This document shows, one piece after another, positions 1-64,000 of a stretch of 64,000 nucleotides of DNA. Source of the stretch: a virus; IMG/VR virus record IMGVR_UViG_3300045988_180190, one strand, 5' to 3'. The notes beneath the pieces are model-generated. The model did not search any database and was not told the origin of the DNA. It saw only the letters and a program-made list of their open reading frames with translations. Within the stretch, counting starts at the first letter, position 1, and the number at the start of each line of letters is the position of its first letter. A program made the position numbers and the translations under genes.

Positions 1-2
1 CA

Positions 3-218
3 CAAGGTGTTACTGGATTTTTATACAGTAAACCTGGGACTAAAACCGATGACATGCTTCATGCAATCAACTATGCTACGGTATTGGCAAAGTTAATATG
101 CGGAGAATCGCTATTTGAAGACGAAGCTGGATTAGAATTGTTTCGTAATTACTTTAAATATGGCAGGGATATGCGCCATATTATACGAAATAAACATGCT
201 ACTGTAGCTTCTGTATAA
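3..218 (+). CDS. 3' end of a gene starting upstream of the window (partial CDS); possibly the C-terminus of an RNase-H-fold nuclease (terminase large subunit or RuvC-like)
   Basis: Frame 3 is open from the window edge to TAA at 216-218 (QGVTGFLYSKPGTKTDDMLHAINYATVLAKL...HATVASV*). TDDMLHAINYA resembles the last acidic motif of RNase-H-like nucleases. Only 71 aa are visible, so function is a guess. Confidence 0.3.
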   Translation, partial: QGVTGFLYSKPGTKTDDMLHAINYATVLAKLICGESLFEDEAGLELFRNYFKYGRDMRHIIRNKHATVASV

Positions 219-248
219 TAGCATGCTACTTATTACAGGCCTATAACT

Positions 249-872
249 TTATTCCATATCGGTATTGATTTCTATTTCGGGAAATTTAGGAAGTGTTTCA
301 ATACCTATTTGTCGTAGTTGAAAGCTGATTGCGTTACAATTTTGCTTAATTATGTTATATTCTTCTGGATTTAATTGAAGCTCTTGGGTATCAAATGGCT
401 CATCCTGTAATAATACATTTATAAAATTACGTATAAGAGAGTTAAATTTATATGTAGATACAACTACGTCATCATTGCAAAGACTGACCTCATAAATCCC
501 CCAGAGTACTTCTGGAATAGATATGTCGTCTGTATCCAAATCTGTATCAGCAATCCCCGGGTCTCCCGTGGTTAATGTTTCACATATGGATTTAAACGTT
601 TGCAAGTCATTATAAAAATAGTCCGTGGTTAGCGCCACTAAAATCGCATTCAGTTTGTTTTGGTTGTCTTCGTGTAATTCAACTCCAAAATCCTCTTCCA
701 ACCAAGCAAAAAGAACAAGTGGGTCCACAGTAAATGTTTCTTCCCCGTATTGAATTAGGCAGATAGTAAGCAATACTGTGGCAAACGTATCTGGATTCTC
801 AAGTGCCAGATACGTTTGCTCTAGATTTAATTTAGGTTTCTGTTGTGCAGGTTGCTGTTTGTTAGCGGACAT
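249..872 (-). CDS. hypothetical protein (207 aa, acidic)
   Basis: ATG at 872-870. Abuts the stop of the upstream gene at 874-876. Convergent with the partial plus-strand CDS. No recognisable motif. Confidence 0.7.
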   Translation of the reverse strand: MSANKQQPAQQKPKLNLEQTYLALENPDTFATVLLTICLIQYGEETFTVDPLVLFAWLEEDFGVELHEDNQNKLNAILVALTTDYFYNDLQTFKSICETLTTGDPGIADTDLDTDDISIPEVLWGIYEVSLCNDDVVVSTYKFNSLIRNFINVLLQDEPFDTQELQLNPEEYNIIKQNCNAISFQLRQIGIETLPKFPEIEINTDME

Positions 873-873
873 A

Positions 874-1980
874 TTATGAATGCGCTACTACATGTAGTAC
901 GTTATTAAGATACTCTGAGGTTAACGCCGGGTCTTCCGATATACGTTCGGAGATACAAATGGCATCTTTAGTTTCGTCCTCAATAAGCTTAAAGAAGTTC
1001 TCAGAAGCAGTCTTATTATTTGTAAATGCCACTATACGATCTTTAATCTTTAGTAACTCTTCCTTAGGGACATAGGCATGTGCAATTTTAATATTTCTTT
1101 TACAGAAATCCAGAGCCTCTGCCATTGTCAAATCAGAATTCACATCCGTGTATGGATTTTTTATTTGGGGAGTGTCTATAGATCTTTCTGAAGCTGACTT
1201 ATTATAATATTCTTTATCCAGACGATTTGTCTCACGGTCAACATTATAGATTAAATCCTGGCACTCCATTAAGCAATCCTGCTCATTCAATGCGTCTGAC
1301 TGTATATAATCCTTAATCCATTGGTATTTTTGATTTCCCGTCTTCTTAAATCTATCCTCCAAAAGATCTATCATTCTTTCACCGTCTATTACCCAAAGAG
1401 CACCGTCTTTAGCGACTGTGGAGTTAATTTTAGCATACTTTTTTGACTCCTGCGGAAGTTGATCATATGCTTGCACAATATTTCGTGCCGCATGCACATA
1501 AATATTCGCTGGGAGTTTCCACTTAGCCTCAAGTAAGTCCGTGCTAGATTTTACAATATTTTCTGGAGTATCTATAGGAAAGAATCCTGCACATTTGCTG
1601 GTGTAAGCATACTTTGGAGTTTCATCCTTTGTATCTATGCTTGCGTATTTCTTATGCTTTTGGTCATTAAAATCGATAAGAAACTTCAAGGCTTGTTTAA
1701 GATCCTCACCAATAGAATGAAAGTCTGCAGCACGCTTCAACATTGATTCTAATTGAAGATTACTACGATCTCCTTTGGTAAAGAAATGTAGTGCGGATAA
1801 AAAGGTATTTTCCTTATTATCAATAGGATACTCTCTATTATCTCTATCTGCGAAGAGCTCCGAAGCAAGTTTCTCAAAAGAATCTGTGCTAGTGGAGCTC
1901 TCAGAGATAAATGTAGGTAAGGCATTGGATTGTTTTAAAAGCTCAAATGCCGCAAAGTTACTATCTGAATTTTGGTCCAT
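874..1980 (-). CDS. hypothetical protein (368 aa)
   Basis: Long ORF with ATG at 1980-1978, tightly packed with neighbours. No motif recognised. Confidence 0.75.
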   Translation of the reverse strand: MDQNSDSNFAAFELLKQSNALPTFISESSTSTDSFEKLASELFADRDNREYPIDNKENTFLSALHFFTKGDRSNLQLESMLKRAADFHSIGEDLKQALKFLIDFNDQKHKKYASIDTKDETPKYAYTSKCAGFFPIDTPENIVKSSTDLLEAKWKLPANIYVHAARNIVQAYDQLPQESKKYAKINSTVAKDGALWVIDGERMIDLLEDRFKKTGNQKYQWIKDYIQSDALNEQDCLMECQDLIYNVDRETNRLDKEYYNKSASERSIDTPQIKNPYTDVNSDLTMAEALDFCKRNIKIAHAYVPKEELLKIKDRIVAFTNNKTASENFFKLIEDETKDAICISERISEDPALTSEYLNNVLHVVAHS

Positions 1981-2021
1981 AAGTATTTTATATTAAATTA
2001 TCTGAATTGATCAGACCATTT

Positions 2022-2477
2022 TCAGTCGCTGGCGTCAATACTTTTTGTACATTCAAATGCAATCCATTCCCGTGTAATTTGCGCAATCTCGCGATTGTTT
2101 AATGGAGGAAGTCCGTTATAGTTGTTAGGATCGTCGTTATACACAATATAACCTAACTTACTATAATTTTTACTTTGAGGGTATGGTTCCTCAATTATTG
2201 AAAGATATTGTACGTTATTAAGACTATAAACTGGATTAAAATGCCAATATTTTTTATTTGCATTTGAGTGAATAAATAATTCTATATCCGAAAGTTCTAA
2301 GAATTTATCTGGGTGTTTATATCCTATAAACGGATGCTCCTTACTATAGGTAGCAATAAAAAAGACCGGGAGTTTTGTCTCCCGATCTTTTAAATCAGCG
2401 TAGTAATCTGAGCACCACAATTCTCTTGGATCTCCACCAAAAGGACAGCGTCCACAAGTCTGAGTTTCTTCATCCAT
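2022..2477 (-). CDS. hypothetical protein (151 aa) with N-terminal CxxC...C cluster
   Basis: ATG at 2477-2475. N-terminus MDEETQTCGRCPFGGDPRELWC. Confidence 0.7.
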   Translation of the reverse strand: MDEETQTCGRCPFGGDPRELWCSDYYADLKDRETKLPVFFIATYSKEHPFIGYKHPDKFLELSDIELFIHSNANKKYWHFNPVYSLNNVQYLSIIEEPYPQSKNYSKLGYIVYNDDPNNYNGLPPLNNREIAQITREWIAFECTKSIDASD

Positions 2478-2480
2478 ATG

Positions 2481-2597
2481 CTATAGAGTGTTTTTCGTTG
2501 TATTTTTGCTGCGCTCTGTGGCGTATCTATCGTAAAATAATTTTTGTCTTTGATAAGATTTATAGTGAGCCCAATCTTTTAGGCTCTTAGACTCCAT
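2481..2597 (-). CDS. possible small ORF (38 aa, basic)
   Basis: ATG at 2597-2595 and TAG at 2483-2481, ending 3 nt before the next ATG (MESKSLKDWAHYKSYQRQKLFYDRYATERSKNTTKNTL). Fills an otherwise empty 170-nt gap, but has no clear RBS. Confidence 0.3.
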   Translation of the reverse strand: MESKSLKDWAHYKSYQRQKLFYDRYATERSKNTTKNTL

Positions 2598-2647
2598 TTT
2601 TTTAGCTAAGATAACTGCCACAGCAGTACACAGTAATACCGAAATAC

Positions 2648-2920
2648 TCAAATTTCTATGGTATCTTTATCTTTTGAGTCGGGTGACTCTTTGTTTGTCG
2701 CAAAGCAATCATAAAACCCCTGCTCACAATTTTTAACAGTGGTCTTTAGCCCATTTACATACAGAGAATATCCTACTATGAATACTCCTATTATGCCTAT
2801 GAGCGGAATTGCTACTAACAATGCTACAATTATGCAGAATCCAAATAAACATAATTGTGCTAAACATTTGGTATATTCTAATATTTTATTCATATTCGTT
2901 TTTGGTGTAAATTTTTCCAT
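2648..2920 (-). CDS. small membrane protein (90 aa)
   Basis: ATG at 2920-2918. Long hydrophobic stretch LAQLCLFGFCIIVALLVAIPLIGIIGVFIVGYSLYV, long enough for two TM helices. Confidence 0.7.
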   Translation of the reverse strand: MEKFTPKTNMNKILEYTKCLAQLCLFGFCIIVALLVAIPLIGIIGVFIVGYSLYVNGLKTTVKNCEQGFYDCFATNKESPDSKDKDTIEI

Positions 2921-3034
2921 TTTTTCTGTCGTTTATTGCTTTTCTTTTCTTATTGACATGAACTTGGGTCGGAGGTGCCTTGATCTTTGATCTAAGACTC
3001 AGGGCACCCATTATGGATTTTGTTTTTTTCTTCT

Positions 3035-3700
3035 TCATACTTCAATTTTAATCCCATAACTTTTAAAAAAATTTGTACAAGCACATTGAATTTGAGATAT
3101 AACATTTTGAAAATTATGCACATCTCGAAATTTTATGGCAAAATATATGTTTTTGCTTGCTCTGCTAATAACCCAATTGACACATTCCTCCTCAGGATCT
3201 GAATAAACTGCCATTACATAATTAAATTCATGTTTCTTATGAATATTCAGATCCAAAGGGCGTTTAGTATCAAAAGATATTCCCCATTTGGAGATAGCAC
3301 TGTTGTCACATTGCGCGTTAAGCATCGACGCGCAAGTAAATAATTTTCCGAATATGACACTCGTTACATTGGATAATTTACTATAATCATCTTTGCCAAA
3401 TACTTTATTTGATTCAAATTTTAATTTGTGCTGTTTAAAACCCTTGTCGTCAATTACTTCTTGATATACAGTAAATTTTATTCCGAAATATCCGGAATAA
3501 AATTCATGTCCAGGAATTACCATAGACAAGAATTTTTCCCAAGCACACTTCCAACTACTATTTTTATAGTAATCACTAAGCTCCCACTCACTAAAAGTAA
3601 GATCAATACATAACTTCTCGTCATCTTCCTGAATTGGAACGATGGGTATTGTTACAGTATGCTGGAACACATTTATATAGTATTCTGGTGAAAATTTCAT
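3035..3700 (-). CDS. hypothetical protein (221 aa)
   Basis: ATG at 3700-3698 overlaps the TGA of the tmk-like gene (ATGA coupling). Confidence 0.75.
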   Translation of the reverse strand: MKFSPEYYINVFQHTVTIPIVPIQEDDEKLCIDLTFSEWELSDYYKNSSWKCAWEKFLSMVIPGHEFYSGYFGIKFTVYQEVIDDKGFKQHKLKFESNKVFGKDDYSKLSNVTSVIFGKLFTCASMLNAQCDNSAISKWGISFDTKRPLDLNIHKKHEFNYVMAVYSDPEEECVNWVISRASKNIYFAIKFRDVHNFQNVISQIQCACTNFFKSYGIKIEV

Positions 3701-4374
3701 AATAAAATTTTATTTATATAGTTATATACGTTTTCCGCAAGTGCAGTAGGTTCGCTATCTGCGTTCACATAATGCAAATTGCCCAATAAGTTTGGATAAT
3801 AAACTTGCATAAGTTGAATTTGTTCTTCGTATCTTAGGCGCAGCTTAGTAAACCATTGCAGATCCTTTTTATCCATTGCATCAGAAGAATGCAGCGAAGA
3901 TTCTCTTTTAGCTAATCTTTCGATTATAAGATTTGGTTTTAAATCCAGGTAGATTGTGCTGTCAACTTTTAACAATTTAGAAATTGTTGACAACATTAAG
4001 TCAACCAGCTTAGGGAATTTTCCGGGATACTCCTGCGGAATCATCTGATATACACAGCTAGACAGAACAAATCTGTCACACAATATAACAGGAGAAGACG
4101 CATTTTTAATTTCTTGTAGCAAAAAGTCTTCCAGCATTTCCAATCTTGCTGCAGAAAACAACAAGAATGCGCGGAGCTGTTTAAGCTCCGATGCTGAAAA
4201 GTCATTTGTCTTCAACCACTCACGTACAAATTTCCCAATGGGTGTCCCTCCGTAAGGCTCATTTACGCAGAGCGGTCTAAATCCATCTCTAGATTCAAAA
4301 ATATTGCATAAATTATTGATAAGTGTGGTTTTACCACACCCATCGCAAGCTTCAAATACAATAATTTTAGACAT
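3697..4374 (-). CDS. tmk: thymidylate (dTMP) kinase
   Basis: P-loop IVFEACDGCGKTT, then NEPYGGTPIG, LLFSAARLE, CDRFVLSSCVYQ and YLDLKP..RLAKR, in the order and spacing of bacterial Tmk. AAGGAGGA RBS upstream (4380-4387 region). Confidence 0.85.
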   Translation of the reverse strand: MSKIIVFEACDGCGKTTLINNLCNIFESRDGFRPLCVNEPYGGTPIGKFVREWLKTNDFSASELKQLRAFLLFSAARLEMLEDFLLQEIKNASSPVILCDRFVLSSCVYQMIPQEYPGKFPKLVDLMLSTISKLLKVDSTIYLDLKPNLIIERLAKRESSLHSSDAMDKKDLQWFTKLRLRYEEQIQLMQVYYPNLLGNLHYVNADSEPTALAENVYNYINKILL

Positions 4375-4385
4375 AACTATCCTCC

Positions 4386-4607
4386 TTATTGGTTATAATA
4401 ATCGATTCTTGGTTTTTGATAGCACCCAAAGCCGATCGATACCAGACTTCCGTCACATTCGCATTCCCGAATCCTTCGGGATACCGTTGCTCCGGCACAT
4501 ATGATAAAATTTTTGTCGAGGAGATTATTTGATTGGACAACATCAACAAGTACCTCACGTACTTTTTTTGATTTTGCCTGTTTGGATTTTTGTTTCTGTG
4601 TTGACAT
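4386..4607 (-). CDS. hypothetical small basic protein (73 aa)
   Basis: ATG at 4607-4605 with AAAGGAAA RBS. Lys-rich N-terminus and Cys-rich C-half (ECECDG...GFGC). First gene of the leftward unit, at a divergent junction with 4654. Confidence 0.65.
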   Translation of the reverse strand: MSTQKQKSKQAKSKKVREVLVDVVQSNNLLDKNFIICAGATVSRRIRECECDGSLVSIGFGCYQKPRIDYYNQ

Positions 4608-4653
4608 AATGTTTTTCCTTTTTTGTAATTAGATTAATTAATATTTTTTTATT

Positions 4654-4905
4654 ATGCCCTCGAAATCGAAAGCACAACAAAGATTCTTCGGTATGATATA
4701 TGGGGCTAAAAAGCACCATACCGAAGACAAGTTAACTGGCAAAGCTAAAGAAGTTGCTGATAAACTTACCAAGCGACAAACAAAAGACTTTGCGGAAACC
4801 AAAACTTCTGATCTTCCTGAAACGACTCAGGAAACCAAAAAGCAAGAATACAATAGAAAGGTTGCTTCTGCCTTATGGCAAGAATGTATCCGACTATTTT
4901 CTTGA
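4654..4905 (+). CDS. DUF3008-like small protein (83 aa)
   Basis: N-terminus MPSKSKAQQRFFGMIYGAKK...KDFAETKTSDLPE matches my memory of the MPxKSKAQQ...FAxTKxxxLPE pattern of DUF3008 proteins. One of only three plus-strand genes in the window. Confidence 0.6.
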   Translation: MPSKSKAQQRFFGMIYGAKKHHTEDKLTGKAKEVADKLTKRQTKDFAETKTSDLPETTQETKKQEYNRKVASALWQECIRLFS

Positions 4906-4921
4906 CAATGAAGTTAATACT

Positions 4922-4968
4922 AAAAAAAAACAGATAGGGTTGAAGGCTATAGCCTTCAACCCTATCTG
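4922..4968. terminator. very strong palindromic hairpin; factor-independent terminator for the leftward GC-island unit, possibly bidirectional
   Basis: Perfect palindrome cAGATAGGGTTGAAGGCT-AT-AGCCTTCAACCCTATCTg (4931-4968). It is preceded on the plus strand by A9 (4922-4930), which is a T9 run after the hairpin on the minus strand. On the plus strand it is followed by GGGGGTTTAAG, a weak U-tract. Confidence 0.8.
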
Positions 4969-4981
4969 GGGGTTTAAGAAT

Positions 4982-5030
4982 ATAGCCCACTATTATAAGA
5001 CCGCATAATACGGCAATAGTAGTGGGCTAT
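4982..5030 (-). terminator. second hairpin directly after the stop of the 152-aa gene
   Basis: ATAGCCCACTA (4982-4992) pairs with TAGTGGGCTAT (5020-5030), extendable by 3-4 more pairs. It starts 4 nt after the TAA at 5034-5036. Confidence 0.5.
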
Positions 5031-5033
5031 GTT

Positions 5034-5492
5034 TTACTCCAAAGAACCAAACCCAAGTTCTTTGAATACGGCTTCATCATCCACGCACTTTAGTGCTGGA
5101 GTCGAAATCCAACGTGTGATTCCGTTGGATTTTAACTGCTCAATCACCTGCGCGGCGATTCTCAGAGCCCCCTTGCCCTGGGGAAATCCCCCGCTCCAGA
5201 TCTCGCAAAGCTTACCCTTGTGAAACACAAGGGCTTTACTTTTCTCTGGATTTGCGGGTACTGCCTTCAGGCAGTATACATAAATCCCGGCACCGGCGGC
5301 CCTGGGCATTTTTGCCATTAGGACTTCCGCCTTCATAAAGGCGGAGTGGAGTTCCTTGTGGAACACTTCACCTTCAGCCAGGGGGCGTTCTTCCGGAAGG
5401 CTCGAGCCTATGACCCAAGCTCCCCCCATCTGATCGCGAACCGCAACCAGCGTGAGGGTGACAGCCGTTTTGCTTCTAGAGGACTTAGCCAT
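5034..5492 (-). CDS. hypothetical protein (152 aa) in a GC-rich island; weak GNAT-acetyltransferase-like C-terminal signature
   Basis: ATG at 5492-5490 with AAGGAGGA RBS. The C-terminal segment FPQGKGALRIAAQVIEQLKSNGITRWIS...DDEAVFKELGF resembles GNAT motif A plus the xYxKxGF ending, but the motif is imperfect and the protein ends early. Confidence 0.7.
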   Translation of the reverse strand: MAKSSRSKTAVTLTLVAVRDQMGGAWVIGSSLPEERPLAEGEVFHKELHSAFMKAEVLMAKMPRAAGAGIYVYCLKAVPANPEKSKALVFHKGKLCEIWSGGFPQGKGALRIAAQVIEQLKSNGITRWISTPALKCVDDEAVFKELGFGSLE

Positions 5493-5495
5493 GGC

Positions 5496-5813
5496 TCAAA
5501 ATCCTCCTTTCACTTCTTGGAAGGTTTGTTCTCCCTCTCCTACTTTCTTGGAGTCATTACGGAGCGACTCCAAGATTTCGGCTTTATACTGGGACTTTTT
5601 CATGTCCCAGTATTCCTTGCAGGCGGCGTACCCCGCCTCCGTCCGAATCCTTTCGGATTCTTCAGAAGCTTTTTCCGCCGCTTCTCTTTGGGTGGCGAGA
5701 TAGTCTAACCCATAGGCTACGCCTATGAACAGGACTGCAACCGCCAGGGCGCCGCCAATACCGCCGGTGACCAGTCCGGTGAGAACGGCTACGGTGAACA
5801 ACACTTGTAGCAT
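5496..5813 (-). CDS. membrane-anchored protein (105 aa) in a GC-rich island
   Basis: ATG at 5813-5811 with AAAGGAAA RBS. N-terminal hydrophobic/Gly-rich stretch of about 40 aa (FTVAVLTGLVTGGIGGALAVAVLFIGVAYGL), then a charged helical tail. Its stop is 3 nt before the next ATG. Confidence 0.7.
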   Translation of the reverse strand: MLQVLFTVAVLTGLVTGGIGGALAVAVLFIGVAYGLDYLATQREAAEKASEESERIRTEAGYAACKEYWDMKKSQYKAEILESLRNDSKKVGEGEQTFQEVKGGF

Positions 5814-5831
5814 ATATTTCCTTTCGTTTTT

Positions 5832-5862
5832 GTAAAAGCATATCGGGATAATATGCTTTTAC
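5832..5862 (-). terminator. hairpin between the 1021-aa gene and the GC island (possible terminator or processing site)
   Basis: GTAAAAGCATAT (5832-5843) pairs with ATATGCTTTTAC (5851-5862) around a 7-nt loop. No clear T-run follows on the minus strand, so the function is uncertain. Confidence 0.35.
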
Positions 5863-5912
5863 AGGTTATATAGTTAAAAACATCCCTACAAATATATATA
5901 CCACAAAGTATA

Positions 5913-8900
5913 CTATTTTTTCACAACTTGCTGGGATTGCTCAAACAATTCACGGTCTACAGTACGTGCAGGCTGATTCCAACTAGTCATTTGCAAGACA
6001 ACACCTGCATCTACAAATATTTTTAATTCTTCTGGTTTTATAGGATATCCATCTTTCGTCATCACATCTTGCAACACGTCTTCTACAAAATCTCTATTTA
6101 ATGCATAATAAATTGTAGAACGCTCTGCCTCTCCAGAACTATTTCTGCGCACGTGTCCAAGTTTATGTTTTTTACAACAATAAGTTAATGTATACACCTT
6201 AGACATAACGTTTTCTGGCAACATTGTCTTACGAAATATATATTGTCCATTACCCCCATCTCCCGTGGGGTCAAAGGATAGATGCCTATTTACCTGCTGA
6301 AGTGTCATGCTCATAAGTAAATCCCTTAAAGCTGACGTGGGATTTATTTCTGATTTGCAAGCTACTATAACATTGTCCCACCACAGATAGCTAAAAATTA
6401 GATTCCCTTCGTAAATTAATTGAGTGCCATTTTCTGCAATTTGGTCATCCAAGGCAAATTCTTCGATGTTCACACTAAATAACCATTTAAAAAATCTACT
6501 GATTGTATCAAGAGTAAATTTAGTTACTTGCTTGTATGCCTGTGCGCTTAAACCATAATTTACACTATAAATATCTTTTTCATTTTCTTCTGTAACGTTG
6601 TCTTGTGTGACAAACACAACATATGGATTATTACTGTAGTTATTTAGCATTAACTTTAGATTCTTGCAACGAACATATACGGGATAGTCATTTAAACCGT
6701 CAAAGAGTTTTTTTGACCTTATAAATCGATCGTTGTTAGGGATATTAAATGGCGCAATTTGTCCCAAAGCTAAAAAAACAAATTTAACTAAATTGCGGGC
6801 ATTAACGGAGTCATGTATTAAAAGTGGTTTAGTTTCATAGCCTAAATATTGCCTATATAACACAGATATAATGTAACTAATTACATCTCGCACTCCAGAA
6901 TTTAAAAATTTAGAGTATTTTTTATAACTCATTCTTACTGGAATGTCAGAAGAAAAACAAAGCTTCAAGTCCTTAGACATGCAATTAGTAGCATCTGTAT
7001 TATTGTATGATAAAAATGCAAAAATATTCTGGCTTTTTAGGTTAAACTTTAAGGCTGTGGCCTGCCAAGCCATTGCTGTGTAAACACCATTTGACTTATC
7101 CCACCCCAAGGATAATGTGCCATATTTGCAAGGTGCCTTGTTTATATTATGGCGTATAACACTAAGAAGATTTTTATAAAATGGATTATCGCTACCATCA
7201 AATAATGTAGGTAAACTTAACTTAATATTTTCGTCGTCTTCGATTAAATTAGTAACAGTAAAACGGGTGTAAGCCTTTAAAGCAAGATCTTCAATAGCAG
7301 ATTTCTTTAACAAATCTTTTTTGCTAAAAGCTATTGCATACTCTTGACTTCCCCCCATTATCAAACGACCCTTATGAATTATTTCTTCAGAATCCTTAAA
7401 AATTATATTTTGATCCACTTTGATTATAAAGTTGGAAAGAATTTGCGTATTAGAAGGGTCATCTTTAGGTTCTAATATATATCCGTCTGAGGTCTCCCAT
7501 ATAATAAAGTTATTAAAATCCACCATGTCTCTAGACATTGTGGAAATTTTATTCAGTGCGCCTATATAATTATTTGATTTAGCCCAATCCATTAACCTAC
7601 GCTTGAATGGGAGCTGGTTTACATCAAAAATATCCATGAGATATTGTAACTCCGAAGATACCCCAGTGGAAGTTGTTTTTGATGCCTCTGTGATTAATGC
7701 CTTATATTTATTTTCTACAAAAGCATTAAAAGTGTATAAGTAATCATCTTCTTTATACGCATGGTAGTTGCATACATACAAGTCTGATTCAGAACAGTCC
7801 TTTAGCACTAAGGAGTCATGTAGTGACTTAATAGTTTGTAGGCTGCTATTATGGTCATTTAGAAAAATTAATTTTCTAAACGTACCAAGATTTGATCTAA
7901 GGTTATTAGGCTCGTTTAAATTTATATCTACTGCTAAATAACGTTGATCTTCAAGTTCTAAACATTCTTTAGCGTAATTATGTAGGACAATAGCCTCATA
8001 AATATTTTCGATAACTCTAATCTTAGTATTATTAAAATCAATATGTTGGCTTAATGCATAAATACCTGCAAAAGAATTTTTGTAATTATTCAGATATACC
8101 TGGTAACAATTATTGGTTTTGGGATTAATAAATTTTAAGCTATTGATGATATGATAATCAGCAAAATAAGGTATAACAATCCATTCTTTACTGTCATTAA
8201 ACAGTTTTCCGTTTATAAAAGAAGCAAAGCTGTTATTATCATTTTTTATCTTAAGGTCTCCTTGCTCTATGGAAACTACTTCTGGTGTATATGATAAAAT
8301 ATTATTATCAGAAATAAATTTTAACATATAAAACAAATGCACTGAGTCCATAGCAAACCCTATACCTTTTAAACTGCGTATATTACCTCTTCGCATCCAT
8401 TTTTGTGTCTCTACAAGAATACTAGGGTCTGCGGGGGTTGAGAAAAGCGATGCTACTACAAGATTTAGCACATTTCTGCGCTTAACTAGGATATGATGCA
8501 ATGCCTTTTCAATATATGCGGGTTCATGTAGTAGTTTGGTCTTTAACTGAACCCCATAGTATTTAAAAAATATTCTGAAGGCTTTTGCGTAATCTCCATG
8601 CATATAATGCGCCAACATATCAATAGAAGTCCCAGCTATAAAAAGATTACTTCTTAGTTGCTCTTCTGAAATACCTGAAGATTCCTCTAATTGCTTTAAA
8701 GCATTTATATTAAGATATCCAAATGGGAGTATTCTTAGTAAACTTCCATTAATTCTTGAATAATAACGCTCCATAGAGCCGGGAGATTCCACTGGCAATT
8801 CCTCCAATGTGGAATCTTTTAAAATGAAAGAATCTTCCGCTTCCTCCGGGACTTGGTGTGTCCGCGAAGAATTTGCAGCTTGATCCACTGTATCTTTACT

Positions 8901-8978
8901 GATAGCAAAGCCCAGATCCTTTAAAATAAAGTAGGGGTCAACGCTATCAATAATGTTTTCAATAGTTTTTATTCTCAT
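5913..8978 (-). CDS. large hypothetical protein (1021 aa)
   Basis: Uninterrupted ORF with ATG at 8978-8976. I found no Walker A or polymerase motif. The stretch IRVIENIYEAIVL...LIFLNDHNSS is only vaguely Toprim-like (the DxD is not conserved). Confidence 0.8.
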   Translation of the reverse strand: MRIKTIENIIDSVDPYFILKDLGFAISKDTVDQAANSSRTHQVPEEAEDSFILKDSTLEELPVESPGSMERYYSRINGSLLRILPFGYLNINALKQLEESSGISEEQLRSNLFIAGTSIDMLAHYMHGDYAKAFRIFFKYYGVQLKTKLLHEPAYIEKALHHILVKRRNVLNLVVASLFSTPADPSILVETQKWMRRGNIRSLKGIGFAMDSVHLFYMLKFISDNNILSYTPEVVSIEQGDLKIKNDNNSFASFINGKLFNDSKEWIVIPYFADYHIINSLKFINPKTNNCYQVYLNNYKNSFAGIYALSQHIDFNNTKIRVIENIYEAIVLHNYAKECLELEDQRYLAVDINLNEPNNLRSNLGTFRKLIFLNDHNSSLQTIKSLHDSLVLKDCSESDLYVCNYHAYKEDDYLYTFNAFVENKYKALITEASKTTSTGVSSELQYLMDIFDVNQLPFKRRLMDWAKSNNYIGALNKISTMSRDMVDFNNFIIWETSDGYILEPKDDPSNTQILSNFIIKVDQNIIFKDSEEIIHKGRLIMGGSQEYAIAFSKKDLLKKSAIEDLALKAYTRFTVTNLIEDDENIKLSLPTLFDGSDNPFYKNLLSVIRHNINKAPCKYGTLSLGWDKSNGVYTAMAWQATALKFNLKSQNIFAFLSYNNTDATNCMSKDLKLCFSSDIPVRMSYKKYSKFLNSGVRDVISYIISVLYRQYLGYETKPLLIHDSVNARNLVKFVFLALGQIAPFNIPNNDRFIRSKKLFDGLNDYPVYVRCKNLKLMLNNYSNNPYVVFVTQDNVTEENEKDIYSVNYGLSAQAYKQVTKFTLDTISRFFKWLFSVNIEEFALDDQIAENGTQLIYEGNLIFSYLWWDNVIVACKSEINPTSALRDLLMSMTLQQVNRHLSFDPTGDGGNGQYIFRKTMLPENVMSKVYTLTYCCKKHKLGHVRRNSSGEAERSTIYYALNRDFVEDVLQDVMTKDGYPIKPEELKIFVDAGVVLQMTSWNQPARTVDRELFEQSQQVVKK

Positions 8979-9007
8979 TTCTTTATTTATGTTTTGTTTA
9001 TGATCAT

Positions 9008-11545
9008 CTACACATCGTAAACATCATTCCATTCTTCTTCAGAAATATATGTCGGCGTTACATTGCCGTTGCTATCTTGTGAAAATACTAGGCGCATATA
9101 TTGTCCTGGTATTATTTTCTTGTCTGTGCCATACACATTAAATTGCAAAGACGTTAGTGGTGTCTGAGTTTTGATTTCATCGACAAAAACTTTTATTGAC
9201 TGGTCGTTGTCGCCAGCAACTGTGCCGCTTCCTTGCACTGTCGCGTCATTGGAATTGCCCGAAGCGTCCTTCACAAGCTTAGTAGTTGCATTGCGCGCGA
9301 TTGTGTAGTTTTCGAGCGCGAGCGAAACTTGCGAAGGCTTTAATGCGGGCGGGATAAGCCTGCCTGCCACATAGTCCGCAATGCTGTACGGCGAGCCTTC
9401 CGCGCTTACGTCAAAATTAAAAACGTACAAATTGCGCAACATCATCGGATGCGCCGAGGCAGGCTGTATCGAATAATTCTGATTGTAAGTATTTACAGCG
9501 TAATTAACAGTTCCGCTTAAAGAATCTAACGTTAATCCTTTGTAAGGACTTGTAGCTACTTTTGTTCCGTCAACGTATATATCAAAATTAACAGGCGTTG
9601 ATTCTAATTCTCTGCAAACTCCTATAATAGTATGCTCTTTGCCTAAAAATGTATCCTTGTCAAAAAGGTAAGATACTTCTGAATATGATATAGTTCCGTC
9701 TGTATTTTTGGAAATTCTTAACTGAATATTAGGGTTATTTATTACGTTGTTAAAACTTATTGAACCCCATAGTGCACCATTTCCGTTGTCTCCAAACTGA
9801 AATATTGTTTGAATTCCCTGGGTCGAGCCTTCCCACGAATCAACCCGCACAGTTGCGCAAATTGAAAACGGGAAATTGGGAATCGCAAAATTCGAACCAA
9901 AAAGTTTGGCGTTGTCAAAATACAAAGTGCCATACGGAAGCTTGGAAAGGTGTGAATCTAAAACTTTATTTTCTATTTCGTTAATAGCTCCTACAATAGT
10001 TTTGTCAGTAGTTTCAAGAGTATTATCCGTAATGTTTTGCTTTAGGATTAACTGATTATTAACTGCTGCAGCTGTGGGAAATTGGGCATCTGTAGCCGAA
10101 GTGGATAGGTCTTTTGTAACGCCGGTGCCGGCTAATCCACGACCTGTGTTTAGAGTTAGGAGCACGCCATCCCGGGCATTTCCAATGGTAACGTTATTAT
10201 TACTTCCACAATTTTTTGTACCGATATTTATATTTCGTGTATTTGAGCTACCTCCAATATTAATGGTTTGAATTCCATTACTAGTTTCGAATCCTAAGTT
10301 TAAAGTTGTTTGATAATCAGAACTTTTCAATATGGAAACCTGCGCATTATTACTGCTGGGCTCTGTAGAAGAGTCTGACTCACTATAATATTTTAATGTG
10401 TTTTGTTTATCTGCTGATAATTCATTGATAGCACCCACTACAGTTTTAGCAGTCGTGGCAAGTGTATCATCTGACTTGGTTTGATATCCACTAAGGTCTA
10501 CCGATCCACCAAGTGCGTCCCAAGCGCTTCCAGTCCACGCATAGTTTGTACCTGCGGGGTATGTTTGATATGCTTGCGCAACATTCCATGTGTCGCCTAC
10601 CGCAGCTTCTTCTGGGAGTTGATCATAGGTATCAACACTGCCTTTGTAAGTTAGTGCTGATCCTAAGTCAGTTTTTATTTGGTTAACCGCAACACGCACG
10701 GCGCTTGCAGTAGGTAATGCATTTTCCCCACCACTTTGCAAGTTTATGCTATCAACAATTGCAGTAACGTTAGGTGTAGAGTTATTTATTTTGAATCCAC
10801 CAGGAGCTGTAATATCGACGCGTCCCGTTGTTACAGTGAGTCCCTGGGTCACTGTGTCCTCGCGGAAAACACCAAGCTTCACTGCTGCTGAGGTACCCGA
10901 GGAATCACGCCCCATTTCTAAACCAGTAATACCGGCTTTGATGGATATATTGTTATTTGGCTGCTCTGCTGTCTCAATTGTTACAGTATTATCTCCTTCA
11001 GAATAATACTTAAGAGTATTTTGCTTTGCTGCTAAGCTGTCAGCAACAGCTTTTTCTGAAGCAACCTTGGTGTTAACCGCGCCTGCGCTTGGAATTGTTG
11101 TGGATATGTCAGTCTTTAATACTACGTCAGCAGTATTTGCTTTTGTAGCTAATTCGCCATCAATAGAAGTTTCTAAACCGGAAATAGCACTAACCAAGGT
11201 ATCTTCTACTAATTTAGATGTCGGAACATGCGTATCGTCATCTGTAAGTTTAATGGTGTCGATACCTTCTATAGTAACATCGTCTACAGTAATATCCGCT
11301 ACTGTAATGGTTCCTGTATTAAAGGTCTTAGCTCCGGTAATTGTTTGAACGCCATTGGTTGTTAAGAAACTACTGGTATCGACATTATTTATAGCTTCCC
11401 ATATTCCGGTACTATTATAGTATCTTAATACAGGAGTCGTTTCAGAAATATCTAACCATAAATATCTTAATTGTTCCAAAGATGTTGGAGCAGTGGGAGA
11501 AACAATTACAGGTCGTTTATCGTAAGTGATAATAGGAGTACTCAT
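9008..11545 (-). CDS. tail fibre protein (845 aa), modular, with a LamG/concanavalin-like region and a small C-terminal domain
   Basis: Two copies of the fibre motif T(A/D)KT(V/I)VGAINE(L/I). Shares two modules with the next fibre gene. The ICATVRVDSWEGS...IFQFGDNGNGALWGSISF region looks lectin/LamG-like. Preceded by a terminator. Confidence 0.8.
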   Translation of the reverse strand: MSTPIITYDKRPVIVSPTAPTSLEQLRYLWLDISETTPVLRYYNSTGIWEAINNVDTSSFLTTNGVQTITGAKTFNTGTITVADITVDDVTIEGIDTIKLTDDDTHVPTSKLVEDTLVSAISGLETSIDGELATKANTADVVLKTDISTTIPSAGAVNTKVASEKAVADSLAAKQNTLKYYSEGDNTVTIETAEQPNNNISIKAGITGLEMGRDSSGTSAAVKLGVFREDTVTQGLTVTTGRVDITAPGGFKINNSTPNVTAIVDSINLQSGGENALPTASAVRVAVNQIKTDLGSALTYKGSVDTYDQLPEEAAVGDTWNVAQAYQTYPAGTNYAWTGSAWDALGGSVDLSGYQTKSDDTLATTAKTVVGAINELSADKQNTLKYYSESDSSTEPSSNNAQVSILKSSDYQTTLNLGFETSNGIQTINIGGSSNTRNINIGTKNCGSNNNVTIGNARDGVLLTLNTGRGLAGTGVTKDLSTSATDAQFPTAAAVNNQLILKQNITDNTLETTDKTIVGAINEIENKVLDSHLSKLPYGTLYFDNAKLFGSNFAIPNFPFSICATVRVDSWEGSTQGIQTIFQFGDNGNGALWGSISFNNVINNPNIQLRISKNTDGTISYSEVSYLFDKDTFLGKEHTIIGVCRELESTPVNFDIYVDGTKVATSPYKGLTLDSLSGTVNYAVNTYNQNYSIQPASAHPMMLRNLYVFNFDVSAEGSPYSIADYVAGRLIPPALKPSQVSLALENYTIARNATTKLVKDASGNSNDATVQGSGTVAGDNDQSIKVFVDEIKTQTPLTSLQFNVYGTDKKIIPGQYMRLVFSQDSNGNVTPTYISEEEWNDVYDV

Positions 11546-11599
11546 TTAGTTTTAATGGAATTTATTTTTAGCTTGTCATAGTCATAATCAGAATGCAAC

Positions 11600-11629
11600 A
11601 AAAAAACTCCGAGAGAAATCTCTCGGAGT
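11600..11629 (-). terminator. factor-independent terminator after the 717-aa fibre gene
   Basis: ACTCCGAGAGA (11606-11616) pairs with TCTCTCGGAGT (11619-11629). On the minus strand the hairpin is followed by T7 (plus-strand A-run 11600-11606). Confidence 0.85.
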
Positions 11630-11653
11630 TGTAAGAAATAATATGATTTACGT

Positions 11654-13807
11654 TTAAAGCATTGAAACTGCAATATTAGCGCTGCTAACAGCAACACCTA
11701 AATCATAGTTTACAGTGTCACCGCTCATCGAAGTGATTGAAGCACCTGTTCCAAATATTACTTCGCGATACCAAACGTTATTAGTTGCATCATATTCAAA
11801 GACCGTACGGGACTTGGCGCCACCCTCTGACGCTATTGAGTCAAATACGACTTTATATCCAGCCAAGCTACTAACATTTGATGGTATGGTAATCGACCCT
11901 GTTTTACTCGTCGATTTAAAAGCAGTTTCACGATTTAATATGCCACCATTTGTGTTAATTGTATCTAACGTTGAGGTGGTTAGCTGTACGCTTATATTAG
12001 CATTAGCTACTGTTACAGCACTCGGAGGAGTACCAGCTTGTGTAGTAGCACCTAATTTTAGAGACCCACCACTAGCTGTACTTTCTTCATAATACGTAAG
12101 CGCATCTTGCTTTGCAGCTAAACCGTCATATACAGCTTTCGCTGATGGCAGTTGCTGATCGGTTGAAGAAGCGCTTAGCGTGGTCTGAATGGCAGAACCC
12201 GTTACTGATCCATTAACAGTTAACTGGTTAGCTACTGTAAACGTTTGTCCGGTAAACGTGGGGGCTGAAAACGATCCAGCTCCAACTTCGCCAGTAAAGT
12301 AAGTCTCTCCAGACGAAACTGAGCCTATATTCTGCGTCTTATTTTGCAATGCAGATATATCAGTATCAAGTTCAGTCAAAGCACCTTCAACAGTGTCAGC
12401 AGTTATACCATCTATAGAAATGCTGCTGTCTTGTTTTCCAGAATTGCTGGTATTGATTTCATTAATGGCACCTACAATTGTCTTGTCCGTGGTATCCAGA
12501 TTGTCATCATAGGTATTGGTTGTAACACCCGCAATGACAGCTGCACTTACATCACTGGCTGACTGATAACCTAAAACGCCTTTCCACGTAGCAGGTACGA
12601 TATTGGACGCATCAACTTTAGCAGCACCATCGGCAGTAGTTTTAACTGCGGTAAGAGCTGTATCTAAGGAAGTTAAAGCATCAGGGATTGTAGTTTCTGT
12701 CTCACCTTGAATGTTAACCGATATTGTAGCATCTTGCTTGCCTGCAAGTGAAGTTTGCAAGGTTCCAATTGCCGCAGTATTATCAGCAACGTCTTTTACG
12801 AGACCGGATTCTGCATTACCGACAGTGGTTTGCAGTGTCCCTATGTTTGTGGTGTTAGTTGCAACTTCACCGTCTAATTCGTTAATAGCGCCGACAACCG
12901 TTTTAGCGGCAGTAGTTAGCGAATTGTCATTTTTCGTTTGATAAGCGCTTAAATCAACCGAACCTCCAAGAGCATCCCATTTGGTTCCATCCCAAGCATA
13001 GTTTGTACCTGCGGGATAATTGCCATAAGCTGCCTCGACGTTATAAACGTCACCAACCTCTGCATCATCCGGAAGAGCATCATAAGTCGCAACGCTTCCT
13101 TTGTAGGTATAAACCCCTGAAATGCTGGACTTAACTTCGTTGATAGCAGTTACAACCGCATTGGTGCTGGGTATGCGTCCCGTATTTCCCGTTGAAGATG
13201 GAAGTGTTTCATCAATGACGGAACCGGTAATACCGTTAGTAGTATCTAAGGTGACTGTTGCAGCACCTGTGCCATTCCCAATCGTCAGCGTAGTAAGTCT
13301 GGCGCTGGAACCTGTTTCAATGAAGTTTCCTATAGCATCCGCAACAGCTTTTTCAGACGCAACCTTTGTATCAACTGCGCCTTCCTCCGGAATGACTGTG
13401 GAAATGTCAGTCTTTAAAACTACATTGTCTGCAGTTGGAATATTTTCCAGTTCAGACTGAATACTATCTATATCGCTTTCAATAGCATTAATGCGGGTGT
13501 CGGTTTGTGAAATGCGTACCCAGTTTGCACCAGAATTTGCAGTAGCATCTTTATTAGCATCATTAGCACCACTATTTTGCAGAACATATAAGCCATTGTT
13601 CTCTGGAGTGTCATTACCGACATATACCAGCATGCCATAGTAGCAGAACATTTTGCCCGCATTTGCTCCTGCAGCAGATGGGGCTTGCCAAGTGGAAGCT
13701 GTATATAGATCCGCCTTGGTGTCCACCAGCATCTTTGCATCTACTGGCGCTCCTGAGGTTAATTCGATGGGTGCACCCGTTACATTTGTACCTTTAACTC
13801 TCGACAT
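11654..13807 (-). CDS. tail fibre protein (717 aa)
   Basis: AAKTVVGAINEL and TDKTIVGAINEI motifs. Gly/Ala/Thr/Ser-rich repetitive sequence. GAGGA RBS. Modules paralogous to 9008-11545. Confidence 0.8.
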   Translation of the reverse strand: MSRVKGTNVTGAPIELTSGAPVDAKMLVDTKADLYTASTWQAPSAAGANAGKMFCYYGMLVYVGNDTPENNGLYVLQNSGANDANKDATANSGANWVRISQTDTRINAIESDIDSIQSELENIPTADNVVLKTDISTVIPEEGAVDTKVASEKAVADAIGNFIETGSSARLTTLTIGNGTGAATVTLDTTNGITGSVIDETLPSSTGNTGRIPSTNAVVTAINEVKSSISGVYTYKGSVATYDALPDDAEVGDVYNVEAAYGNYPAGTNYAWDGTKWDALGGSVDLSAYQTKNDNSLTTAAKTVVGAINELDGEVATNTTNIGTLQTTVGNAESGLVKDVADNTAAIGTLQTSLAGKQDATISVNIQGETETTIPDALTSLDTALTAVKTTADGAAKVDASNIVPATWKGVLGYQSASDVSAAVIAGVTTNTYDDNLDTTDKTIVGAINEINTSNSGKQDSSISIDGITADTVEGALTELDTDISALQNKTQNIGSVSSGETYFTGEVGAGSFSAPTFTGQTFTVANQLTVNGSVTGSAIQTTLSASSTDQQLPSAKAVYDGLAAKQDALTYYEESTASGGSLKLGATTQAGTPPSAVTVANANISVQLTTSTLDTINTNGGILNRETAFKSTSKTGSITIPSNVSSLAGYKVVFDSIASEGGAKSRTVFEYDATNNVWYREVIFGTGASITSMSGDTVNYDLGVAVSSANIAVSML

Positions 13808-13826
13808 ATAAAATTCCTCTTAACGA

Positions 13827-15122
13827 TTAATTAAATTGAACTCTTAATTGTGATACACCTTGCAGAGCTCCGTTAAACGTATATTTTTTATACGCAACTT
13901 GCGTAGCTGTGCTATTAACATCTTTATTAATGTCCGAAGTCGTCCACTGTAAAAGCGACTCGGCTTTACCGCCGCCCATATAGTTCCAATTGCTAGCGCC
14001 AACGTCTGCAACTTGGAAACCAGTGATAGCATTCCATGTAGCGGGCACTTCCACGCTCCATTTTTCTGTAGCGGTTTCACCAGCCATAGTGTAAGTTAGC
14101 GTGGAATTATTTGAAGCTAATGATTGCTTTGTCATTGTTGATATATCGCCGTTTTGCGTATTGGCATAAACCGGATATACGCCATTTATAGTGAGCGATT
14201 TAGCTCCAATGGAACCCGATGCTAACGGTGTTTGATAATTGTTACCCTTATTGGATTTCGGCTGAACACCGGCGTCATAAGACACATTCATCGTCCAACT
14301 TTGTGCACCGGCAAGCACCGTATAAGATTCTACAGTTTGCGTATCGGTAAGGTTAGTAGACGAAACCGCTTCCCCTGGCAACCCTGTGCCTGTATAAGTG
14401 TACGAGTTCGGCAGACCAGAACGATACTGCGAGTCAGACTGATATTGCGGGTTAATCGAACCGCGATTAAATTTTGCCGTAAAAGTTAAGGGCGCAATGG
14501 TGCTGCCAATTTCTTTTAATACATTATTTGATCCGGTGTTAAATGTAAAGCTAGACGATGGATTGGTAAGCGTTGGGAATAATTCTTTTACTAAAAGCAG
14601 TTCCCAAAGTTCTTGGTTGGTCATATCCGTTACGGACGTACCTGCGTTAATACCACCTACCGTAATCGATGCCGCTGCGCTTAGGGTAATCTTTTCCTGC
14701 GTGGAGACCCAAGCCGAACCACTGTAGTAATAGAGGATATTGGTATCTGTGGTGATGGCAATATTGCCTGCTTCTGCGTCTTCCGGAAGATTTTCTTCAG
14801 AAGCTACTAGCGTGATACTACCGCCTCCGCCTCCGCCTATTTCTATCCAGGATGATCCAGTATAAGCATAAAGGATGACATCGCCGCTGCTGTTAACGAC
14901 ACCTAAGCTACCGGTTGAAGCTGTGGTAGGAAGGGATTCAAACGAAGTAGCGTAAAATACATTAGCTACTATCGGTTGCATCGCCGATCCATTCCAGCGC
15001 GCTAAAACATTCGTAGCAGGGTCAAGGTATAATCTATCCGTTGTTTTTAGTGCTTCGGGCAAAGAAGCAAAAGAGTAGATAAACACCGGAGTTTTACTAA
15101 TTGATATAGAACCAGTTGCCAT
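13827..15122 (-). CDS. tail fibre / receptor-binding-like protein (431 aa)
   Basis: Three N-terminal copies of an aromatic x(Y/W)xGSxW motif (LARWNGSAM, LYAYTGSSWIEIGG, LYYYSGSAWVST) that also occurs in the neighbouring fibres. G6 linker, then a beta-rich C-terminal half. Confidence 0.65.
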   Translation of the reverse strand: MATGSISISKTPVFIYSFASLPEALKTTDRLYLDPATNVLARWNGSAMQPIVANVFYATSFESLPTTASTGSLGVVNSSGDVILYAYTGSSWIEIGGGGGGSITLVASEENLPEDAEAGNIAITTDTNILYYYSGSAWVSTQEKITLSAAASITVGGINAGTSVTDMTNQELWELLLVKELFPTLTNPSSSFTFNTGSNNVLKEIGSTIAPLTFTAKFNRGSINPQYQSDSQYRSGLPNSYTYTGTGLPGEAVSSTNLTDTQTVESYTVLAGAQSWTMNVSYDAGVQPKSNKGNNYQTPLASGSIGAKSLTINGVYPVYANTQNGDISTMTKQSLASNNSTLTYTMAGETATEKWSVEVPATWNAITGFQVADVGASNWNYMGGGKAESLLQWTTSDINKDVNSTATQVAYKKYTFNGALQGVSQLRVQFN

Positions 15123-15196
15123 AATGTTATAATGTTATTATATTGAAAAGTTTTTATTTTAAAGATACATATTTTCCGATAAAACAAAAGCAAAAA

Positions 15197-16018
15197 TTAT
15201 CCATTAGAGGCAAATTTCTGCAAATATGTTGTAGATAGCAACGTATAATTTCTATCATCCTCATTTACAACCTGCAATTGCACGGATTGATCGGAAGATA
15301 ATAAATTAAACGTAATATGCGTAGCTTCACCATAAGACAGTAATCTTTCGATAACTTTTTCGGATACAATATGGTTATCTCCTAATAAACCTATATTAAA
15401 TGTATATGAATATTTATTTAATATATTTATATTATCTGTAACCAATAATGTAACCGTAATATCCGTTAAAGTGCCTGCTTCAAAGAAAATTTCTGAGGAG
15501 TTGGACATTAAGGGTAACACGACTTCTCCATTTGCGGATACGTTTGTTTTGCCTTCAAAAATTGAAATTTTTGCCGATTGATTATCTAATAAAGCCTTTA
15601 GTTCATTAATTGCGCCGACAATTGTTTTAGCCTCAGTCTCCAAACTATCGTCAGTAATATTTTGCTTTAAATCTAAAGCTTCCTGCGTCGCCGTTGAAAT
15701 CGGTTTATCAATATCGGCAGTATTGTCTACATTAGATAAATCAATAAAGTTTTTATCTACAGTTACATCGCCTTTATGGTTGTCACCTTTATAATCAATT
15801 ATAGAAGTAACGACATCCGTGGTAGGAACTAAAGCAGCAATCTTTTCTATATAATCGCGAAAAGGCAAGTCCTCAGGCACATCTTGACCTTTGGAAATTA
15901 ACATTTTACGCATTAAATCTTTAGTCTGCATCAGGTATGCAAACTTTTCAGACACGCTTCCGCATTTTGTTACTAAAGACTTTGCTTTACAATTTGTTGG
16001 AGTTAAACATTCGGACAT
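15197..16018 (-). CDS. tail fibre-associated protein (273 aa)
   Basis: Contains EAKTIVGAINELKALL, the same fibre motif. Its ATG overlaps the upstream TAA (TAATG). Confidence 0.65.
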   Translation of the reverse strand: MSECLTPTNCKAKSLVTKCGSVSEKFAYLMQTKDLMRKMLISKGQDVPEDLPFRDYIEKIAALVPTTDVVTSIIDYKGDNHKGDVTVDKNFIDLSNVDNTADIDKPISTATQEALDLKQNITDDSLETEAKTIVGAINELKALLDNQSAKISIFEGKTNVSANGEVVLPLMSNSSEIFFEAGTLTDITVTLLVTDNINILNKYSYTFNIGLLGDNHIVSEKVIERLLSYGEATHITFNLLSSDQSVQLQVVNEDDRNYTLLSTTYLQKFASNG

Positions 16019-16722
16019 TAAGGATTGGTCTCCTGATCGTTAGGTTGCTCACCATTTATTTTATCCAATTCTTGGCTTACTTTACAATATCCTAAAGCCA
16101 TCAACTGTTTAGAAATATCTGTACTGCTACATCCACATGATTTATTTGATCCACAACCATTTCCCTTTGCTATAAGATTCCCACCTTGAAATGCTGTTGA
16201 TAGGTATTTATTATTTATACAATATCCTTGGATAGGATTGGATTTAACGGTTAGGGTAAATACACGAATTTGCTCATAACCATCCGTAGTATCGTCTTCT
16301 TCATTAGCATCTTCTATGACCTTCTTAAATACCCTTACAACATACGTACCTCTTGCCAACATTAATTGGTGGTGTTTTATTCTTAAATATAAATTTTCGT
16401 AGGCATCGTTATTGTCATCGGTTTCGTAGTAGATAATTACTTCTGTAGGATCTATGGAATCATCATCCATAGAAGCTGCCGCAGAAGTTTTATCTAGCAC
16501 CACACATTTATTTCGGGCATCCTCTTTAGAAATAAATACCTTAAATCTCAAAGCATCAAAATCAGTCGTCGCAGCGTCATATGGTCCATCAATAAATATA
16601 TTTAAATCCCCATTAGGGTCAGTATACTCTTTGTCATCGGAATTTTTTGTGGATTCTCCGTTTTCCGATGGATCCATAATTCCGGGCAAAGCGGTAACAT
16701 AGCAAATTTCTTTGTTGCTCAT
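16018..16722 (-). CDS. hypothetical tail/baseplate protein (234 aa)
   Basis: Long ORF inside the tail block. Acidic, with C-terminal GNGCGSNKSCGCS. Confidence 0.7.
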   Translation of the reverse strand: MSNKEICYVTALPGIMDPSENGESTKNSDDKEYTDPNGDLNIFIDGPYDAATTDFDALRFKVFISKEDARNKCVVLDKTSAAASMDDDSIDPTEVIIYYETDDNNDAYENLYLRIKHHQLMLARGTYVVRVFKKVIEDANEEDDTTDGYEQIRVFTLTVKSNPIQGYCINNKYLSTAFQGGNLIAKGNGCGSNKSCGCSSTDISKQLMALGYCKVSQELDKINGEQPNDQETNP

Positions 16723-16724
16723 AC

Positions 16725-17174
16725 TTATGAAATAGTTACTGTTTCGGAGGGTTGTACTTCATCCATTAATTTTAGATTATCTACAAGTAATTGTGCATCA
16801 GATTTAATTATTTGCCAACCTCTTTCTGCTAAATCCGGGGTTTCAAAAAATAATTCTATCTGATTTGTGCGGTAAAATGGGGATATTAACCCTTGAATGT
16901 CAGCCTCATTCATTTGGTCAATAGTTTCAATTGTAGGTAAATCTGTAATATCTTGAACCGAAGCAATACGGTTAAACATATCTCCCTGATTAGGGTCTAG
17001 TCCGGTACCTGTAAGCTGCATTACAAAAATGTACCCTCCATCTAGCAATCCTGTGCCAGAGGCATTTACTTTTACTGGAAATCCGCTGATATTAGCTAAC
17101 CAAGATAAATCTGTCTTGTTTGTGTCAAATTTAGTTAAAGTTATGCTTGTGTTATCTGAACTTGCACTGCTCAT
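16725..17174 (-). CDS. hypothetical tail/baseplate protein (149 aa)
   Basis: Start moved to the ATG at 17174-17172 (MSSASSDN), 5 nt after the upstream stop at 17180-17182. Confidence 0.65.
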   Translation of the reverse strand: MSSASSDNTSITLTKFDTNKTDLSWLANISGFPVKVNASGTGLLDGGYIFVMQLTGTGLDPNQGDMFNRIASVQDITDLPTIETIDQMNEADIQGLISPFYRTNQIELFFETPDLAERGWQIIKSDAQLLVDNLKLMDEVQPSETVTIS

Positions 17175-17179
17175 AATGA

Positions 17180-18901
17180 TTAACTTTCTGGTGTATAAAA
17201 TTGGGGATCCACCCACTGGTAATTTCCTTTATTAATTTTAAAAATCGGAAGCATACTAATTGGGCAAATCGAAATTGCTGCCTGCTGTATTGCATTTAAA
17301 ATTTTTGAGATATTATCATATAACGTACTTAAAACCTCAACATTAATTTCTATAATTACTGCATTTGGAATGATATATTTAAAAAACCAATCGATTTGAG
17401 GCAAATTTTCATAATCATTCATTATATATTGTAATTTAGAATCGCTCCAATCAACGCCATTCCTAAAACTTATCCCGTAACTCGCATACCCTTGACCTCC
17501 GTCCCGAGCGCCAGGCAATAAAAAAGCTTTATATCTTTCACCTACGGTGGTAAGTTGATAACCCTTCTCAGGTGTAATATAGGCGGTAGCATTTTGCTGG
17601 ACCACAGAGTGCCAATAACCATTATTCTTCCATACGATGTCCCAAGAGGAGCTTATGCTTTTAAATGGCAATCCTCTAGACCTGCTTGAGTCCCCCATAT
17701 TAGGTGTTGTCCAGCAGGCACCAGGAACATTTGCCTCAGTACGACTTGGGTCCCACCAAGCTTCCTTCCCATTATTATAATACACATTAATTGGATTTAC
17801 TAGGTAGTCCCCTGGGTATAGTGTTGTGGATTGGGTTAGGTTTGTTTTCCCTTTTGTTATAATGGTAAATTGTTTTATTTTATTGGATGTGTCACCTTGA
17901 TATGAAGGTTGTGCAACATTAGTTAATTTATAGGCATAAAATCCATTTCCCAGTTCATTTACTCCTTCAATATTTTCTTTCGTAATGTCGCACTGGACAC
18001 TCACAGCAGTTCCGCCAAACATAGCATTTAGCGTCTTTCCAAAATTTTCAACACTCTGATCAGATCCCTTAACGTAATTACTTGCCTGCTGTGCTTCAAT
18101 ACCTACTGGTATATTATTTAATCCAAGTATAGCATTATAAATAGACTTACGCTTTTTATTCTGACCCCTGACTTTTGCATTAAAAATAAATGATCCGGTT
18201 ATACCGTCATATTGAAAATGTGTAACAAAAAAATTCCATAATGAGTCAATACGCGCTGACTCGTCTAGAGATTCATCAGTAAAATGACTCAAGTTTAGCC
18301 CCATGGAGAAAGGCAATAAGAACCCAACATACTTCTCAGATTGTCTGAAGTGTACTCCAGAGGTAAATTGCTTTATGTCGGAACTACTTTGGTTAAGAGA
18401 ATTCCAAGTCTGAATAGTAAATATCTCAAGGTCCTTTAGGTCTGAATCCTCTGTTGAGGTATCAAAAGGTAATAGTAATAGGATAGATTGTGATGAGACA
18501 AACTGGTCTGGTTTACCTAGATATTTCTTTAAAGAATCTCTTGTAAAGGAAGTAAAGGTAGAAGTATCTAGATTAATTGCTGTATTTAAATCCAAAGAAT
18601 CGGTAGAATCGGTGGAATCGGTATTTTCGCAAATAAGCAATTTAGCATCTTCCAGTAAAAATGTATGTTCCCTATTTGTAATATATAAGTTGTTATCTTT
18701 ATTATAAATGTTATCCCATATATTGTTTAAGCTAGTAAACACGGAGGACAAGATGGGCATTTTAGACATAGCTTTTGCCGCCTGCCTTGTTTTACCTTTA
18801 AGTAATTGATACCAGAATGAACCACATTCCGCAAAGTTCGTATCGGAATTAACCGCTAAATTTCTTGCAAAATATGATTGTAAAGTGTTGTCTTTTTCCA
18901 T
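17180..18901 (-). CDS. baseplate-associated protein (573 aa)
   Basis: Lies immediately downstream of the gp25-like and J-position genes. Contains the in-frame TDSTDSTDS repeat. Function assigned from position only. Confidence 0.7.
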   Translation of the reverse strand: MEKDNTLQSYFARNLAVNSDTNFAECGSFWYQLLKGKTRQAAKAMSKMPILSSVFTSLNNIWDNIYNKDNNLYITNREHTFLLEDAKLLICENTDSTDSTDSLDLNTAINLDTSTFTSFTRDSLKKYLGKPDQFVSSQSILLLLPFDTSTEDSDLKDLEIFTIQTWNSLNQSSSDIKQFTSGVHFRQSEKYVGFLLPFSMGLNLSHFTDESLDESARIDSLWNFFVTHFQYDGITGSFIFNAKVRGQNKKRKSIYNAILGLNNIPVGIEAQQASNYVKGSDQSVENFGKTLNAMFGGTAVSVQCDITKENIEGVNELGNGFYAYKLTNVAQPSYQGDTSNKIKQFTIITKGKTNLTQSTTLYPGDYLVNPINVYYNNGKEAWWDPSRTEANVPGACWTTPNMGDSSRSRGLPFKSISSSWDIVWKNNGYWHSVVQQNATAYITPEKGYQLTTVGERYKAFLLPGARDGGQGYASYGISFRNGVDWSDSKLQYIMNDYENLPQIDWFFKYIIPNAVIIEINVEVLSTLYDNISKILNAIQQAAISICPISMLPIFKINKGNYQWVDPQFYTPES

Positions 18902-18903
18902 TG

Positions 18904-20835
18904 TTATGATAATTTTTCTACAAGATTTATATTCTCCTTAGGAAGTATTACAGACAATGATCGAGCCCCAGCGCCATATAGTTGTAATTTATAATCTATC
19001 TCTTGTGGATCGAACGTAGTTAATTGCTGCTTTGTAGTAGTGCCTGTAAGCTGTACGCCCTTTGCATCCAAGTATGTTCCAGCACTGCCCAACATTAATG
19101 TAGACTGCATGCTTATATTTTGTACGCCAGTCGCTCCCATAGAAATCATTATATCAGAAATATATGCGTCTGAATAGCTAAGAGGGAATACTAAACTATT
19201 CATTAACTCATAAATCTTCTCAATTGCCGCCTGACGATCAAAAAATTTATTTGTTTCCTTCGTGTAGTTAACTGTAAAGTTTTGCACAAAGTAATAGTAA
19301 CAGGATTTCACCTCTGTAGATATCGCTGGGTCACAGGCTGGACTTGCCACAAAAGTAGCTAAAGATTCTACTATTGGATCATACTGATAGTCATACCGCA
19401 TCCAGATGTAGCTGTCTACTGTACCATCTTCGTTTTGCTCCTCAGTGACATAATCAGTAAGATCCATTTGTTTAAAGCTACTCGGGAACGTAAACTGTGT
19501 CCCTCCTTGCGTTGGAGAGAAATTAAATGCGGTATAAAAATTTTTATCTGAGAAATTATAGAATTGATAAGGTATGTCATCGGAAAGTGGAGGTGCAGAG
19601 CTACCTTCCGAGTAATCGGCTGTGGGTGGGAATGTAGAATTATAGCTTTTACGCACAATCGCTGGATTAAGTTGCACACTAAGAGTGGCTGCGTCTATTT
19701 CTGTAGAAGTGGAGAAAGCATCCTCCCCCTCTCCGGCAATATTTAAGTTTAAACTACATACAGGATAGTGATTTAATCGAATAAAGGTTAAATCAGAAAG
19801 CGAAGGTGATTTATTTAATATACTCGGTTTTGTAGTGCCATAAAATCGATTAAATCCTGCATTGGGTGATACATAGCATTTAAAATACTCTGAGCACGTA
19901 GGTAGAGTTGACATCCCTCTCGCCCAGATATCAATAGCTGGAGAAAATGCGTATAAAGGATTATTTTCTGTCCTTACCATTTCAGCATCTCCCACTTTTG
20001 TAGGAGACACACCCGTAATCCCGGGGTATTTTTGCTCCACAAACGATATAATATTATTTCTAGTAGCAAAATTTGCAGATGGCTGTATTTTTTGCGCAAT
20101 TGTAATTAATTCAGCAAGAGTGGTGGGTGTTGTATAAGGGGCTATATCATAAGTCGCCACTACAGATTCTACGTCATCAAAAAAAGATAAATGCTCATTA
20201 ATCCCAGCTTCATCACCTGCATTAACTTCTGCATTCGAAGGTCCGACTATCGGTATATCGACAAAATATAAATTTGGTTGAAAGTTATTTGAGGACTCCC
20301 CAACATTTACAGTATTGGATACAGACAAAAAGAAATAATTACTGCTTGTATCAACGTATCCAGTATACCCATAAGGATAAATTTTAATGCTTGCATTTTT
20401 AGGAGTTGCATAATTAAAGATATAATTGTCGTTAAACTGCAATAATTCACCTTTGTCCATTACATAGGGTTCCCTGCCAGTATTTCCAGGTCCATTGTAA
20501 ATAAAGGATAAACGCGCAACACCCGTGGTATTTGCATCTACAAGGCTATCAACACCCAGTCCCCTTAGAAATTCAGTGACAAAACCACAGTCACAAACTA
20601 CGCCATTAATAACATTTAATAAATCCATATCGGACAAAACACATTCTAGTGCTGTCTCGATCTGAGCCACAATCTTACCAAATCTTTCTATCAAGAATTT
20701 GCCCACTACGGAATTAGGGGAAAATCCGGTATCTGGAAATGATTGAATTAATAAGATGCGCATTCTATCTTCACATTCTTGTAGCTTCGTGGGAGATAGA
20801 GTATCTGAGGAGGATATATAGTCGGTTAAATTCAT
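18904..20835 (-). CDS. baseplate wedge protein, gp6/J-like by position (643 aa)
   Basis: Start moved to the ATG at 20835-20833 (MNLTDY), since the track start is GTG inside the upstream gene. A large ORF directly after a gp25-like gene is the usual position of baseplate J. No motif-level confirmation. Confidence 0.7.
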   Translation of the reverse strand: MNLTDYISSSDTLSPTKLQECEDRMRILLIQSFPDTGFSPNSVVGKFLIERFGKIVAQIETALECVLSDMDLLNVINGVVCDCGFVTEFLRGLGVDSLVDANTTGVARLSFIYNGPGNTGREPYVMDKGELLQFNDNYIFNYATPKNASIKIYPYGYTGYVDTSSNYFFLSVSNTVNVGESSNNFQPNLYFVDIPIVGPSNAEVNAGDEAGINEHLSFFDDVESVVATYDIAPYTTPTTLAELITIAQKIQPSANFATRNNIISFVEQKYPGITGVSPTKVGDAEMVRTENNPLYAFSPAIDIWARGMSTLPTCSEYFKCYVSPNAGFNRFYGTTKPSILNKSPSLSDLTFIRLNHYPVCSLNLNIAGEGEDAFSTSTEIDAATLSVQLNPAIVRKSYNSTFPPTADYSEGSSAPPLSDDIPYQFYNFSDKNFYTAFNFSPTQGGTQFTFPSSFKQMDLTDYVTEEQNEDGTVDSYIWMRYDYQYDPIVESLATFVASPACDPAISTEVKSCYYYFVQNFTVNYTKETNKFFDRQAAIEKIYELMNSLVFPLSYSDAYISDIMISMGATGVQNISMQSTLMLGSAGTYLDAKGVQLTGTTTKQQLTTFDPQEIDYKLQLYGAGARSLSVILPKENINLVEKLS

Positions 20836-20839
20836 AAAT

Positions 20840-21400
20840 TTAAAATTCTGTTGATAGTTCAATTTCACCTATTACCGTTTGGTCGTCAAACGTGAATTGC
20901 AAAGTTAATATAGCTTTATCGTAGGAAAATTTATAAGGTGTTACAACGATATTACTAATAGTATTTACGTAAGTAGTATTAGGTGTTACCGTTGAATCTA
21001 TTGTATCTTGTTGTGAGGAAAAGTAGTTAGCAAGAGCATTATTTAATGCTCCAATAGCTTGATTCTCAAAAAATTTAGTATCTGAACCTGCAAAATTACA
21101 AGTATGCGTAAGATAACTGGAATTCACTAATGCATAATTTAAGGTATCTTCCTGTAGGGTTGTGCCCTCATCCTCATTTAGAGGATTACTTCCCTGTCTC
21201 GTACCTATGTTTACCATGGAATCCTGAATAGTCGAGTCTTTTCCAGAATTTAAATTGTCGAAATCAAATGTTATATCTTCTGTCTTACCTGGTTCTACCG
21301 CACTAGCAAAATTTAATTTAACTCCCCTATTATATATTGGGGAGCTTGATTCTGCAGGGTTGGAAACATTACAAAGATACTTAAATTGTTGAGTTATCAT
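20840..21400 (-). CDS. gp25/GPW-like baseplate wedge protein (186 aa)
   Basis: Size, position and a loose match to the gp25 pattern (MVNIGTRQGSNPLNEDEGTT... and the C-terminal ILTLQFTFDDQTVIGEIEL beta-strands). The match is weak. Confidence 0.6.
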   Translation of the reverse strand: MITQQFKYLCNVSNPAESSSPIYNRGVKLNFASAVEPGKTEDITFDFDNLNSGKDSTIQDSMVNIGTRQGSNPLNEDEGTTLQEDTLNYALVNSSYLTHTCNFAGSDTKFFENQAIGALNNALANYFSSQQDTIDSTVTPNTTYVNTISNIVVTPYKFSYDKAILTLQFTFDDQTVIGEIELSTEF

Positions 21401-21405
21401 TACTG

Positions 21406-21732
21406 TCAGCTCTGGTTCATTTGGTTATTTAACATAGAAGTTGCTTGAAGTAAGTTGCTATTGTACAGTTTTTTATCAAGAGCAGAAGCATATAGCAATT
21501 TTCTTGAAGCATATCTGCTGATCGCATCTCGTTTTAGTGCAAAAGCAAATTGGTACTCTATCGCGTCTTTCGATTGTTCTGCCTCAGAGGCTTGGGACCT
21601 TAAGCTTCCCAATGTACTCATTATATTTCCATTATTTCCGGATACGAGTTCACTGAATGACTTATAAGATTTTCCTTGTATAAAATCCGTTACATTGCTT
21701 ATGGTTTTCGAAGCTAAGTCATTAATTGTCAT
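21406..21732 (-). CDS. hypothetical protein (108 aa), translationally coupled to the sigma factor gene
   Basis: ATG at 21732-21730 overlaps the TGA at 21731-21729 of the sigma gene (ATGA). Looks helical. Confidence 0.7.
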   Translation of the reverse strand: MTINDLASKTISNVTDFIQGKSYKSFSELVSGNNGNIMSTLGSLRSQASEAEQSKDAIEYQFAFALKRDAISRYASRKLLYASALDKKLYNSNLLQATSMLNNQMNQS

Positions 21733-22667
21733 GAGGCATATACCTCCTCTAAAGTTTGTGACATTTGATTTAAATCCTTGGCAAAACGATTAGCTAATCG
21801 AGAAATTGTAGGCAGGGAAACGTTATATTTCTGAGAAATTTGTTGAGGGGATAATACTTTAGCACCCCCAAATCCAGTCAAGTGTTCGAATACTTTTTTT
21901 TGCTTATGGTCTAGGTCATTATAGACATATAACTGAGCTTCATTTACAAAATCAGGTGCTTGTGCTGCGGTTTCATCCACAGCACCCTGAGATTCATCTT
22001 CAGCGTCTGCGGAAGTAAACATCTGATTTTCACTCACTTGTTTTACAGACTTATTGCGTATATCTACCAACTTTTTCAAAGATACCCCTGCGGCATCGGA
22101 AAGTTCAGTTAAGTCTGGATCTCTGCCATGCTTATCTATAAATTCTTGCTCTGCCTGATTTATAGCTTGAGCTTCGTAAATGTATCTCTCTGGTATTTTT
22201 ATAGGATTACGTAGGTCACGAGCAACTCGTGTCATTTTTCTTAATTGCGATGACACATATGTAGGAAGATTAACATTGTATCCGGGATCAAACTCTTTTA
22301 TTGCCTTTGCGGCTATAAGTTTAGCTTTTGATTCAAGCAGGGGATCCCCTATAGCATTGTTAGACGCAAGTGAATAATTAATAGTATCTTTCAGGCTGTG
22401 TAAAACTTGAGATAACGCTTTTTTGTTTGGATTGGATTTATAAATCCGGTAAGCTTCCCCATAAGTTAATTTTGAATTATCGTTAACAAACGACTCAGGA
22501 TCTTTATCCATGTAAGAAATAAAATCCATATTATCATTTAGGTCCTCATCGACCACTTTTATAGAGTCAAATGAGTCATTCTCTTTAGATTTTTTAGAAT
22601 CCAAAGTAGGAAATGGTGATAATATGGACATGGTAGATTGCGGAGTATCTGTTGATAATTTAGTCAT
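21729..22667 (-). CDS. sigma-70 family RNA polymerase sigma factor (312 aa)
   Basis: Region 2 (LIAAKAIKEFDPGYNVNLPTYVSSQLRKMTRVARD), region 2.4/3 (NPIKIPERYIYEAQAINQAEQEFIDKHGRDPDLTELSDAAGVS) and a region-4 HTH (LSPQQISQKYNVSLPTISRLANRFAKDL), in canonical order. Confidence 0.8.
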   Translation of the reverse strand: MTKLSTDTPQSTMSILSPFPTLDSKKSKENDSFDSIKVVDEDLNDNMDFISYMDKDPESFVNDNSKLTYGEAYRIYKSNPNKKALSQVLHSLKDTINYSLASNNAIGDPLLESKAKLIAAKAIKEFDPGYNVNLPTYVSSQLRKMTRVARDLRNPIKIPERYIYEAQAINQAEQEFIDKHGRDPDLTELSDAAGVSLKKLVDIRNKSVKQVSENQMFTSADAEDESQGAVDETAAQAPDFVNEAQLYVYNDLDHKQKKVFEHLTGFGGAKVLSPQQISQKYNVSLPTISRLANRFAKDLNQMSQTLEEVYAS

Positions 22668-22682
22668 GAGTAATTTAACTGT

Positions 22683-22713
22683 ATACTACACAATGCTACT
22701 AAATAGAAGTCAA
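22683..22713 (-). promoter_or_regulatory. candidate sigma-70-type promoter upstream of the sigma factor gene
   Basis: On the minus strand: TTGACT (22713-22708), a 19-nt spacer, then TAGTAT (22688-22683), about 15 nt before the ATG. The spacer is long, so this is tentative. Confidence 0.25.
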
Positions 22714-22728
22714 GAAAAATATCAAGCC

Positions 22729-22959
22729 TTATCCCCCACAGCACTTACGGGAAGAAGAAGACCATTTTCTACGATGAGTAACTGCGGGTTTTGATTTAAA
22801 CGCCGCAGGAGACTTGGGCTTAGACATTAATGTTTTAGCTTCCACTGGGGTTGTTGTAGTGCCATTGTATATAGCTTCTCTTAAATCGAAAGGTACAAAC
22901 GCACCGGTGGGAACATTAAAAACTACTTTTGGTGCATATTTTTGGTTTTTATTAGACAT
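22729..22959 (-). CDS. hypothetical small basic protein (76 aa) ending RKCCGG
   Basis: ATG at 22959-22957 overlaps the end of the upstream gene by 8 nt. Confidence 0.6.
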   Translation of the reverse strand: MSNKNQKYAPKVVFNVPTGAFVPFDLREAIYNGTTTTPVEAKTLMSKPKSPAAFKSKPAVTHRRKWSSSSRKCCGG

Positions 22960-23626
22960 GACTAGGATGTTTTAAAATTTCTTGAAGCTTTGCAACTATA
23001 ATATTATTATATTTTCTTCTTATAGTAAACTTAGAACAAGATTTACAAACTTTATCATTGCGGATTTCTGAAAAATATTTGGATAAAATATCAGACGCCT
23101 CTTTGGTTTTAATATTTATTTCAGGCGGGTAGTTTATTAGTCCAAGATTAATACAATTTACTAATATATTAAGTAAGTCTATAAATAGGTCTACCCTGTC
23201 TTTAGGATAAAAGTATGGTAACATTTTAAACAAAATCTTACGATTTACATTACCCAAAACACAACTCGGACATACTCCTTGATCTGGATGAGTATTCAAC
23301 CACTCTTTTTGCTCTTTGACTTTTAGTTCAGGTAGATCTTTTAAGATAATATGCCGCAATCCTTCTGAATAATTAACAAGTTCCTGCTCTGAAGATATCA
23401 TTAACTTGAACATATCCTTATAAACAAGAGGCACTAACTCAGGGGGAATTGAATCTATTGGTTTGAGTACTACGGGATTACTTGAATCGATACGTAATCC
23501 CTTGCTAGATATAATTTTTTCCTTTAGAGCCTCATCGTCTACCAAGATATTAAGTTCACCATTTACTATAACTACAGAAAAGTTTAAATCTTCTTTTGTT
23601 GATTTTAACTTAACACTTAGTTGCAT
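22952..23626 (-). CDS. hypothetical protein (224 aa) with two CxxC-x6-RK(Y/I) motifs
   Basis: GVCPSCVLGNVNRKILF and KVCKSCSKFTIRRKYNN. Paralogous in layout and C-terminal motif to 24091-24711. Confidence 0.7.
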   Translation of the reverse strand: MQLSVKLKSTKEDLNFSVVIVNGELNILVDDEALKEKIISSKGLRIDSSNPVVLKPIDSIPPELVPLVYKDMFKLMISSEQELVNYSEGLRHIILKDLPELKVKEQKEWLNTHPDQGVCPSCVLGNVNRKILFKMLPYFYPKDRVDLFIDLLNILVNCINLGLINYPPEINIKTKEASDILSKYFSEIRNDKVCKSCSKFTIRRKYNNIIVAKLQEILKHPSHV

Positions 23627-23627
23627 A

Positions 23628-24089
23628 CTATTCCCCTTGCCTTTGAATCCGTTCTACTATGTTAAAAATCAAGTGTACCAGAATTGGTTGAGAGGCCACA
23701 AATGCTATCAATACAGGAATATAAAGTATGTACCCAGTTAGTATAAAGGCACATAGATTGACCCAAAAAACAATATGATAACATAAACAAAATCTACATG
23801 TTACCAATTCACCCCAAAAATTACCTAGCCTAGCCTGTGCCCAACCCTGAGTTGTGTCGCTCCCTTCCCAATCTTCCACACTCCAGGTTAATGGAGATCT
23901 CGCGGGATGAGATTCCCCCAAAAGCTCTACATCAGAGGGTGGCATCCAGAAAGTATTATCCATTTGCTTTATACCGATCCATTTTGCAAATGCACAAATT
24001 AATGTTGGCAAACTACTTTTAAACCAAGTAAATAATAATGAAGCAGATGCTAACAATGTTATAGCATAAAGAAATATTATATCCTTCAT
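23628..24089 (-). CDS. integral membrane protein (153 aa)
   Basis: Three to four hydrophobic helices (IIFLYAITLLASASLLF; CYHIVFWVNLCAFILTGYILYIPVLIAFV) with a CRFCLC motif at a helix start. Confidence 0.7.
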   Translation of the reverse strand: MKDIIFLYAITLLASASLLFTWFKSSLPTLICAFAKWIGIKQMDNTFWMPPSDVELLGESHPARSPLTWSVEDWEGSDTTQGWAQARLGNFWGELVTCRFCLCYHIVFWVNLCAFILTGYILYIPVLIAFVASQPILVHLIFNIVERIQRQGE

Positions 24090-24090
24090 T

Positions 24091-24711
24091 TTAGACCTCC
24101 AATTTTTCTATTAAACTTAAATATTTACGTTTTATGCTATTTAAAGCACACGTTGTGCAACCCTTGCCACGCTTTGCATTTGCCTGTTCATCCAGCATCA
24201 TTTTTGCTAAAGTTTTTGATTTCTCATAAAATAAATTATTAGATATTTCTTCTGCACTTTCAATTTTTGCAAAATTTAAAATATCGAGAATTTTCCGTGC
24301 ATAAGGCTCACCGTCTTTTGAGTTTAAAATAAATTCCCTGCAAATATCCGAGTAAATACGGTCTATTGCGAACTTTCTATCCAAGTTTAAAGTTTTTAAT
24401 TCTTGTTTGGTTTTTAAGATTTCCGACAAATCAATTTTTTTTAATAAATCCGGAAGACAGCTTAAATTCGAATTATCAAATAACCATTCTGTTACTGTTA
24501 AAATAGCATTATTTAAGAGTTTGGGTAATATGGTATCAAACTTAAAATTAAATAACAGGTTGTTTTTTGATAAGTCTTCTAGCGTATACCATTTAGAATC
24601 TAAAGGCTTTTGGCTTTCGTTATCAAAAAGATAAATATTTAATGTGTCTCCTTTAAATACAACCTCTGATGGATTTATTTCTTTGTTGTTTAAATATATT
24701 TGCAATTTCAT
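24091..24711 (-). CDS. hypothetical protein (206 aa), paralog of 22952-23626
   Basis: Start moved to the ATG at 24711-24709, which overlaps the upstream TGA (ATGA). C-terminal KGCTTCALNSIKRKYLSLIEKL matches the CxxC-x6-RKY motif. Confidence 0.7.
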   Translation of the reverse strand: MKLQIYLNNKEINPSEVVFKGDTLNIYLFDNESQKPLDSKWYTLEDLSKNNLLFNFKFDTILPKLLNNAILTVTEWLFDNSNLSCLPDLLKKIDLSEILKTKQELKTLNLDRKFAIDRIYSDICREFILNSKDGEPYARKILDILNFAKIESAEEISNNLFYEKSKTLAKMMLDEQANAKRGKGCTTCALNSIKRKYLSLIEKLEV

Positions 24712-25457
24712 TTTACAAACGGGGGTTCCGAGCAATAAGCTATCCGTGATTGTAAATCCGACAGCAATTTACTCCTTTGTTCTATTTTAAGGTTAATTAA
24801 AAATAATAAAGTAAACAAAAGCAAGATTTTTTCCGACTTAGGAGCTTGTTTACTATTATTCAAAATCGGTATAAATGACAATAAGTCTAAAATTGTAGTA
24901 TTTAACAAACACTGATGTATATCCCCGAACGCAAGTGCTATTTCCGCTATATCATTTGGGGAAATCTCCTGCCAATCCGTTGCAAGATTTCCAATGACAT
25001 TCGATGTATCGTATACATACTTCAATTCTTTATCTTTTAACAAATCAGCCGTGTTTGATGCAATTGCAGATAACTGGCTGGTAAAGGTTAAAAGTTTTAA
25101 CTGAGATATAAACTTTTTATATTTATTTTGAAAATATTCTGCAGTTTCCCTTGATATGGGTAACTTAATACATTGAAACGTATATGGAAGCAAAAGCTTT
25201 AGGGTAAAACATGAAAAATTTATTTTTCTCTTATTGTTGTCAAACAATATATTGATTATATTGTCCGGAAACAATGTCGTGACCAATTCTCTTTCAGTTT
25301 TTATATATGTGGGATATCCATCTGTAACAGCTTGAAATTTTTTCCAAATCTCTTCGATGTTTGTATTAGGAAAACTAATCATCAAAGACTCCGGTAAATT
25401 AACAGGTCGTAATTTTGCAATATAAGAAATAGGTGTAGGTATTTTAAAGCTAAACAT
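24708..25457 (-). CDS. hypothetical protein (249 aa)
   Basis: Start moved to the ATG at 25457-25455 (MFSFKIP), 1 nt after the upstream stop. Confidence 0.65.
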   Translation of the reverse strand: MFSFKIPTPISYIAKLRPVNLPESLMISFPNTNIEEIWKKFQAVTDGYPTYIKTERELVTTLFPDNIINILFDNNKRKINFSCFTLKLLLPYTFQCIKLPISRETAEYFQNKYKKFISQLKLLTFTSQLSAIASNTADLLKDKELKYVYDTSNVIGNLATDWQEISPNDIAEIALAFGDIHQCLLNTTILDLLSFIPILNNSKQAPKSEKILLLFTLLFLINLKIEQRSKLLSDLQSRIAYCSEPPFVK

Positions 25458-25458
25458 T

Positions 25459-28275
25459 TTAAGAGTAATCTCCAGATATTTGATATTGTACATCGCACTG
25501 TCCCCCGCCATAATCCACACCACATTCTCCGGGCATGGTGGAGCCGTCGGGGAATGTTACTGTCATACCCCTAGTAATGGTTTTTGTAGTACTAAAGGTC
25601 AGACTTGGAATATTATTTTGAGCGGGCAATGTCCATGTTGAAGTATCACCTGCCGATCCGGTCTCCGCTCCGGACCAATTCGGTTCCAGGTCTTCGTTCA
25701 ACACAGGGGTGGTTGTTTGTCCGTGATTATAAGTTAACGCACGTTGGCTTTGTCCATTTAAGGTTATCATGGAATTTGAGTAATACACTGAACCTCCTGA
25801 AGTTGTACATCTTATGTATATTTGGGTGGTGTCGGGATTATACCCAATTCCTGATAATCCCTGCTCGCAATAATCCGAACATGGCCTACTTCCCGTAAGA
25901 GTCCGTAAATTGTACGACTTAATGGGAAGACGCGTACCGGCGTCAACCCATTCCACCTGGGCGCAGGGGGTGTAACGAAAATCATATTCATTTTCCCACG
26001 TAATACGAATACCATCTTGAACAGGTCTTTTACCACTTACAATAACGGTTTTGTAACTTAAGCCATATGGAACCGATTGGCCTCCGCCGCCTCCGCCGCC
26101 TCCTGGCTTATTGTTATTGCTTCCACCGGAACCTGTAAGATCGGTTATTTTATCATCTTCAAGATTAGGGTTACCCGTAATCGTACCGTCGTACCATTCG
26201 CTGGATGACAAAGCTTGCTGTAATTCTTCTTTCCATTTTCCAAGCAGAAACGGCACTCGTTTAGTCGCACCATAATCCCCGCCGGTATTTTCCGTATAAC
26301 CTACACATTCTTCCGAATCTTGAAAAAACTCTTTAGCAGGTTCATAAAAAGAGTCTTGCTGAATTTGCAGTCGGCAATAATTGGAAGGCGTTACAGTCGT
26401 AACTGTGCAGGGCGTATAGGAATAAGATGGCTCACCCGCACCACAAACACACCCTGCAATAGGATCATAGACGCACCCACGCGCCGGAATGGAAATTTCC
26501 CCGCAACAATCCGCTAACTCCGATGACGCTACGGTCGGTTGACAGGTCTGTCCATTTGGGGCGTTGCACTGCGCTTGAATATCTAGAGTGGCTAAGTTTC
26601 TGGCGAAAACGATGCCCGCAAAATCATCATTATACATGCCTCCCGGATAAGAATATCCATTGCAAACGCTGACATTTGCTGACTCACAATTCATTAAAGC
26701 GTTTTTTACGGCAGGCTGTTTGATAAATTCGTCCGGAATATCCGTGTTAGGAAAAGTAGTGGGATCATCCATATCCACAACGCAAAAATATGCGGTTGAT
26801 GAATCTTCATAATAAACATTACAGCCTGCAAAGTTTGGATCGTCGGGCACTTCGCTTTCCGGAAGTTCTTCCTTCAAAGCCTCCCAGCACTCTTGAATAG
26901 CGTCAAATAAAGCACCGCTAACGATTAGATTGTCACGCATTACGGGAGAATTTAATAAAAACTGTGCATAAGAAGGGCGTATTACAACTAAAGTTTTTAA
27001 ATCTCCCGAAGGATCAGTCCAATTAGGTATAGAAAACATGCTATGCTTGGACCAGAGTTCGTCATCCTTCCAAATGACATCTCCTGATGGTGATGTATAT
27101 GTATTGATATCCTCGCAACATATATCCGTTGCTTCCGCACTCTCCTGCCACAAGGAACACAAAGCCGGTTCCACAACTTTGTAAACGTCGCTATCAGAGT
27201 CGGGAGACAACGTAGCTAAAACATTATAGTGCCATTGAAACACTTCGTTAAACGCCGCCAAGTCACGTTGAGACGGACCGAACGTTACCGTCATCGAGGT
27301 GTCAAATCTGTAAACGCAACAATCAAATACAATAGGACCGCTATCAGGATCATCTGGATTAACGGCGGTTGTACAAAAAATATCTGATACGCAAGGTTGT
27401 CCATTAGTCTGGTTAATATTATTTTCTATTGAAGTTATATCTTTAAAAGCTTCCGCCAATTTTTTTTGGGCTTCATCAGTGGATCTTCCAAGCCGTGCAA
27501 ATGCTGCAGCCGTAATAGCCGAAAGCGCGTTGCCAGAAGGTCTGCCGTTTGAATCTTTATCACGACTGAGACTAATTGAGTTGCCTCTCATTGGGAAGTT
27601 TTGATCATGCGTAGTTCCGGGCATTTTTACGGGAAACCAATAAGCAGGCAAATCATTGTAAAACGGCATATTACTAAAACTATTACCTGGATGAGATACT
27701 TCTGTCCAACTTCCTTGATCGTTTTCCTCCGTCAGCATCCAAAAACAATTTAAATCGGCATTACTTCTTATGGTCCGTCGCAAAACCTCATCCTTAGTAT
27801 ATGTTGTAAATGTTGTTTCGCCCGTTTCGCTATCTATGACCGCTTCCGGTTGTTGAATTGTGATCGTTGCGCATTGACACCCAGTATCCCCTGGAGTAAA
27901 TGTGATTCCATTACAATAATATAAGATATTTTGTAAAGTCTCTCCCAAGGTGCCGCTTATTCGTACTGGTACAGTTCCCTCCCATGTGCTCCCCGGTGTG
28001 AATTGTAACGAAGATAAAGCCTCATCGGAAATGCCCAGAAAAGTTTCACCGGTGTCCACCTGACTTAACACATAAACCCTTCCCACACTGTCGGAAGCCA
28101 TGGGGATGGTGATGGGATTAATTATCGTTTTCTTCCTGATAACCTGAAACGCAGGGGAACGGTTTAAGACAGTAACTTGAGAAATCTCCCCTTCTTCTGG
28201 CAAGTTAACATCAGAGTTAAACAGCCCAATGTCCGTAATTCTTTGAATATAATCTTCCCAACTTATGCAAGCCAT
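25459..28275 (-). CDS. very large Cys-rich structural protein (938 aa)
   Basis: Start moved to the ATG at 28275-28273 (MACISWEDY), 7 nt after the upstream stop. Many paired cysteines (ADCCGEISIPARGCVYDPIAGCVCGAG..., FDCCVY, DICCEDI) and a G7 linker. Confidence 0.75.
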   Translation of the reverse strand: MACISWEDYIQRITDIGLFNSDVNLPEEGEISQVTVLNRSPAFQVIRKKTIINPITIPMASDSVGRVYVLSQVDTGETFLGISDEALSSLQFTPGSTWEGTVPVRISGTLGETLQNILYYCNGITFTPGDTGCQCATITIQQPEAVIDSETGETTFTTYTKDEVLRRTIRSNADLNCFWMLTEENDQGSWTEVSHPGNSFSNMPFYNDLPAYWFPVKMPGTTHDQNFPMRGNSISLSRDKDSNGRPSGNALSAITAAAFARLGRSTDEAQKKLAEAFKDITSIENNINQTNGQPCVSDIFCTTAVNPDDPDSGPIVFDCCVYRFDTSMTVTFGPSQRDLAAFNEVFQWHYNVLATLSPDSDSDVYKVVEPALCSLWQESAEATDICCEDINTYTSPSGDVIWKDDELWSKHSMFSIPNWTDPSGDLKTLVVIRPSYAQFLLNSPVMRDNLIVSGALFDAIQECWEALKEELPESEVPDDPNFAGCNVYYEDSSTAYFCVVDMDDPTTFPNTDIPDEFIKQPAVKNALMNCESANVSVCNGYSYPGGMYNDDFAGIVFARNLATLDIQAQCNAPNGQTCQPTVASSELADCCGEISIPARGCVYDPIAGCVCGAGEPSYSYTPCTVTTVTPSNYCRLQIQQDSFYEPAKEFFQDSEECVGYTENTGGDYGATKRVPFLLGKWKEELQQALSSSEWYDGTITGNPNLEDDKITDLTGSGGSNNNKPGGGGGGGGQSVPYGLSYKTVIVSGKRPVQDGIRITWENEYDFRYTPCAQVEWVDAGTRLPIKSYNLRTLTGSRPCSDYCEQGLSGIGYNPDTTQIYIRCTTSGGSVYYSNSMITLNGQSQRALTYNHGQTTTPVLNEDLEPNWSGAETGSAGDTSTWTLPAQNNIPSLTFSTTKTITRGMTVTFPDGSTMPGECGVDYGGGQCDVQYQISGDYS

Positions 28276-28282
28276 ATTCCAA

Positions 28283-30688
28283 CTACAAATTATCGGGGAT
28301 AAAAACGCAATATTGATTTTCACACTGGCTTGAGCATTCGCCATCAAGAGTTATAGATAAAGACGAACCTCCGCCTCCACCCATCCAGTCTGCACACATA
28401 CAAACCGCCATAGCATTATGAGCAATGACCGCCTGCCTATCTGCATTTGTTGGTGTATCCGCAAAATACGTATTAGCTGGTATTTCAGGTGGATTTATAT
28501 TATTAGAAAAAGGTACACAGCTTCCAATTTTTACAGAACAGTCCTCCTCGTAAATTGTAATATTTCCATACAAGCAACTAATGCTAGATCTGGCTTGAGC
28601 TAGAGCCTGCTCGTTTACAAGTCCTTGAATATCCGAGGGAGTCATCACGGAACCTTCATCTATTGTATCCTGGTAAAGTTCTATAAAAGATTTTGCCGCA
28701 ACTGACGCAGAAACAATACCTACACTTTCATCTGCAAGACGCTCGGTAATTTGAGAGTAACCGCCTGTGTTCTGTTGGGAGTTAAACGGATATCCTTCTG
28801 ACTCAACGGAAGTTATGGAACACTGATCTGAACTTGAAGTAAAGTTATACTTGGCAGATATTGGACTATCCGCATTGTGAACACATGCGGAGGAAGAATA
28901 GCTATTAGCTCCTTCTCCGGTGGGATAATTCGCTATGCCCATTGGATAACATTGCCATGGGTCATATGTAACGGATACGTTCTCAGTGGGACCTTTAACT
29001 TTCTGATCCTGCGGATAATCATGCTCCCAAAGAAATACGCCGTCCGGATAAAATGATCTGCGATACTGCAATCCCGCATCGGAGAGATAATCCTGAACGC
29101 TCATTGCTAGCTTAAGTTGGCTGTCTGGAACGTCGGTATTCACTGCTTTTGCTATAATAAGATTATTAGCATTATTAGTGATATAAAATCTAAAGTAGTT
29201 TGTGGTGTCCCCTATGTTCTCGGTATCCCTAAATATTATAACGTCACCAGAATTCTCTGCGGCTGTCTGTGCTGTTAATTTATCGCAATATAGGTTAATC
29301 GTATTATTATAAATTCCGCAATTATATGAGGTATAAGCACTCTTTCTTTGGTCAATCTGTTCGTATATATTATTATAAATAGTCCGAGCACTACTGTTGG
29401 ATAACTCAAAATTTAATATATATGAATGTTTTCCAGAAGAAACCGGACTAGAAGGTGTCAGTGTCATGTCAGATGTATTTTCGGATATGACAAAGATATT
29501 TGAATCTATTGTAGAATTTATATCATCATCTATCATAGACTCATAACCCGTAGGGCAACTTATAGATAACGCAGTATTTCCGTAGTTACAAGTAGAAGCA
29601 CTTTGTAGTGCTGTCTTGGCTTGCTGATTTACCGAAGTTAATAAGTCGTAGGCAAGCTCTTTTAATTTTGTCTCAATTTCAGAGGTATCCCCATATAATT
29701 TTAAATTCCAGTTTTGATTCACAAAAAAAGCACTATAGAAAGTCGATAGGTTCTTAACAAAACTTCCTATAGGCATTATTTGGGGATCTCCTAAAACATT
29801 TTGAACTAAATTACCTTGATTTATTGAATCAGGCAAAGAACCACAGGAAACTTCATATCTTTCATTACCATAAGTACAAGATAGCCCACTTACGGCTCTT
29901 GCAAATAATTGAGATTTTAATGATTTATCGTAGGAATTAAAATTATTATTAGCTGTCCTTATATTTCCTTGGGCAGTTACTTCAAGATCATCTGAGTTAA
30001 AATTAACTGTAATATCTCCTTCAGGAATAATGGATTTCCTGGAACCTATGGTCAAAGATTCTAGATCAATCGAAGTCTGATCTTCTTCTGACTGCGCCTC
30101 AGAGGGACACTCTAACTCGTATGGGTTGTTCTCATAACCGCAGACTATCTGAGATAGAGCAAGTTCTTTAGCAAGAATATTCATTTCCAGCTGGGTTGAT
30201 TCCTGGCGGGAACTGGTTGGATTTCTAAGCGTAGTAATAAATGTTCCCTTCCCTATGGTTACGCTATCATTCAAAAATCCATAATATTTCGTGTCCGCTT
30301 GGCTAAAATAATCATCATAAGCTTCTTTGCATGTTATAGTTATTTCATCATTCCCTACTGGAACTATAACATCTGGTTTAATATTAACCTCCGGTGTGGC
30401 ATCCGGTACAACTAACCCTGTATCATCCAATACACAAGGATTATATGGATTTGGATCACAAGAATTATTCTTTCTTAATGCGCGAAATTCTTCTATAATC
30501 TTTTTCACCTTAGACCTTGGATAATTACCTGAAGGTGAAATAGCTGAGTCTATACCACAATCATTTAAAGCTTCTGTCTTTTCAGACAGAGTGGTGAGGT
30601 ATTTTAAATGCTTATTAGATTCAGATTTTAAGGTGTTATCTGAATCATTAAGATTTCCGTTTTGATTTACATTAAAACTCTTTGCCAT
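28283..30688 (-). CDS. very large Cys-rich repeat protein (801 aa)
   Basis: Five spaced copies of helix + C-x-Y-(G/E/N)-N-x6-C (CGYENNPYELEC, CTYGNERYEVSC, CNYGNTALSISC, CGIYNNTINLYC, CLYGNITIYEEDC). G5 linker near the C-terminus. Confidence 0.8.
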   Translation of the reverse strand: MAKSFNVNQNGNLNDSDNTLKSESNKHLKYLTTLSEKTEALNDCGIDSAISPSGNYPRSKVKKIIEEFRALRKNNSCDPNPYNPCVLDDTGLVVPDATPEVNIKPDVIVPVGNDEITITCKEAYDDYFSQADTKYYGFLNDSVTIGKGTFITTLRNPTSSRQESTQLEMNILAKELALSQIVCGYENNPYELECPSEAQSEEDQTSIDLESLTIGSRKSIIPEGDITVNFNSDDLEVTAQGNIRTANNNFNSYDKSLKSQLFARAVSGLSCTYGNERYEVSCGSLPDSINQGNLVQNVLGDPQIMPIGSFVKNLSTFYSAFFVNQNWNLKLYGDTSEIETKLKELAYDLLTSVNQQAKTALQSASTCNYGNTALSISCPTGYESMIDDDINSTIDSNIFVISENTSDMTLTPSSPVSSGKHSYILNFELSNSSARTIYNNIYEQIDQRKSAYTSYNCGIYNNTINLYCDKLTAQTAAENSGDVIIFRDTENIGDTTNYFRFYITNNANNLIIAKAVNTDVPDSQLKLAMSVQDYLSDAGLQYRRSFYPDGVFLWEHDYPQDQKVKGPTENVSVTYDPWQCYPMGIANYPTGEGANSYSSSACVHNADSPISAKYNFTSSSDQCSITSVESEGYPFNSQQNTGGYSQITERLADESVGIVSASVAAKSFIELYQDTIDEGSVMTPSDIQGLVNEQALAQARSSISCLYGNITIYEEDCSVKIGSCVPFSNNINPPEIPANTYFADTPTNADRQAVIAHNAMAVCMCADWMGGGGGSSLSITLDGECSSQCENQYCVFIPDNL

Positions 30689-30759
30689 GTAACAAAAAAA
30701 TAAAGGTGGTATTATATCTCATACACTACCCAAAAACTCAATCGCCCACTTGTCAACTC

Positions 30760-32211
30760 TTAAATTTCTACTCGTGTAAATCCAAGTTCTGTACTTAAAT
30801 TTCCAGCCGACAAATTATGGCTTACAGTAGATAATATACCTTTAAACAATTTTCCTCCTCCCCGAGCACTGACTTGCACGAAATCTCCAATATCTGCATC
30901 TATATTTGACATAAATGGGCACACAAGCCCCGCAACCGAGGTGGAATACTTATGCTTAAAAAATTCCTGTCTAGCTAAATACGATAAAGTTTCATTGCTG
31001 GATTTTATATTTTTCTCTGCTTGTTTTATTGCTTTATTAGCTGTCTCGATTGTTTGACTAGGGTTCCTTGCTGCATCTGGATCTGTGGTAGTATTGCTAT
31101 CTACTCCTACAGTATACCCCACAGAAAACCATCCCGGAGCCTCTAAGTTATATACCCTTCCTAATTTTTCTTCTGCCTTTTCCGGATAGCTGGCTGAAAT
31201 CCAAGTAGTATAACCGTTTGTAATTTTATTTTGTTCAACAATAACAGGTGACTCAGCTACGACAATGGTTGGAGGAAGATCATTACCCAAAGCACGCCCA
31301 ACGGATAATTTTGCGGTAGTAACTGGTAATGACAATTCAGTTTGGTCACTTCCTTCATAGTCCCAACTCTTAAATATTCCCATATCCCCTGTTTTATGAT
31401 TTGGAATATACCACAATAAGAATTCAGAGGATAGTTGATTTAATAATTTCGAAAAAATTCCTCCACCCCTATCAAATATACAACTTGCTATCGTATTATC
31501 TATTGCGCGACTAACAGTATCATTTATATTAGCATTTCCGTTTAATATTGCAGTAGTGTCGTCGCTTTGGGTTAAAAATTGTCTAGCATATCTAAAAAAA
31601 GAATCATTAATACCCTTCTGGGATTCTAATGCAGCTAAAGTTCCGTTAGATAATCCCACTGAGGATATTTGATATTGATTCTTCGCGTTTGACACCAGAT
31701 CCAAGACACGCTTCGCCACGGAAGCATTATTCCCTCCTGTATTTTTTAGCTGCCACACCCAAAAGTGATCTTGAGACTTAGAACCTTTATAGTCTGAAGC
31801 TATATTGTACATTTCTTGATTCAAATCTATAAATTTCATGTACAGAGAAGGGTCCACTAAGTCTACTAGAATATCCGGGCTGGTTGCAGATATCGAAGCT
31901 ATTAAGCCTCCTGAAGTTGAAGCTACAATATCACAAGAGGTGACTACAAGTTTTGAATAAGAAATTTCACTTGACTCCCCATCGTACATACTCAATTGCA
32001 AATCACCCACTGAAGGATCCTCAAAAATCTTAGACTGCATCGTTTTACCTAAGTCCATAATATCCTTAGTAGTGAGTATGCTACCGTCAGTGTCCCCGGA
32101 ACACACTGTTGCAGTCACTGCAATTGGGCGGTTAAGAATGCAACTTACACTTGCGGATACACACTTATATCCGTTTACTGTTACAGTAGGCTTACGTAAA
32201 ATCTCTTCCAT
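30760..32211 (-). CDS. tail/baseplate hub-region protein (483 aa)
   Basis: Start moved to the ATG at 32211-32209 (MEEILRKP). Function assigned from position downstream of the tape-measure-like gene only. Confidence 0.7.
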   Translation of the reverse strand: MEEILRKPTVTVNGYKCVSASVSCILNRPIAVTATVCSGDTDGSILTTKDIMDLGKTMQSKIFEDPSVGDLQLSMYDGESSEISYSKLVVTSCDIVASTSGGLIASISATSPDILVDLVDPSLYMKFIDLNQEMYNIASDYKGSKSQDHFWVWQLKNTGGNNASVAKRVLDLVSNAKNQYQISSVGLSNGTLAALESQKGINDSFFRYARQFLTQSDDTTAILNGNANINDTVSRAIDNTIASCIFDRGGGIFSKLLNQLSSEFLLWYIPNHKTGDMGIFKSWDYEGSDQTELSLPVTTAKLSVGRALGNDLPPTIVVAESPVIVEQNKITNGYTTWISASYPEKAEEKLGRVYNLEAPGWFSVGYTVGVDSNTTTDPDAARNPSQTIETANKAIKQAEKNIKSSNETLSYLARQEFFKHKYSTSVAGLVCPFMSNIDADIGDFVQVSARGGGKLFKGILSTVSHNLSAGNLSTELGFTRVEI

Positions 32212-32216
32212 GAAAT

Positions 32217-32657
32217 CTAATCTTCGGTATAAAATTTTGTCTGTAATGCCACCGATAGAAGGACCCAGCACAACTTTTCTTCAAATGTATCAGCAGCTAT
32301 ATAATCTGAAAAATATCCGGCTTCCGATAATACCTCGCGTAGTGCCTTAGCGTCAATCCCTTCGAGAATTTGTCTTGGTGTTTTAATGGTATCCAACTGT
32401 CCATTAGAAGCAAAAGGGATCAAAGCTGGGATATAAGTTTTATTTTGCCAGTTAATTGGATCTAATTTTTCCTCTATCCACGGAAATGCGTTCATATAGG
32501 ATATATACATTCTATTGTATATATCGTTATTAGTATTTAATTCCTTAAAAACAATACCTAAGCTAGAACCTTCTTCGGGCAACTGCGTGTTATTAAGTAC
32601 GACATTGTCCCCCATGAAATCCTTTGTGGATATATTATGAAAAAATACGTTAATCAT
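32217..32657 (-). CDS. hypothetical tail protein (146 aa)
   Basis: ATG at 32657-32655, tightly packed with its neighbours. Confidence 0.7.
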   Translation of the reverse strand: MINVFFHNISTKDFMGDNVVLNNTQLPEEGSSLGIVFKELNTNNDIYNRMYISYMNAFPWIEEKLDPINWQNKTYIPALIPFASNGQLDTIKTPRQILEGIDAKALREVLSEAGYFSDYIAADTFEEKLCWVLLSVALQTKFYTED

Positions 32658-32661
32658 AGAA

Positions 32662-33102
32662 TTAATCTAAACTTATACCGGATAAAGAGAAAGTCAAAAT
32701 ATTAAATTTATCGTCTACGCCAGTTATGCCATAACCAGTTAATAAAAATTTATGTGTACCATCCCCTCTTGTGGATAAAGTAATTGGTTTACCCAGTTGA
32801 GAAAATCTATTTTCGTTAAAGTAACTCTGTATAGTACCTTCGGTTTTGGCAGGGGAAGTTACCGGACCTAATAATGCAAGTCCATCTACGTGCGTTTGCC
32901 CAAATGCCTTTCCAGTTGCCGAGGCTATTCTGATATCGTTAAAGCATAAATTGGTAGCAACATTATCCGTACCCTGGGTATTTGCACCTACAATAAACAA
33001 TCCTTTTCCAGATATCGATGGATTTAATTGATAATACGCGCTACCACCGGATTTATAAATCAAGTAGTAGCATCCTTTTGTTCCAAAAAAACTTCTTGCC
33101 AT
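32662..33102 (-). CDS. hypothetical tail protein (146 aa)
   Basis: ATG at 33102-33100. Looks beta-rich. Confidence 0.7.
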   Translation of the reverse strand: MARSFFGTKGCYYLIYKSGGSAYYQLNPSISGKGLFIVGANTQGTDNVATNLCFNDIRIASATGKAFGQTHVDGLALLGPVTSPAKTEGTIQSYFNENRFSQLGKPITLSTRGDGTHKFLLTGYGITGVDDKFNILTFSLSGISLD

Positions 33103-33121
33103 AAATATAAGTCTTTAAATA

Positions 33122-35062
33122 TTACTTTCCTGCATTCTGATTTTGTTCTTTGTTCGAAAGAGTAGCATTGCCGTTGTTATTAGTGAAATAATTATATATT
33201 TTATCAATTAAATTCACAAGTTTTTGCAATACATCCACCAAACCAGGCTGTTCTTCCTTTTTCTCCGTCTCTTGGGATTTATTATAGTTTTCTACTGCTT
33301 TTTGATCCATAGAATGGGTGATTCCATAGCGGTCAAGGAAGTAATCTCTGCCATCCTCTCCAGATATCTTTATTTGATCAACATCTTTAAATGCTTCAGA
33401 TTCAAATAATTTATACATCTTTTGCTCGTCATACCCCATTTTCTTAAGAGCCTCAGGGATATAATCTTTTTCTTCTTGCATTAAACCAGTACCTGCTTCT
33501 ACATTATAGTCATATAGATTTTTAAAGTCTTCCGCTGACATGATATCAAGTTTTGATACCTGTTTTGCACCTAGCACATTCATAATCGCGGCATTTTCTC
33601 GCGTTTTACGCTCACGTTGCTGCGATGATTTACTAAGTGTTCTTAATTGAGAGGCAATACCTGGGTCCACCATTTCCAGAAACTTATACTCGTCTTCCGA
33701 AGCTGTTCCCGCATAAACCTTTTCAGCTATACCCACTATTTCTTTACCTTGCTTTTCCCCATAATCTTGAATGGCATTAATCGCTAAACCTTCCATTAAT
33801 TGATTCTTAATGGCTTGATCTTTTGTTCTGTTAACGACATCACCGAATCGGGTAGAGGCAGCCTGGCTCGCAAGTTTGGAGGGATCCTGGGAACCTCTTG
33901 CCATCAATCCTCGTTGTATTCTTGCAAAATCCTCATAGTTGTTCCCCAATATATCTCTTAAATTATTTTCTGTGAGATTACCATTAACCATTAACTGGTT
34001 AATTTCAGCAAGTTGTTCATCACTCACAGCTCCCTTTGCAGCCATAGCTTCTAATGCAACTGCTCTAGCATTTAAAGCTATACCTCCTTGTTGCGTATCC
34101 ACAACGCGTTTCATTGCCACATATTTATTTGACTCAGTAGCCGCGTTGTAGTCTACTCCCTTCGAAGACATCTCCTTGGATACGGAGAACGCAGCAGCCG
34201 TGGCATCCCTGGCATACATAGACGCAACATTAGCATCGTAACCGGCAGCCATTAAATTTTGTATCTGCCCATTGGCATGTGATACAGCACTTTGAATATC
34301 TGCCATCTCAAGACCATCAGCCACTAGCTTAGATATGTATGACTTAAATGTTTTCGCAGCTTCCTCAAAGTTTTTGCCTTTGCCACCTCCCAGTATGGAT
34401 ACCTGATTGAGAATTGCGTAAACATCATCACCCATTCCAAGTATATTCTTCCCTATGGACAAAGTCTCCATAGCGGCTTCCATAACCTGCCCGCTTTTAT
34501 CTTTTATGCCTTCTACATTTGTTACTTCTTCGCTGCTAATAGCCCCAGACTGATTTAGCCAGTTAGCAGCTAGAAACACATGAGATTGATTTAGACCTTT
34601 TTTAAACGGAGAGGTTCCATCGGCAAAATTTTTCCAATATTCTTGCAAGTTTGTGCCCACCATAAGAGCATCTAACTCTGCTTTAGGCGTGCGAAGCATT
34701 CCATAGTCTCTGCGACCTATAATCTTTGCAGCTTCCTGCGCTATTCTGACATCACTTCCCCCCATAAGCGACGCTATAAGTGGATTCATTGAAGCTAAAT
34801 TTCCAATGGCTGACAAAGTTGGGGAATTAGATAGTCCTGATATAGAAGCTAGAATTCCCGGACCTCCACGGCTGGAATTATCTGCCACAACTCCATTAAT
34901 AGCATCTCGTATGGCTTCAGAAGCTACCGAAGACACACCAGTTGTAATAGAAGGGTCACGAAAAAAATTTGAAGCAGCCTCTAGAGCTCCCCTTATGAGT
35001 TCATCAAAATTAAAATTTTCGAATCCACCAGAACCCGAATTACTTGTCGTTGTGTCATCCAT
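33122..35062 (-). CDS. tape-measure-like protein (646 aa)
   Basis: Long Ala/Gly/Met-rich, apparently helical protein between putative chaperone-position ORFs and baseplate genes. No lytic domain recognised. Call rests on position and composition. Confidence 0.7.
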   Translation of the reverse strand: MDDTTTSNSGSGGFENFNFDELIRGALEAASNFFRDPSITTGVSSVASEAIRDAINGVVADNSSRGGPGILASISGLSNSPTLSAIGNLASMNPLIASLMGGSDVRIAQEAAKIIGRRDYGMLRTPKAELDALMVGTNLQEYWKNFADGTSPFKKGLNQSHVFLAANWLNQSGAISSEEVTNVEGIKDKSGQVMEAAMETLSIGKNILGMGDDVYAILNQVSILGGGKGKNFEEAAKTFKSYISKLVADGLEMADIQSAVSHANGQIQNLMAAGYDANVASMYARDATAAAFSVSKEMSSKGVDYNAATESNKYVAMKRVVDTQQGGIALNARAVALEAMAAKGAVSDEQLAEINQLMVNGNLTENNLRDILGNNYEDFARIQRGLMARGSQDPSKLASQAASTRFGDVVNRTKDQAIKNQLMEGLAINAIQDYGEKQGKEIVGIAEKVYAGTASEDEYKFLEMVDPGIASQLRTLSKSSQQRERKTRENAAIMNVLGAKQVSKLDIMSAEDFKNLYDYNVEAGTGLMQEEKDYIPEALKKMGYDEQKMYKLFESEAFKDVDQIKISGEDGRDYFLDRYGITHSMDQKAVENYNKSQETEKKEEQPGLVDVLQKLVNLIDKIYNYFTNNNGNATLSNKEQNQNAGK

Positions 35063-35327
35063 GCGGTACTTGTTGCGGTTTTTTCATTTTTACTAACCCT
35101 GCTTTATCTAAAGTATCAAACAGTTTAAGCATTTCATCGATCTCTGGAACTCCGGTAAGTCCTAGACGTTTGAAAATTTTATCCTTTATCTTATCATGTT
35201 TTAATGCCTCGACATTATGGGTCTTTAAATTAAAAATTGTATCAATTTTTTTGTTAATATTAAGAATATTCTGCTGTACTTGCAAGTCTCCTGTGCTATT
35301 AGCTAAACTATTAACACCTATATCCAC
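35055..35327 (-). CDS. hypothetical protein (90 aa), tail-chaperone position
   Basis: Only a GTG start is available (35327-35325). Overlaps the next gene by 8 nt. Confidence 0.5.
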   Translation of the reverse strand: MDIGVNSLANSTGDLQVQQNILNINKKIDTIFNLKTHNVEALKHDKIKDKIFKRLGLTGVPEIDEMLKLFDTLDKAGLVKMKKPQQVPHG

Positions 35328-35431
35328 GCTAACTTGATTTCCTAAAATATTAAATTGGCGTGTAAGTGCTTTAAATATAACTAAATTCTTAACAAAAGAA
35401 TGCCTACTTATAATATCTGGTTTAAAGTAAC

Positions 35432-35470
35432 CCCCTAAATAAAGTGTAAGCCAAATTCGATATTTAGGGG
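35432..35470 (-). terminator. hairpin directly after the 267-aa gene (possible terminator or attenuator)
   Basis: CCCCTAAATA (35432-35441) pairs with TATTTAGGGG (35461-35470) around a 19-nt loop. It starts 3 nt after the TAA at 35474-35476. The downstream T content is modest. Confidence 0.4.
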
Positions 35471-35473
35471 TAC

Positions 35474-36277
35474 TTAAAAATCTTCATTAGCAACAAATTC
35501 AGCCAATAACTGCTGCTTTTTTTCAAAAATACAAGCAGCGTCTATAATTAGAGACCAAAGTTGTTGATTAATCGAGCTTAAAGCTGCTATTCTTTGGTTG
35601 AGTACATCCACATAATCCATATAAGAGATATAATGAGAATCTACGTCATAGAGTGGAAAATCAACTTTAAAGAACGGTTTGTAATTTAATGAAGTAAGCA
35701 TAACAGCTACGTTTGACTTAAATACAAAAATACACAGCTCATCAGGTGTCATTTCCTTACCCCTATCGGATAAAATAACTTGTTTTATATAACGAGAAAT
35801 AAATTCTTGTTCGTATACATATTTTGACCTAAATGTCAGTACAAAGTTAAGTTTTGGATAATTAATATCTAATTCAAATGGAGAATCACTCAGTAGCTTA
35901 GATATATAAATATCTTTTTCCGTATCCGATATAGTTACACGCTCCAATTTCTTAGATAATCTATCTGAATTTAAATACTGCACATTTGAAAATGCGGCAT
36001 CCTTATCCATATGAAAACGATTAGCTTTTTCCCCCGCCTTTTCCGAAGCTTCTTCATTTTTTATAAGATCCTCCGCTGCGTCTCTATTCAGCTTCAGCGT
36101 ATCGATATAATCCTTAGCTAGCTCCTTATCTATATTGATTTGGGTAGTATTCTCGTCTATCTGAGTAACAGTAGCCTTATCTTTCGATTGATTTTGAGTA
36201 ATATAATTTACTATCTCATCTGCTGTTATATTCAGATTATCGTTTGTATCTTGTTGTATTTTAATGTTGTTTTCCAT
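35474..36277 (-). CDS. hypothetical protein (267 aa), tail-chaperone position
   Basis: ATG at 36277-36275, 2 nt after the upstream stop. Confidence 0.7.
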   Translation of the reverse strand: MENNIKIQQDTNDNLNITADEIVNYITQNQSKDKATVTQIDENTTQINIDKELAKDYIDTLKLNRDAAEDLIKNEEASEKAGEKANRFHMDKDAAFSNVQYLNSDRLSKKLERVTISDTEKDIYISKLLSDSPFELDINYPKLNFVLTFRSKYVYEQEFISRYIKQVILSDRGKEMTPDELCIFVFKSNVAVMLTSLNYKPFFKVDFPLYDVDSHYISYMDYVDVLNQRIAALSSINQQLWSLIIDAACIFEKKQQLLAEFVANEDF

Positions 36278-36279
36278 AA

Positions 36280-38697
36280 TTAATTAATAAACGTGTCTGG
36301 GTTATATTGTTTTAATGAATACATTGTTTTTTCAATTTCATTGTTGTTTGTCAACAATTCTTTACCCTTATACTTTGTAGGAGAGTTTAAATCTTTATTA
36401 GTAGGTACATATGTATTTATTTTTACATTCTTACCAGGATAAGGGGTATTTCTTTCGTTTACTGAAAAATCATCTGTTAATTCTGACATGTCAAATGACT
36501 GGTATCCTTCTGCCGGAGAATCTATATATTGGTAAGTTAAAGGATTAAACAACTTATTTTCACCAGAGTCCAGCTGAGTATTATAATACATTGTGTCTCT
36601 ATATACAAATTGTGCATTATATGTATTAAACCATCCGCTCTCTTGATTGGAATAAGCATATTTCTCCATTTGATCTACATCGCTAGCGTCTGAGTTACTT
36701 GTTTTCTCAAATCCTGTACCACTTGGATAATTTGCAGCATTTGGATCATAATTTACCAAGGTCTCCTGTTCAGAACCCATAACTACAGCTGGCTTACGCT
36801 GTTGTGTGTAAATTGACTTAGCATAAAATACGTTAGCCATGGATTTAATAGCGTTTAATTTTAAAGTATATCCAATTACGCTTAATGCTTTTCCAACAAC
36901 AAACTGCCCTATTCCAGAAACTAGGTCAAATAAAACATACCGACATCTATTAGCGTAGTAATAAGCGTCAGAAAATATTGTTCCATTTGTACGCAAACTA
37001 ATATCAGAACCTGTATCTTTAGTAGCACCACCGTGGGAAGTGGTTAAGATGATGCCGCTGCCATTAGCATTTTTCAAACGTTTTTCATATTCTTCATCTT
37101 CCCCTCCCGATTGATCTTTTTCCATTGCAGATTCTATTACTATTGCCCCTTTGGAGCAAAAAGCCTCTAGCCATGTTCTAGCTTTTAATAAAATTCCCTT
37201 AAACATAGCAGATAATTCTATATTATTTCCAGCATTAGCCGTAATATCTCTTCCTGCTGACAAATTTATATTCTCTGCGGCACATAAGTTAATAGATTTT
37301 GAGGAGCTAATATTTACACTTCCCCCTGACATATGTATGGCACTTCCGTAAGCATCATACAAAACAATAGAACCATCCTTAAATATACGAATTGTAGCAT
37401 AGGACTCAAGCATCTGGTTAAATTGAGTAGTATAATTTCCACCGGTATTACTTTTTTGGAAATTTCTGTCTTTGCAATAGGGGTCTGGAGGTGGAGATTC
37501 AGACTCACGAGGAACATCAAATACATTCGCAGCATAGAATCCGGCTAATGCGTAGTAATTGCTAAGCCATTTTGCATAGTCTGCTAATTTGTATGAAGTT
37601 TCGTATAATTCTTCACCGTCAAGAGGTGTCCAAACCTCGTAGGCATCCAGGTGGTCTTCTGTGGCAGCCTGTATAGACTCCAACCTATCCTTTGCTACAG
37701 GAACTGGTATTCTAACAGTCTTTTCAAATACAATATCACTTATAGACTGCATTATGACGGATCCATCTTGATTTACATGAAAATTATAACGTCCTGCTTT
37801 ATATTTCTCGGAGTCGGATTCCGTAACTAAATTCTTACCTGGATCTGTAATATAAGTATGAATAAAATTACCTATCTTACCGATAAACTTAGTAAATCTC
37901 CATCTAGCATCCCACAAGAAATTACTTTCGTCTTCAGTATCTATTTTAATATTATCTTTAGAAGTAATCTGAATTCCATCGATAGGCTCCCCCTCTTGGG
38001 AGTTTCCCAAAGCCTCATATTCATTAGAGGTCCCTTGCCATAAAACATTTAACCCACCTCCAGAATTTATTATTTTAAAGTCACCAAAAGAAGTTAGATG
38101 CTCATAATTTCGACTTAATATTCTAACTAGGTCATCAAGAATATAAGTTTCTATCATAGCTAATTCGGAGCCTTTCATACGACATAAATTATATAAAAAT
38201 TCTACACCAGCTCCAGTTTTAGTTACATAAGATGACTCACCATCCACTAGATTAATAGGATAAGTTCCTGTGGTGCGCAAAACGCCACGTTTATCATTTT
38301 CTTCTCTCTGTTCTAAAGCAATTCCTCCAAAATTACTTTTATCTGAACCTGTATAGTTAGTGAATGCAAGTTTACTATCTATTTTCTGTGTAGCAGAAGG
38401 AAGAAATCCTATAACATAATTTGCCTGAGAATTATTTTTGGTGGTACAAGAAAGTACCAACACTTCTGAACCCTTTTCAGGAAAGGTCATACTGGATAAC
38501 CCGAGCATTTGCGTAAACATATTAACCACAATAATAGCGGTTGTAGGTATCATTCTCTCATCTTTTACAATGACAGAATTTTGATTTGGGTTAACACTTT
38601 GAACCTTTGCGGTAAATAAGTGCGTGTTGGGGATATTGCTATCAGAAATGCTATGATTCTGATTTGCACGTAATGGTGAATCTATAATATTTGACAT
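36280..38697 (-). CDS. baseplate central spike / hub protein, gp5-VgrG-like (805 aa)
   Basis: Start moved to the ATG at 38697-38695 (MSNIIDS). The N-terminal OB-fold signature HLFTAKVQSVNPNQNSVIVKD...FPEKGSEVLVL...ANYVIGFLPS resembles phage_base_V/gp5. A later beta-helix-like repeat is SVNISSSKSINLCAAENINLSAGRDITANAGNNIELSA. Confidence 0.7.
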   Translation of the reverse strand: MSNIIDSPLRANQNHSISDSNIPNTHLFTAKVQSVNPNQNSVIVKDERMIPTTAIIVVNMFTQMLGLSSMTFPEKGSEVLVLSCTTKNNSQANYVIGFLPSATQKIDSKLAFTNYTGSDKSNFGGIALEQREENDKRGVLRTTGTYPINLVDGESSYVTKTGAGVEFLYNLCRMKGSELAMIETYILDDLVRILSRNYEHLTSFGDFKIINSGGGLNVLWQGTSNEYEALGNSQEGEPIDGIQITSKDNIKIDTEDESNFLWDARWRFTKFIGKIGNFIHTYITDPGKNLVTESDSEKYKAGRYNFHVNQDGSVIMQSISDIVFEKTVRIPVPVAKDRLESIQAATEDHLDAYEVWTPLDGEELYETSYKLADYAKWLSNYYALAGFYAANVFDVPRESESPPPDPYCKDRNFQKSNTGGNYTTQFNQMLESYATIRIFKDGSIVLYDAYGSAIHMSGGSVNISSSKSINLCAAENINLSAGRDITANAGNNIELSAMFKGILLKARTWLEAFCSKGAIVIESAMEKDQSGGEDEEYEKRLKNANGSGIILTTSHGGATKDTGSDISLRTNGTIFSDAYYYANRCRYVLFDLVSGIGQFVVGKALSVIGYTLKLNAIKSMANVFYAKSIYTQQRKPAVVMGSEQETLVNYDPNAANYPSGTGFEKTSNSDASDVDQMEKYAYSNQESGWFNTYNAQFVYRDTMYYNTQLDSGENKLFNPLTYQYIDSPAEGYQSFDMSELTDDFSVNERNTPYPGKNVKINTYVPTNKDLNSPTKYKGKELLTNNNEIEKTMYSLKQYNPDTFIN

Positions 38698-38740
38698 ATC
38701 CGATAATCTATATAGCAATTATTATATTGCTTTAATCAAT

Positions 38741-38776
38741 ATACAAAACAACCTTGAGAAAAAAATCTCAAGGTTG
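38741..38776 (-). terminator. factor-independent terminator downstream of the sheath/tube genes
   Basis: CAACCTTGAGA (38749-38759) pairs with TCTCAAGGTTG (38766-38776) around an A6/T6 loop. On the minus strand it is followed by TTTTGTAT. Confidence 0.75.
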
Positions 38777-38864
38777 CAACCTTTTTATCAAGGTTAATGG
38801 GGGAAAAGTGCGGTAAACAACCGGGAGAAATGGAGAAACACCCTCAAAACCCGCACTAATCCCT

Positions 38865-39329
38865 TTAAATAACGTCTAAACTACCTGCCACAAACTCTGC
38901 ACTCTGTGTAATATACAGCTGACCCGCTTGCATACTGAAGGAGAGAGATTGTAATATTGCACCAGTGAACTTGGCCGTTGCACGACTAATTATTTTTGGG
39001 TCGCACTCAAGTTCAGAACCTAAATTTACATTAATAGAACGTAATTCACCGCAGGCGGCTCCGGCTGCTATGTTAGCAAACGGTGCAAAGAATCCCTCCT
39101 TGCTAACTAAAGCTGTACAATTAAAGCCAGCTTGAGGATTACCCATTACCAAATAAACCGCCGATGAACCTATTTCATACATAGGTGTAACTTGGTGAGC
39201 AGTATTCCCTTGAAAACTTTGCACCATTGCAATATGTCCCTGACCAAGGTCTACAGCAGCATTTCTAGCTGCAATTACCTCACCAGTTTTAACGTTCGTG
39301 TTATATCCTAAAACATTTGTTACTGCCAT
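38865..39329 (-). CDS. tail tube-like protein (154 aa)
   Basis: Strong AAGGAG RBS. Size and position immediately after the sheath-like gene. IAMVQSFQGNTAHQVTPMYEIGSSAVYLVMGNPQAGF resembles the tube-protein beta-sandwich pattern. Followed by terminators, as expected for a highly expressed gene. Confidence 0.75.
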   Translation of the reverse strand: MAVTNVLGYNTNVKTGEVIAARNAAVDLGQGHIAMVQSFQGNTAHQVTPMYEIGSSAVYLVMGNPQAGFNCTALVSKEGFFAPFANIAAGAACGELRSINVNLGSELECDPKIISRATAKFTGAILQSLSFSMQAGQLYITQSAEFVAGSLDVI

Positions 39330-39345
39330 TATAAAATCTCCTTAA

Positions 39346-40872
39346 TTAAAGTCCGAGATATGTGTTAAGAGATATCTTTAGCACATTCAATGAAATTGCA
39401 ACATAGTAATCTCCAGATAGGTTAATTCTATCCGCAAATTGAGTATCCCTCACAGCTTTAATAGATTCTAAATCTACATCTACTAACATTGGACCTATTT
39501 TGCGTTCTTCTATTGATGATCCCTCCTGGGTTTGCTCCAATAAGTAATCACCTAACCTATTTTCTAACTCTTGTAGCAGACTTCTAGTAACATTGCGTCT
39601 CCCGGGATACTCTTTAAATAAATCTTTAACGCCGTAGTTAATATTGTATACAATGTCACGTATATTGTCTTCGTAATAAAGCACTCCATGAGAAGAGTCT
39701 GTAGTTAGCTGATGTCTTACGTAAGGAACTGTGTGATCATCATCTTGAGCAATTATCCATACGCCATTTGCAGCCACGTCATTAAGCTGATTGTCTGTCC
39801 AAGAGGCGTATGCAGCAGGTACTGAGGATATCCAGGAAAGTTCCATTCTTGACATTCCTTGTTGAGGTAGAAGATTAGAGCGCATACAAGCTATACCTGC
39901 AGCTATATACTTATTTGCAAGTTCTACTTCTTTTGTGCTTCCATCTTCTGCGCTCATTAGGTAATATGCTCCTGGGGACCAAACATTTACCACGCCATTA
40001 TATGCCCAAGTATTACTACGCTTTTTTGCATCTTCTCCAGAGTCATCTGTTTTAGCCGTAGAAGCATAGAGCCCTCTCCATCTTTGGATATCCGGCTGTG
40101 AAGCTTCCAGTACATATGACTTCGCGGTATTTAACACGGAAAGCGTATCGGTATCACACCACAAATTCATAAATAAATCCGTTCGTGATAATTTCTTAAA
40201 GGAAGCTGTATAAGCTGCAAGTTCTAACTGTGCTTGTTCATCACTTTGGCTTGTAAAAGAACTGTCAATAGCATCTACGTAGAAACCTTTCCCTTCTCCT
40301 GCCACATATCCTATAGAAGCTGCAAACGCTAAACTATTAAAATTACTATCGGATGGATCTGTGTCAACAAGTCCTAGATATGTTGTGATATCAGAAGTCG
40401 AAGTAATTGGCTGTATAGAAATTGGATTACTTGGATCATTAAAGTTTACATTAAAAGCTTCTTTTGGAACATTAATATAAACGTCTTGGCGAGTTTCCTC
40501 TTCTCCAAGTTTATTTATAGTTAGTCTTATAATTTTATCTGCTCCTTTAGACGCTGTAATCCAATTCTGCACAACTGGCGTACCAGTTGCATCAACGAAT
40601 GCTAATTTACTTTCAGTAACAAACTGTTGTAGGAAATCTGATACTGGTGTGAAATTTGACAACGGTAATATAATAGATTCCTCTTCCCCGATGTCTGCTA
40701 CCGTCAGCATTGTCACGGGAGACATCTGTGAAAAGAAATTCTTTGTAGTAAACGAAGGCTTACACACTCCCACAAGACAGGCTGCATTGCGGTCTGTAGT
40801 ACCATCTGATACGACCTCTCTGTTGTTATAAATCAACATTTGAGGTTTATGTTCTGAATAATTGCTAATCAT
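39346..40872 (-). CDS. tail sheath-like protein (508 aa)
   Basis: A 500-aa ORF immediately upstream of the tube-like gene. The call rests on size and synteny; no motif was verified. Confidence 0.75.
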   Translation of the reverse strand: MISNYSEHKPQMLIYNNREVVSDGTTDRNAACLVGVCKPSFTTKNFFSQMSPVTMLTVADIGEEESIILPLSNFTPVSDFLQQFVTESKLAFVDATGTPVVQNWITASKGADKIIRLTINKLGEEETRQDVYINVPKEAFNVNFNDPSNPISIQPITSTSDITTYLGLVDTDPSDSNFNSLAFAASIGYVAGEGKGFYVDAIDSSFTSQSDEQAQLELAAYTASFKKLSRTDLFMNLWCDTDTLSVLNTAKSYVLEASQPDIQRWRGLYASTAKTDDSGEDAKKRSNTWAYNGVVNVWSPGAYYLMSAEDGSTKEVELANKYIAAGIACMRSNLLPQQGMSRMELSWISSVPAAYASWTDNQLNDVAANGVWIIAQDDDHTVPYVRHQLTTDSSHGVLYYEDNIRDIVYNINYGVKDLFKEYPGRRNVTRSLLQELENRLGDYLLEQTQEGSSIEERKIGPMLVDVDLESIKAVRDTQFADRINLSGDYYVAISLNVLKISLNTYLGL

Positions 40873-40946
40873 AAATCAAAATAAACGTTTATTTTAAAGA
40901 ATATAATTATATTCAAACTTTTTTTACAAAAAATGCAATACATAAA

Positions 40947-41657
40947 TCAATGAGGCATAAGCTCAATAGCAAGTTTCCTAAGCCTTGCAGATTCAATTCT
41001 TGTTCTCCAAGCTGCCTCCCAATTTATTTGAATAATAAAATCTGATCTAAATAGCTTTTTATTTTCAGTTGGATTAATTGCTCTAGGAGTGGATATCTTC
41101 AATGGAGAATATTTTTTTAATCTTAGCAGGTAGCACAACTGTTCCGTTAAACCTGTAAAATGTGCGGCACATAACTGTGACATCATGGCACAATCTCCTA
41201 GGGTTTGCGCATAAGAAGAAAATGTGATTGTAGTGGATGCATTTAACCCCATCATAAACCCAGAATTATCTTCCAGCATTCTAGTCTTATTAGCTATAGT
41301 ACCTATATCAGACAAGCTAATATCTCCAACAGAAATAATAATCTTTGGATTTTGTGTACTTCCCAAATATTCTAATTTAGCTGCGTCATCTAAATAATTA
41401 TAATCAGCTGTTATGTCGATAATTGATTTATTTTTACCCTCTGGGTCTAAAATATAATCACTATAGGTATAATCAAATTTGTGAGCAGTATCTTCTAAGT
41501 ATGTTTTAAAATTTTCTTTGTCCGAAAAAAATATTTTAGTAATCATTAAGAAGATACGTCTTAAATTTAAAATATCCAAATTAGGAAAACAACCTAATTC
41601 ATTATTTAATAATTCAAGCTCAAATGCTGATGTTGTTTTATCTTTTGGAGTTCCCAT
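40947..41657 (-). CDS. hypothetical neck/tail-terminator-position protein (236 aa)
   Basis: Start moved from the GTG at 41681 (which lies inside the IS left end) to the ATG at 41657-41655 (MGTPKDK). It is preceded by GGAGAAAGG (41671-41663). Confidence 0.7.
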   Translation of the reverse strand: MGTPKDKTTSAFELELLNNELGCFPNLDILNLRRIFLMITKIFFSDKENFKTYLEDTAHKFDYTYSDYILDPEGKNKSIIDITADYNYLDDAAKLEYLGSTQNPKIIISVGDISLSDIGTIANKTRMLEDNSGFMMGLNASTTITFSSYAQTLGDCAMMSQLCAAHFTGLTEQLCYLLRLKKYSPLKISTPRAINPTENKKLFRSDFIIQINWEAAWRTRIESARLRKLAIELMPH

Positions 41658-41676
41658 AATTACCTTTCTCCGAAAG

Positions 41677-41697
41677 CCCACAAGCTTTAGCTGTGGG
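41677..41697 (+). repeat. IS left-end subterminal hairpin (IP-L)
   Basis: CCCACA-a-GC-TTTA-GC-TGTGGG: 6-bp stem, 1-nt bulge, 2 bp, TTTA loop. Overlaps the tnpA stop codon at 41687-41689. Confidence 0.8.
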
Positions 41698-42139
41698 ATG
41701 ATTTTTGATTAAAATATTTTGATTCATTTTTTTGCTGCTCAATATAAGTTTTTATTGTAGCTTCTCTTAAACACCCGACTGTATCTACATAATATGATCT
41801 AGACCAAAGTGTTGGAAGCTTACGTTTTAATTCTGGAAATTCTGATCTTAAAAATCTTGAGGTGTATCCTTTTATTTGACCGATTATAAATTGTGGTGCA
41901 GACGATGGCTCAGCAGATATAAAGAGATGTACATGATCTGGCATTATTTCTAATGCTTTAATTGTCCAATTCATGGCTTCACATTTTTCTTCAATTAATA
42001 TTTGCAATCTCGTAGAGATTTTATCCGTCAACACAGGTCTTCTAAATTTGGGAGACCATATGAAGTGATAGCTACAATTGAAAACAGCTGTGTTTGAAGT
42101 TTTCCATCTAATTTTTGAAATTTTATTATTGACACTCAT
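41687..42139 (-). CDS. tnpA: IS200/IS605 family Y1 (HUH) transposase TnpA (150 aa)
   Basis: YHFIWSPKFRRPVL, the HUH motif MPDHVHLFIS, and the catalytic-Tyr region LWSRSYYVDTVG. Confidence 0.95.
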   Translation of the reverse strand: MSVNNKISKIRWKTSNTAVFNCSYHFIWSPKFRRPVLTDKISTRLQILIEEKCEAMNWTIKALEIMPDHVHLFISAEPSSAPQFIIGQIKGYTSRFLRSEFPELKRKLPTLWSRSYYVDTVGCLREATIKTYIEQQKNESKYFNQKSSHS

Positions 42140-42174
42140 AGTATTATTTTAATAACTTAATATATAAAATATAA

Positions 42175-43233
42175 ATGATAAAAACTTTTAAAGTCAAACA
42201 TAATCGTGACTTGTCTGTAGAGCTCCGAAAAGCACTGCAAGTCTCAATATTTGCTTTAAAACACAAGTGTACATCTTCAGCCCAAGTTAAACAATTTGGA
42301 TTAAAATCGATAATTTCTAACCAGATAATCAGAAAGATTATTCGTAATAAACGAATAAAGTCTATACATAATGCGAATCTTATCATACCTCAGCAAGGCA
42401 TTACATACAAAAACAACATTGTTAGAATTCCCTGTTTGGACCTAAGTATAGACTTTTTTATTTCTGGCTTTTTAAAAATAAACCAAATCGAACTTAACTC
42501 TGAATATGCTTTTATTAGCTGTGATTTTCCGAGCGAACCTACGAGAGATAGCACTAATTATATAGGTGTGGATTTGAATACAACTGGACATATGGCTGTT
42601 GCTGCAAACCCTCTAACAGGCAAAGTTTGGAAGTTAAATAAGAAATCTAGTTTCACTCGGTCTAAATATAGACAAATAAGAAAAAAATTGTCCAGACAAA
42701 AGAAATTTAAAGTTATTAAAAGATTAAAAAATCGTGAACAACGTATTTGCAAAGACTTAGACCATAAAGTATCCACTTTTTTAGTCACGCTCGCTAAAAC
42801 ACAAAATTGTGGTTTGCGTTTAGAAAATTTAACTAATATTCGTAAAACATCAAAAAATAAATCTAAAGCATTTAAAGCTTCTTTGAACAATTGGTCATTC
42901 TATCAATTTAGAACGATGATAGATTATAAAGCCAAGTTGCTTGGAGTTAAAGTAGAATATATTGATCCGCGTTATACATCTCAAGCTGATAGTAGGACCG
43001 GACATATAGGAATACGCAATGCAAAGACATTCAAATCTGTTGATACCTCAACAGTTGAGCATGCTGATGTTAATGCTGCTTTTAATATTGCATTAAATCA
43101 ATTAAACATAGCTCAATTGCGTGCAGAAAGAGATGCACGCAAAAGCCATAAGGAAAATACTCCTTTAACTGACTTGGCTTTAAAGGCTCCTTCTAATAAA
43201 AGCAAGAAGACCTTAGAACCCAACGCGCTTTAG
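42175..43233 (+). CDS. tnpB: TnpB (IS605 OrfB-type RNA-guided nuclease), compact 352 aa, zinc-ribbon cysteines absent
   Basis: RuvC-I IGVDLN (D133), RuvC-II GLRLENL (E217) and RuvC-III HADVNAAFNI (D298). The PRYTSQ motif is followed by ADSRTGH...FKSVDTSTVEH where CxxC...CxxC is normally found. Confidence 0.9.
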   Translation: MIKTFKVKHNRDLSVELRKALQVSIFALKHKCTSSAQVKQFGLKSIISNQIIRKIIRNKRIKSIHNANLIIPQQGITYKNNIVRIPCLDLSIDFFISGFLKINQIELNSEYAFISCDFPSEPTRDSTNYIGVDLNTTGHMAVAANPLTGKVWKLNKKSSFTRSKYRQIRKKLSRQKKFKVIKRLKNREQRICKDLDHKVSTFLVTLAKTQNCGLRLENLTNIRKTSKNKSKAFKASLNNWSFYQFRTMIDYKAKLLGVKVEYIDPRYTSQADSRTGHIGIRNAKTFKSVDTSTVEHADVNAAFNIALNQLNIAQLRAERDARKSHKENTPLTDLALKAPSNKSKKTLEPNAL

Positions 43234-43270
43234 CCGTTGGAGTATGTCAGTGGTCTAAGCAAGGTTTAAT
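43100..43270 (+). ncRNA. predicted omega (right-end) RNA of TnpB: scaffold over the tnpB 3' end and RE, guide from the flanking phage sequence
   Basis: By analogy with characterised TnpB systems. A perfect 9-bp stem TTGCGTGCA/TGCACGCAA (43117-43142) lies inside the coding sequence, together with the RE hairpin at 43220-43240. The guide would start at 43251 (TGGTCTAAGCAAGGTTTAAT). The 5' boundary is not determinable by eye. Confidence 0.35.
43220..43240 (+). repeat. IS right-end subterminal hairpin (IP-R)
   Basis: CCAACG-c-GC-TTTA-GC-CGTTGG: same architecture as the LE hairpin with a covarying outer stem. Overlaps the tnpB stop codon at 43231-43233. Confidence 0.8.
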
Positions 43271-44182
43271 ATTGGATATATCAAATTTATATTCGGGCTG
43301 ATTCCTAGGAACAAGTCTCATTATCCCATTAAACTTGTACGGAACCTTGCCCATAAAATAAAATTCTTCACTATATCCCTCAAACAAATAACGATCATCC
43401 GTAGTTTTGTTCACAATCAGGTCACCAACTATAAGCTTAGGATAAGAAATACCTGTGATACTTACAATTACTGGATCAGTAGTTCCCTGTCCAGACTGGT
43501 CGTCGATATGCTCATGCTTTATACTGTTTATAACGAGTTTTGTTTTAATAGGGTTACTATACCCTCCCTCATAAAGCTTGCCCAAGGCTACTTCATCTGT
43601 AACAAATCCAAGCTGGTCTCCCCCGAGAATATCAATATTTAAAGATATGTCCTCTTCATTCGGATTTACAACCATACCTCTATTCCCCTTTGGTCTACAT
43701 ATATAAAAATCATTGTAGTCTGCGGACAATAAATCCGACTTAATCATCTGCCTTAGTGTAGCGAATTGCTCGGCACTTAAGGTATTATATATACCAACAG
43801 AAGGAGAAGTATCTATCTCAGTATTTTTACGCCTATCAAATAAAGCACACTTATAATGCCATCTAAAAGTCTGGTTGCGATTTTTAAAATTTATGTCAAC
43901 AGAGGTATGCGAAGAATTGATATTAACGACAGCACTATTTGCGTCTCTATTTAGATAAACTTCTTTGCCGGTGGAAATGTCAGTTATCATTCCTGTTTCT
44001 GGATCTACAGAAACCTCTGTTAGCTTAAACCAATCTGTATATCCATCACGGGATTTGTAAACATTTATACCAAATCTAGTAAAATCATAGTATTCTGGAC
44101 ATAATGTCCATATGATACGGCAAATATTTTTACCGTAAGCTGGTAAAACTTGAATGGACTTAAATGCACATTTACAAGACAT
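43247..44182 (-). CDS. hypothetical head-completion/neck-position protein (311 aa)
   Basis: ATG at 44182-44180. Its TGA stop (43249-43247) falls within the last 4 nt of the predicted IS right end. Confidence 0.75.
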   Translation of the reverse strand: MSCKCAFKSIQVLPAYGKNICRIIWTLCPEYYDFTRFGINVYKSRDGYTDWFKLTEVSVDPETGMITDISTGKEVYLNRDANSAVVNINSSHTSVDINFKNRNQTFRWHYKCALFDRRKNTEIDTSPSVGIYNTLSAEQFATLRQMIKSDLLSADYNDFYICRPKGNRGMVVNPNEEDISLNIDILGGDQLGFVTDEVALGKLYEGGYSNPIKTKLVINSIKHEHIDDQSGQGTTDPVIVSITGISYPKLIVGDLIVNKTTDDRYLFEGYSEEFYFMGKVPYKFNGIMRLVPRNQPEYKFDISNIKPCLDH

Positions 44183-44183
44183 A

Positions 44184-44687
44184 CTAACCTATAGCTCCCC
44201 AAGCCCTAGAAACATTAGCGGCACGCTTATAGTTTTTTACCATCTCGATAAACTCTATCTTAAATTCATTAGCCGCGTTTTTTGAAAATTCTATTAACGG
44301 CTGATAAATATCAGTCTGTACGCCACCAGCACTTGACTTTACATATTTACGCTCTAAGAGTAATCTCTTGCTGAGCAATGCTTGCCAACAAGCTCCTACC
44401 TTAAACATATAAGAAGTACCCATTGTTCTATAGTCCACTCTAATAGTTTGAGGAGGATATGCATTGAATGCTTCCACTGCTCTTCGCATAGCATCCATAA
44501 GTTCAAAGTCTGAAAACCAAAAGTCATCCGTCGTTAACACGGTCTCAGCAGGTTCTGCGTCGGCTAGCATTAGGCGTATGTCCTCAAGCTGAACTTCGTT
44601 AGTGGAAGTAATTGGAGGTGTAGTTAACCCATCGGATTTACTGCAAGGTGAGGAGCAGCAATTAGAATTGTTAGAAGGTGTAGACAT
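44184..44687 (-). CDS. hypothetical head-completion/connector-position protein (167 aa)
   Basis: First gene after the capsid-gene terminator. Function assigned from position only. Confidence 0.7.
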   Translation of the reverse strand: MSTPSNNSNCCSSPCSKSDGLTTPPITSTNEVQLEDIRLMLADAEPAETVLTTDDFWFSDFELMDAMRRAVEAFNAYPPQTIRVDYRTMGTSYMFKVGACWQALLSKRLLLERKYVKSSAGGVQTDIYQPLIEFSKNAANEFKIEFIEMVKNYKRAANVSRAWGAIG

Positions 44688-44710
44688 GAAACAGATTATA
44701 TTATTATAGT

Positions 44711-44742
44711 TTTATATTGATTACATTCTAACGAATTGTCAA
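44711..44742 (-). promoter_or_regulatory. candidate sigma-70-type promoter for the neck/tail unit
   Basis: On the minus strand, TTGACA (44742-44737) lies right after the capsid terminator, with CAATAT/AATATA/TATAAA alternatives 17-20 nt downstream. The -10 assignment is ambiguous. Confidence 0.25.
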
Positions 44743-44778
44743 AAATAAAATACGCCCAAGGGTATCCCTGGGCGTATT
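44741..44778 (-). terminator. factor-independent terminator after the major capsid gene
   Basis: AATACGCCCA (44749-44758) pairs with TGGGCGTATT (44769-44778), plus inner GGG/CCC pairs. On the minus strand it is followed by TTATTTTT. Confidence 0.8.
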
Positions 44779-44797
44779 ATTAAGAGTTGGAGTCTGA

Positions 44798-45829
44798 CTA
44801 GCCCCCAGCCTTTGTGCCCTCCGCGAGAGCAATCTGAGGCTTGATTTGTGGGTAAGCATTCATCGCAGCCTCTCCACCACGGAGAACAACCTTGGCAACG
44901 CCTGCGGTGTTAGCAATGAGCATACCTATAACTTCCTCAGCGCAGCAGGATATGCGATCCTTTTCACGCTTTACGTACATTACCGGCTTATAGAGCTCGG
45001 CGCATTTTCCGAGGTAATCTTCTTCCGTAAAGGCCATTATAACATTATCTGGAACAATGTCGGTCTTGAAAGTGGATATCCACTTCATACCGTAAACATT
45101 TGTACCGTCAAATGCCTTTGCACCTTCTTGGAACACCTTGCTAGTTAGGTCAACACCAAATTGGAGGAAGTTGTTATACTTTCCGTTTGTAAGTTGGCTG
45201 AATGTGACCTTGTTGACAAGGTTTACGCCATGGTTAATGCTATGCTTTGTGAAGATATTAACAATCTCGTTCATCACCACTGGTTCCATACCACCAGAGA
45301 AGGTATAGACACCGTTGTTCTGAGCAGCCACGCTATCAGCGAGGTTGTACCATACGAGGTCTTCTGTCTTAACCATGTTCTTTAGACCGGTATCCATTAT
45401 TACCTTGCGGAGGTCGAATGGATAAGTATCAAGTGTAACACGATTCTTTTGGAATTCTGGTGTCGCGATCTTGAAGAAGGTCATTGGAGCCTTGTCTGCT
45501 CTGTAGTACTGTGTATGTGTTCCTTGGTCAAAGGGAAGAACAGCTGCAGGATAGTTTGTGGGCTCAATGTAGAACATAGCTACTGGGTAGTCTGTGTTGA
45601 ACATTGGGACAAGTCTTTTATCACCCGAACCATTAAAGGTTTCAAAATGACATATTTGGCGTGTCCATCCTTTTTCGAATACTTGTTTGCGGATAAATGA
45701 AGTACCTGCGGACGAAGCCATCTTGCAAATACCCTCTCCACAGCTACCTAATTCTTGAACAAGCCTGTCGTTAAGTGCTTCACCTGAAACACCATTTAAG
45801 CTTAAATCTATATCTTTATATTCGTCCAT
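44798..45829 (-). CDS. major capsid protein, HK97-fold / lambda-E-size class (343 aa)
   Basis: Position after the protease, scaffold and decoration-like genes. The approximately 340-aa size, elevated GC and biased codons suggest high expression. A terminator follows directly. General HK97-like pattern, with no residue-level confirmation. Confidence 0.75.
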   Translation of the reverse strand: MDEYKDIDLSLNGVSGEALNDRLVQELGSCGEGICKMASSAGTSFIRKQVFEKGWTRQICHFETFNGSGDKRLVPMFNTDYPVAMFYIEPTNYPAAVLPFDQGTHTQYYRADKAPMTFFKIATPEFQKNRVTLDTYPFDLRKVIMDTGLKNMVKTEDLVWYNLADSVAAQNNGVYTFSGGMEPVVMNEIVNIFTKHSINHGVNLVNKVTFSQLTNGKYNNFLQFGVDLTSKVFQEGAKAFDGTNVYGMKWISTFKTDIVPDNVIMAFTEEDYLGKCAELYKPVMYVKREKDRISCCAEEVIGMLIANTAGVAKVVLRGGEAAMNAYPQIKPQIALAEGTKAGG

Positions 45830-45866
45830 AAAATTTAAATCCTTATTTTAAGTTTACAGGCTAAGA

Positions 45867-46625
45867 CTATGCTACTTGATGATTCCAAGCAGTTTCAAAC
45901 TGCAGCACAGTGCGTGTATCTGACGATTCTGTCCATACGACAGGACCACCAACTACAACGTCATAAGAGCTATCGACCTTACCCATACTGACATTAGCAT
46001 CTCCTGACACATTTACAACACCTGCTGTAACGTAACCTATGATGTCGTCTCCAGCTTCAGCAGGACACACGAGTACAGCGGTAATTGTTGGAGTCTGTGG
46101 ATCTGGTGTAACAATGGTAGCATTTCTAGGACAGTTACCTATAGGCAATGTCACGCTAGGTACCGATTTGGCAGTAAGGGGCATACCTGCAGTATATACT
46201 TTGGTTGCATCGTAGAAAGGAGTCTGAAGCTCGAATTTGTCAAGCGTAGATACCGCCATATTCTTGCCAGATCCATCCCATTCGTCGGAATCCTGGAAAG
46301 CGAAATACACAGGAGTTCCTGTGACGGGAGTTGTGGTCCAACGCCATTCTGCATCTACTAATGTGCCTCCATTTGCAGGAGCAACTTTGCCTTCGTCAAT
46401 AGTGTTGAGAGCGGGAGGTGTAGCACTATATGTGACTTGTACAGGAGCACCGTCAACTGTTAATTTAGCACTCGAAGTCACCCAAAGAGGCTGCCCACTG
46501 TAATATGAAACACCCTCTGCATTAGGTAAAGCACGGGTAAGCTTGCTTACGTCTGTAAGACGGCTACCAGTGTTTACATTAAGTTTGCGTGTAGTACGCT
46601 TATAAAAGCCGATGTTACCAGCCAT
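45867..46625 (-). CDS. head decoration-like / second abundant head protein (252 aa)
   Basis: Lies immediately upstream of the capsid gene, in the position of lambda D. Beta-rich with Thr/Val/Pro/Gly composition, and GC elevated like the capsid gene. Confidence 0.7.
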   Translation of the reverse strand: MAGNIGFYKRTTRKLNVNTGSRLTDVSKLTRALPNAEGVSYYSGQPLWVTSSAKLTVDGAPVQVTYSATPPALNTIDEGKVAPANGGTLVDAEWRWTTTPVTGTPVYFAFQDSDEWDGSGKNMAVSTLDKFELQTPFYDATKVYTAGMPLTAKSVPSVTLPIGNCPRNATIVTPDPQTPTITAVLVCPAEAGDDIIGYVTAGVVNVSGDANVSMGKVDSSYDVVVGGPVVWTESSDTRTVLQFETAWNHQVA

Positions 46626-46648
46626 GTTATTTATTCCTTTTGTTAGTA

Positions 46649-47167
46649 TTAACTAAAATTTTGTCTTTCAAATTCCTCTAGTTCAGCAAGCACTGACTCA
46701 GGAATTTTAGCTTTATTAAAATTCGTGGAAGCGGTTTTTGTAGCAGGCACAAATGATCCACTCATTATATGGTCATTTGAAATTAATGTGTCTGTTACCT
46801 TATCCAATACAGTAAATGCAAGTTTTGGAGAATTTTTTAAAGCCTCTATATTGTATTCTATATCCGAAGAATCAATAAAATTTGACCTCGCTAGTTTTTT
46901 AACTATACCAGTAAGTAGATCCTCATCAACAGATATACTTGCTTGCTTTTCTAAGTTAGACATATTAGAAATCTCAGCCTTTAGCTGCATATTTTCTGCA
47001 ACAGCTTTAGACAAAGCAGAAGAAGCATGCTTAACTGAAGACTCTAATTCTGCAATCTTTGCCTTTTGCTCAGCAATAAATTGCATTGCTTCTTGTACCA
47101 TTGATTGGCATTCAGTAGCAAATTTTTGTAACTCGGAATTATTTATAGTTTGGATGTTTTTTTCCAT
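46649..47167 (-). CDS. scaffold-like coiled-coil protein (172 aa)
   Basis: Heptad-like helical N-half (KIAELESSVKHASSALSKAVAENMQLKAEISNM). Lies between the protease and capsid genes. Confidence 0.7.
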   Translation of the reverse strand: MEKNIQTINNSELQKFATECQSMVQEAMQFIAEQKAKIAELESSVKHASSALSKAVAENMQLKAEISNMSNLEKQASISVDEDLLTGIVKKLARSNFIDSSDIEYNIEALKNSPKLAFTVLDKVTDTLISNDHIMSGSFVPATKTASTNFNKAKIPESVLAELEEFERQNFS

Positions 47168-47205
47168 CGAATTTTAAATTATTAATTATAATAAGATAAT
47201 TTTAT

Positions 47206-47245
47206 AATTATCCGCAAGATAAAAATAACATTCTTGCGGATAATT
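47206..47245. terminator. 13-bp hairpin between the two scaffold-like genes (attenuator or terminator; strand ambiguous)
   Basis: AATTATCCGCAAG (47206-47218) pairs with CTTGCGGATAATT (47233-47245). The T-run (TTTTATTTTTT) follows it on the plus strand, not on the gene-bearing minus strand. Confidence 0.4.
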
Positions 47246-47255
47246 TTTATTTTTT

Positions 47256-48776
47256 CTATCTAGCTATTTCAGCAGCCTCCTTAATGGATTCTTCGAGAAT
47301 AGCGTCGTCGTCAAAATCATCATCCTCGTCATCGTCTTCGTCGTCCTCATCATCTTCATCTTCTGATTCAGAAACTTCTACAACGTGACCATCAGGATCA
47401 TCATTTGCCACAGCGTCTAAAATCAATGCAAGCTTTGCGGAATCATCATCGGTCAACTCTCCGGATTCCACCGCTTCTTCAATCTCTCTTACTATATCAT
47501 CAAGAGACAGCTCTACATCTGCAGTATTCTCCTCTGCAACTTTTGTTGCATATGCTAACTTAATATATTTCTGTGCTAAATCTGCATATTTAGCTGCTGC
47601 TTGTTTAGAGAGCGGTTCGACCACGGTCTGATCTGCTATAGCGTTTGCTTGTGGCTCAGGCACACCTGCTTGTGGGGCTATCGGAGCGGGTGGGACTGCT
47701 GCGGCTTCAGGTGCTGCTGCGCCTTCCTCACTCATAAGGTTCATTACTAATTCCTCCGCAACACGTGGGTCTATTAATCCCTGTTGCACAGCTTGCTCCA
47801 AGAACATTTGTGCCTCTTCGGGTGATAAGAGACTATCATTATCCGTCTGCGCTGCTTCAACTGCCATCTGAGCTAAAATCTGCGCCTGTTCTTGTGTGAT
47901 CTCATTGCTAGCAACCATCTCATCAAGTGCTGTTCCGAATGCGTCTAATCCCTCTATTGTCGGATCCCCTTCTTCTACTGCTGCAGAATCATTAATGTCC
48001 TGAGCATCTAAAGCTCCTTGGGCATAGGCATGTTTTAAAAATTCTTGGTCTCCAAACTGTTCCATATTCTGCCTATGTATCTCAGATGCTCTAAAGTACT
48101 GTGACGCAAGTTTAAATTGTTGCTTTTGTTCTTTCTTTGGGAGTCTGCTTATTGCAGTTAACATTGCAAGACTAGCTAATTTAAGCTGCTGTTCCTCAAG
48201 TTCTGAAGCATACTGTAACTCTTCGAATTGTTGAACTTGTTCGGCGGCATATTTAATTTCATTGAGAGTTGCTAGCTGCATCTGTTTTCCCTTTTCTGAG
48301 TCAATAGCTCTTTGCAGGGCAATCCTTCCTTCCTCTGTGTCAGTAAGAACGCTAGCTACTTTAGCAATAACGTCATAGCTTAAAACTATATCATTTGCAA
48401 TATTGTCGGGGGTAGCAGCAGTTTTTTCTGTTGTAGCTTTCTCCGAAGGTTGAGTATTAATGTTTGCGAACTCTAAAAGTTTCTTTGTAGTATTGGCAGC
48501 TTTCTCGACAATTTTCTTTTCTTTTTCTTCCAATCCACTCCCACCAGATTTAGGGGACATATCAGAAGGCTGAGCTGCGTTTGTTTGGTCGTTCTGCAGT
48601 TGTTCCTTAGGATTTTGTCCAGGGGTGGGATCCACCGTTGACTTTGTGCAAGTAGGTTGAGGGGCTTCTTCGTTCGGGTCTGCAGGTTCCGCAGATTCAG
48701 AAGCGTATTTAGAAGCCTGATTTAATTTATCCATAAGCGCCTTTAAGTTAGCTCTCTTAATAGAATTTTGTTTCAT
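47256..48776 (-). CDS. acidic helical head protein, scaffold/internal-protein-like (506 aa)
   Basis: Gln/Glu/Ala-rich helical sequence with an extreme acidic tail, SESEDEDDEDDEDDDEDDDFDDD. Confidence 0.75.
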   Translation of the reverse strand: MKQNSIKRANLKALMDKLNQASKYASESAEPADPNEEAPQPTCTKSTVDPTPGQNPKEQLQNDQTNAAQPSDMSPKSGGSGLEEKEKKIVEKAANTTKKLLEFANINTQPSEKATTEKTAATPDNIANDIVLSYDVIAKVASVLTDTEEGRIALQRAIDSEKGKQMQLATLNEIKYAAEQVQQFEELQYASELEEQQLKLASLAMLTAISRLPKKEQKQQFKLASQYFRASEIHRQNMEQFGDQEFLKHAYAQGALDAQDINDSAAVEEGDPTIEGLDAFGTALDEMVASNEITQEQAQILAQMAVEAAQTDNDSLLSPEEAQMFLEQAVQQGLIDPRVAEELVMNLMSEEGAAAPEAAAVPPAPIAPQAGVPEPQANAIADQTVVEPLSKQAAAKYADLAQKYIKLAYATKVAEENTADVELSLDDIVREIEEAVESGELTDDDSAKLALILDAVANDDPDGHVVEVSESEDEDDEDDEDDDEDDDFDDDAILEESIKEAAEIAR

Positions 48777-48983
48777 GATTTTAATATATGAATTAATGAC
48801 ATTAATTTATTTTTGACAAAATATTCGTTGGGACGAATACTCATTTAGGTTTTTCCTAAACGATTCCCGCTTCCATAAGGGTGTCTATAAAATTTTTAGT
48901 TTTATAAACCTCACTCCCTCTCCACGAGCGATCACGGCATGTCTTACCGCTAAAATATGTGTTTGATTGTTGAAGATTATAAT

Positions 48984-50624
48984 TTAAATTGCAATACAAT
49001 TTTGAGAAATTGCATCAATTAATACAACTTCTGGCAAGTTTCCGTCATAATGATAGCTTGATATATCTTGTAAAGCAGCTAATTTATAGAAAGCATAAGT
49101 AAATGCCAATTGTTCTGCAATACGCTTATCCTCCTTGCTCAATTCTATTTCTGGATTTAAAGATGCGGTCTTTAATTTAAAAAACTTACCGCAATCCTCT
49201 TTGCGCTCTACGTCAGAAGGCACTCCACCATGAATAATTGTAATTTGTATTATCCTCGGTTGCTTTTTTTCTTCTTTATAAGATAATTTATCTTCTATCT
49301 CATCCATAATTTTTTGGACGGGATCCGTGTTGTTCAGATCGTACATAGCCTCGATAGGATCTCCTGCCTGAAATAAGTCTTCAATACCATCTCCGCAAGG
49401 CATACAACCCCCGGACTCTATAATATCTTTTACTTCTGAAAAAACAGTTGGTATAATAGCTATTTCCGCGTATTTAACTATGTTATCCTTCTGAATCTCA
49501 CTGGCAAATTTTGGGTTGCCATCAAATATTAAATCTACAAATGGTCGGAAAGACAATATGCTAGCTCTCTTCTGAAGCTCGTAAAACAAAGTTTCAGGTC
49601 TCAAATTTTTTAACTCGCTTATATTCTGCTTTGACAAGGTATAATCCTTTTCAAAATTTATATACTTTGCGTTTTTAATATAGATTGACCTTGGGTCTGT
49701 TACTTTATCTGATGAGGCATTGATATCAATAAATTCTTTTTCCAAAGAAGCTAACTTTTTTAGAATATCCGATTTTTGTGAATCGTTAAAATAACTATCA
49801 ATATCACCCCTCTGACGTTCAATACTGGAACCAAACTTTAATAAATCATAACCTAATATCTCAGGGAGTAAGACTGATGGAATGCAGGAGTCATTCTCCC
49901 TAGCAGATTTTAATATAGCGTCCTTATTGGCGTCATTAAATCTATATTCCAGATAATCGGCTATTCTATCTGCAGGTTTCGCTACGATAGATAAGTCAAA
50001 AAAGGTAGGTGTATCATTATGGACATATGCCCATTTATTCACAGGCTTTCCATCCCATTCTTTTATATATTTTCCAGCGAATCTCTTCATCCATGGTTCA
50101 TATTCAGAAGAATTTTTGCAAAGTTTACCAGATATGTTATCTCTATCATGGGGCACACTGCATCCCATACTGCTACTCAATGGCTTTCCACTCAGTGCAG
50201 TTTCATATTCTTGCGCAGCCTTTTTAATGTTTGCCCATGCTACCACCTCTATCCTGTGCATGTCATTATTATAAGCTGCAGCTTTTATGATGCCGATTCT
50301 ATTCTTGGGTGAAGAGGAATTATGTTCTCTAAATAAATTAGCATTGGTTTCAAAAGTCTTATAGTATTTCTCATTAGCTTTCTTTGGGAAACCATCTGCG
50401 TTTTTATTAAATCCATAAGTTTCATCATCACCAATAGCTGTAATGTGTATAAGAAAATGATCTTTGTCAGGTTTGCAATCCTCTAATAGTTGTCTAGATA
50501 TTGCACTAGAAGAAGCCTTCTTAATATTCGTATAGAAGTTAGTGTCTCGAATTACCGAGACCATAACTCCGTCAAGCGATGAAAAAAGCTCAGAATTTGA
50601 GTCAGGGTATACTAACTTTTTCAT
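48984..50624 (-). CDS. prohead protease-like protein with a long C-terminal extension (546 aa)
   Basis: The N-terminal 200 aa fit the HK97-type prohead serine protease pattern: HITAIGDDETYGFNKNADGF...LFREHN...RIGIIKAAAYNNDMHRIEVV...SSSMGCSV. Synteny supports this. The extra approximately 330 aa may be scaffold-like. Confidence 0.7.
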   Translation of the reverse strand: MKKLVYPDSNSELFSSLDGVMVSVIRDTNFYTNIKKASSSAISRQLLEDCKPDKDHFLIHITAIGDDETYGFNKNADGFPKKANEKYYKTFETNANLFREHNSSSPKNRIGIIKAAAYNNDMHRIEVVAWANIKKAAQEYETALSGKPLSSSMGCSVPHDRDNISGKLCKNSSEYEPWMKRFAGKYIKEWDGKPVNKWAYVHNDTPTFFDLSIVAKPADRIADYLEYRFNDANKDAILKSARENDSCIPSVLLPEILGYDLLKFGSSIERQRGDIDSYFNDSQKSDILKKLASLEKEFIDINASSDKVTDPRSIYIKNAKYINFEKDYTLSKQNISELKNLRPETLFYELQKRASILSFRPFVDLIFDGNPKFASEIQKDNIVKYAEIAIIPTVFSEVKDIIESGGCMPCGDGIEDLFQAGDPIEAMYDLNNTDPVQKIMDEIEDKLSYKEEKKQPRIIQITIIHGGVPSDVERKEDCGKFFKLKTASLNPEIELSKEDKRIAEQLAFTYAFYKLAALQDISSYHYDGNLPEVVLIDAISQNCIAI

Positions 50625-50626
50625 AA

Positions 50627-51355
50627 CTAATCTATATTTAATTCCTGCTTTAAGTTATCCCATAACCTCATTCCAGTTAGTCCACCTAGACCAGCAACTG
50701 CTAGACTTGGACTTCTGCGCACAAGCCCATTAATCACTTTATCCGTAGACTTTGGGGCATAAGCCTTGACTTTTGTAAGCAAGTTAGTTAGTTTCTCTGC
50801 AGCTTTGGGTGACTTAGCTTCTATAAAAGATGGTACTTTGAGCTTAGCTAAAACATTAGGGGAACTCTTTTCAAAGGGATTTTTTAGATTAAATCTATTT
50901 GATACATAAGCACCTACACGCTCTCCTGCAAGTGCTCCGCCTCCTCCGGATAGAACCGTACCCCAAGTTGGTATAACTGCATCCAACATTCCGGGATCAT
51001 TCATATCCTTTACAGTGTCTGCTACGTCATCATAATTAACTGGTTTATTATCTTCTAATAATTTTTCAGTTGCAGTAAATGACTCTGGAGAAGTATTCCA
51101 AAGGGTTGAAGCCCCTATTAAACCTGCGGAACCAAGAGCCGCAGCTAATGTAGGCAATAGTGTAGATCTAATTATGCGTTTGCGCCTTGCGGAAGGACTT
51201 TCACCTACACGGCGCTTATTGCTTGCAATATATGCCGCTATACCTCCAGTTCCAATAGTTGCGACTAGAGCGGGTATTAAGTATCTAGATAATGCTTGCT
51301 TACCGTTAGCTCTGAACTCCGGATTATTAACTATAGTTTCTAATAAATTTGGCAT
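50627..51355 (-). CDS. Gly-zipper / multi-helix hydrophobic protein in the head module (242 aa)
   Basis: Four Gly/Ala-rich hydrophobic segments (IPALVATIGTGGIAAYIA; LLPTLAAALGSAGLIGA; WGTVLSGGGGALAG; LAVAGLGGLTG). Confidence 0.7.
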   Translation of the reverse strand: MPNLLETIVNNPEFRANGKQALSRYLIPALVATIGTGGIAAYIASNKRRVGESPSARRKRIIRSTLLPTLAAALGSAGLIGASTLWNTSPESFTATEKLLEDNKPVNYDDVADTVKDMNDPGMLDAVIPTWGTVLSGGGGALAGERVGAYVSNRFNLKNPFEKSSPNVLAKLKVPSFIEAKSPKAAEKLTNLLTKVKAYAPKSTDKVINGLVRRSPSLAVAGLGGLTGMRLWDNLKQELNID

Positions 51356-51359
51356 AAAA

Positions 51360-53468
51360 TTATCCTTGTTTATTCTTACTTATACTATCTAGTAGTTTTA
51401 CAGTATTAAGATCCATTCCACCAAGTTCTGCGCCTTGACGTAAAAATGTTTTTAAAACTGTCTTATTCTTAGTGATATCAGGCATAAAGTCTTTTGCAGC
51501 TTGAAGCATATCAGCCAATTCACGTTTCTGATTAAAGTTTAATTTTGATAACACTGGGTCTGTAATCATTAAGTCGTTGAAGAACTCAGAGGATTTCACT
51601 TTGTTTATCTCATCTATAAGCTTCCCCTCAGTAGGATTAACTGTAGGTTTACTTGAGCTCCATTCCTTATATAGGAACTTATATGGATTTTTGGCCATAC
51701 TAACCGCCACTCCTAGTGCTTTTTCTGCATCAAATGGTGGAAGTTTAGGAAGTGGTGACCCCATAGGTGTCCTTCTAGGAGACGGTTTTTTTGGGGGGTG
51801 TTTTTTTGGGGAAGGATTTGGGTTTTTCTTAGGATCTCCTGGAGAACCGGTATCGGGAGTTGGGGGTAGGGGTGGTGTTGGCGGAGGTGGTGTTGTAAAC
51901 CCGTCTACTGTCCAGGTGTCGGCAGAAGGTAGCATCTGTGGTTGATCTACTTTGGCAAGATCAGTGGAGTGTGGCTCATGGACTAAGCTTCTTGAGTCGT
52001 CCGAAACCGCTGGGAGGTAAAATTCCTCTGGAGAATTTTCTGTATTCTCTGAATTCTCATCTGAGGTGTTTGTATCATCAGAATCACCATTGTGAATATT
52101 TGGGTCTACGTCGTCGTCTGGAATGTTGGGATCGTTTGACTCAATGCCCTGTGATCCAGAAGTATTCGTATTTTTTTCTAGATCTTTTTTTGTCTGATAA
52201 AATTCATTTATGTAATATTTAGGATTACTTTCTTGTAGATAGTCAACCACATAGTCTGGAGCTTCTTTTACAAACTCATTCCAATTACTATCTCCTACTT
52301 CTGGAAGATTCCGCTTGTATTCACCATCCTCAAGTGTTAAATAACCATGCAGTATTAGCCATAAATCCGCTAGATTATCTCGAGTTAAGCCATCTGGAGT
52401 TAAGTCATATGGGTCATTCGAGTCGGTTAGCTTATCGTCTTTGTGGTTTGCATCATCTTCCGAGCCTCCTGACGAACTTGCCGAAGCAAATTTTTGCTGT
52501 AGGGCTGAAGCTACAACACCTAAGTTCGAAAAATTAGTAAAATAGTCTAACAACGAGTTAGCCAAGTCATAAGGCTCATCGGGAGCTAAAAAACTTGCTA
52601 TCTTATGCCTCTCACCCCAAGTATTAGGAAGTTGCTCAGTGAGTATATACTCCCCTAATCCATAAGAATCCGAAAGTACTGACGCTAATTTTACTGCTGC
52701 GTCGTCGAATGTTGTAGATTGAATGTCAAATAAATCTCTTGTATCTTGAACAATCTCAAAGAATTCTTTGTCCCTCAACAGGTTTTGCGGGTTAAAAAAT
52801 TTAGCAAATTTCTTTTCTATGGAACTTAAATTATACCTAAGCTCCTCTTCCAAATCCAGGTAGTCTTGTGTGTCAAATTCCCAATCAGCTACTGTGCTAG
52901 AAGCTATTTTTTGGGTGTATTCTCCATCTACAAGATTATTGTATTGTATAATCTCTGCCTCTGATATTGGATTTGGCTTATACTCATCTTCATATAATTC
53001 GGTAAAGTCGCCTTCAGCCATATGAGAAGACTTGTCGCTCGCAGCCTTACGCATATCTTCTACGTCAAATTCAAAAAATTGGTCATCGCCATTATGTATG
53101 GAATCCTCTAAGAATTTATGCATCGATAAGACATTGGGCATTGAAACCTCAGCATATTTCTTCAAAAGAGATTCTGTGTCTATGGTGCTAAAACTTCTAC
53201 CTCTATCGGACGCAGTTTTAGAAGACGCATAAATACTTTGAGTTTTAAGCGTATTAATAGCTTTTGCTACTGCCCCCAACATTTCAGGAGACATATCATG
53301 TTCTCTTGCAAAATGCAAAAGCTCTTCCTCTGGATGAGAAGCTTTCTTCATTAAAGGAACAAGCTGTTTAACATGTTCGATAACAATTTGTCTATCTAAT
53401 ATTTTTGGATCCATGTCTAAATAACTATACTTTTTATTGGCATTTTGGAAATAATATCCAAAGTCCAA
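51360..53468 (-). CDS. large head-module protein with a Pro-rich basic segment (up to 702 aa; start uncertain)
   Basis: The track start at 53468 is TTG. The first ATG is at 53414 (MDPKILD). Contains TTPPPPTPPLPPTPDTGSPGDPKKNPNPSPKKHPPKKPSPRRTP. Confidence 0.7.
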   Translation of the reverse strand: MDFGYYFQNANKKYSYLDMDPKILDRQIVIEHVKQLVPLMKKASHPEEELLHFAREHDMSPEMLGAVAKAINTLKTQSIYASSKTASDRGRSFSTIDTESLLKKYAEVSMPNVLSMHKFLEDSIHNGDDQFFEFDVEDMRKAASDKSSHMAEGDFTELYEDEYKPNPISEAEIIQYNNLVDGEYTQKIASSTVADWEFDTQDYLDLEEELRYNLSSIEKKFAKFFNPQNLLRDKEFFEIVQDTRDLFDIQSTTFDDAAVKLASVLSDSYGLGEYILTEQLPNTWGERHKIASFLAPDEPYDLANSLLDYFTNFSNLGVVASALQQKFASASSSGGSEDDANHKDDKLTDSNDPYDLTPDGLTRDNLADLWLILHGYLTLEDGEYKRNLPEVGDSNWNEFVKEAPDYVVDYLQESNPKYYINEFYQTKKDLEKNTNTSGSQGIESNDPNIPDDDVDPNIHNGDSDDTNTSDENSENTENSPEEFYLPAVSDDSRSLVHEPHSTDLAKVDQPQMLPSADTWTVDGFTTPPPPTPPLPPTPDTGSPGDPKKNPNPSPKKHPPKKPSPRRTPMGSPLPKLPPFDAEKALGVAVSMAKNPYKFLYKEWSSSKPTVNPTEGKLIDEINKVKSSEFFNDLMITDPVLSKLNFNQKRELADMLQAAKDFMPDITKNKTVLKTFLRQGAELGGMDLNTVKLLDSISKNKQG

Positions 53469-53546
53469 GCAAATTAATTTACTTCTTTTGATACCCTCTC
53501 AAAAAAACATTTAAATTGCAATAAAATTTAACAAACAAAAATCAAT

Positions 53547-54449
53547 TTAACTTTTAGAACTTTCATATTTGGACATCTCAAGTTCCGTTATCGCGTCCAA
53601 TTTCTCTTGTATCTCTGGTCCTTTTATATCATGTATAGCATCCCATATTGACTCCCCAAGAGATCCAAGTCCTTCTGTGTCTGCATTTGCAGTGTCGGTT
53701 CCTCCTTGTTTTGCAGCAATTAATAGCCCCTTTGCGGAAGAAATGCTGTTGTGTCTTTGGTTTATATATCCATTGCGTACTAAGAAATGGGCATTAGCCA
53801 TTATTGCAGCCTCGAGCTGAGAAGCAGATACAGCTGCGAACTTTTCGTTTAATACATTATTAGCCATTTTTAACCCAGCAAAATAAGCAGCGTCCTCTAA
53901 TCCATTATTATACGCGGACCTTAAGATTAATGTACCAAATGATTCTGTTTTAGCGTAGTTATCATCCATTTCCACAAGTCTAGTTTGCGGATACACATGG
54001 TTAGCTATGAACAAAGACTCATTTTTTCTATCTCTAATATTGTAAAATATTTGTTCATAACATCTTAATGAATCCTCACTAATACCTGTAATGGAAGATA
54101 GCTTAGAGAATGGCGTATCCGTAATAAGAAATGCCCTAATTGTTTCCTCCATTGTATGACTGGAAGGATGATGTAACCCTAATGCAAAAATTAAATAGTC
54201 ATTCGTTGCGTCACCAAACTTTTCAAAATTATATAAATCTCTTAAATAAGTTTCATGCACTGCAGAAGGTAACCTAATGTTATCCCTAATTAAAGCTTTT
54301 ATAAACCTATACCCAAATGATAAATCTTTATACGCGCACATAAACTTATTCACAGCGGTAACTTGCCGCGTGAAATTAAGCACCTCTCTAAAATAAGACG
54401 AGGTATCGGGTAAATAATCTATTAATTCTCGTATGCGCTCAAAAGTCAT
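53547..54449 (-). CDS. hypothetical head-module protein (300 aa)
   Basis: Start moved to the ATG at 54449-54447 (MTFERIR), since the track start is TTG inside a hairpin. Confidence 0.7.
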   Translation of the reverse strand: MTFERIRELIDYLPDTSSYFREVLNFTRQVTAVNKFMCAYKDLSFGYRFIKALIRDNIRLPSAVHETYLRDLYNFEKFGDATNDYLIFALGLHHPSSHTMEETIRAFLITDTPFSKLSSITGISEDSLRCYEQIFYNIRDRKNESLFIANHVYPQTRLVEMDDNYAKTESFGTLILRSAYNNGLEDAAYFAGLKMANNVLNEKFAAVSASQLEAAIMANAHFLVRNGYINQRHNSISSAKGLLIAAKQGGTDTANADTEGLGSLGESIWDAIHDIKGPEIQEKLDAITELEMSKYESSKS

Positions 54450-54460
54450 AATTATTACAA

Positions 54461-54486
54461 TTACGCCCAAGTTGTCTTGGGCGTAA
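54461..54486 (-). terminator. 11-bp hairpin after the 810-aa gene (partial terminator or RNA-stability element)
   Basis: TTACGCCCAAG (54461-54471) pairs with CTTGGGCGTAA (54476-54486) around a TTGT loop. It lies only 11 nt upstream of the next ATG, so it is unlikely to be a full stop. It shares the core TACGCCCAAG/TGGGCGTA with the capsid terminator. Confidence 0.45.
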
Positions 54487-54498
54487 AGAGGATAACTT

Positions 54499-56931
54499 TT
54501 ATATCTTATTTGTTGTATTGGTAGATATCCCCGAGGTTTTTTGGATTAAGTCCAGCGTTAATTCGGATAGCTGTCTAAAGCAAGCCAGCACTGAATTCTC
54601 TAACCCTTTGATATCGTCACTTCCATAGTATTTTACGAAGTTTTGAGGACTTATTATTATTAGGAATAACAGTCTTGCCAACTTATCCATTCCATCTCTA
54701 AGAGAAGGAAGGAAATCGTTTATATACATCTGGGCGTCAGACACCTGAGATAATACGCTTACAATACCATGTTCAAATACACTACGCTGTCCACTTCTCT
54801 GGGCAAACTCCGCAAGCATATTTGGAGTAGCTGTCTGTAAGAAGTCGCTTGGGTCTTCTCTTGATACACCTTCGGTATTAGAAGCCGCTTCCATAAGAGT
54901 TGGAGTCATCATATCACCGTATCTTGGAGCTGGAGGTGCGTAGGACGTTTCATCCGTCATCAGTGCCCTTGTTTCTGGTATTTCATATGGTATATTTAAG
55001 TCTGAGTCAAAACCCTCAAAGAAATCTGGATCTGGATTTAAAATAATTCTATCCGCAAATTTCTTAAATAGGAATTTATAATCCTCACCGCGTTTTTGGC
55101 TATCATTTGCATGCTTAATTATATAATCGGCAGTTTCTTCGGAAATATTTACATTCCCCATAAGCAACGCCATAGCACCCATTACATTTACGTTTGCAAA
55201 TTTAAATCCTGCTATGTTTAAGTTATAACTGCCATCACCATTGTAATTGACATATCCATGTCCTACGCTGGAATGCTTGACCAAAGTATTGGCATATAAA
55301 GTTGACCAGTTACCGGGAACCCAATCTGCCTGAACTATTCCGATATTATAATCACTTTTCTTAAAGGAATACAGATTATTTATATCAAAATGTTTCTTCA
55401 TATCTCCAGCGAGATCTTTGTATTCAATTGGAAGTTCTATCCAACGCACACTGGGTAAAAATACCTTTAAATCATAAATCGGATATTGAGCAGACGGATT
55501 TACTTGTATAATCTCATCTGTTCCAAACACTTGTGTTCTCCAAGGCGAGAAATCATCATATCCATATGCTGGATATGCCTTTACGGTATATCCACCTGGT
55601 GAGTCTGCGTTATCTTTTACTTCTCCAATATAAAATGCTTCATCTGATATATAGCAATATTCCGGATCCCATATGCCATAGATCTTACCTGCTTCTGGCT
55701 TGACTTTTAGAACTTTTGATAAGTCTTCCTCCTTTTTATCATTATCTTTTTCCTCTATCGCTAAAATATTCCTAAAGTTACCAATAACAGGATCATGAAA
55801 CCCTGGAGCTTTAACATTTTCATCCTCTTGATTATATAATTCTTTAGGACTGTTAATATCATGATACTGAATTATTCCTTTACGTTCCGGATCTATCGAA
55901 ACTAAAAGGGCTGGAGTTTTCCCATAATCTGAGTTTCCCACAATAGCAACACACCTAACCGTAGACCCGTCAGTAGTTAAAATATCGTAAACAGACGGAG
56001 CGTTGGTAGAAATGCCTGCCCAATTCTGATCTGGATCTGCATCATAGATCATATTAAGCTGGTCTTCATCTCGATTATCTTCAAAAGAATATCCCTTCGT
56101 AATTTGCTCGGCTGCTGTCTTAACGGCATTCTTATTAAAAATACCTTTATGTAAGACTAATAAATTTTTCGGCTTTGCTGCTTCAGATGCCTTTTTCACT
56201 TGGAGAGCCCTTGCTTCTTCAAGCACGTCCATTGGAATATAATCAGATTCGTCACAAAGCCCCACTACGTTATTTGCAAATTCTTTATCAGATTTTAAAG
56301 CCTCTGCAAGTTTGTTCCATGCGTCTATTCCAGCGGATTTTAAAAATTTGTGTAATGGGCTATAATCTACATCCTTTGACTCCACAAATGTGTTAAATAC
56401 AGAATCATACATTGAAGTAAACGAAGAAAAATCGTCTTGATCCGTATCTGATAGATTTAGTTCTGAAGCAAACTTCTTAAGTGAAGAGGTTTTATAAAGC
56501 GGTGTGGCAATACGCATCATTTCAATGTCCTGCTTCCCTTGATTTGCTAGAGACATGTCCACAGCAGTACCATCTCCACTTTCTTCATAGAGTCCTATAA
56601 AATAATTACACCAATCAGGATTAAGGTACACGAACTTCTTTTCGTCTACATTATATAAAAATTCTGTTCCCTTTACTTGCCCGTTTACATAGAATACTGG
56701 GGCATATAGAATATGTTTATTTACTCTAAATACGTAAATTCCCACCATCTTTGTGAAAGCGTCATTTGTCTTGACAATCTCAAAACCAAGATAGTAGTCA
56801 TTTGTAAAAAATGGAGAAGCCTTATCTTCCATTACGGTTGATGAAGCTCTATAAAAAGCTATTTCAGCATCTGTTTCTTTAAGAGCAGAAGACGCAGCCT
56901 TCTTGAAATCATAGTCTTTTAAGGATATCAT
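54499..56931 (-). CDS. large virion protein (810 aa); portal candidate by size and position only
   Basis: Largest ORF upstream of the protease in the head block. No portal motif recognised. Confidence 0.75.
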   Translation of the reverse strand: MISLKDYDFKKAASSALKETDAEIAFYRASSTVMEDKASPFFTNDYYLGFEIVKTNDAFTKMVGIYVFRVNKHILYAPVFYVNGQVKGTEFLYNVDEKKFVYLNPDWCNYFIGLYEESGDGTAVDMSLANQGKQDIEMMRIATPLYKTSSLKKFASELNLSDTDQDDFSSFTSMYDSVFNTFVESKDVDYSPLHKFLKSAGIDAWNKLAEALKSDKEFANNVVGLCDESDYIPMDVLEEARALQVKKASEAAKPKNLLVLHKGIFNKNAVKTAAEQITKGYSFEDNRDEDQLNMIYDADPDQNWAGISTNAPSVYDILTTDGSTVRCVAIVGNSDYGKTPALLVSIDPERKGIIQYHDINSPKELYNQEDENVKAPGFHDPVIGNFRNILAIEEKDNDKKEEDLSKVLKVKPEAGKIYGIWDPEYCYISDEAFYIGEVKDNADSPGGYTVKAYPAYGYDDFSPWRTQVFGTDEIIQVNPSAQYPIYDLKVFLPSVRWIELPIEYKDLAGDMKKHFDINNLYSFKKSDYNIGIVQADWVPGNWSTLYANTLVKHSSVGHGYVNYNGDGSYNLNIAGFKFANVNVMGAMALLMGNVNISEETADYIIKHANDSQKRGEDYKFLFKKFADRIILNPDPDFFEGFDSDLNIPYEIPETRALMTDETSYAPPAPRYGDMMTPTLMEAASNTEGVSREDPSDFLQTATPNMLAEFAQRSGQRSVFEHGIVSVLSQVSDAQMYINDFLPSLRDGMDKLARLLFLIIISPQNFVKYYGSDDIKGLENSVLACFRQLSELTLDLIQKTSGISTNTTNKI

Positions 56932-57000
56932 GTGTGTATTTAAAATTTAATGTAAAGCAAGTTTACGAGATTTTATAGTAAAAACGCAATCTTAATTTAT

Positions 57001-57405
57001 CTAACTTCTAGCTATATCTTTAGAAAAATCGTCTAGATTAGATGTGAAATTAGGATCACCCGATCGCGAAATGGCATTGCGAAGAGCTTTAGCTTTTCCT
57101 CCCTGTCCTTGTGATTCAAGAATACTAACTTTCTTTCCCAAATCCGCGAGTGCATCACTCTTCTTGCCATAATCGCTTAAAATATTTTTAAATAGATCAT
57201 TATTATTGTCCAATAAGGTATCGTACTTACCAGACTCTCTGTCCTCCGAAGTTAAATTTGCCCCATAATTACTAGAGTCAAGAGTAGAATCCTTCTCATC
57301 CATATCCCCTCTGTCTGCTTGATTAAGCACAGATTCCGTAATCTGATTCTTAATCCAGTCTGGGCTCGCTGCGAATTTTTTAAAATTTAAAATTTTAAAT
57401 GACAT
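57001..57405 (-). CDS. hypothetical protein (134 aa)
   Basis: ATG at 57405-57403. Hydrophilic. Confidence 0.7.
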   Translation of the reverse strand: MSFKILNFKKFAASPDWIKNQITESVLNQADRGDMDEKDSTLDSSNYGANLTSEDRESGKYDTLLDNNNDLFKNILSDYGKKSDALADLGKKVSILESQGQGGKAKALRNAISRSGDPNFTSNLDDFSKDIARS

Positions 57406-57427
57406 AATAATTAGTAATTAATATTTT

Positions 57428-58483
57428 TTAGCCTGCAGCAGTTGTGCCATTATTGGGGGTTTGCATAGCTACCTGTGGAGCAGTTCCCCATTGCTGAATT
57501 CCCTTAGCAACCTCCTCATTAACCGGAGCACCTTGATATGCCTGATATACCTTATCAACATCCTTGGGAGTAAAGTTAAATGTGGAGGCTAAGGTGCCAT
57601 AATTATTCAGATTTTTTCCACGTATATTTCTAGCCATCAACTCATTATATGTTCTATTCATATTATTTTGATTTTGTAGATATGGCATCGCCTCAGCTCT
57701 TTGCTTTTGCATAAAATTATTATATGCCCAATTCTTTGGAATAATTACTCCCATACCACTCAAGAATTTTTGAATACCTACTTTTATTTGATTCCAGAAA
57801 TCTAAATTACGGAAATCTTGGTTTGCCTTATTTGTAAGTTGTTCAGAAGCCATAGCCTGAAAATTTCTAGATTGTGCCAAATTTTTCTGAACAGATTGCT
57901 GATAATTATTAGCATTATCTTGTAACGCCTTTGTGTAAGCGTTTACGTCATTAATATTCTTATTGTTTAATGTACCAGCGGCTAAATTATATCCTACAGA
58001 CTTATAAGCTTCGTTAGTATCTCCTAATGCGGATCCAGTTCTGTCAGCCTCATTTACTTGGTTCTGAAAATTACGTGCAGAATTCATAGACCTTCTACCC
58101 AATTCCTGCTGTAAAGATTGGCGAGAGTTAGTCTTGCCCCCAAACAGAGTAGTACCCTTTATGACACGATCAGCACGTGCCTTCCCCATTGAATTTTTAA
58201 ATCCATTTCCGCTTAACCATCCTATTCCTCCTTTTGCCGCGTCTACAGCCCAGGTAAGAGGACTATTCCACCCATAGTTTTCATTATAAACCTGGTTCAC
58301 AGCGTCTCCAATTCCTTGGGTTAAATCCTCTCTAGGGGTTAATGGCGCACTATTGTTTGCAAACTTTGCAAAATTAGACATATTCAGTCTGTTACTTATG
58401 CGCTGATGAGTTGTGGTAGAAGCAATCTTTAAGTGATCATTGTAATGCTTCGCAAATTTATTAAAATTTTGTATATTTAACAT
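57428..58483 (-). CDS. hypothetical Asn/Gln-rich protein (351 aa)
   Basis: ATG at 58483-58481, 2 nt after the beta-prime gene stop. Confidence 0.7.
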   Translation of the reverse strand: MLNIQNFNKFAKHYNDHLKIASTTTHQRISNRLNMSNFAKFANNSAPLTPREDLTQGIGDAVNQVYNENYGWNSPLTWAVDAAKGGIGWLSGNGFKNSMGKARADRVIKGTTLFGGKTNSRQSLQQELGRRSMNSARNFQNQVNEADRTGSALGDTNEAYKSVGYNLAAGTLNNKNINDVNAYTKALQDNANNYQQSVQKNLAQSRNFQAMASEQLTNKANQDFRNLDFWNQIKVGIQKFLSGMGVIIPKNWAYNNFMQKQRAEAMPYLQNQNNMNRTYNELMARNIRGKNLNNYGTLASTFNFTPKDVDKVYQAYQGAPVNEEVAKGIQQWGTAPQVAMQTPNNGTTAAG

Positions 58484-58485
58484 AA

Positions 58486-60762
58486 CTAAAATCTACCTGT
58501 TTTATCTACGTTTTCCGCAAAATCTGGCATAGACATTCTAACGAACGGGTCTATATTGTCTTTAATATTTGTCTTATAACCTCTTACCGCAGATTCTACA
58601 TAATTTTTAGCCTGGTAAGGAGCATTTGCTCTTTCCAAGAAATCTGTATTTCCCTTATTGGGAACCTCTCTAAGTCTAACATACACAGGAGAAAAACCTG
58701 GTTCATTATCCGAAACATAAAGCTCATCTGTAATACCCGTGCGCTTAATATGGTCCAGCATCTTATTTGTAAGTTTTGTTCCTATTGTGTAATGTAATAC
58801 TGGGGCTTGCAAGTATTTGCCTTTTAAATTAACATTTTTATCATTGAGCTTTACTTTTTTTGCATCTTTGTCCGGTACATAAGAAGCCTCTAAAGCATTA
58901 TAAGATACTATATCGCCAGGTAAGTAATCTCCTAATCCATCTGGATCGGTAATTTCTACCTTATCTACGATACCTCTAGCTAGGACTTCTAAATTTCTTT
59001 TATGCGCCGGTGCGTTACTATCGTCCAGTAGCTGTTTTCCCGTTTCCACGAAAACTCTCCTACCTTCCCCGAGTCCTCTTAGGCGTACAACGTCCTCTAA
59101 GTCTACTAAACCATCTGCTAGCTGGTCTCCCTGCTCGACTTCTTGACCTTCTTTAACTTCTATGTGAGAATCCGGGTCAGCATAATGCTCTATTCCATTA
59201 ACAACTATATAAGTTCCACCTTGAGGAGCTGGTGTTATTCTTTCCACTCTCCCATCTGATTCTGCTAGAGGGGCACGAGATTTATAGTGCTCTGGAGATT
59301 CAAAAAACTGGTTAATATAATTAAATCCCGAAAAGGTTCTCTTCTTTCCTTTGAATCCCCCAGCTTCGTGTTTTGAAGAATTATGTGACAAGAGACCATT
59401 TTTTAATACGAATAAATGTGTATCTCCACTAATTTCTATGTCAAAACAATGCTGCAATCCTACATAGCGAATCTGTGTAATCTTCGCAGGGTCACCCCTT
59501 ACGTCTAAACATAAATTTGAGTCAAATATTTCTTGCACTGGAAGGTCTTTTAATTCTCCGTATATTTTAAATCTATGTTGTCTAGTACAAACAACAGAAT
59601 ACTCTATATCATCAACAGAAAATATAACCTCATATACATTGCGAATATTCTGGTCTATAACAGAAATGATTTCCTCAGGAACTAGTGACTTACCATCTTT
59701 AGAGATACTTATTACCTTCTCCCCTGGTTTTAAATCCTTAATTTTTTTAAACTGCTGTGACCATAGCATAACTTCTGTATCTTGATGCAAGCATAGTCCG
59801 CCCTGAATAGCAGGCTCACTAACAGAAGTTGCCGCTGCAATTCCTGCATGGAACTCTCCAATTCTAGGCAATCTTTTATTGTAATCCAATCCAAAAGCTT
59901 CTGCAGAAATACCTTCGGGAGAAACTGTGGCAATTGGAGAATGCACTATCACAGTTTTTACACCTTTATTTTTAAGAGAATTTAGTACGTCACGATCAAC
60001 TATGGTTCCCTCAGCAAATCCTCCCGCCGGACGCGCAAGCACTCGTCCGTAAAGTGATGAGTCGTCTATGTCTAAGTCTATACCATTATTGGAAAGATCT
60101 TTTTTAGACGTAATCATCATATTTGCCACTGGGCGAAATAAACTTTTACCCCAACCTCCAAATTTAGCTGTACTTTTTTTGATAGCGATAGTTGAAGCTC
60201 TTGTACCATAAGTGCTAGCTAAATATTCTGGAATGGATAATCCTTCTCCAAAACTTTTCTTAACAAAGAAAGGAATCGTTCTACCCTTATAATCTGTATA
60301 GAGTGCTGGAGTTGTAATTAAAGCTTTTAACTGAAAGGGAGAACCTCTTGCTCCAGAGGATACAGAGTTATAAAGATTATTATGCTTTTCTTTAGCAGCA
60401 TTCAGTGTATCTTTCTCAAGCTTTGTAGCATAACGTTCGTATACCTCCATTATAGCTTTGTTCTTTTTGTTTTCATCTTTTATATTCCTCCTTAAAAACT
60501 GCACCTCTTTATGCATTTCTTCCAGTGCAGCTTCCTTATCAAATGGAGGTTTAAAATCCGAAAGTTTCAAAGTCTGTCCAGAGTAGTATACTGATTTACG
60601 AGCAATATCCATTAATTTATCCATTATATCCCTGTATCTGTCTGGATATTTTTCAGCAATAAGAGACTGCAACTCGTTTATTGACTTCGTGTCATATGTG
60701 CGAGTGTAGTCCCTTATATCCTCGGGTAAAACGGAATTAATTAAATATTGAATAGCTTTCAC
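58486..60762 (-). CDS. DNA-directed RNA polymerase beta-prime subunit, C-terminal half (phage multisubunit-RNAP type), interrupted by a mini-intein (758 aa precursor, about 620 aa spliced)
   Basis: Collinear with bacterial RpoC from SGARGS onward. Matching segments: SGARGSPFQLKAL; FGEGLSIPEYLASTYGTRAS (bridge-helix region); LYGRVLA; GEFHAGIAAATSVSEPAIQGGL[intein]SSKHEAGG (trigger loop, compare [28 protein letters not shown]); APLAESDGRV; VKEGQEVEQGDQLADG; KRNLEVLARG. The start codon is GTG (60762-60760). Confidence 0.85.
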   Translation of the reverse strand: MKAIQYLINSVLPEDIRDYTRTYDTKSINELQSLIAEKYPDRYRDIMDKLMDIARKSVYYSGQTLKLSDFKPPFDKEAALEEMHKEVQFLRRNIKDENKKNKAIMEVYERYATKLEKDTLNAAKEKHNNLYNSVSSGARGSPFQLKALITTPALYTDYKGRTIPFFVKKSFGEGLSIPEYLASTYGTRASTIAIKKSTAKFGGWGKSLFRPVANMMITSKKDLSNNGIDLDIDDSSLYGRVLARPAGGFAEGTIVDRDVLNSLKNKGVKTVIVHSPIATVSPEGISAEAFGLDYNKRLPRIGEFHAGIAAATSVSEPAIQGGLCLHQDTEVMLWSQQFKKIKDLKPGEKVISISKDGKSLVPEEIISVIDQNIRNVYEVIFSVDDIEYSVVCTRQHRFKIYGELKDLPVQEIFDSNLCLDVRGDPAKITQIRYVGLQHCFDIEISGDTHLFVLKNGLLSHNSSKHEAGGFKGKKRTFSGFNYINQFFESPEHYKSRAPLAESDGRVERITPAPQGGTYIVVNGIEHYADPDSHIEVKEGQEVEQGDQLADGLVDLEDVVRLRGLGEGRRVFVETGKQLLDDSNAPAHKRNLEVLARGIVDKVEITDPDGLGDYLPGDIVSYNALEASYVPDKDAKKVKLNDKNVNLKGKYLQAPVLHYTIGTKLTNKMLDHIKRTGITDELYVSDNEPGFSPVYVRLREVPNKGNTDFLERANAPYQAKNYVESAVRGYKTNIKDNIDPFVRMSMPDFAENVDKTGRF
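59380..59793 (-). mobile_element. mini-intein (138 aa, Hint domain only, no homing endonuclease) in the beta-prime trigger loop
   Basis: Cys1 (TGC, 59793-59791) in block A CLHQDTEV. Block B VCTRQHRF (TxxH). Block F CFDIEISGDTHLFVL. Block G NGLLSHN, with terminal His-Asn (Asn 59382-59380) followed by Ser+1 (59379-59377). Removing it restores the RpoC trigger-loop consensus. Confidence 0.85.
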
Positions 60763-60769
60763 TTTAAAC

Positions 60770-61375
60770 TTACACGTTTGGAGCTAGATCGATAGTGTTT
60801 CCATTAGTACTATCAATCGCCTTTGTGTTGTAATCTCCTATATTATTAATAGAATTTGACTGTATATCATAATTTGGTTCAGCATAATACCTTTGAGGAT
60901 CAGTATACTTGATCTTGTTGTCCCATACAACCTTCATTGGCTCATACTGATATGACACATTCACGGCATATCCTTCTGCAGAACCCGTAACGCATAAAGC
61001 ATATACAGCCGCACGCAAATGTTCTATTTTAAATAATGACCCTGGAGTTATGCTGATAGGCTCTCCTACCTGTATCCAAGTATTTACAGAAGACAATGAG
61101 CCTGATTCATTTGGCTGCTCTAGGGTCGCGAGCATATACAATGTAGCATTTAAACCAGTAGCATCGGATGAAGAATCATAGACCTCATTCTGCGCAGTTA
61201 GTGGATGAGTTACTAGACCATAAATTGTATTATCGTCTCCCGAAACGTTAACAGACATATCTATAAAATTTTCCGCCCCTAAAGCGTCGGTTGTTGATGC
61301 GTATACTGGAGAATAATAGGAAAACTCAGTAAATAATTTAGCAGTTGTTCTGCAGTAAGTGTTAGAACCTGGCAT
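60770..61375 (-). CDS. hypothetical protein (201 aa)
   Basis: ATG at 61375-61373. First gene after the terminator at 61439-61474. Looks beta-rich. Confidence 0.7.
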   Translation of the reverse strand: MPGSNTYCRTTAKLFTEFSYYSPVYASTTDALGAENFIDMSVNVSGDDNTIYGLVTHPLTAQNEVYDSSSDATGLNATLYMLATLEQPNESGSLSSVNTWIQVGEPISITPGSLFKIEHLRAAVYALCVTGSAEGYAVNVSYQYEPMKVVWDNKIKYTDPQRYYAEPNYDIQSNSINNIGDYNTKAIDSTNGNTIDLAPNV

Positions 61376-61438
61376 AATAAATAATTGGTTTAATGTTTAA
61401 TATTCATAACTATCTCAATATTCCCGTAAAAAAGCAAT

Positions 61439-61474
61439 AAAAAATATGGTAGTGAAATATATTTCACTACCATA
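61439..61474 (-). terminator. factor-independent terminator ending the secreted-protein cassette
   Basis: Perfect 30-nt palindrome TATGGTAGTGAAATA|TATTTCACTACCATA (61445-61474). On the minus strand it is followed by TTTTTTATTGCTTTTTT. Confidence 0.85.
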
Positions 61475-61498
61475 CCTAAGATTATTTATAAATATGTG

Positions 61499-62170
61499 CT
61501 ATTTAATAAGTTTTGCGTCAAGAATTCTTGCGGTTAAAGCCTTCTGCAGTGCTTGTATCTGCGTAAGAGCCTTAGCGTTTTTCTCTTGAAGCAATAGCAC
61601 GCCTTCTATCTTATTGCATATGGACTTAGCGTCACTCGGGTTTTCCAAAGCTAGCAAGTTACTTGCAAAGAATTTAAATACTTCACCATCTTTCCAATAC
61701 AAATCCGAAAAAGCTTCTGCAGGTGCTGTTAGGAAATAGGAAAAATCTTTCATTGCATATGCAATGTTCCCCTGCTGAGATATTTTCAGCTTATTTCCTT
61801 CTAGAATCCATCCGCCACTCTTTAAGTTGGCATAGAATGTTGGGTCTTGTGCGTCTTTTTCCCTAATAAATGTCTCGGGATGCAAGCAGCACAAAGTCCA
61901 GTCTGAACCCGTTAGCTTTAAGCCTGCACAATATGTGATGCAAAACATTTCACGTGAAGCATCATATACTTGTTTCTTTGCTTCATCCGAACTCTTGTAA
62001 GATTCCCAAGCAGCTTTTAGGTCGTCACCATTTGATTGGGTAAACTTAACTGTGTCTTCCCAACTTGTTGAGAATGCCGATTTAAACTCAGCCTTTAGTT
62101 CTTCTAATGATTTAGCATTTGCAGCTAAACAAACGAAGCAAGCGGTAATAGCTATAATAATTTTTTTCAT
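61499..62170 (-). CDS. secreted or lipoprotein-like protein (223 aa)
   Basis: N-terminus MKKIIIAITACFVCLAANAKS: a signal peptide with a possible lipobox ITAC, or an ANA-K cleavage site. Confidence 0.7.
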   Translation of the reverse strand: MKKIIIAITACFVCLAANAKSLEELKAEFKSAFSTSWEDTVKFTQSNGDDLKAAWESYKSSDEAKKQVYDASREMFCITYCAGLKLTGSDWTLCCLHPETFIREKDAQDPTFYANLKSGGWILEGNKLKISQQGNIAYAMKDFSYFLTAPAEAFSDLYWKDGEVFKFFASNLLALENPSDAKSICNKIEGVLLLQEKNAKALTQIQALQKALTARILDAKLIK

Positions 62171-62171
62171 G

Positions 62172-62456
62172 TTAGTTCCTATCTGTTATTAATGATTTAA
62201 TTTCTTCTAAAATATAAATTTTTTTAAAGCCTATAGCTTTATCATAATCCTGCCATTTGTACCAGATAAAAGTATTTGGGTACACATCAAATCGCTTCTT
62301 CCAAAACTCTAGTGGTAGCGATTGCTCGTACTTAAAAGTGAGCATATCATCTGCATAATCTATGAGATCGTTTAACTTATAAATATCATAATCAGGCGTT
62401 GAACCTAACAAGTATGCAAATGGCATACATAATATGCATAGTAATTTCTTTATCAT
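62172..62456 (-). CDS. small signal-peptide protein (94 aa)
   Basis: N-terminus MIKKLLCILCMPFAYLLGS. The ATG overlaps the upstream TGA (ATGA at 62453-62456). Confidence 0.65.
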   Translation of the reverse strand: MIKKLLCILCMPFAYLLGSTPDYDIYKLNDLIDYADDMLTFKYEQSLPLEFWKKRFDVYPNTFIWYKWQDYDKAIGFKKIYILEEIKSLITDRN

Positions 62457-63139
62457 AATTTAACCTTTGAATCTCCGTAGTATGTTGGAAGTATAGAAAT
62501 CCATCTCTTTACACCACTCGGTAGTAGCTCAGCTTTAGACATATTTTGTCTCCATACTATTATAGTGTTATTAGGATCTGTAAAGATTTCTCTTATATAA
62601 TCTCCTCTTTTTAATCTTCTTGTTGTAGAGTAGCGCCCAAAACCTGTGTAAACCGGGACATTAACAATGTCGGTAGCATCCACTGAAGGATAAAACCAAA
62701 CTCCTGTTGCAGTGTTGGAACCTAGAGAAGCTCCAATAGAACCGGTTGCGTAATTCGAAAATTGTACCCGTTGCCCAAAACACCTGTTGTAATCCCCGCT
62801 ACCTGAAGTAGAGAAATAGTATATTGTAGGACTTGAGTCTGTAATATTGGAGTGTCCATTTATATAGGTAGAGTATTGAAGTGAGAATGTTGCGGAGAAA
62901 TACAAAGTATTTCTATACTGGTCTATGACTTTAATCTCAAAATCCGAACAATATTTAGAGTCCGAATAAGGTGAAGGACTCATATCCACATATATGTAGA
63001 AATCCCTATATATTTTATTAACACTTGGTGACTTACCAGTTGTTGTATCATATACAAAGGGTTTAGTAGCCGAGTGCAGAGCTAGACTACAAAAGGCCAT
63101 TAAACCTAGAAAATATAATTTTTTAATACTTAAAAACAT
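62453..63139 (-). CDS. secreted beta-rich protein (228 aa)
   Basis: N-terminus MFLSIKKLYFLGLMAFCSLALHSATKP (signal peptide). Tyr/Ser/Thr-rich mature part. AGGAA RBS. Confidence 0.7.
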   Translation of the reverse strand: MFLSIKKLYFLGLMAFCSLALHSATKPFVYDTTTGKSPSVNKIYRDFYIYVDMSPSPYSDSKYCSDFEIKVIDQYRNTLYFSATFSLQYSTYINGHSNITDSSPTIYYFSTSGSGDYNRCFGQRVQFSNYATGSIGASLGSNTATGVWFYPSVDATDIVNVPVYTGFGRYSTTRRLKRGDYIREIFTDPNNTIIVWRQNMSKAELLPSGVKRWISILPTYYGDSKVKL

Positions 63140-63162
63140 AATAATTCCTATTATCTAAACAT

Positions 63163-63492
63163 TTATTGGGAATTAAGCTCATTCCATTCCTCCTCAGTCA
63201 GATAAGATGGGCTAATGCCCCCTTCATCCTGATTAAATACTAAATATACAAACTTGTCAGGAATCTCCTGATTGCCGTTAAATACTTTCATTTTAATGTA
63301 AGACAAAGCTCCTTCCAATGCTATAGCATTAGAAACAATCTTTATATTTGTTAGTGGAACACCATTAGCGTCTGTATCTATAGACAGTTCACCAGAAGAC
63401 TCTCCGGACGATTTTATATAACCGGAAGGATAAACAATCCTGTCATTTTGACAGGACGCTAAAGAAGTGGTATCTGTTCCAGAAGAAGACAT
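63163..63492 (-). CDS. small protein (109 aa) that duplicates the C-terminal domain of the 845-aa tail fibre
   Basis: KFVYLVFNQDEGGISPSYLTEEEWNELN aligns with QYMRLVFSQDSNGNVTPTYISEEEWNDVYD, the last approximately 65 aa of the 9008-11545 product. Confidence 0.7.
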   Translation of the reverse strand: MSSSGTDTTSLASCQNDRIVYPSGYIKSSGESSGELSIDTDANGVPLTNIKIVSNAIALEGALSYIKMKVFNGNQEIPDKFVYLVFNQDEGGISPSYLTEEEWNELNSQ

Positions 63493-63493
63493 A

Positions 63494-63997
63494 TCAATTC
63501 TTTATTAGACTAAAAAATTCTGATGCTATTGTTATTGTTCCACTTATACCGCCAAGTATACCTATTAAAAAAATCAATGCATTTTTAAAAAATGATTTTA
63601 ATATATCTCCCTTTTCTAATTCTGCCTTATGTTTTCTCGCAAAGCTTATCGACTCATTAATACCATCTTCTACGCTATGCCTCCAAGTTTTTAACTGAAT
63701 ACAAGTACCATTGGTCTTACGTACTTCTCTAGAAATATTTTTTAATCTAGGGAGCATCCAGTCCATCTTCTGGCGAATTAGGTCAAGAGTAGTTAGCACG
63801 TACCTGTCCTTGGCAGAAATATCTCCCATTTGTGCCATCATAGCCTCGGCCTCAGTACTTATGTCAAACTCCGGAACTCTTAATTCTTCAATAGAGGATA
63901 GTTTTAATGCAATTTGATCATCAGTCGCATATAACTCTTCTCTAAGGTTATCTGAGTCTGACTGTACTGAGTCATTTATTTCCACTGGACGGTTCAT
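63494..63997 (-). CDS. C-terminally membrane-anchored protein (167 aa)
   Basis: ATG at 63997-63995. Helical cytoplasmic part, then a single C-terminal TM helix ALIFLIGILGGISGTITIASEFF. Confidence 0.65.
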   Translation of the reverse strand: MNRPVEINDSVQSDSDNLREELYATDDQIALKLSSIEELRVPEFDISTEAEAMMAQMGDISAKDRYVLTTLDLIRQKMDWMLPRLKNISREVRKTNGTCIQLKTWRHSVEDGINESISFARKHKAELEKGDILKSFFKNALIFLIGILGGISGTITIASEFFSLIKN

Positions 63998-64000
63998 CTA

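Follow-up and report, generated by a model that had tools for sequence, protein, structure and literature searches.

A class-1 mini-intein in the trigger loop of a phage RNA polymerase β′ subunit

The β′ gene and its insert

The window analyzed here is a 64,000-nucleotide stretch of viral DNA (IMG/VR record IMGVR_UViG_3300045988_180190), shown as one strand. Its minus strand carries a gene for the C-terminal half of a multisubunit RNA polymerase β′ subunit, interrupted in frame by an intein. The parts of this gene are as follows.

58486..60762, minus strand: precursor gene, RNA polymerase β′ C-terminal half (758 aa, GTG start; from the ORF list)
59794..60762, minus strand: N-extein, aa 1-323, ending in the first half of the trigger-loop motif
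60127..60234, minus strand: bridge-helix region, about aa 177-212, from alignment to the bacterial bridge helix and a helix in the AF2 model of an intein-less homologue, P0004
59794..59817, minus strand: EPAIQGGL, first half of the trigger-loop motif at the end of the N-extein, from alignments
59380..59793, minus strand: class-1 mini-intein, 138 aa, 15.9 kDa, without a homing-endonuclease domain, from translation, alignments and fold
59791..59793, minus strand: Cys1 (block A), predicted to act as nucleophile in the N-S acyl shift; present without exception in the 15 aligned mini-inteins and the 46 family inteins
59575..59586, minus strand: block B, T70-R-Q-H73 (TxxH), with H73 invariant and T70 conserved in at least 90%
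59488..59562, minus strand: linker of about 25 aa, intein residues 78-102, from BLASTP against full-length inteins
59410..59448, minus strand: block F, C116-F-D118-I-E-I-S-G-D-T-H126-L-F, with C116, D118, L127 and F128 invariant
59380..59385, minus strand: block G, His137-Asn138, with N138 invariant
58489..59379, minus strand: C-extein, aa 462-758, containing the second HMMER domain
59368..59379, minus strand: SSKH, the start of the C-extein; Ser462 is the +1 nucleophile and His465 the equivalent of trigger-loop H936

Conservation of the catalytic residues was scored in an alignment of 15 related mini-inteins and, for Cys1 and N138, also across 46 family inteins.

The host protein contains a bridge helix and a trigger loop with its catalytic His, and it has the β′ fold. 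The precursor matched the rpoC model TIGR02386 with an E value of 1.3e-44; the score is under the full-length equivalog cutoff, as expected, since the gene encodes half a protein. The best match among β′ chains in the PDB had an E value of 1.2e-24, and the model of an intein-less homologue matched β′ in Foldseek with E 2e-24 and TMq 0.66-0.69. In the second HMMER domain, precursor residues 467-625 align to β′ residues 1010-1169 of 8dy7_D. Every one of the 120 homologues has the trigger-loop K and H. The bridge helix, an intein hot spot in homologues, is uninterrupted in the window gene. A close GenBank relative, DAF78906.1, carries only β′ as a name.

The intein spans precursor residues 324-461, from CLHQDTEV to KNGLLSHN, and is flanked by SVSEPAIQGGL upstream and SSKHEAGG downstream. 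The preliminary description had given its coordinates exactly, and the feature lies on the minus strand; reading 59380..59793 on the plus strand was ruled out, as that translation is full of stops. All of the motifs it had quoted were found: TRQH at intein residues 70-73 (block B), DTHLFVL in block F, and LLSHN in block G followed by Ser. The computed masses (precursor, 85.0 kDa; spliced subunit, 69.1 kDa; intein, 15.9 kDa) agree with its estimates of about 86 kDa for the precursor and about 70 kDa for the spliced product. For annotation, the gene should thus be described as a 620-aa polymerase subunit plus a 138-aa intein.

The surroundings are sparsely annotated. Pfam and PHROGs scans of 20 neighboring and large ORFs gave almost nothing, the matches being a major-capsid-like protein, TnpB, and a weak, sub-threshold DUF2345 (E 1e-5). 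An NADFDGD-type motif is missing from every frame of the window, which places the other polymerase subunits elsewhere in the genome. No tRNAs were found in the window, and a local HMM built from the mini-intein alignment detected no second intein within it.

Identity and position of the intein

Sequence and fold agree, at levels well above chance, on what the insert is. A phmmer search against the PDB matched the NpuDnaE fused mini-intein with E 4.6e-8, followed by other DnaE and DnaX mini-inteins with E values up to 7.5e-6. The AF2 model of the intein (pLDDT 95.1, pTM 0.87) retrieved NpuDnaE in Foldseek with E 8.7e-9 and TM 0.84, and Ssp DnaB with TM 0.85. The top 50 PDB matches were all HINT-fold proteins, nearly all of them inteins, with TM values up to 0.86; NpuDnaE, Ssp DnaB, and Mtu RecA matched with TM 0.81-0.85 and E of about 1e-8. 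Intein HMM searches, which the preliminary description had proposed as a check, gave Hint, intein_Nterm, and intein_Cterm matches in place, but all scored under the curated cutoffs: Pfam Hint (PF01079) reached 25.3 bits against 29.7 (E 1.3e-5), and the NCBIfam models (TIGR01443, TIGR01445) reached 14.4 against 15.6 for intein_Cterm and 14.7 against 24.5 for intein_Nterm. With every match in its correct place, these scores are those of a divergent sequence and are not a contrary result.

The insertion is in frame at a conserved site and has Cys1, TxxH, the block F Asp and His, a terminal His-Asn, and Ser at +1, as in class-1 inteins; Ser occupies +1 in all 13 inteins at the window site. At 138 aa, with no LAGLIDADG or HNH match between blocks B and F, it has the makeup of a mini-intein. 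Block F aligns to YDIGVERDHNF of NpuDnaE, and its ISGDTH departs from the family consensus VDHPDH. Class 3 (WCT) inteins lack a Cys1 or Ser1 nucleophile and have a Cys at F:4 together with a block B Trp and a block G Thr. Assignment to this class was considered and rejected: Cys1 is present, position F:4 is Asp118, and the conserved Cys116 falls at F:2.

Gln320 aligns to Q929 of E. coli β′, and the family motif EPxxQxxLxxKH aligns without gaps, so the junction corresponds to M932/R933. The intein follows Leu323, the M932 equivalent, which is invariant in 46 intein-less homologues, and Ser+1 takes the position of R933. The insertion had been assigned to the trigger loop, which holds; by the Q320/Q929 alignment, however, the true junction lies one residue downstream of where it had been put. 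In the intein-less AF2 model of P0004, junction 323/324 falls within a helix (residues 306-327) that is followed by a low-confidence tip and then a second helix (residues 342-350). The intein therefore interrupts the first trigger helix. The empty site is preserved in a syntenic relative (P0004/L001, 77% amino acid identity), which is without exactly 414 nt and reads QGGL/SSKH. At the DNA level, the alignment to L001 contains a single clean in-frame 414-nt gap whose boundaries are identical to those of the intein. Comparison with intein-less homologues thus confirms the insertion point, and sequence, fold, and the empty-site allele together support the claim of an endonuclease-less mini-intein in the β′ trigger loop.

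From these conserved residues, and following the canonical intein pathway, excision of the intein and ligation of the exteins can be predicted. Translation would yield an 85-kDa precursor, in which Cys1, with help from Thr70 and His73 of block B, would carry out the N-S acyl shift at Leu323-Cys324. Ser462 (+1) would then attack the thioester to form the branched intermediate. Asn138 would cyclize with the help of His137 and block F Asp118 and His126, freeing the 15.9-kDa intein, and an O-N shift would complete a 69-kDa subunit reading contiguously through EPAIQGGL-SSKH. The tryptic peptide across the spliced junction would be IGEFHAGIAAATSVSEPAIQGGLSSK. Splicing should be obligatory for an active enzyme, since the trigger helices would fold only in the spliced protein. 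That the unspliced precursor is inactive is something we infer, because the trigger loop of E. coli accommodates SI3, a large insertion; that insertion is at the loop tip, not in the NTP-contacting helix.

Inteins across the family and the question of regulation

Inteins are widespread in this family: they occur in 58 of 120 homologues, at no fewer than five trigger-loop sites within ten residues and at least three bridge-helix sites. Some genes carry up to three, other lineages have inteins at different neighboring sites, and sister lineages with the same gene order are intein free (P0004). Many of these inteins are full length with a LAGLIDADG endonuclease, including two at the window site, the 381-aa inteins of P0025 and P0033 (LAGLIDADG_3, PF14528, E 3.3e-16 for P0025). 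By BLASTP, residues 1 to about 78 and about 103 to 138 of the window intein align to opposite ends of inteins of 370-400 aa, and its linker stands where the full-length relatives have an endonuclease domain of about 270 aa.

With a dN/dS of 0.19 (at an unsaturated dS of 0.71), the intein changes faster than the exteins, for which the value is 0.04-0.06; a value of about 0.19 argues that purifying selection maintains splicing competence, which supports splicing indirectly. The preliminary description had called the intein fixed and no longer homing. The absence of an endonuclease agrees with this, as does the cluster at ≥90% identity to which the gene belongs (37 members), in which all 15 listed proteins are 758 aa and intein length is invariant. 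The label fits only in part, however: syntenic sisters are intein free, and a sister clade has a recombination tract centered on the intein.

An intein-profile scan of 185,579 species genomes returned a single match, a 2.4-kb contig binned as a Gammaproteobacteria MAG, which is a triple-intein copy of the window phage gene. A tblastn search with the intein against 50,697 deposited phage genome records found no match.

Taken as a whole, we consider it very probable that the insertion is a class-1 mini-intein still competent to splice, left over from a LAGLIDADG homing intein after loss of the endonuclease and persisting as a constitutive selfish passenger. Constitutive splicing is the most likely mode. 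The intein is kept splice competent through selection on the polymerase and is not a regulator. The family is in effect a natural data set, with intein-free alleles, mini-inteins, full-length inteins, and double or triple combinations at adjacent sites, suited to work on site switching, endonuclease loss, and interference between neighboring inteins.

Splicing had also been proposed as a posttranslational control point for a possibly virion-packaged enzyme. Packaging itself is plausible by homology. Gp216 and Gp206 of Salmonella phage Arash rank with the most abundant proteins of purified virions (PMC10585845); Gp216 is a homologue of the window β′ protein (27% identity), and the module of the β′ C-terminal gene, two structural genes, and the major capsid protein gene is syntenic with Arash gp216, gp218, gp222, and gp226. 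The control point, in contrast, finds no support: relatives with the same gene order have no intein, an argument for its being dispensable, and these intein-free sisters together with the intein-centered recombination tract disfavor a required regulatory role.

A conditional intein, in which redox, temperature, or assembly state gates splicing and so times the production or packaging of the virion polymerase, appears unlikely. It can draw on Cys1, on the invariant block F Cys116, and on a Cys directly before the block B Thr in 12 of the 15 aligned relatives; the host protein is probably a virion component, and stress-responsive inteins are documented, such as that of mycobacterial DnaB (PMC6195587). 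Against it, sister lineages of the P0004 type keep the same gene order without the intein, there is no extein Cys near the junction, and inteins at neighboring sites, up to three per gene, form the pattern of selfish elements rather than of a conserved regulator. Less likely again is the bolder proposal that, in a dense hot spot of a probably virion-packaged polymerase, the surviving endonuclease-less intein was co-opted as a splicing checkpoint for β′ assembly and packaging, possibly under redox control via Cys1, Cys69, and Cys116.

Decay offers another account, in which the intein no longer splices and is a permanent insertion or the mark of an inactivated gene. The endonuclease is already lost, block F is atypical, and the intein diverges faster than the exteins (51% amino acid identity between the window and P0002 inteins, compared with about 80% for the whole protein). 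Yet all of the catalytic residues are intact and conserved, the dN/dS is 0.19, and the frame is open in all 15 cluster 7 members listed, as it is in the listed full-length (758-aa) members of the P0002 cluster. The site, moreover, is within the NTP-contacting trigger helix and adjoins the invariant L323, K464, and H465, and we judge decay very improbable.

Exceedingly improbable is a lineage-specific polymerase insertion like SI3, or a HINT domain of the BIL or Hedgehog type, capable of cleavage but not of ligation: the E. coli trigger loop does host such an insertion and the Foldseek list does include BIL and Hedgehog domains at lower or similar rank, but close relatives lack the insert precisely and in frame, Cys1, TxxH, HN, and the Ser+1 nucleophile are present and the catalytic residues conserved, the site is an internal, invariant catalytic motif and not a variable region, homing endonucleases occur in relatives at the same site, and cleavage without ligation would break an essential helix.

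Comparison with known inteins and polymerase insertions

The selfish mini-intein described here is real and new for phage polymerases, and with it a phage multisubunit RNA polymerase joins the known intein hosts. It behaves as an ordinary selfish intein and reveals no new mechanism. In the open-access literature we found no paper that connects natural inteins to either the trigger loop or the bridge helix, and the literature on inteins together with jumbo phages or rPol A yielded no description of this element. The source phage is mesophilic and probably human associated, and a compact 138-aa intein with Cys1 and Ser+1 could be a candidate tool for protein engineering.

The solved class-1 mini-inteins NpuDnaE (4KL5/4KL6/2KEQ), Ssp DnaB (1MI8), gp41-1 (6QAZ), and Mtu RecA (2IN0) resemble the window intein in size (about 130-150 aa) and HINT fold (TM 0.77-0.85), and they have in common with it Cys1, TxxH, the block F Asp, a terminal (H)N, and the lack of an endonuclease. 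The C-terminal 36 residues of the window intein align with NpuDnaE (E 4.6e-8). Identity to the solved proteins is only 20-25%, however, and unlike them the window intein carries an invariant Cys two positions ahead of the block F Asp. Their hosts are replication proteins, whereas the window intein is contiguous, not split, and resides in a phage RNA polymerase subunit.

Several sites packed into one conserved motif, with presence/absence polymorphism, are also known from haloarchaeal MCM, which has four neighboring clustered intein sites (PMC10643990); the window family has at least five sites within ten trigger-loop residues plus three or more in the bridge helix, and its hosts are uncultured phages. 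Inteins of the second-largest polymerase subunit occur in RPB2, RPA2, RPC2, and giant-virus RPB2 (PMC1635734) and in Anaeramoeba (PMC10710043). They too lie at multiple nonallelic sites close to the active site, within strongly conserved motifs, and the same argument applies, that splicing must precede assembly; they differ in subunit, in their eukaryotic or giant-virus hosts, and in mostly containing endonucleases.

The largest subunit has inteins in archaea, namely, Mja rPol A′, Mja rPol A″, and Nph rPol A″ (PMC1635734), and COG0086 inteins occur in Euryarchaeota (PMC4760082). These are likewise in the β′ homologue, A″ being the trigger-loop part, but their hosts are cellular, unlike the window phage. 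Archaeal rPol A′/A″ inteins are mostly full length with endonucleases. When 185,579 species genomes were scanned for GEPGTQxTxR with a Cys next to it, there were zero matches, so a Cys1 intein at R933/T934, one residue downstream of the window site and after the canonical motif, was not found in the scanned cellular genomes. The window site itself requires a Ser where R933 would be, and the canonical bacterial motif LTMRTFH does not provide one.

SI3 of E. coli β′ is, like the window element, a large domain inserted in the trigger loop. It sits permanently at the loop tip as a sandwich-barrel-hybrid domain and is not excised; the window element, in contrast, combines a HINT fold with splice residues, and close relatives lack it.

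The insert and its host gene

The 138-aa insert occupies exactly the coordinates first proposed for it. The minus strand reads CLHQDTEV...KNGLLSHN, and the plus-strand translation of the interval has stops throughout, placing the feature on the minus strand.

59380..59793, minus strand: mini-intein, 138 aa (residues 324-461 of the 758-aa ORF)
58486..60762, minus strand: ORF of 758 aa, beta' C-terminal half

The interrupted ORF encodes the beta' C-terminal half of a multisubunit RNA polymerase. It matched the NCBIfam model TIGR02386 (rpoC; E = 1.3e-44, model positions 555-1066) and, in a phmmer search of the PDB, dozens of bacterial beta' chains (best E = 1.2e-24), each as two domains that end at query residue 320 and restart at 467, bypassing the insert. 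The AlphaFold model of P0004, an intein-less homologue (pLDDT 86.5), matched bacterial beta' in Foldseek (E = 2e-24, TMq 0.66-0.69). In this model, the long helix 177-212 is the bridge helix, while the trigger helices are made up of helices 306-327 and 342-350 with a low-confidence tip between them.

Flanked by ...SVSEPAIQGGL and SSKHEAGG..., the insert interrupts the beta' trigger loop, as the preliminary description had it, but the junction lies one residue downstream of the original placement, since query Q320 pairs with E. coli Q929 in alignments to PDB beta' chains. The motif E-P-x-x-Q-x-x-L-x-x-K-H is equal in length to its E. coli counterpart, and its six defined residues show little or no variation across 120 homologues. 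This places Leu323 at the M932 position, Ser462 (+1) at R933, and His465 at H936. In the P0004 model, the junction falls within the first trigger helix, four residues short of the helix end.

The identification of the insert as a mini-intein was borne out by its sequence match to NpuDnaE, by a HINT-fold model, and by an empty-site allele. A phmmer search of the PDB with the insert retrieved the fused NpuDnaE mini-intein (E = 4.6e-8), a halophilic DnaE intein (1.9e-6), and the Spl DnaX mini-intein; in the Hint HMM check, the Pfam Hint and NCBIfam intein N- and C-terminal models matched in the expected places, with scores below the cut-offs. Across the query and 14 related mini-inteins, C1, H73, C116, D118, L127, F128, L130, and N138 are invariant and T70 is nearly so. 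These residues constitute class-1 blocks A, B (TxxH), F, and G, in agreement with the splice motifs already noted, and the query adds the penultimate His137 and Ser at +1. The AlphaFold model of the insert is all-beta (pLDDT 95.1, pTM 0.87), and its top 50 Foldseek matches in the PDB were all HINT-fold proteins, inteins in nearly every case (TM of 0.85 for Ssp DnaB, 0.84 for NpuDnaE, and 0.81 for Mtu RecA). The core interpretation, an intein in the trigger loop, is supported.

Empty sites, endonuclease loss, and the family-wide hot-spot

The homologue search returned 282 sequences, of which the best 120 were analysed. P0004 (619 aa, 77% identity) carries an uninterrupted QGGLSSKH. The contig that carries it, L001, shares gene order with the window, down to a 201-aa upstream gene, and DNA alignment between the two gave one clean 414-nt in-frame gap at exactly 59380..59793, confirming the insertion point against an intein-less relative. 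The G+C content is 33.1% in the intein versus 38.3% in the exteins.

Against inteins of 370-400 aa, the query aligns in two pieces (residues 1 to ~78 and ~103 to 138), between which the longer inteins hold ~270 aa, a LAGLIDADG domain. The 381-aa inteins of the homologues P0025 (PF14528, E = 3.3e-16) and P0033 are inserted at a site identical to the query's; the remaining eleven inteins at this site, the query counted, are mini-inteins of 116-162 aa, a size variation which suggests that the endonuclease was lost repeatedly or progressively.

The phage beta' family represented by the window gene is an intein hot-spot. At least one intein was present in 58 of the 120 homologues listed, a frequency that is biased because the list is ranked by score. 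The 12-residue trigger-loop motif has at least five insertion sites, and the bridge helix at least three more.

Insertion sites in the phage beta' family, with trigger-loop sites numbered by the motif residue after which the intein lies (arrow, junction)
Site 3, EPI↓TQ: at least 8 members; P0030 and P0068 are two more probable members, mis-called by the boundary script
Site 5, after motif residue 5: one member
Site 8, site of the window intein: 13 members, +1 Ser in every case
Site 9, LN↓TKH: 20 members
Site 12, KH↓TGG: ~5 members
Bridge helix: GARKSVL↓STK, SVISTK↓S(S/A)TAK, TAKGGDL↓SKQ

The C-terminal blocks are nearly identical across sites 8, 9, and 12 (C[FYW]D[IL]xV[DE]HxDxLFVLxNGLIxxN), and the site-3 inteins are a separate type. 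The Cys two residues ahead of the block F Asp (Cys116, 59446..59448) is invariant at sites 8, 9, and 12 and is Thr in site-3 inteins; another Cys (Cys69, 59587..59589) directly precedes the block B Thr in 12 of the 15 aligned mini-inteins. Intein-free, mini, full-length LAGLIDADG, and multi-intein alleles all occur in the family. The 2.4-kb contig CAYOFO010000091.1 (1..2359), from an "uncultured Gammaproteobacteria" MAG, holds a fragment of the phage beta' gene with three inteins, in the order bridge helix, site 3, and site 9, the last two spaced by TQGALN alone; the contig is probably of phage origin and was assigned to the bacterial MAG in error.

The element had been called fixed and no longer homing. 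"Fixed" is valid for the window's lineage, where all 15 listed members of a 37-member cluster (at least 90% identity, contigs up to 170 kb) are 758 aa long and 4 of the 138 intein positions vary. However, the intein, together with its flanks, has passed between related phages, and relatives without it still exist. Two sister-clade genomes with the intein, L002 (7001..15277) and L006 (1..8277), match at mostly 95-100% across 8 kb, except that the intein is 77-81% identical and its flanks (~150 nt upstream, ~700 nt downstream) 86-92%. The divergent stretch, a recombination tract with an endonuclease-less intein at its centre, looks like a co-conversion tract; the homologue P0152 is a partial mosaic. 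Between these two alleles, dN/dS is 0.19 in the intein (at dS 0.71) versus 0.04-0.06 in the exteins, so the intein is constrained, if less tightly than the polymerase.

Predicted splicing and possible virion association

From the conserved residues, splicing would proceed by the standard class-1 route in four steps: Cys1 undergoes an N-S acyl shift, trans-esterification onto Ser+1 follows, Asn138 cyclises, and an O-N shift completes the reaction. The precursor, with a computed mass of 85.0 kDa, would thereby give rise to a subunit of 69.1 kDa and an intein of 15.9 kDa. Since the insert breaks the helix bearing the M932, R933, and H936 equivalents, the unspliced precursor is very probably inactive, a line of reasoning also applied to RPB2 inteins (PMC1635734). 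The further suggestion that splicing serves as a post-translational control point was not upheld: nothing points to regulated splicing, and the existence of syntenic relatives without the intein argues that it is dispensable.

44798..56931, minus strand: structural module, in the order beta'C, 810-aa protein, 546-aa protein, major capsid protein

This order, in which the last three genes lie downstream of the polymerase gene, is that of gp216, gp218, gp222, and gp226 in Salmonella phage Arash (phmmer E = 3e-6 to 7e-28), and the gp226 homologue also matched a major-capsid PHROG. The arrangement connects this uncultured phage (~170 kb; related genomes, ~165-174 kb) with phages whose multisubunit polymerase is virion-associated. 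In purified Arash virions, the beta' homologue Gp216 and the beta protein Gp206 are among the most abundant proteins (PMC10585845). By analogy, given 27% identity to Gp216 and the synteny, virion packaging of the window polymerase is plausible. No other polymerase subunits and no tRNAs were found in the window. A close relative in GenBank (DAF78906.1, a Caudoviricetes MAG) is annotated as beta' only.

Several neighbouring genes were also observed. An IS200/IS605-type pair (41687..42139, minus strand; 42175..43233, plus strand) lies in the structural gene module, adjoining the capsid region. One of its ORFs has an N-terminus that looks like Y1 transposase (TnpA), and its TnpB, with a Cas12f1-like TNB domain (E = 1.8e-17), is the only long ORF of the window on the plus strand. 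In the intein-less L001, a comparable pair is found elsewhere, at 6355..8036. The ORFs 61499..62170 and 62453..63139 (both minus strand), immediately upstream of the polymerase gene, have signal-peptide/lipoprotein-like N-termini (MKKIIIAITACFVCLAANA..., MFLSIKKLYFLGLMAFCSLALHS...), unusual beside a polymerase subunit gene. Just past the window's upper end, at 4-7 kb upstream of the beta' gene, the same phage (L007, 3069..5903) codes for an acetyltransferase of the GNAT family and for a Peptidase_C1 of papain-like type; both are kept in the relatives L001, L002, and L003.

Relation to known polymerase inteins

The largest subunit of archaeal RNA polymerases is a known intein host, with Mja rPol A' and A'' and Nph rPol A'' as examples (PMC1635734) and 14 cases in COG0086 (PMC4760082); inteins have also been reported in RNA polymerases of Anaeramoeba and giant viruses (PMC10710043). 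Our literature search found no paper tying natural inteins to the trigger loop or bridge helix, and no similar intein was found in deposited phage genomes. In a set of 185,579 species genomes from bacteria and archaea, GEPGTQxTxR was never followed directly by Cys. The position most often occupied by inteins in the phage family, equivalent to R933↓T934, therefore yielded no Cys1 intein downstream of the canonical motif in these cellular polymerases. Canonical bacterial beta' (LTMRTFH) has Arg at +1 of site 8, where the window gene has Ser, and an intein at precisely that position is therefore excluded in such enzymes. The element is of a kind already well understood, in a new host protein and at a new site, and its main value is that it exposes a dense, polymorphic intein hot-spot in a phage polymerase family.
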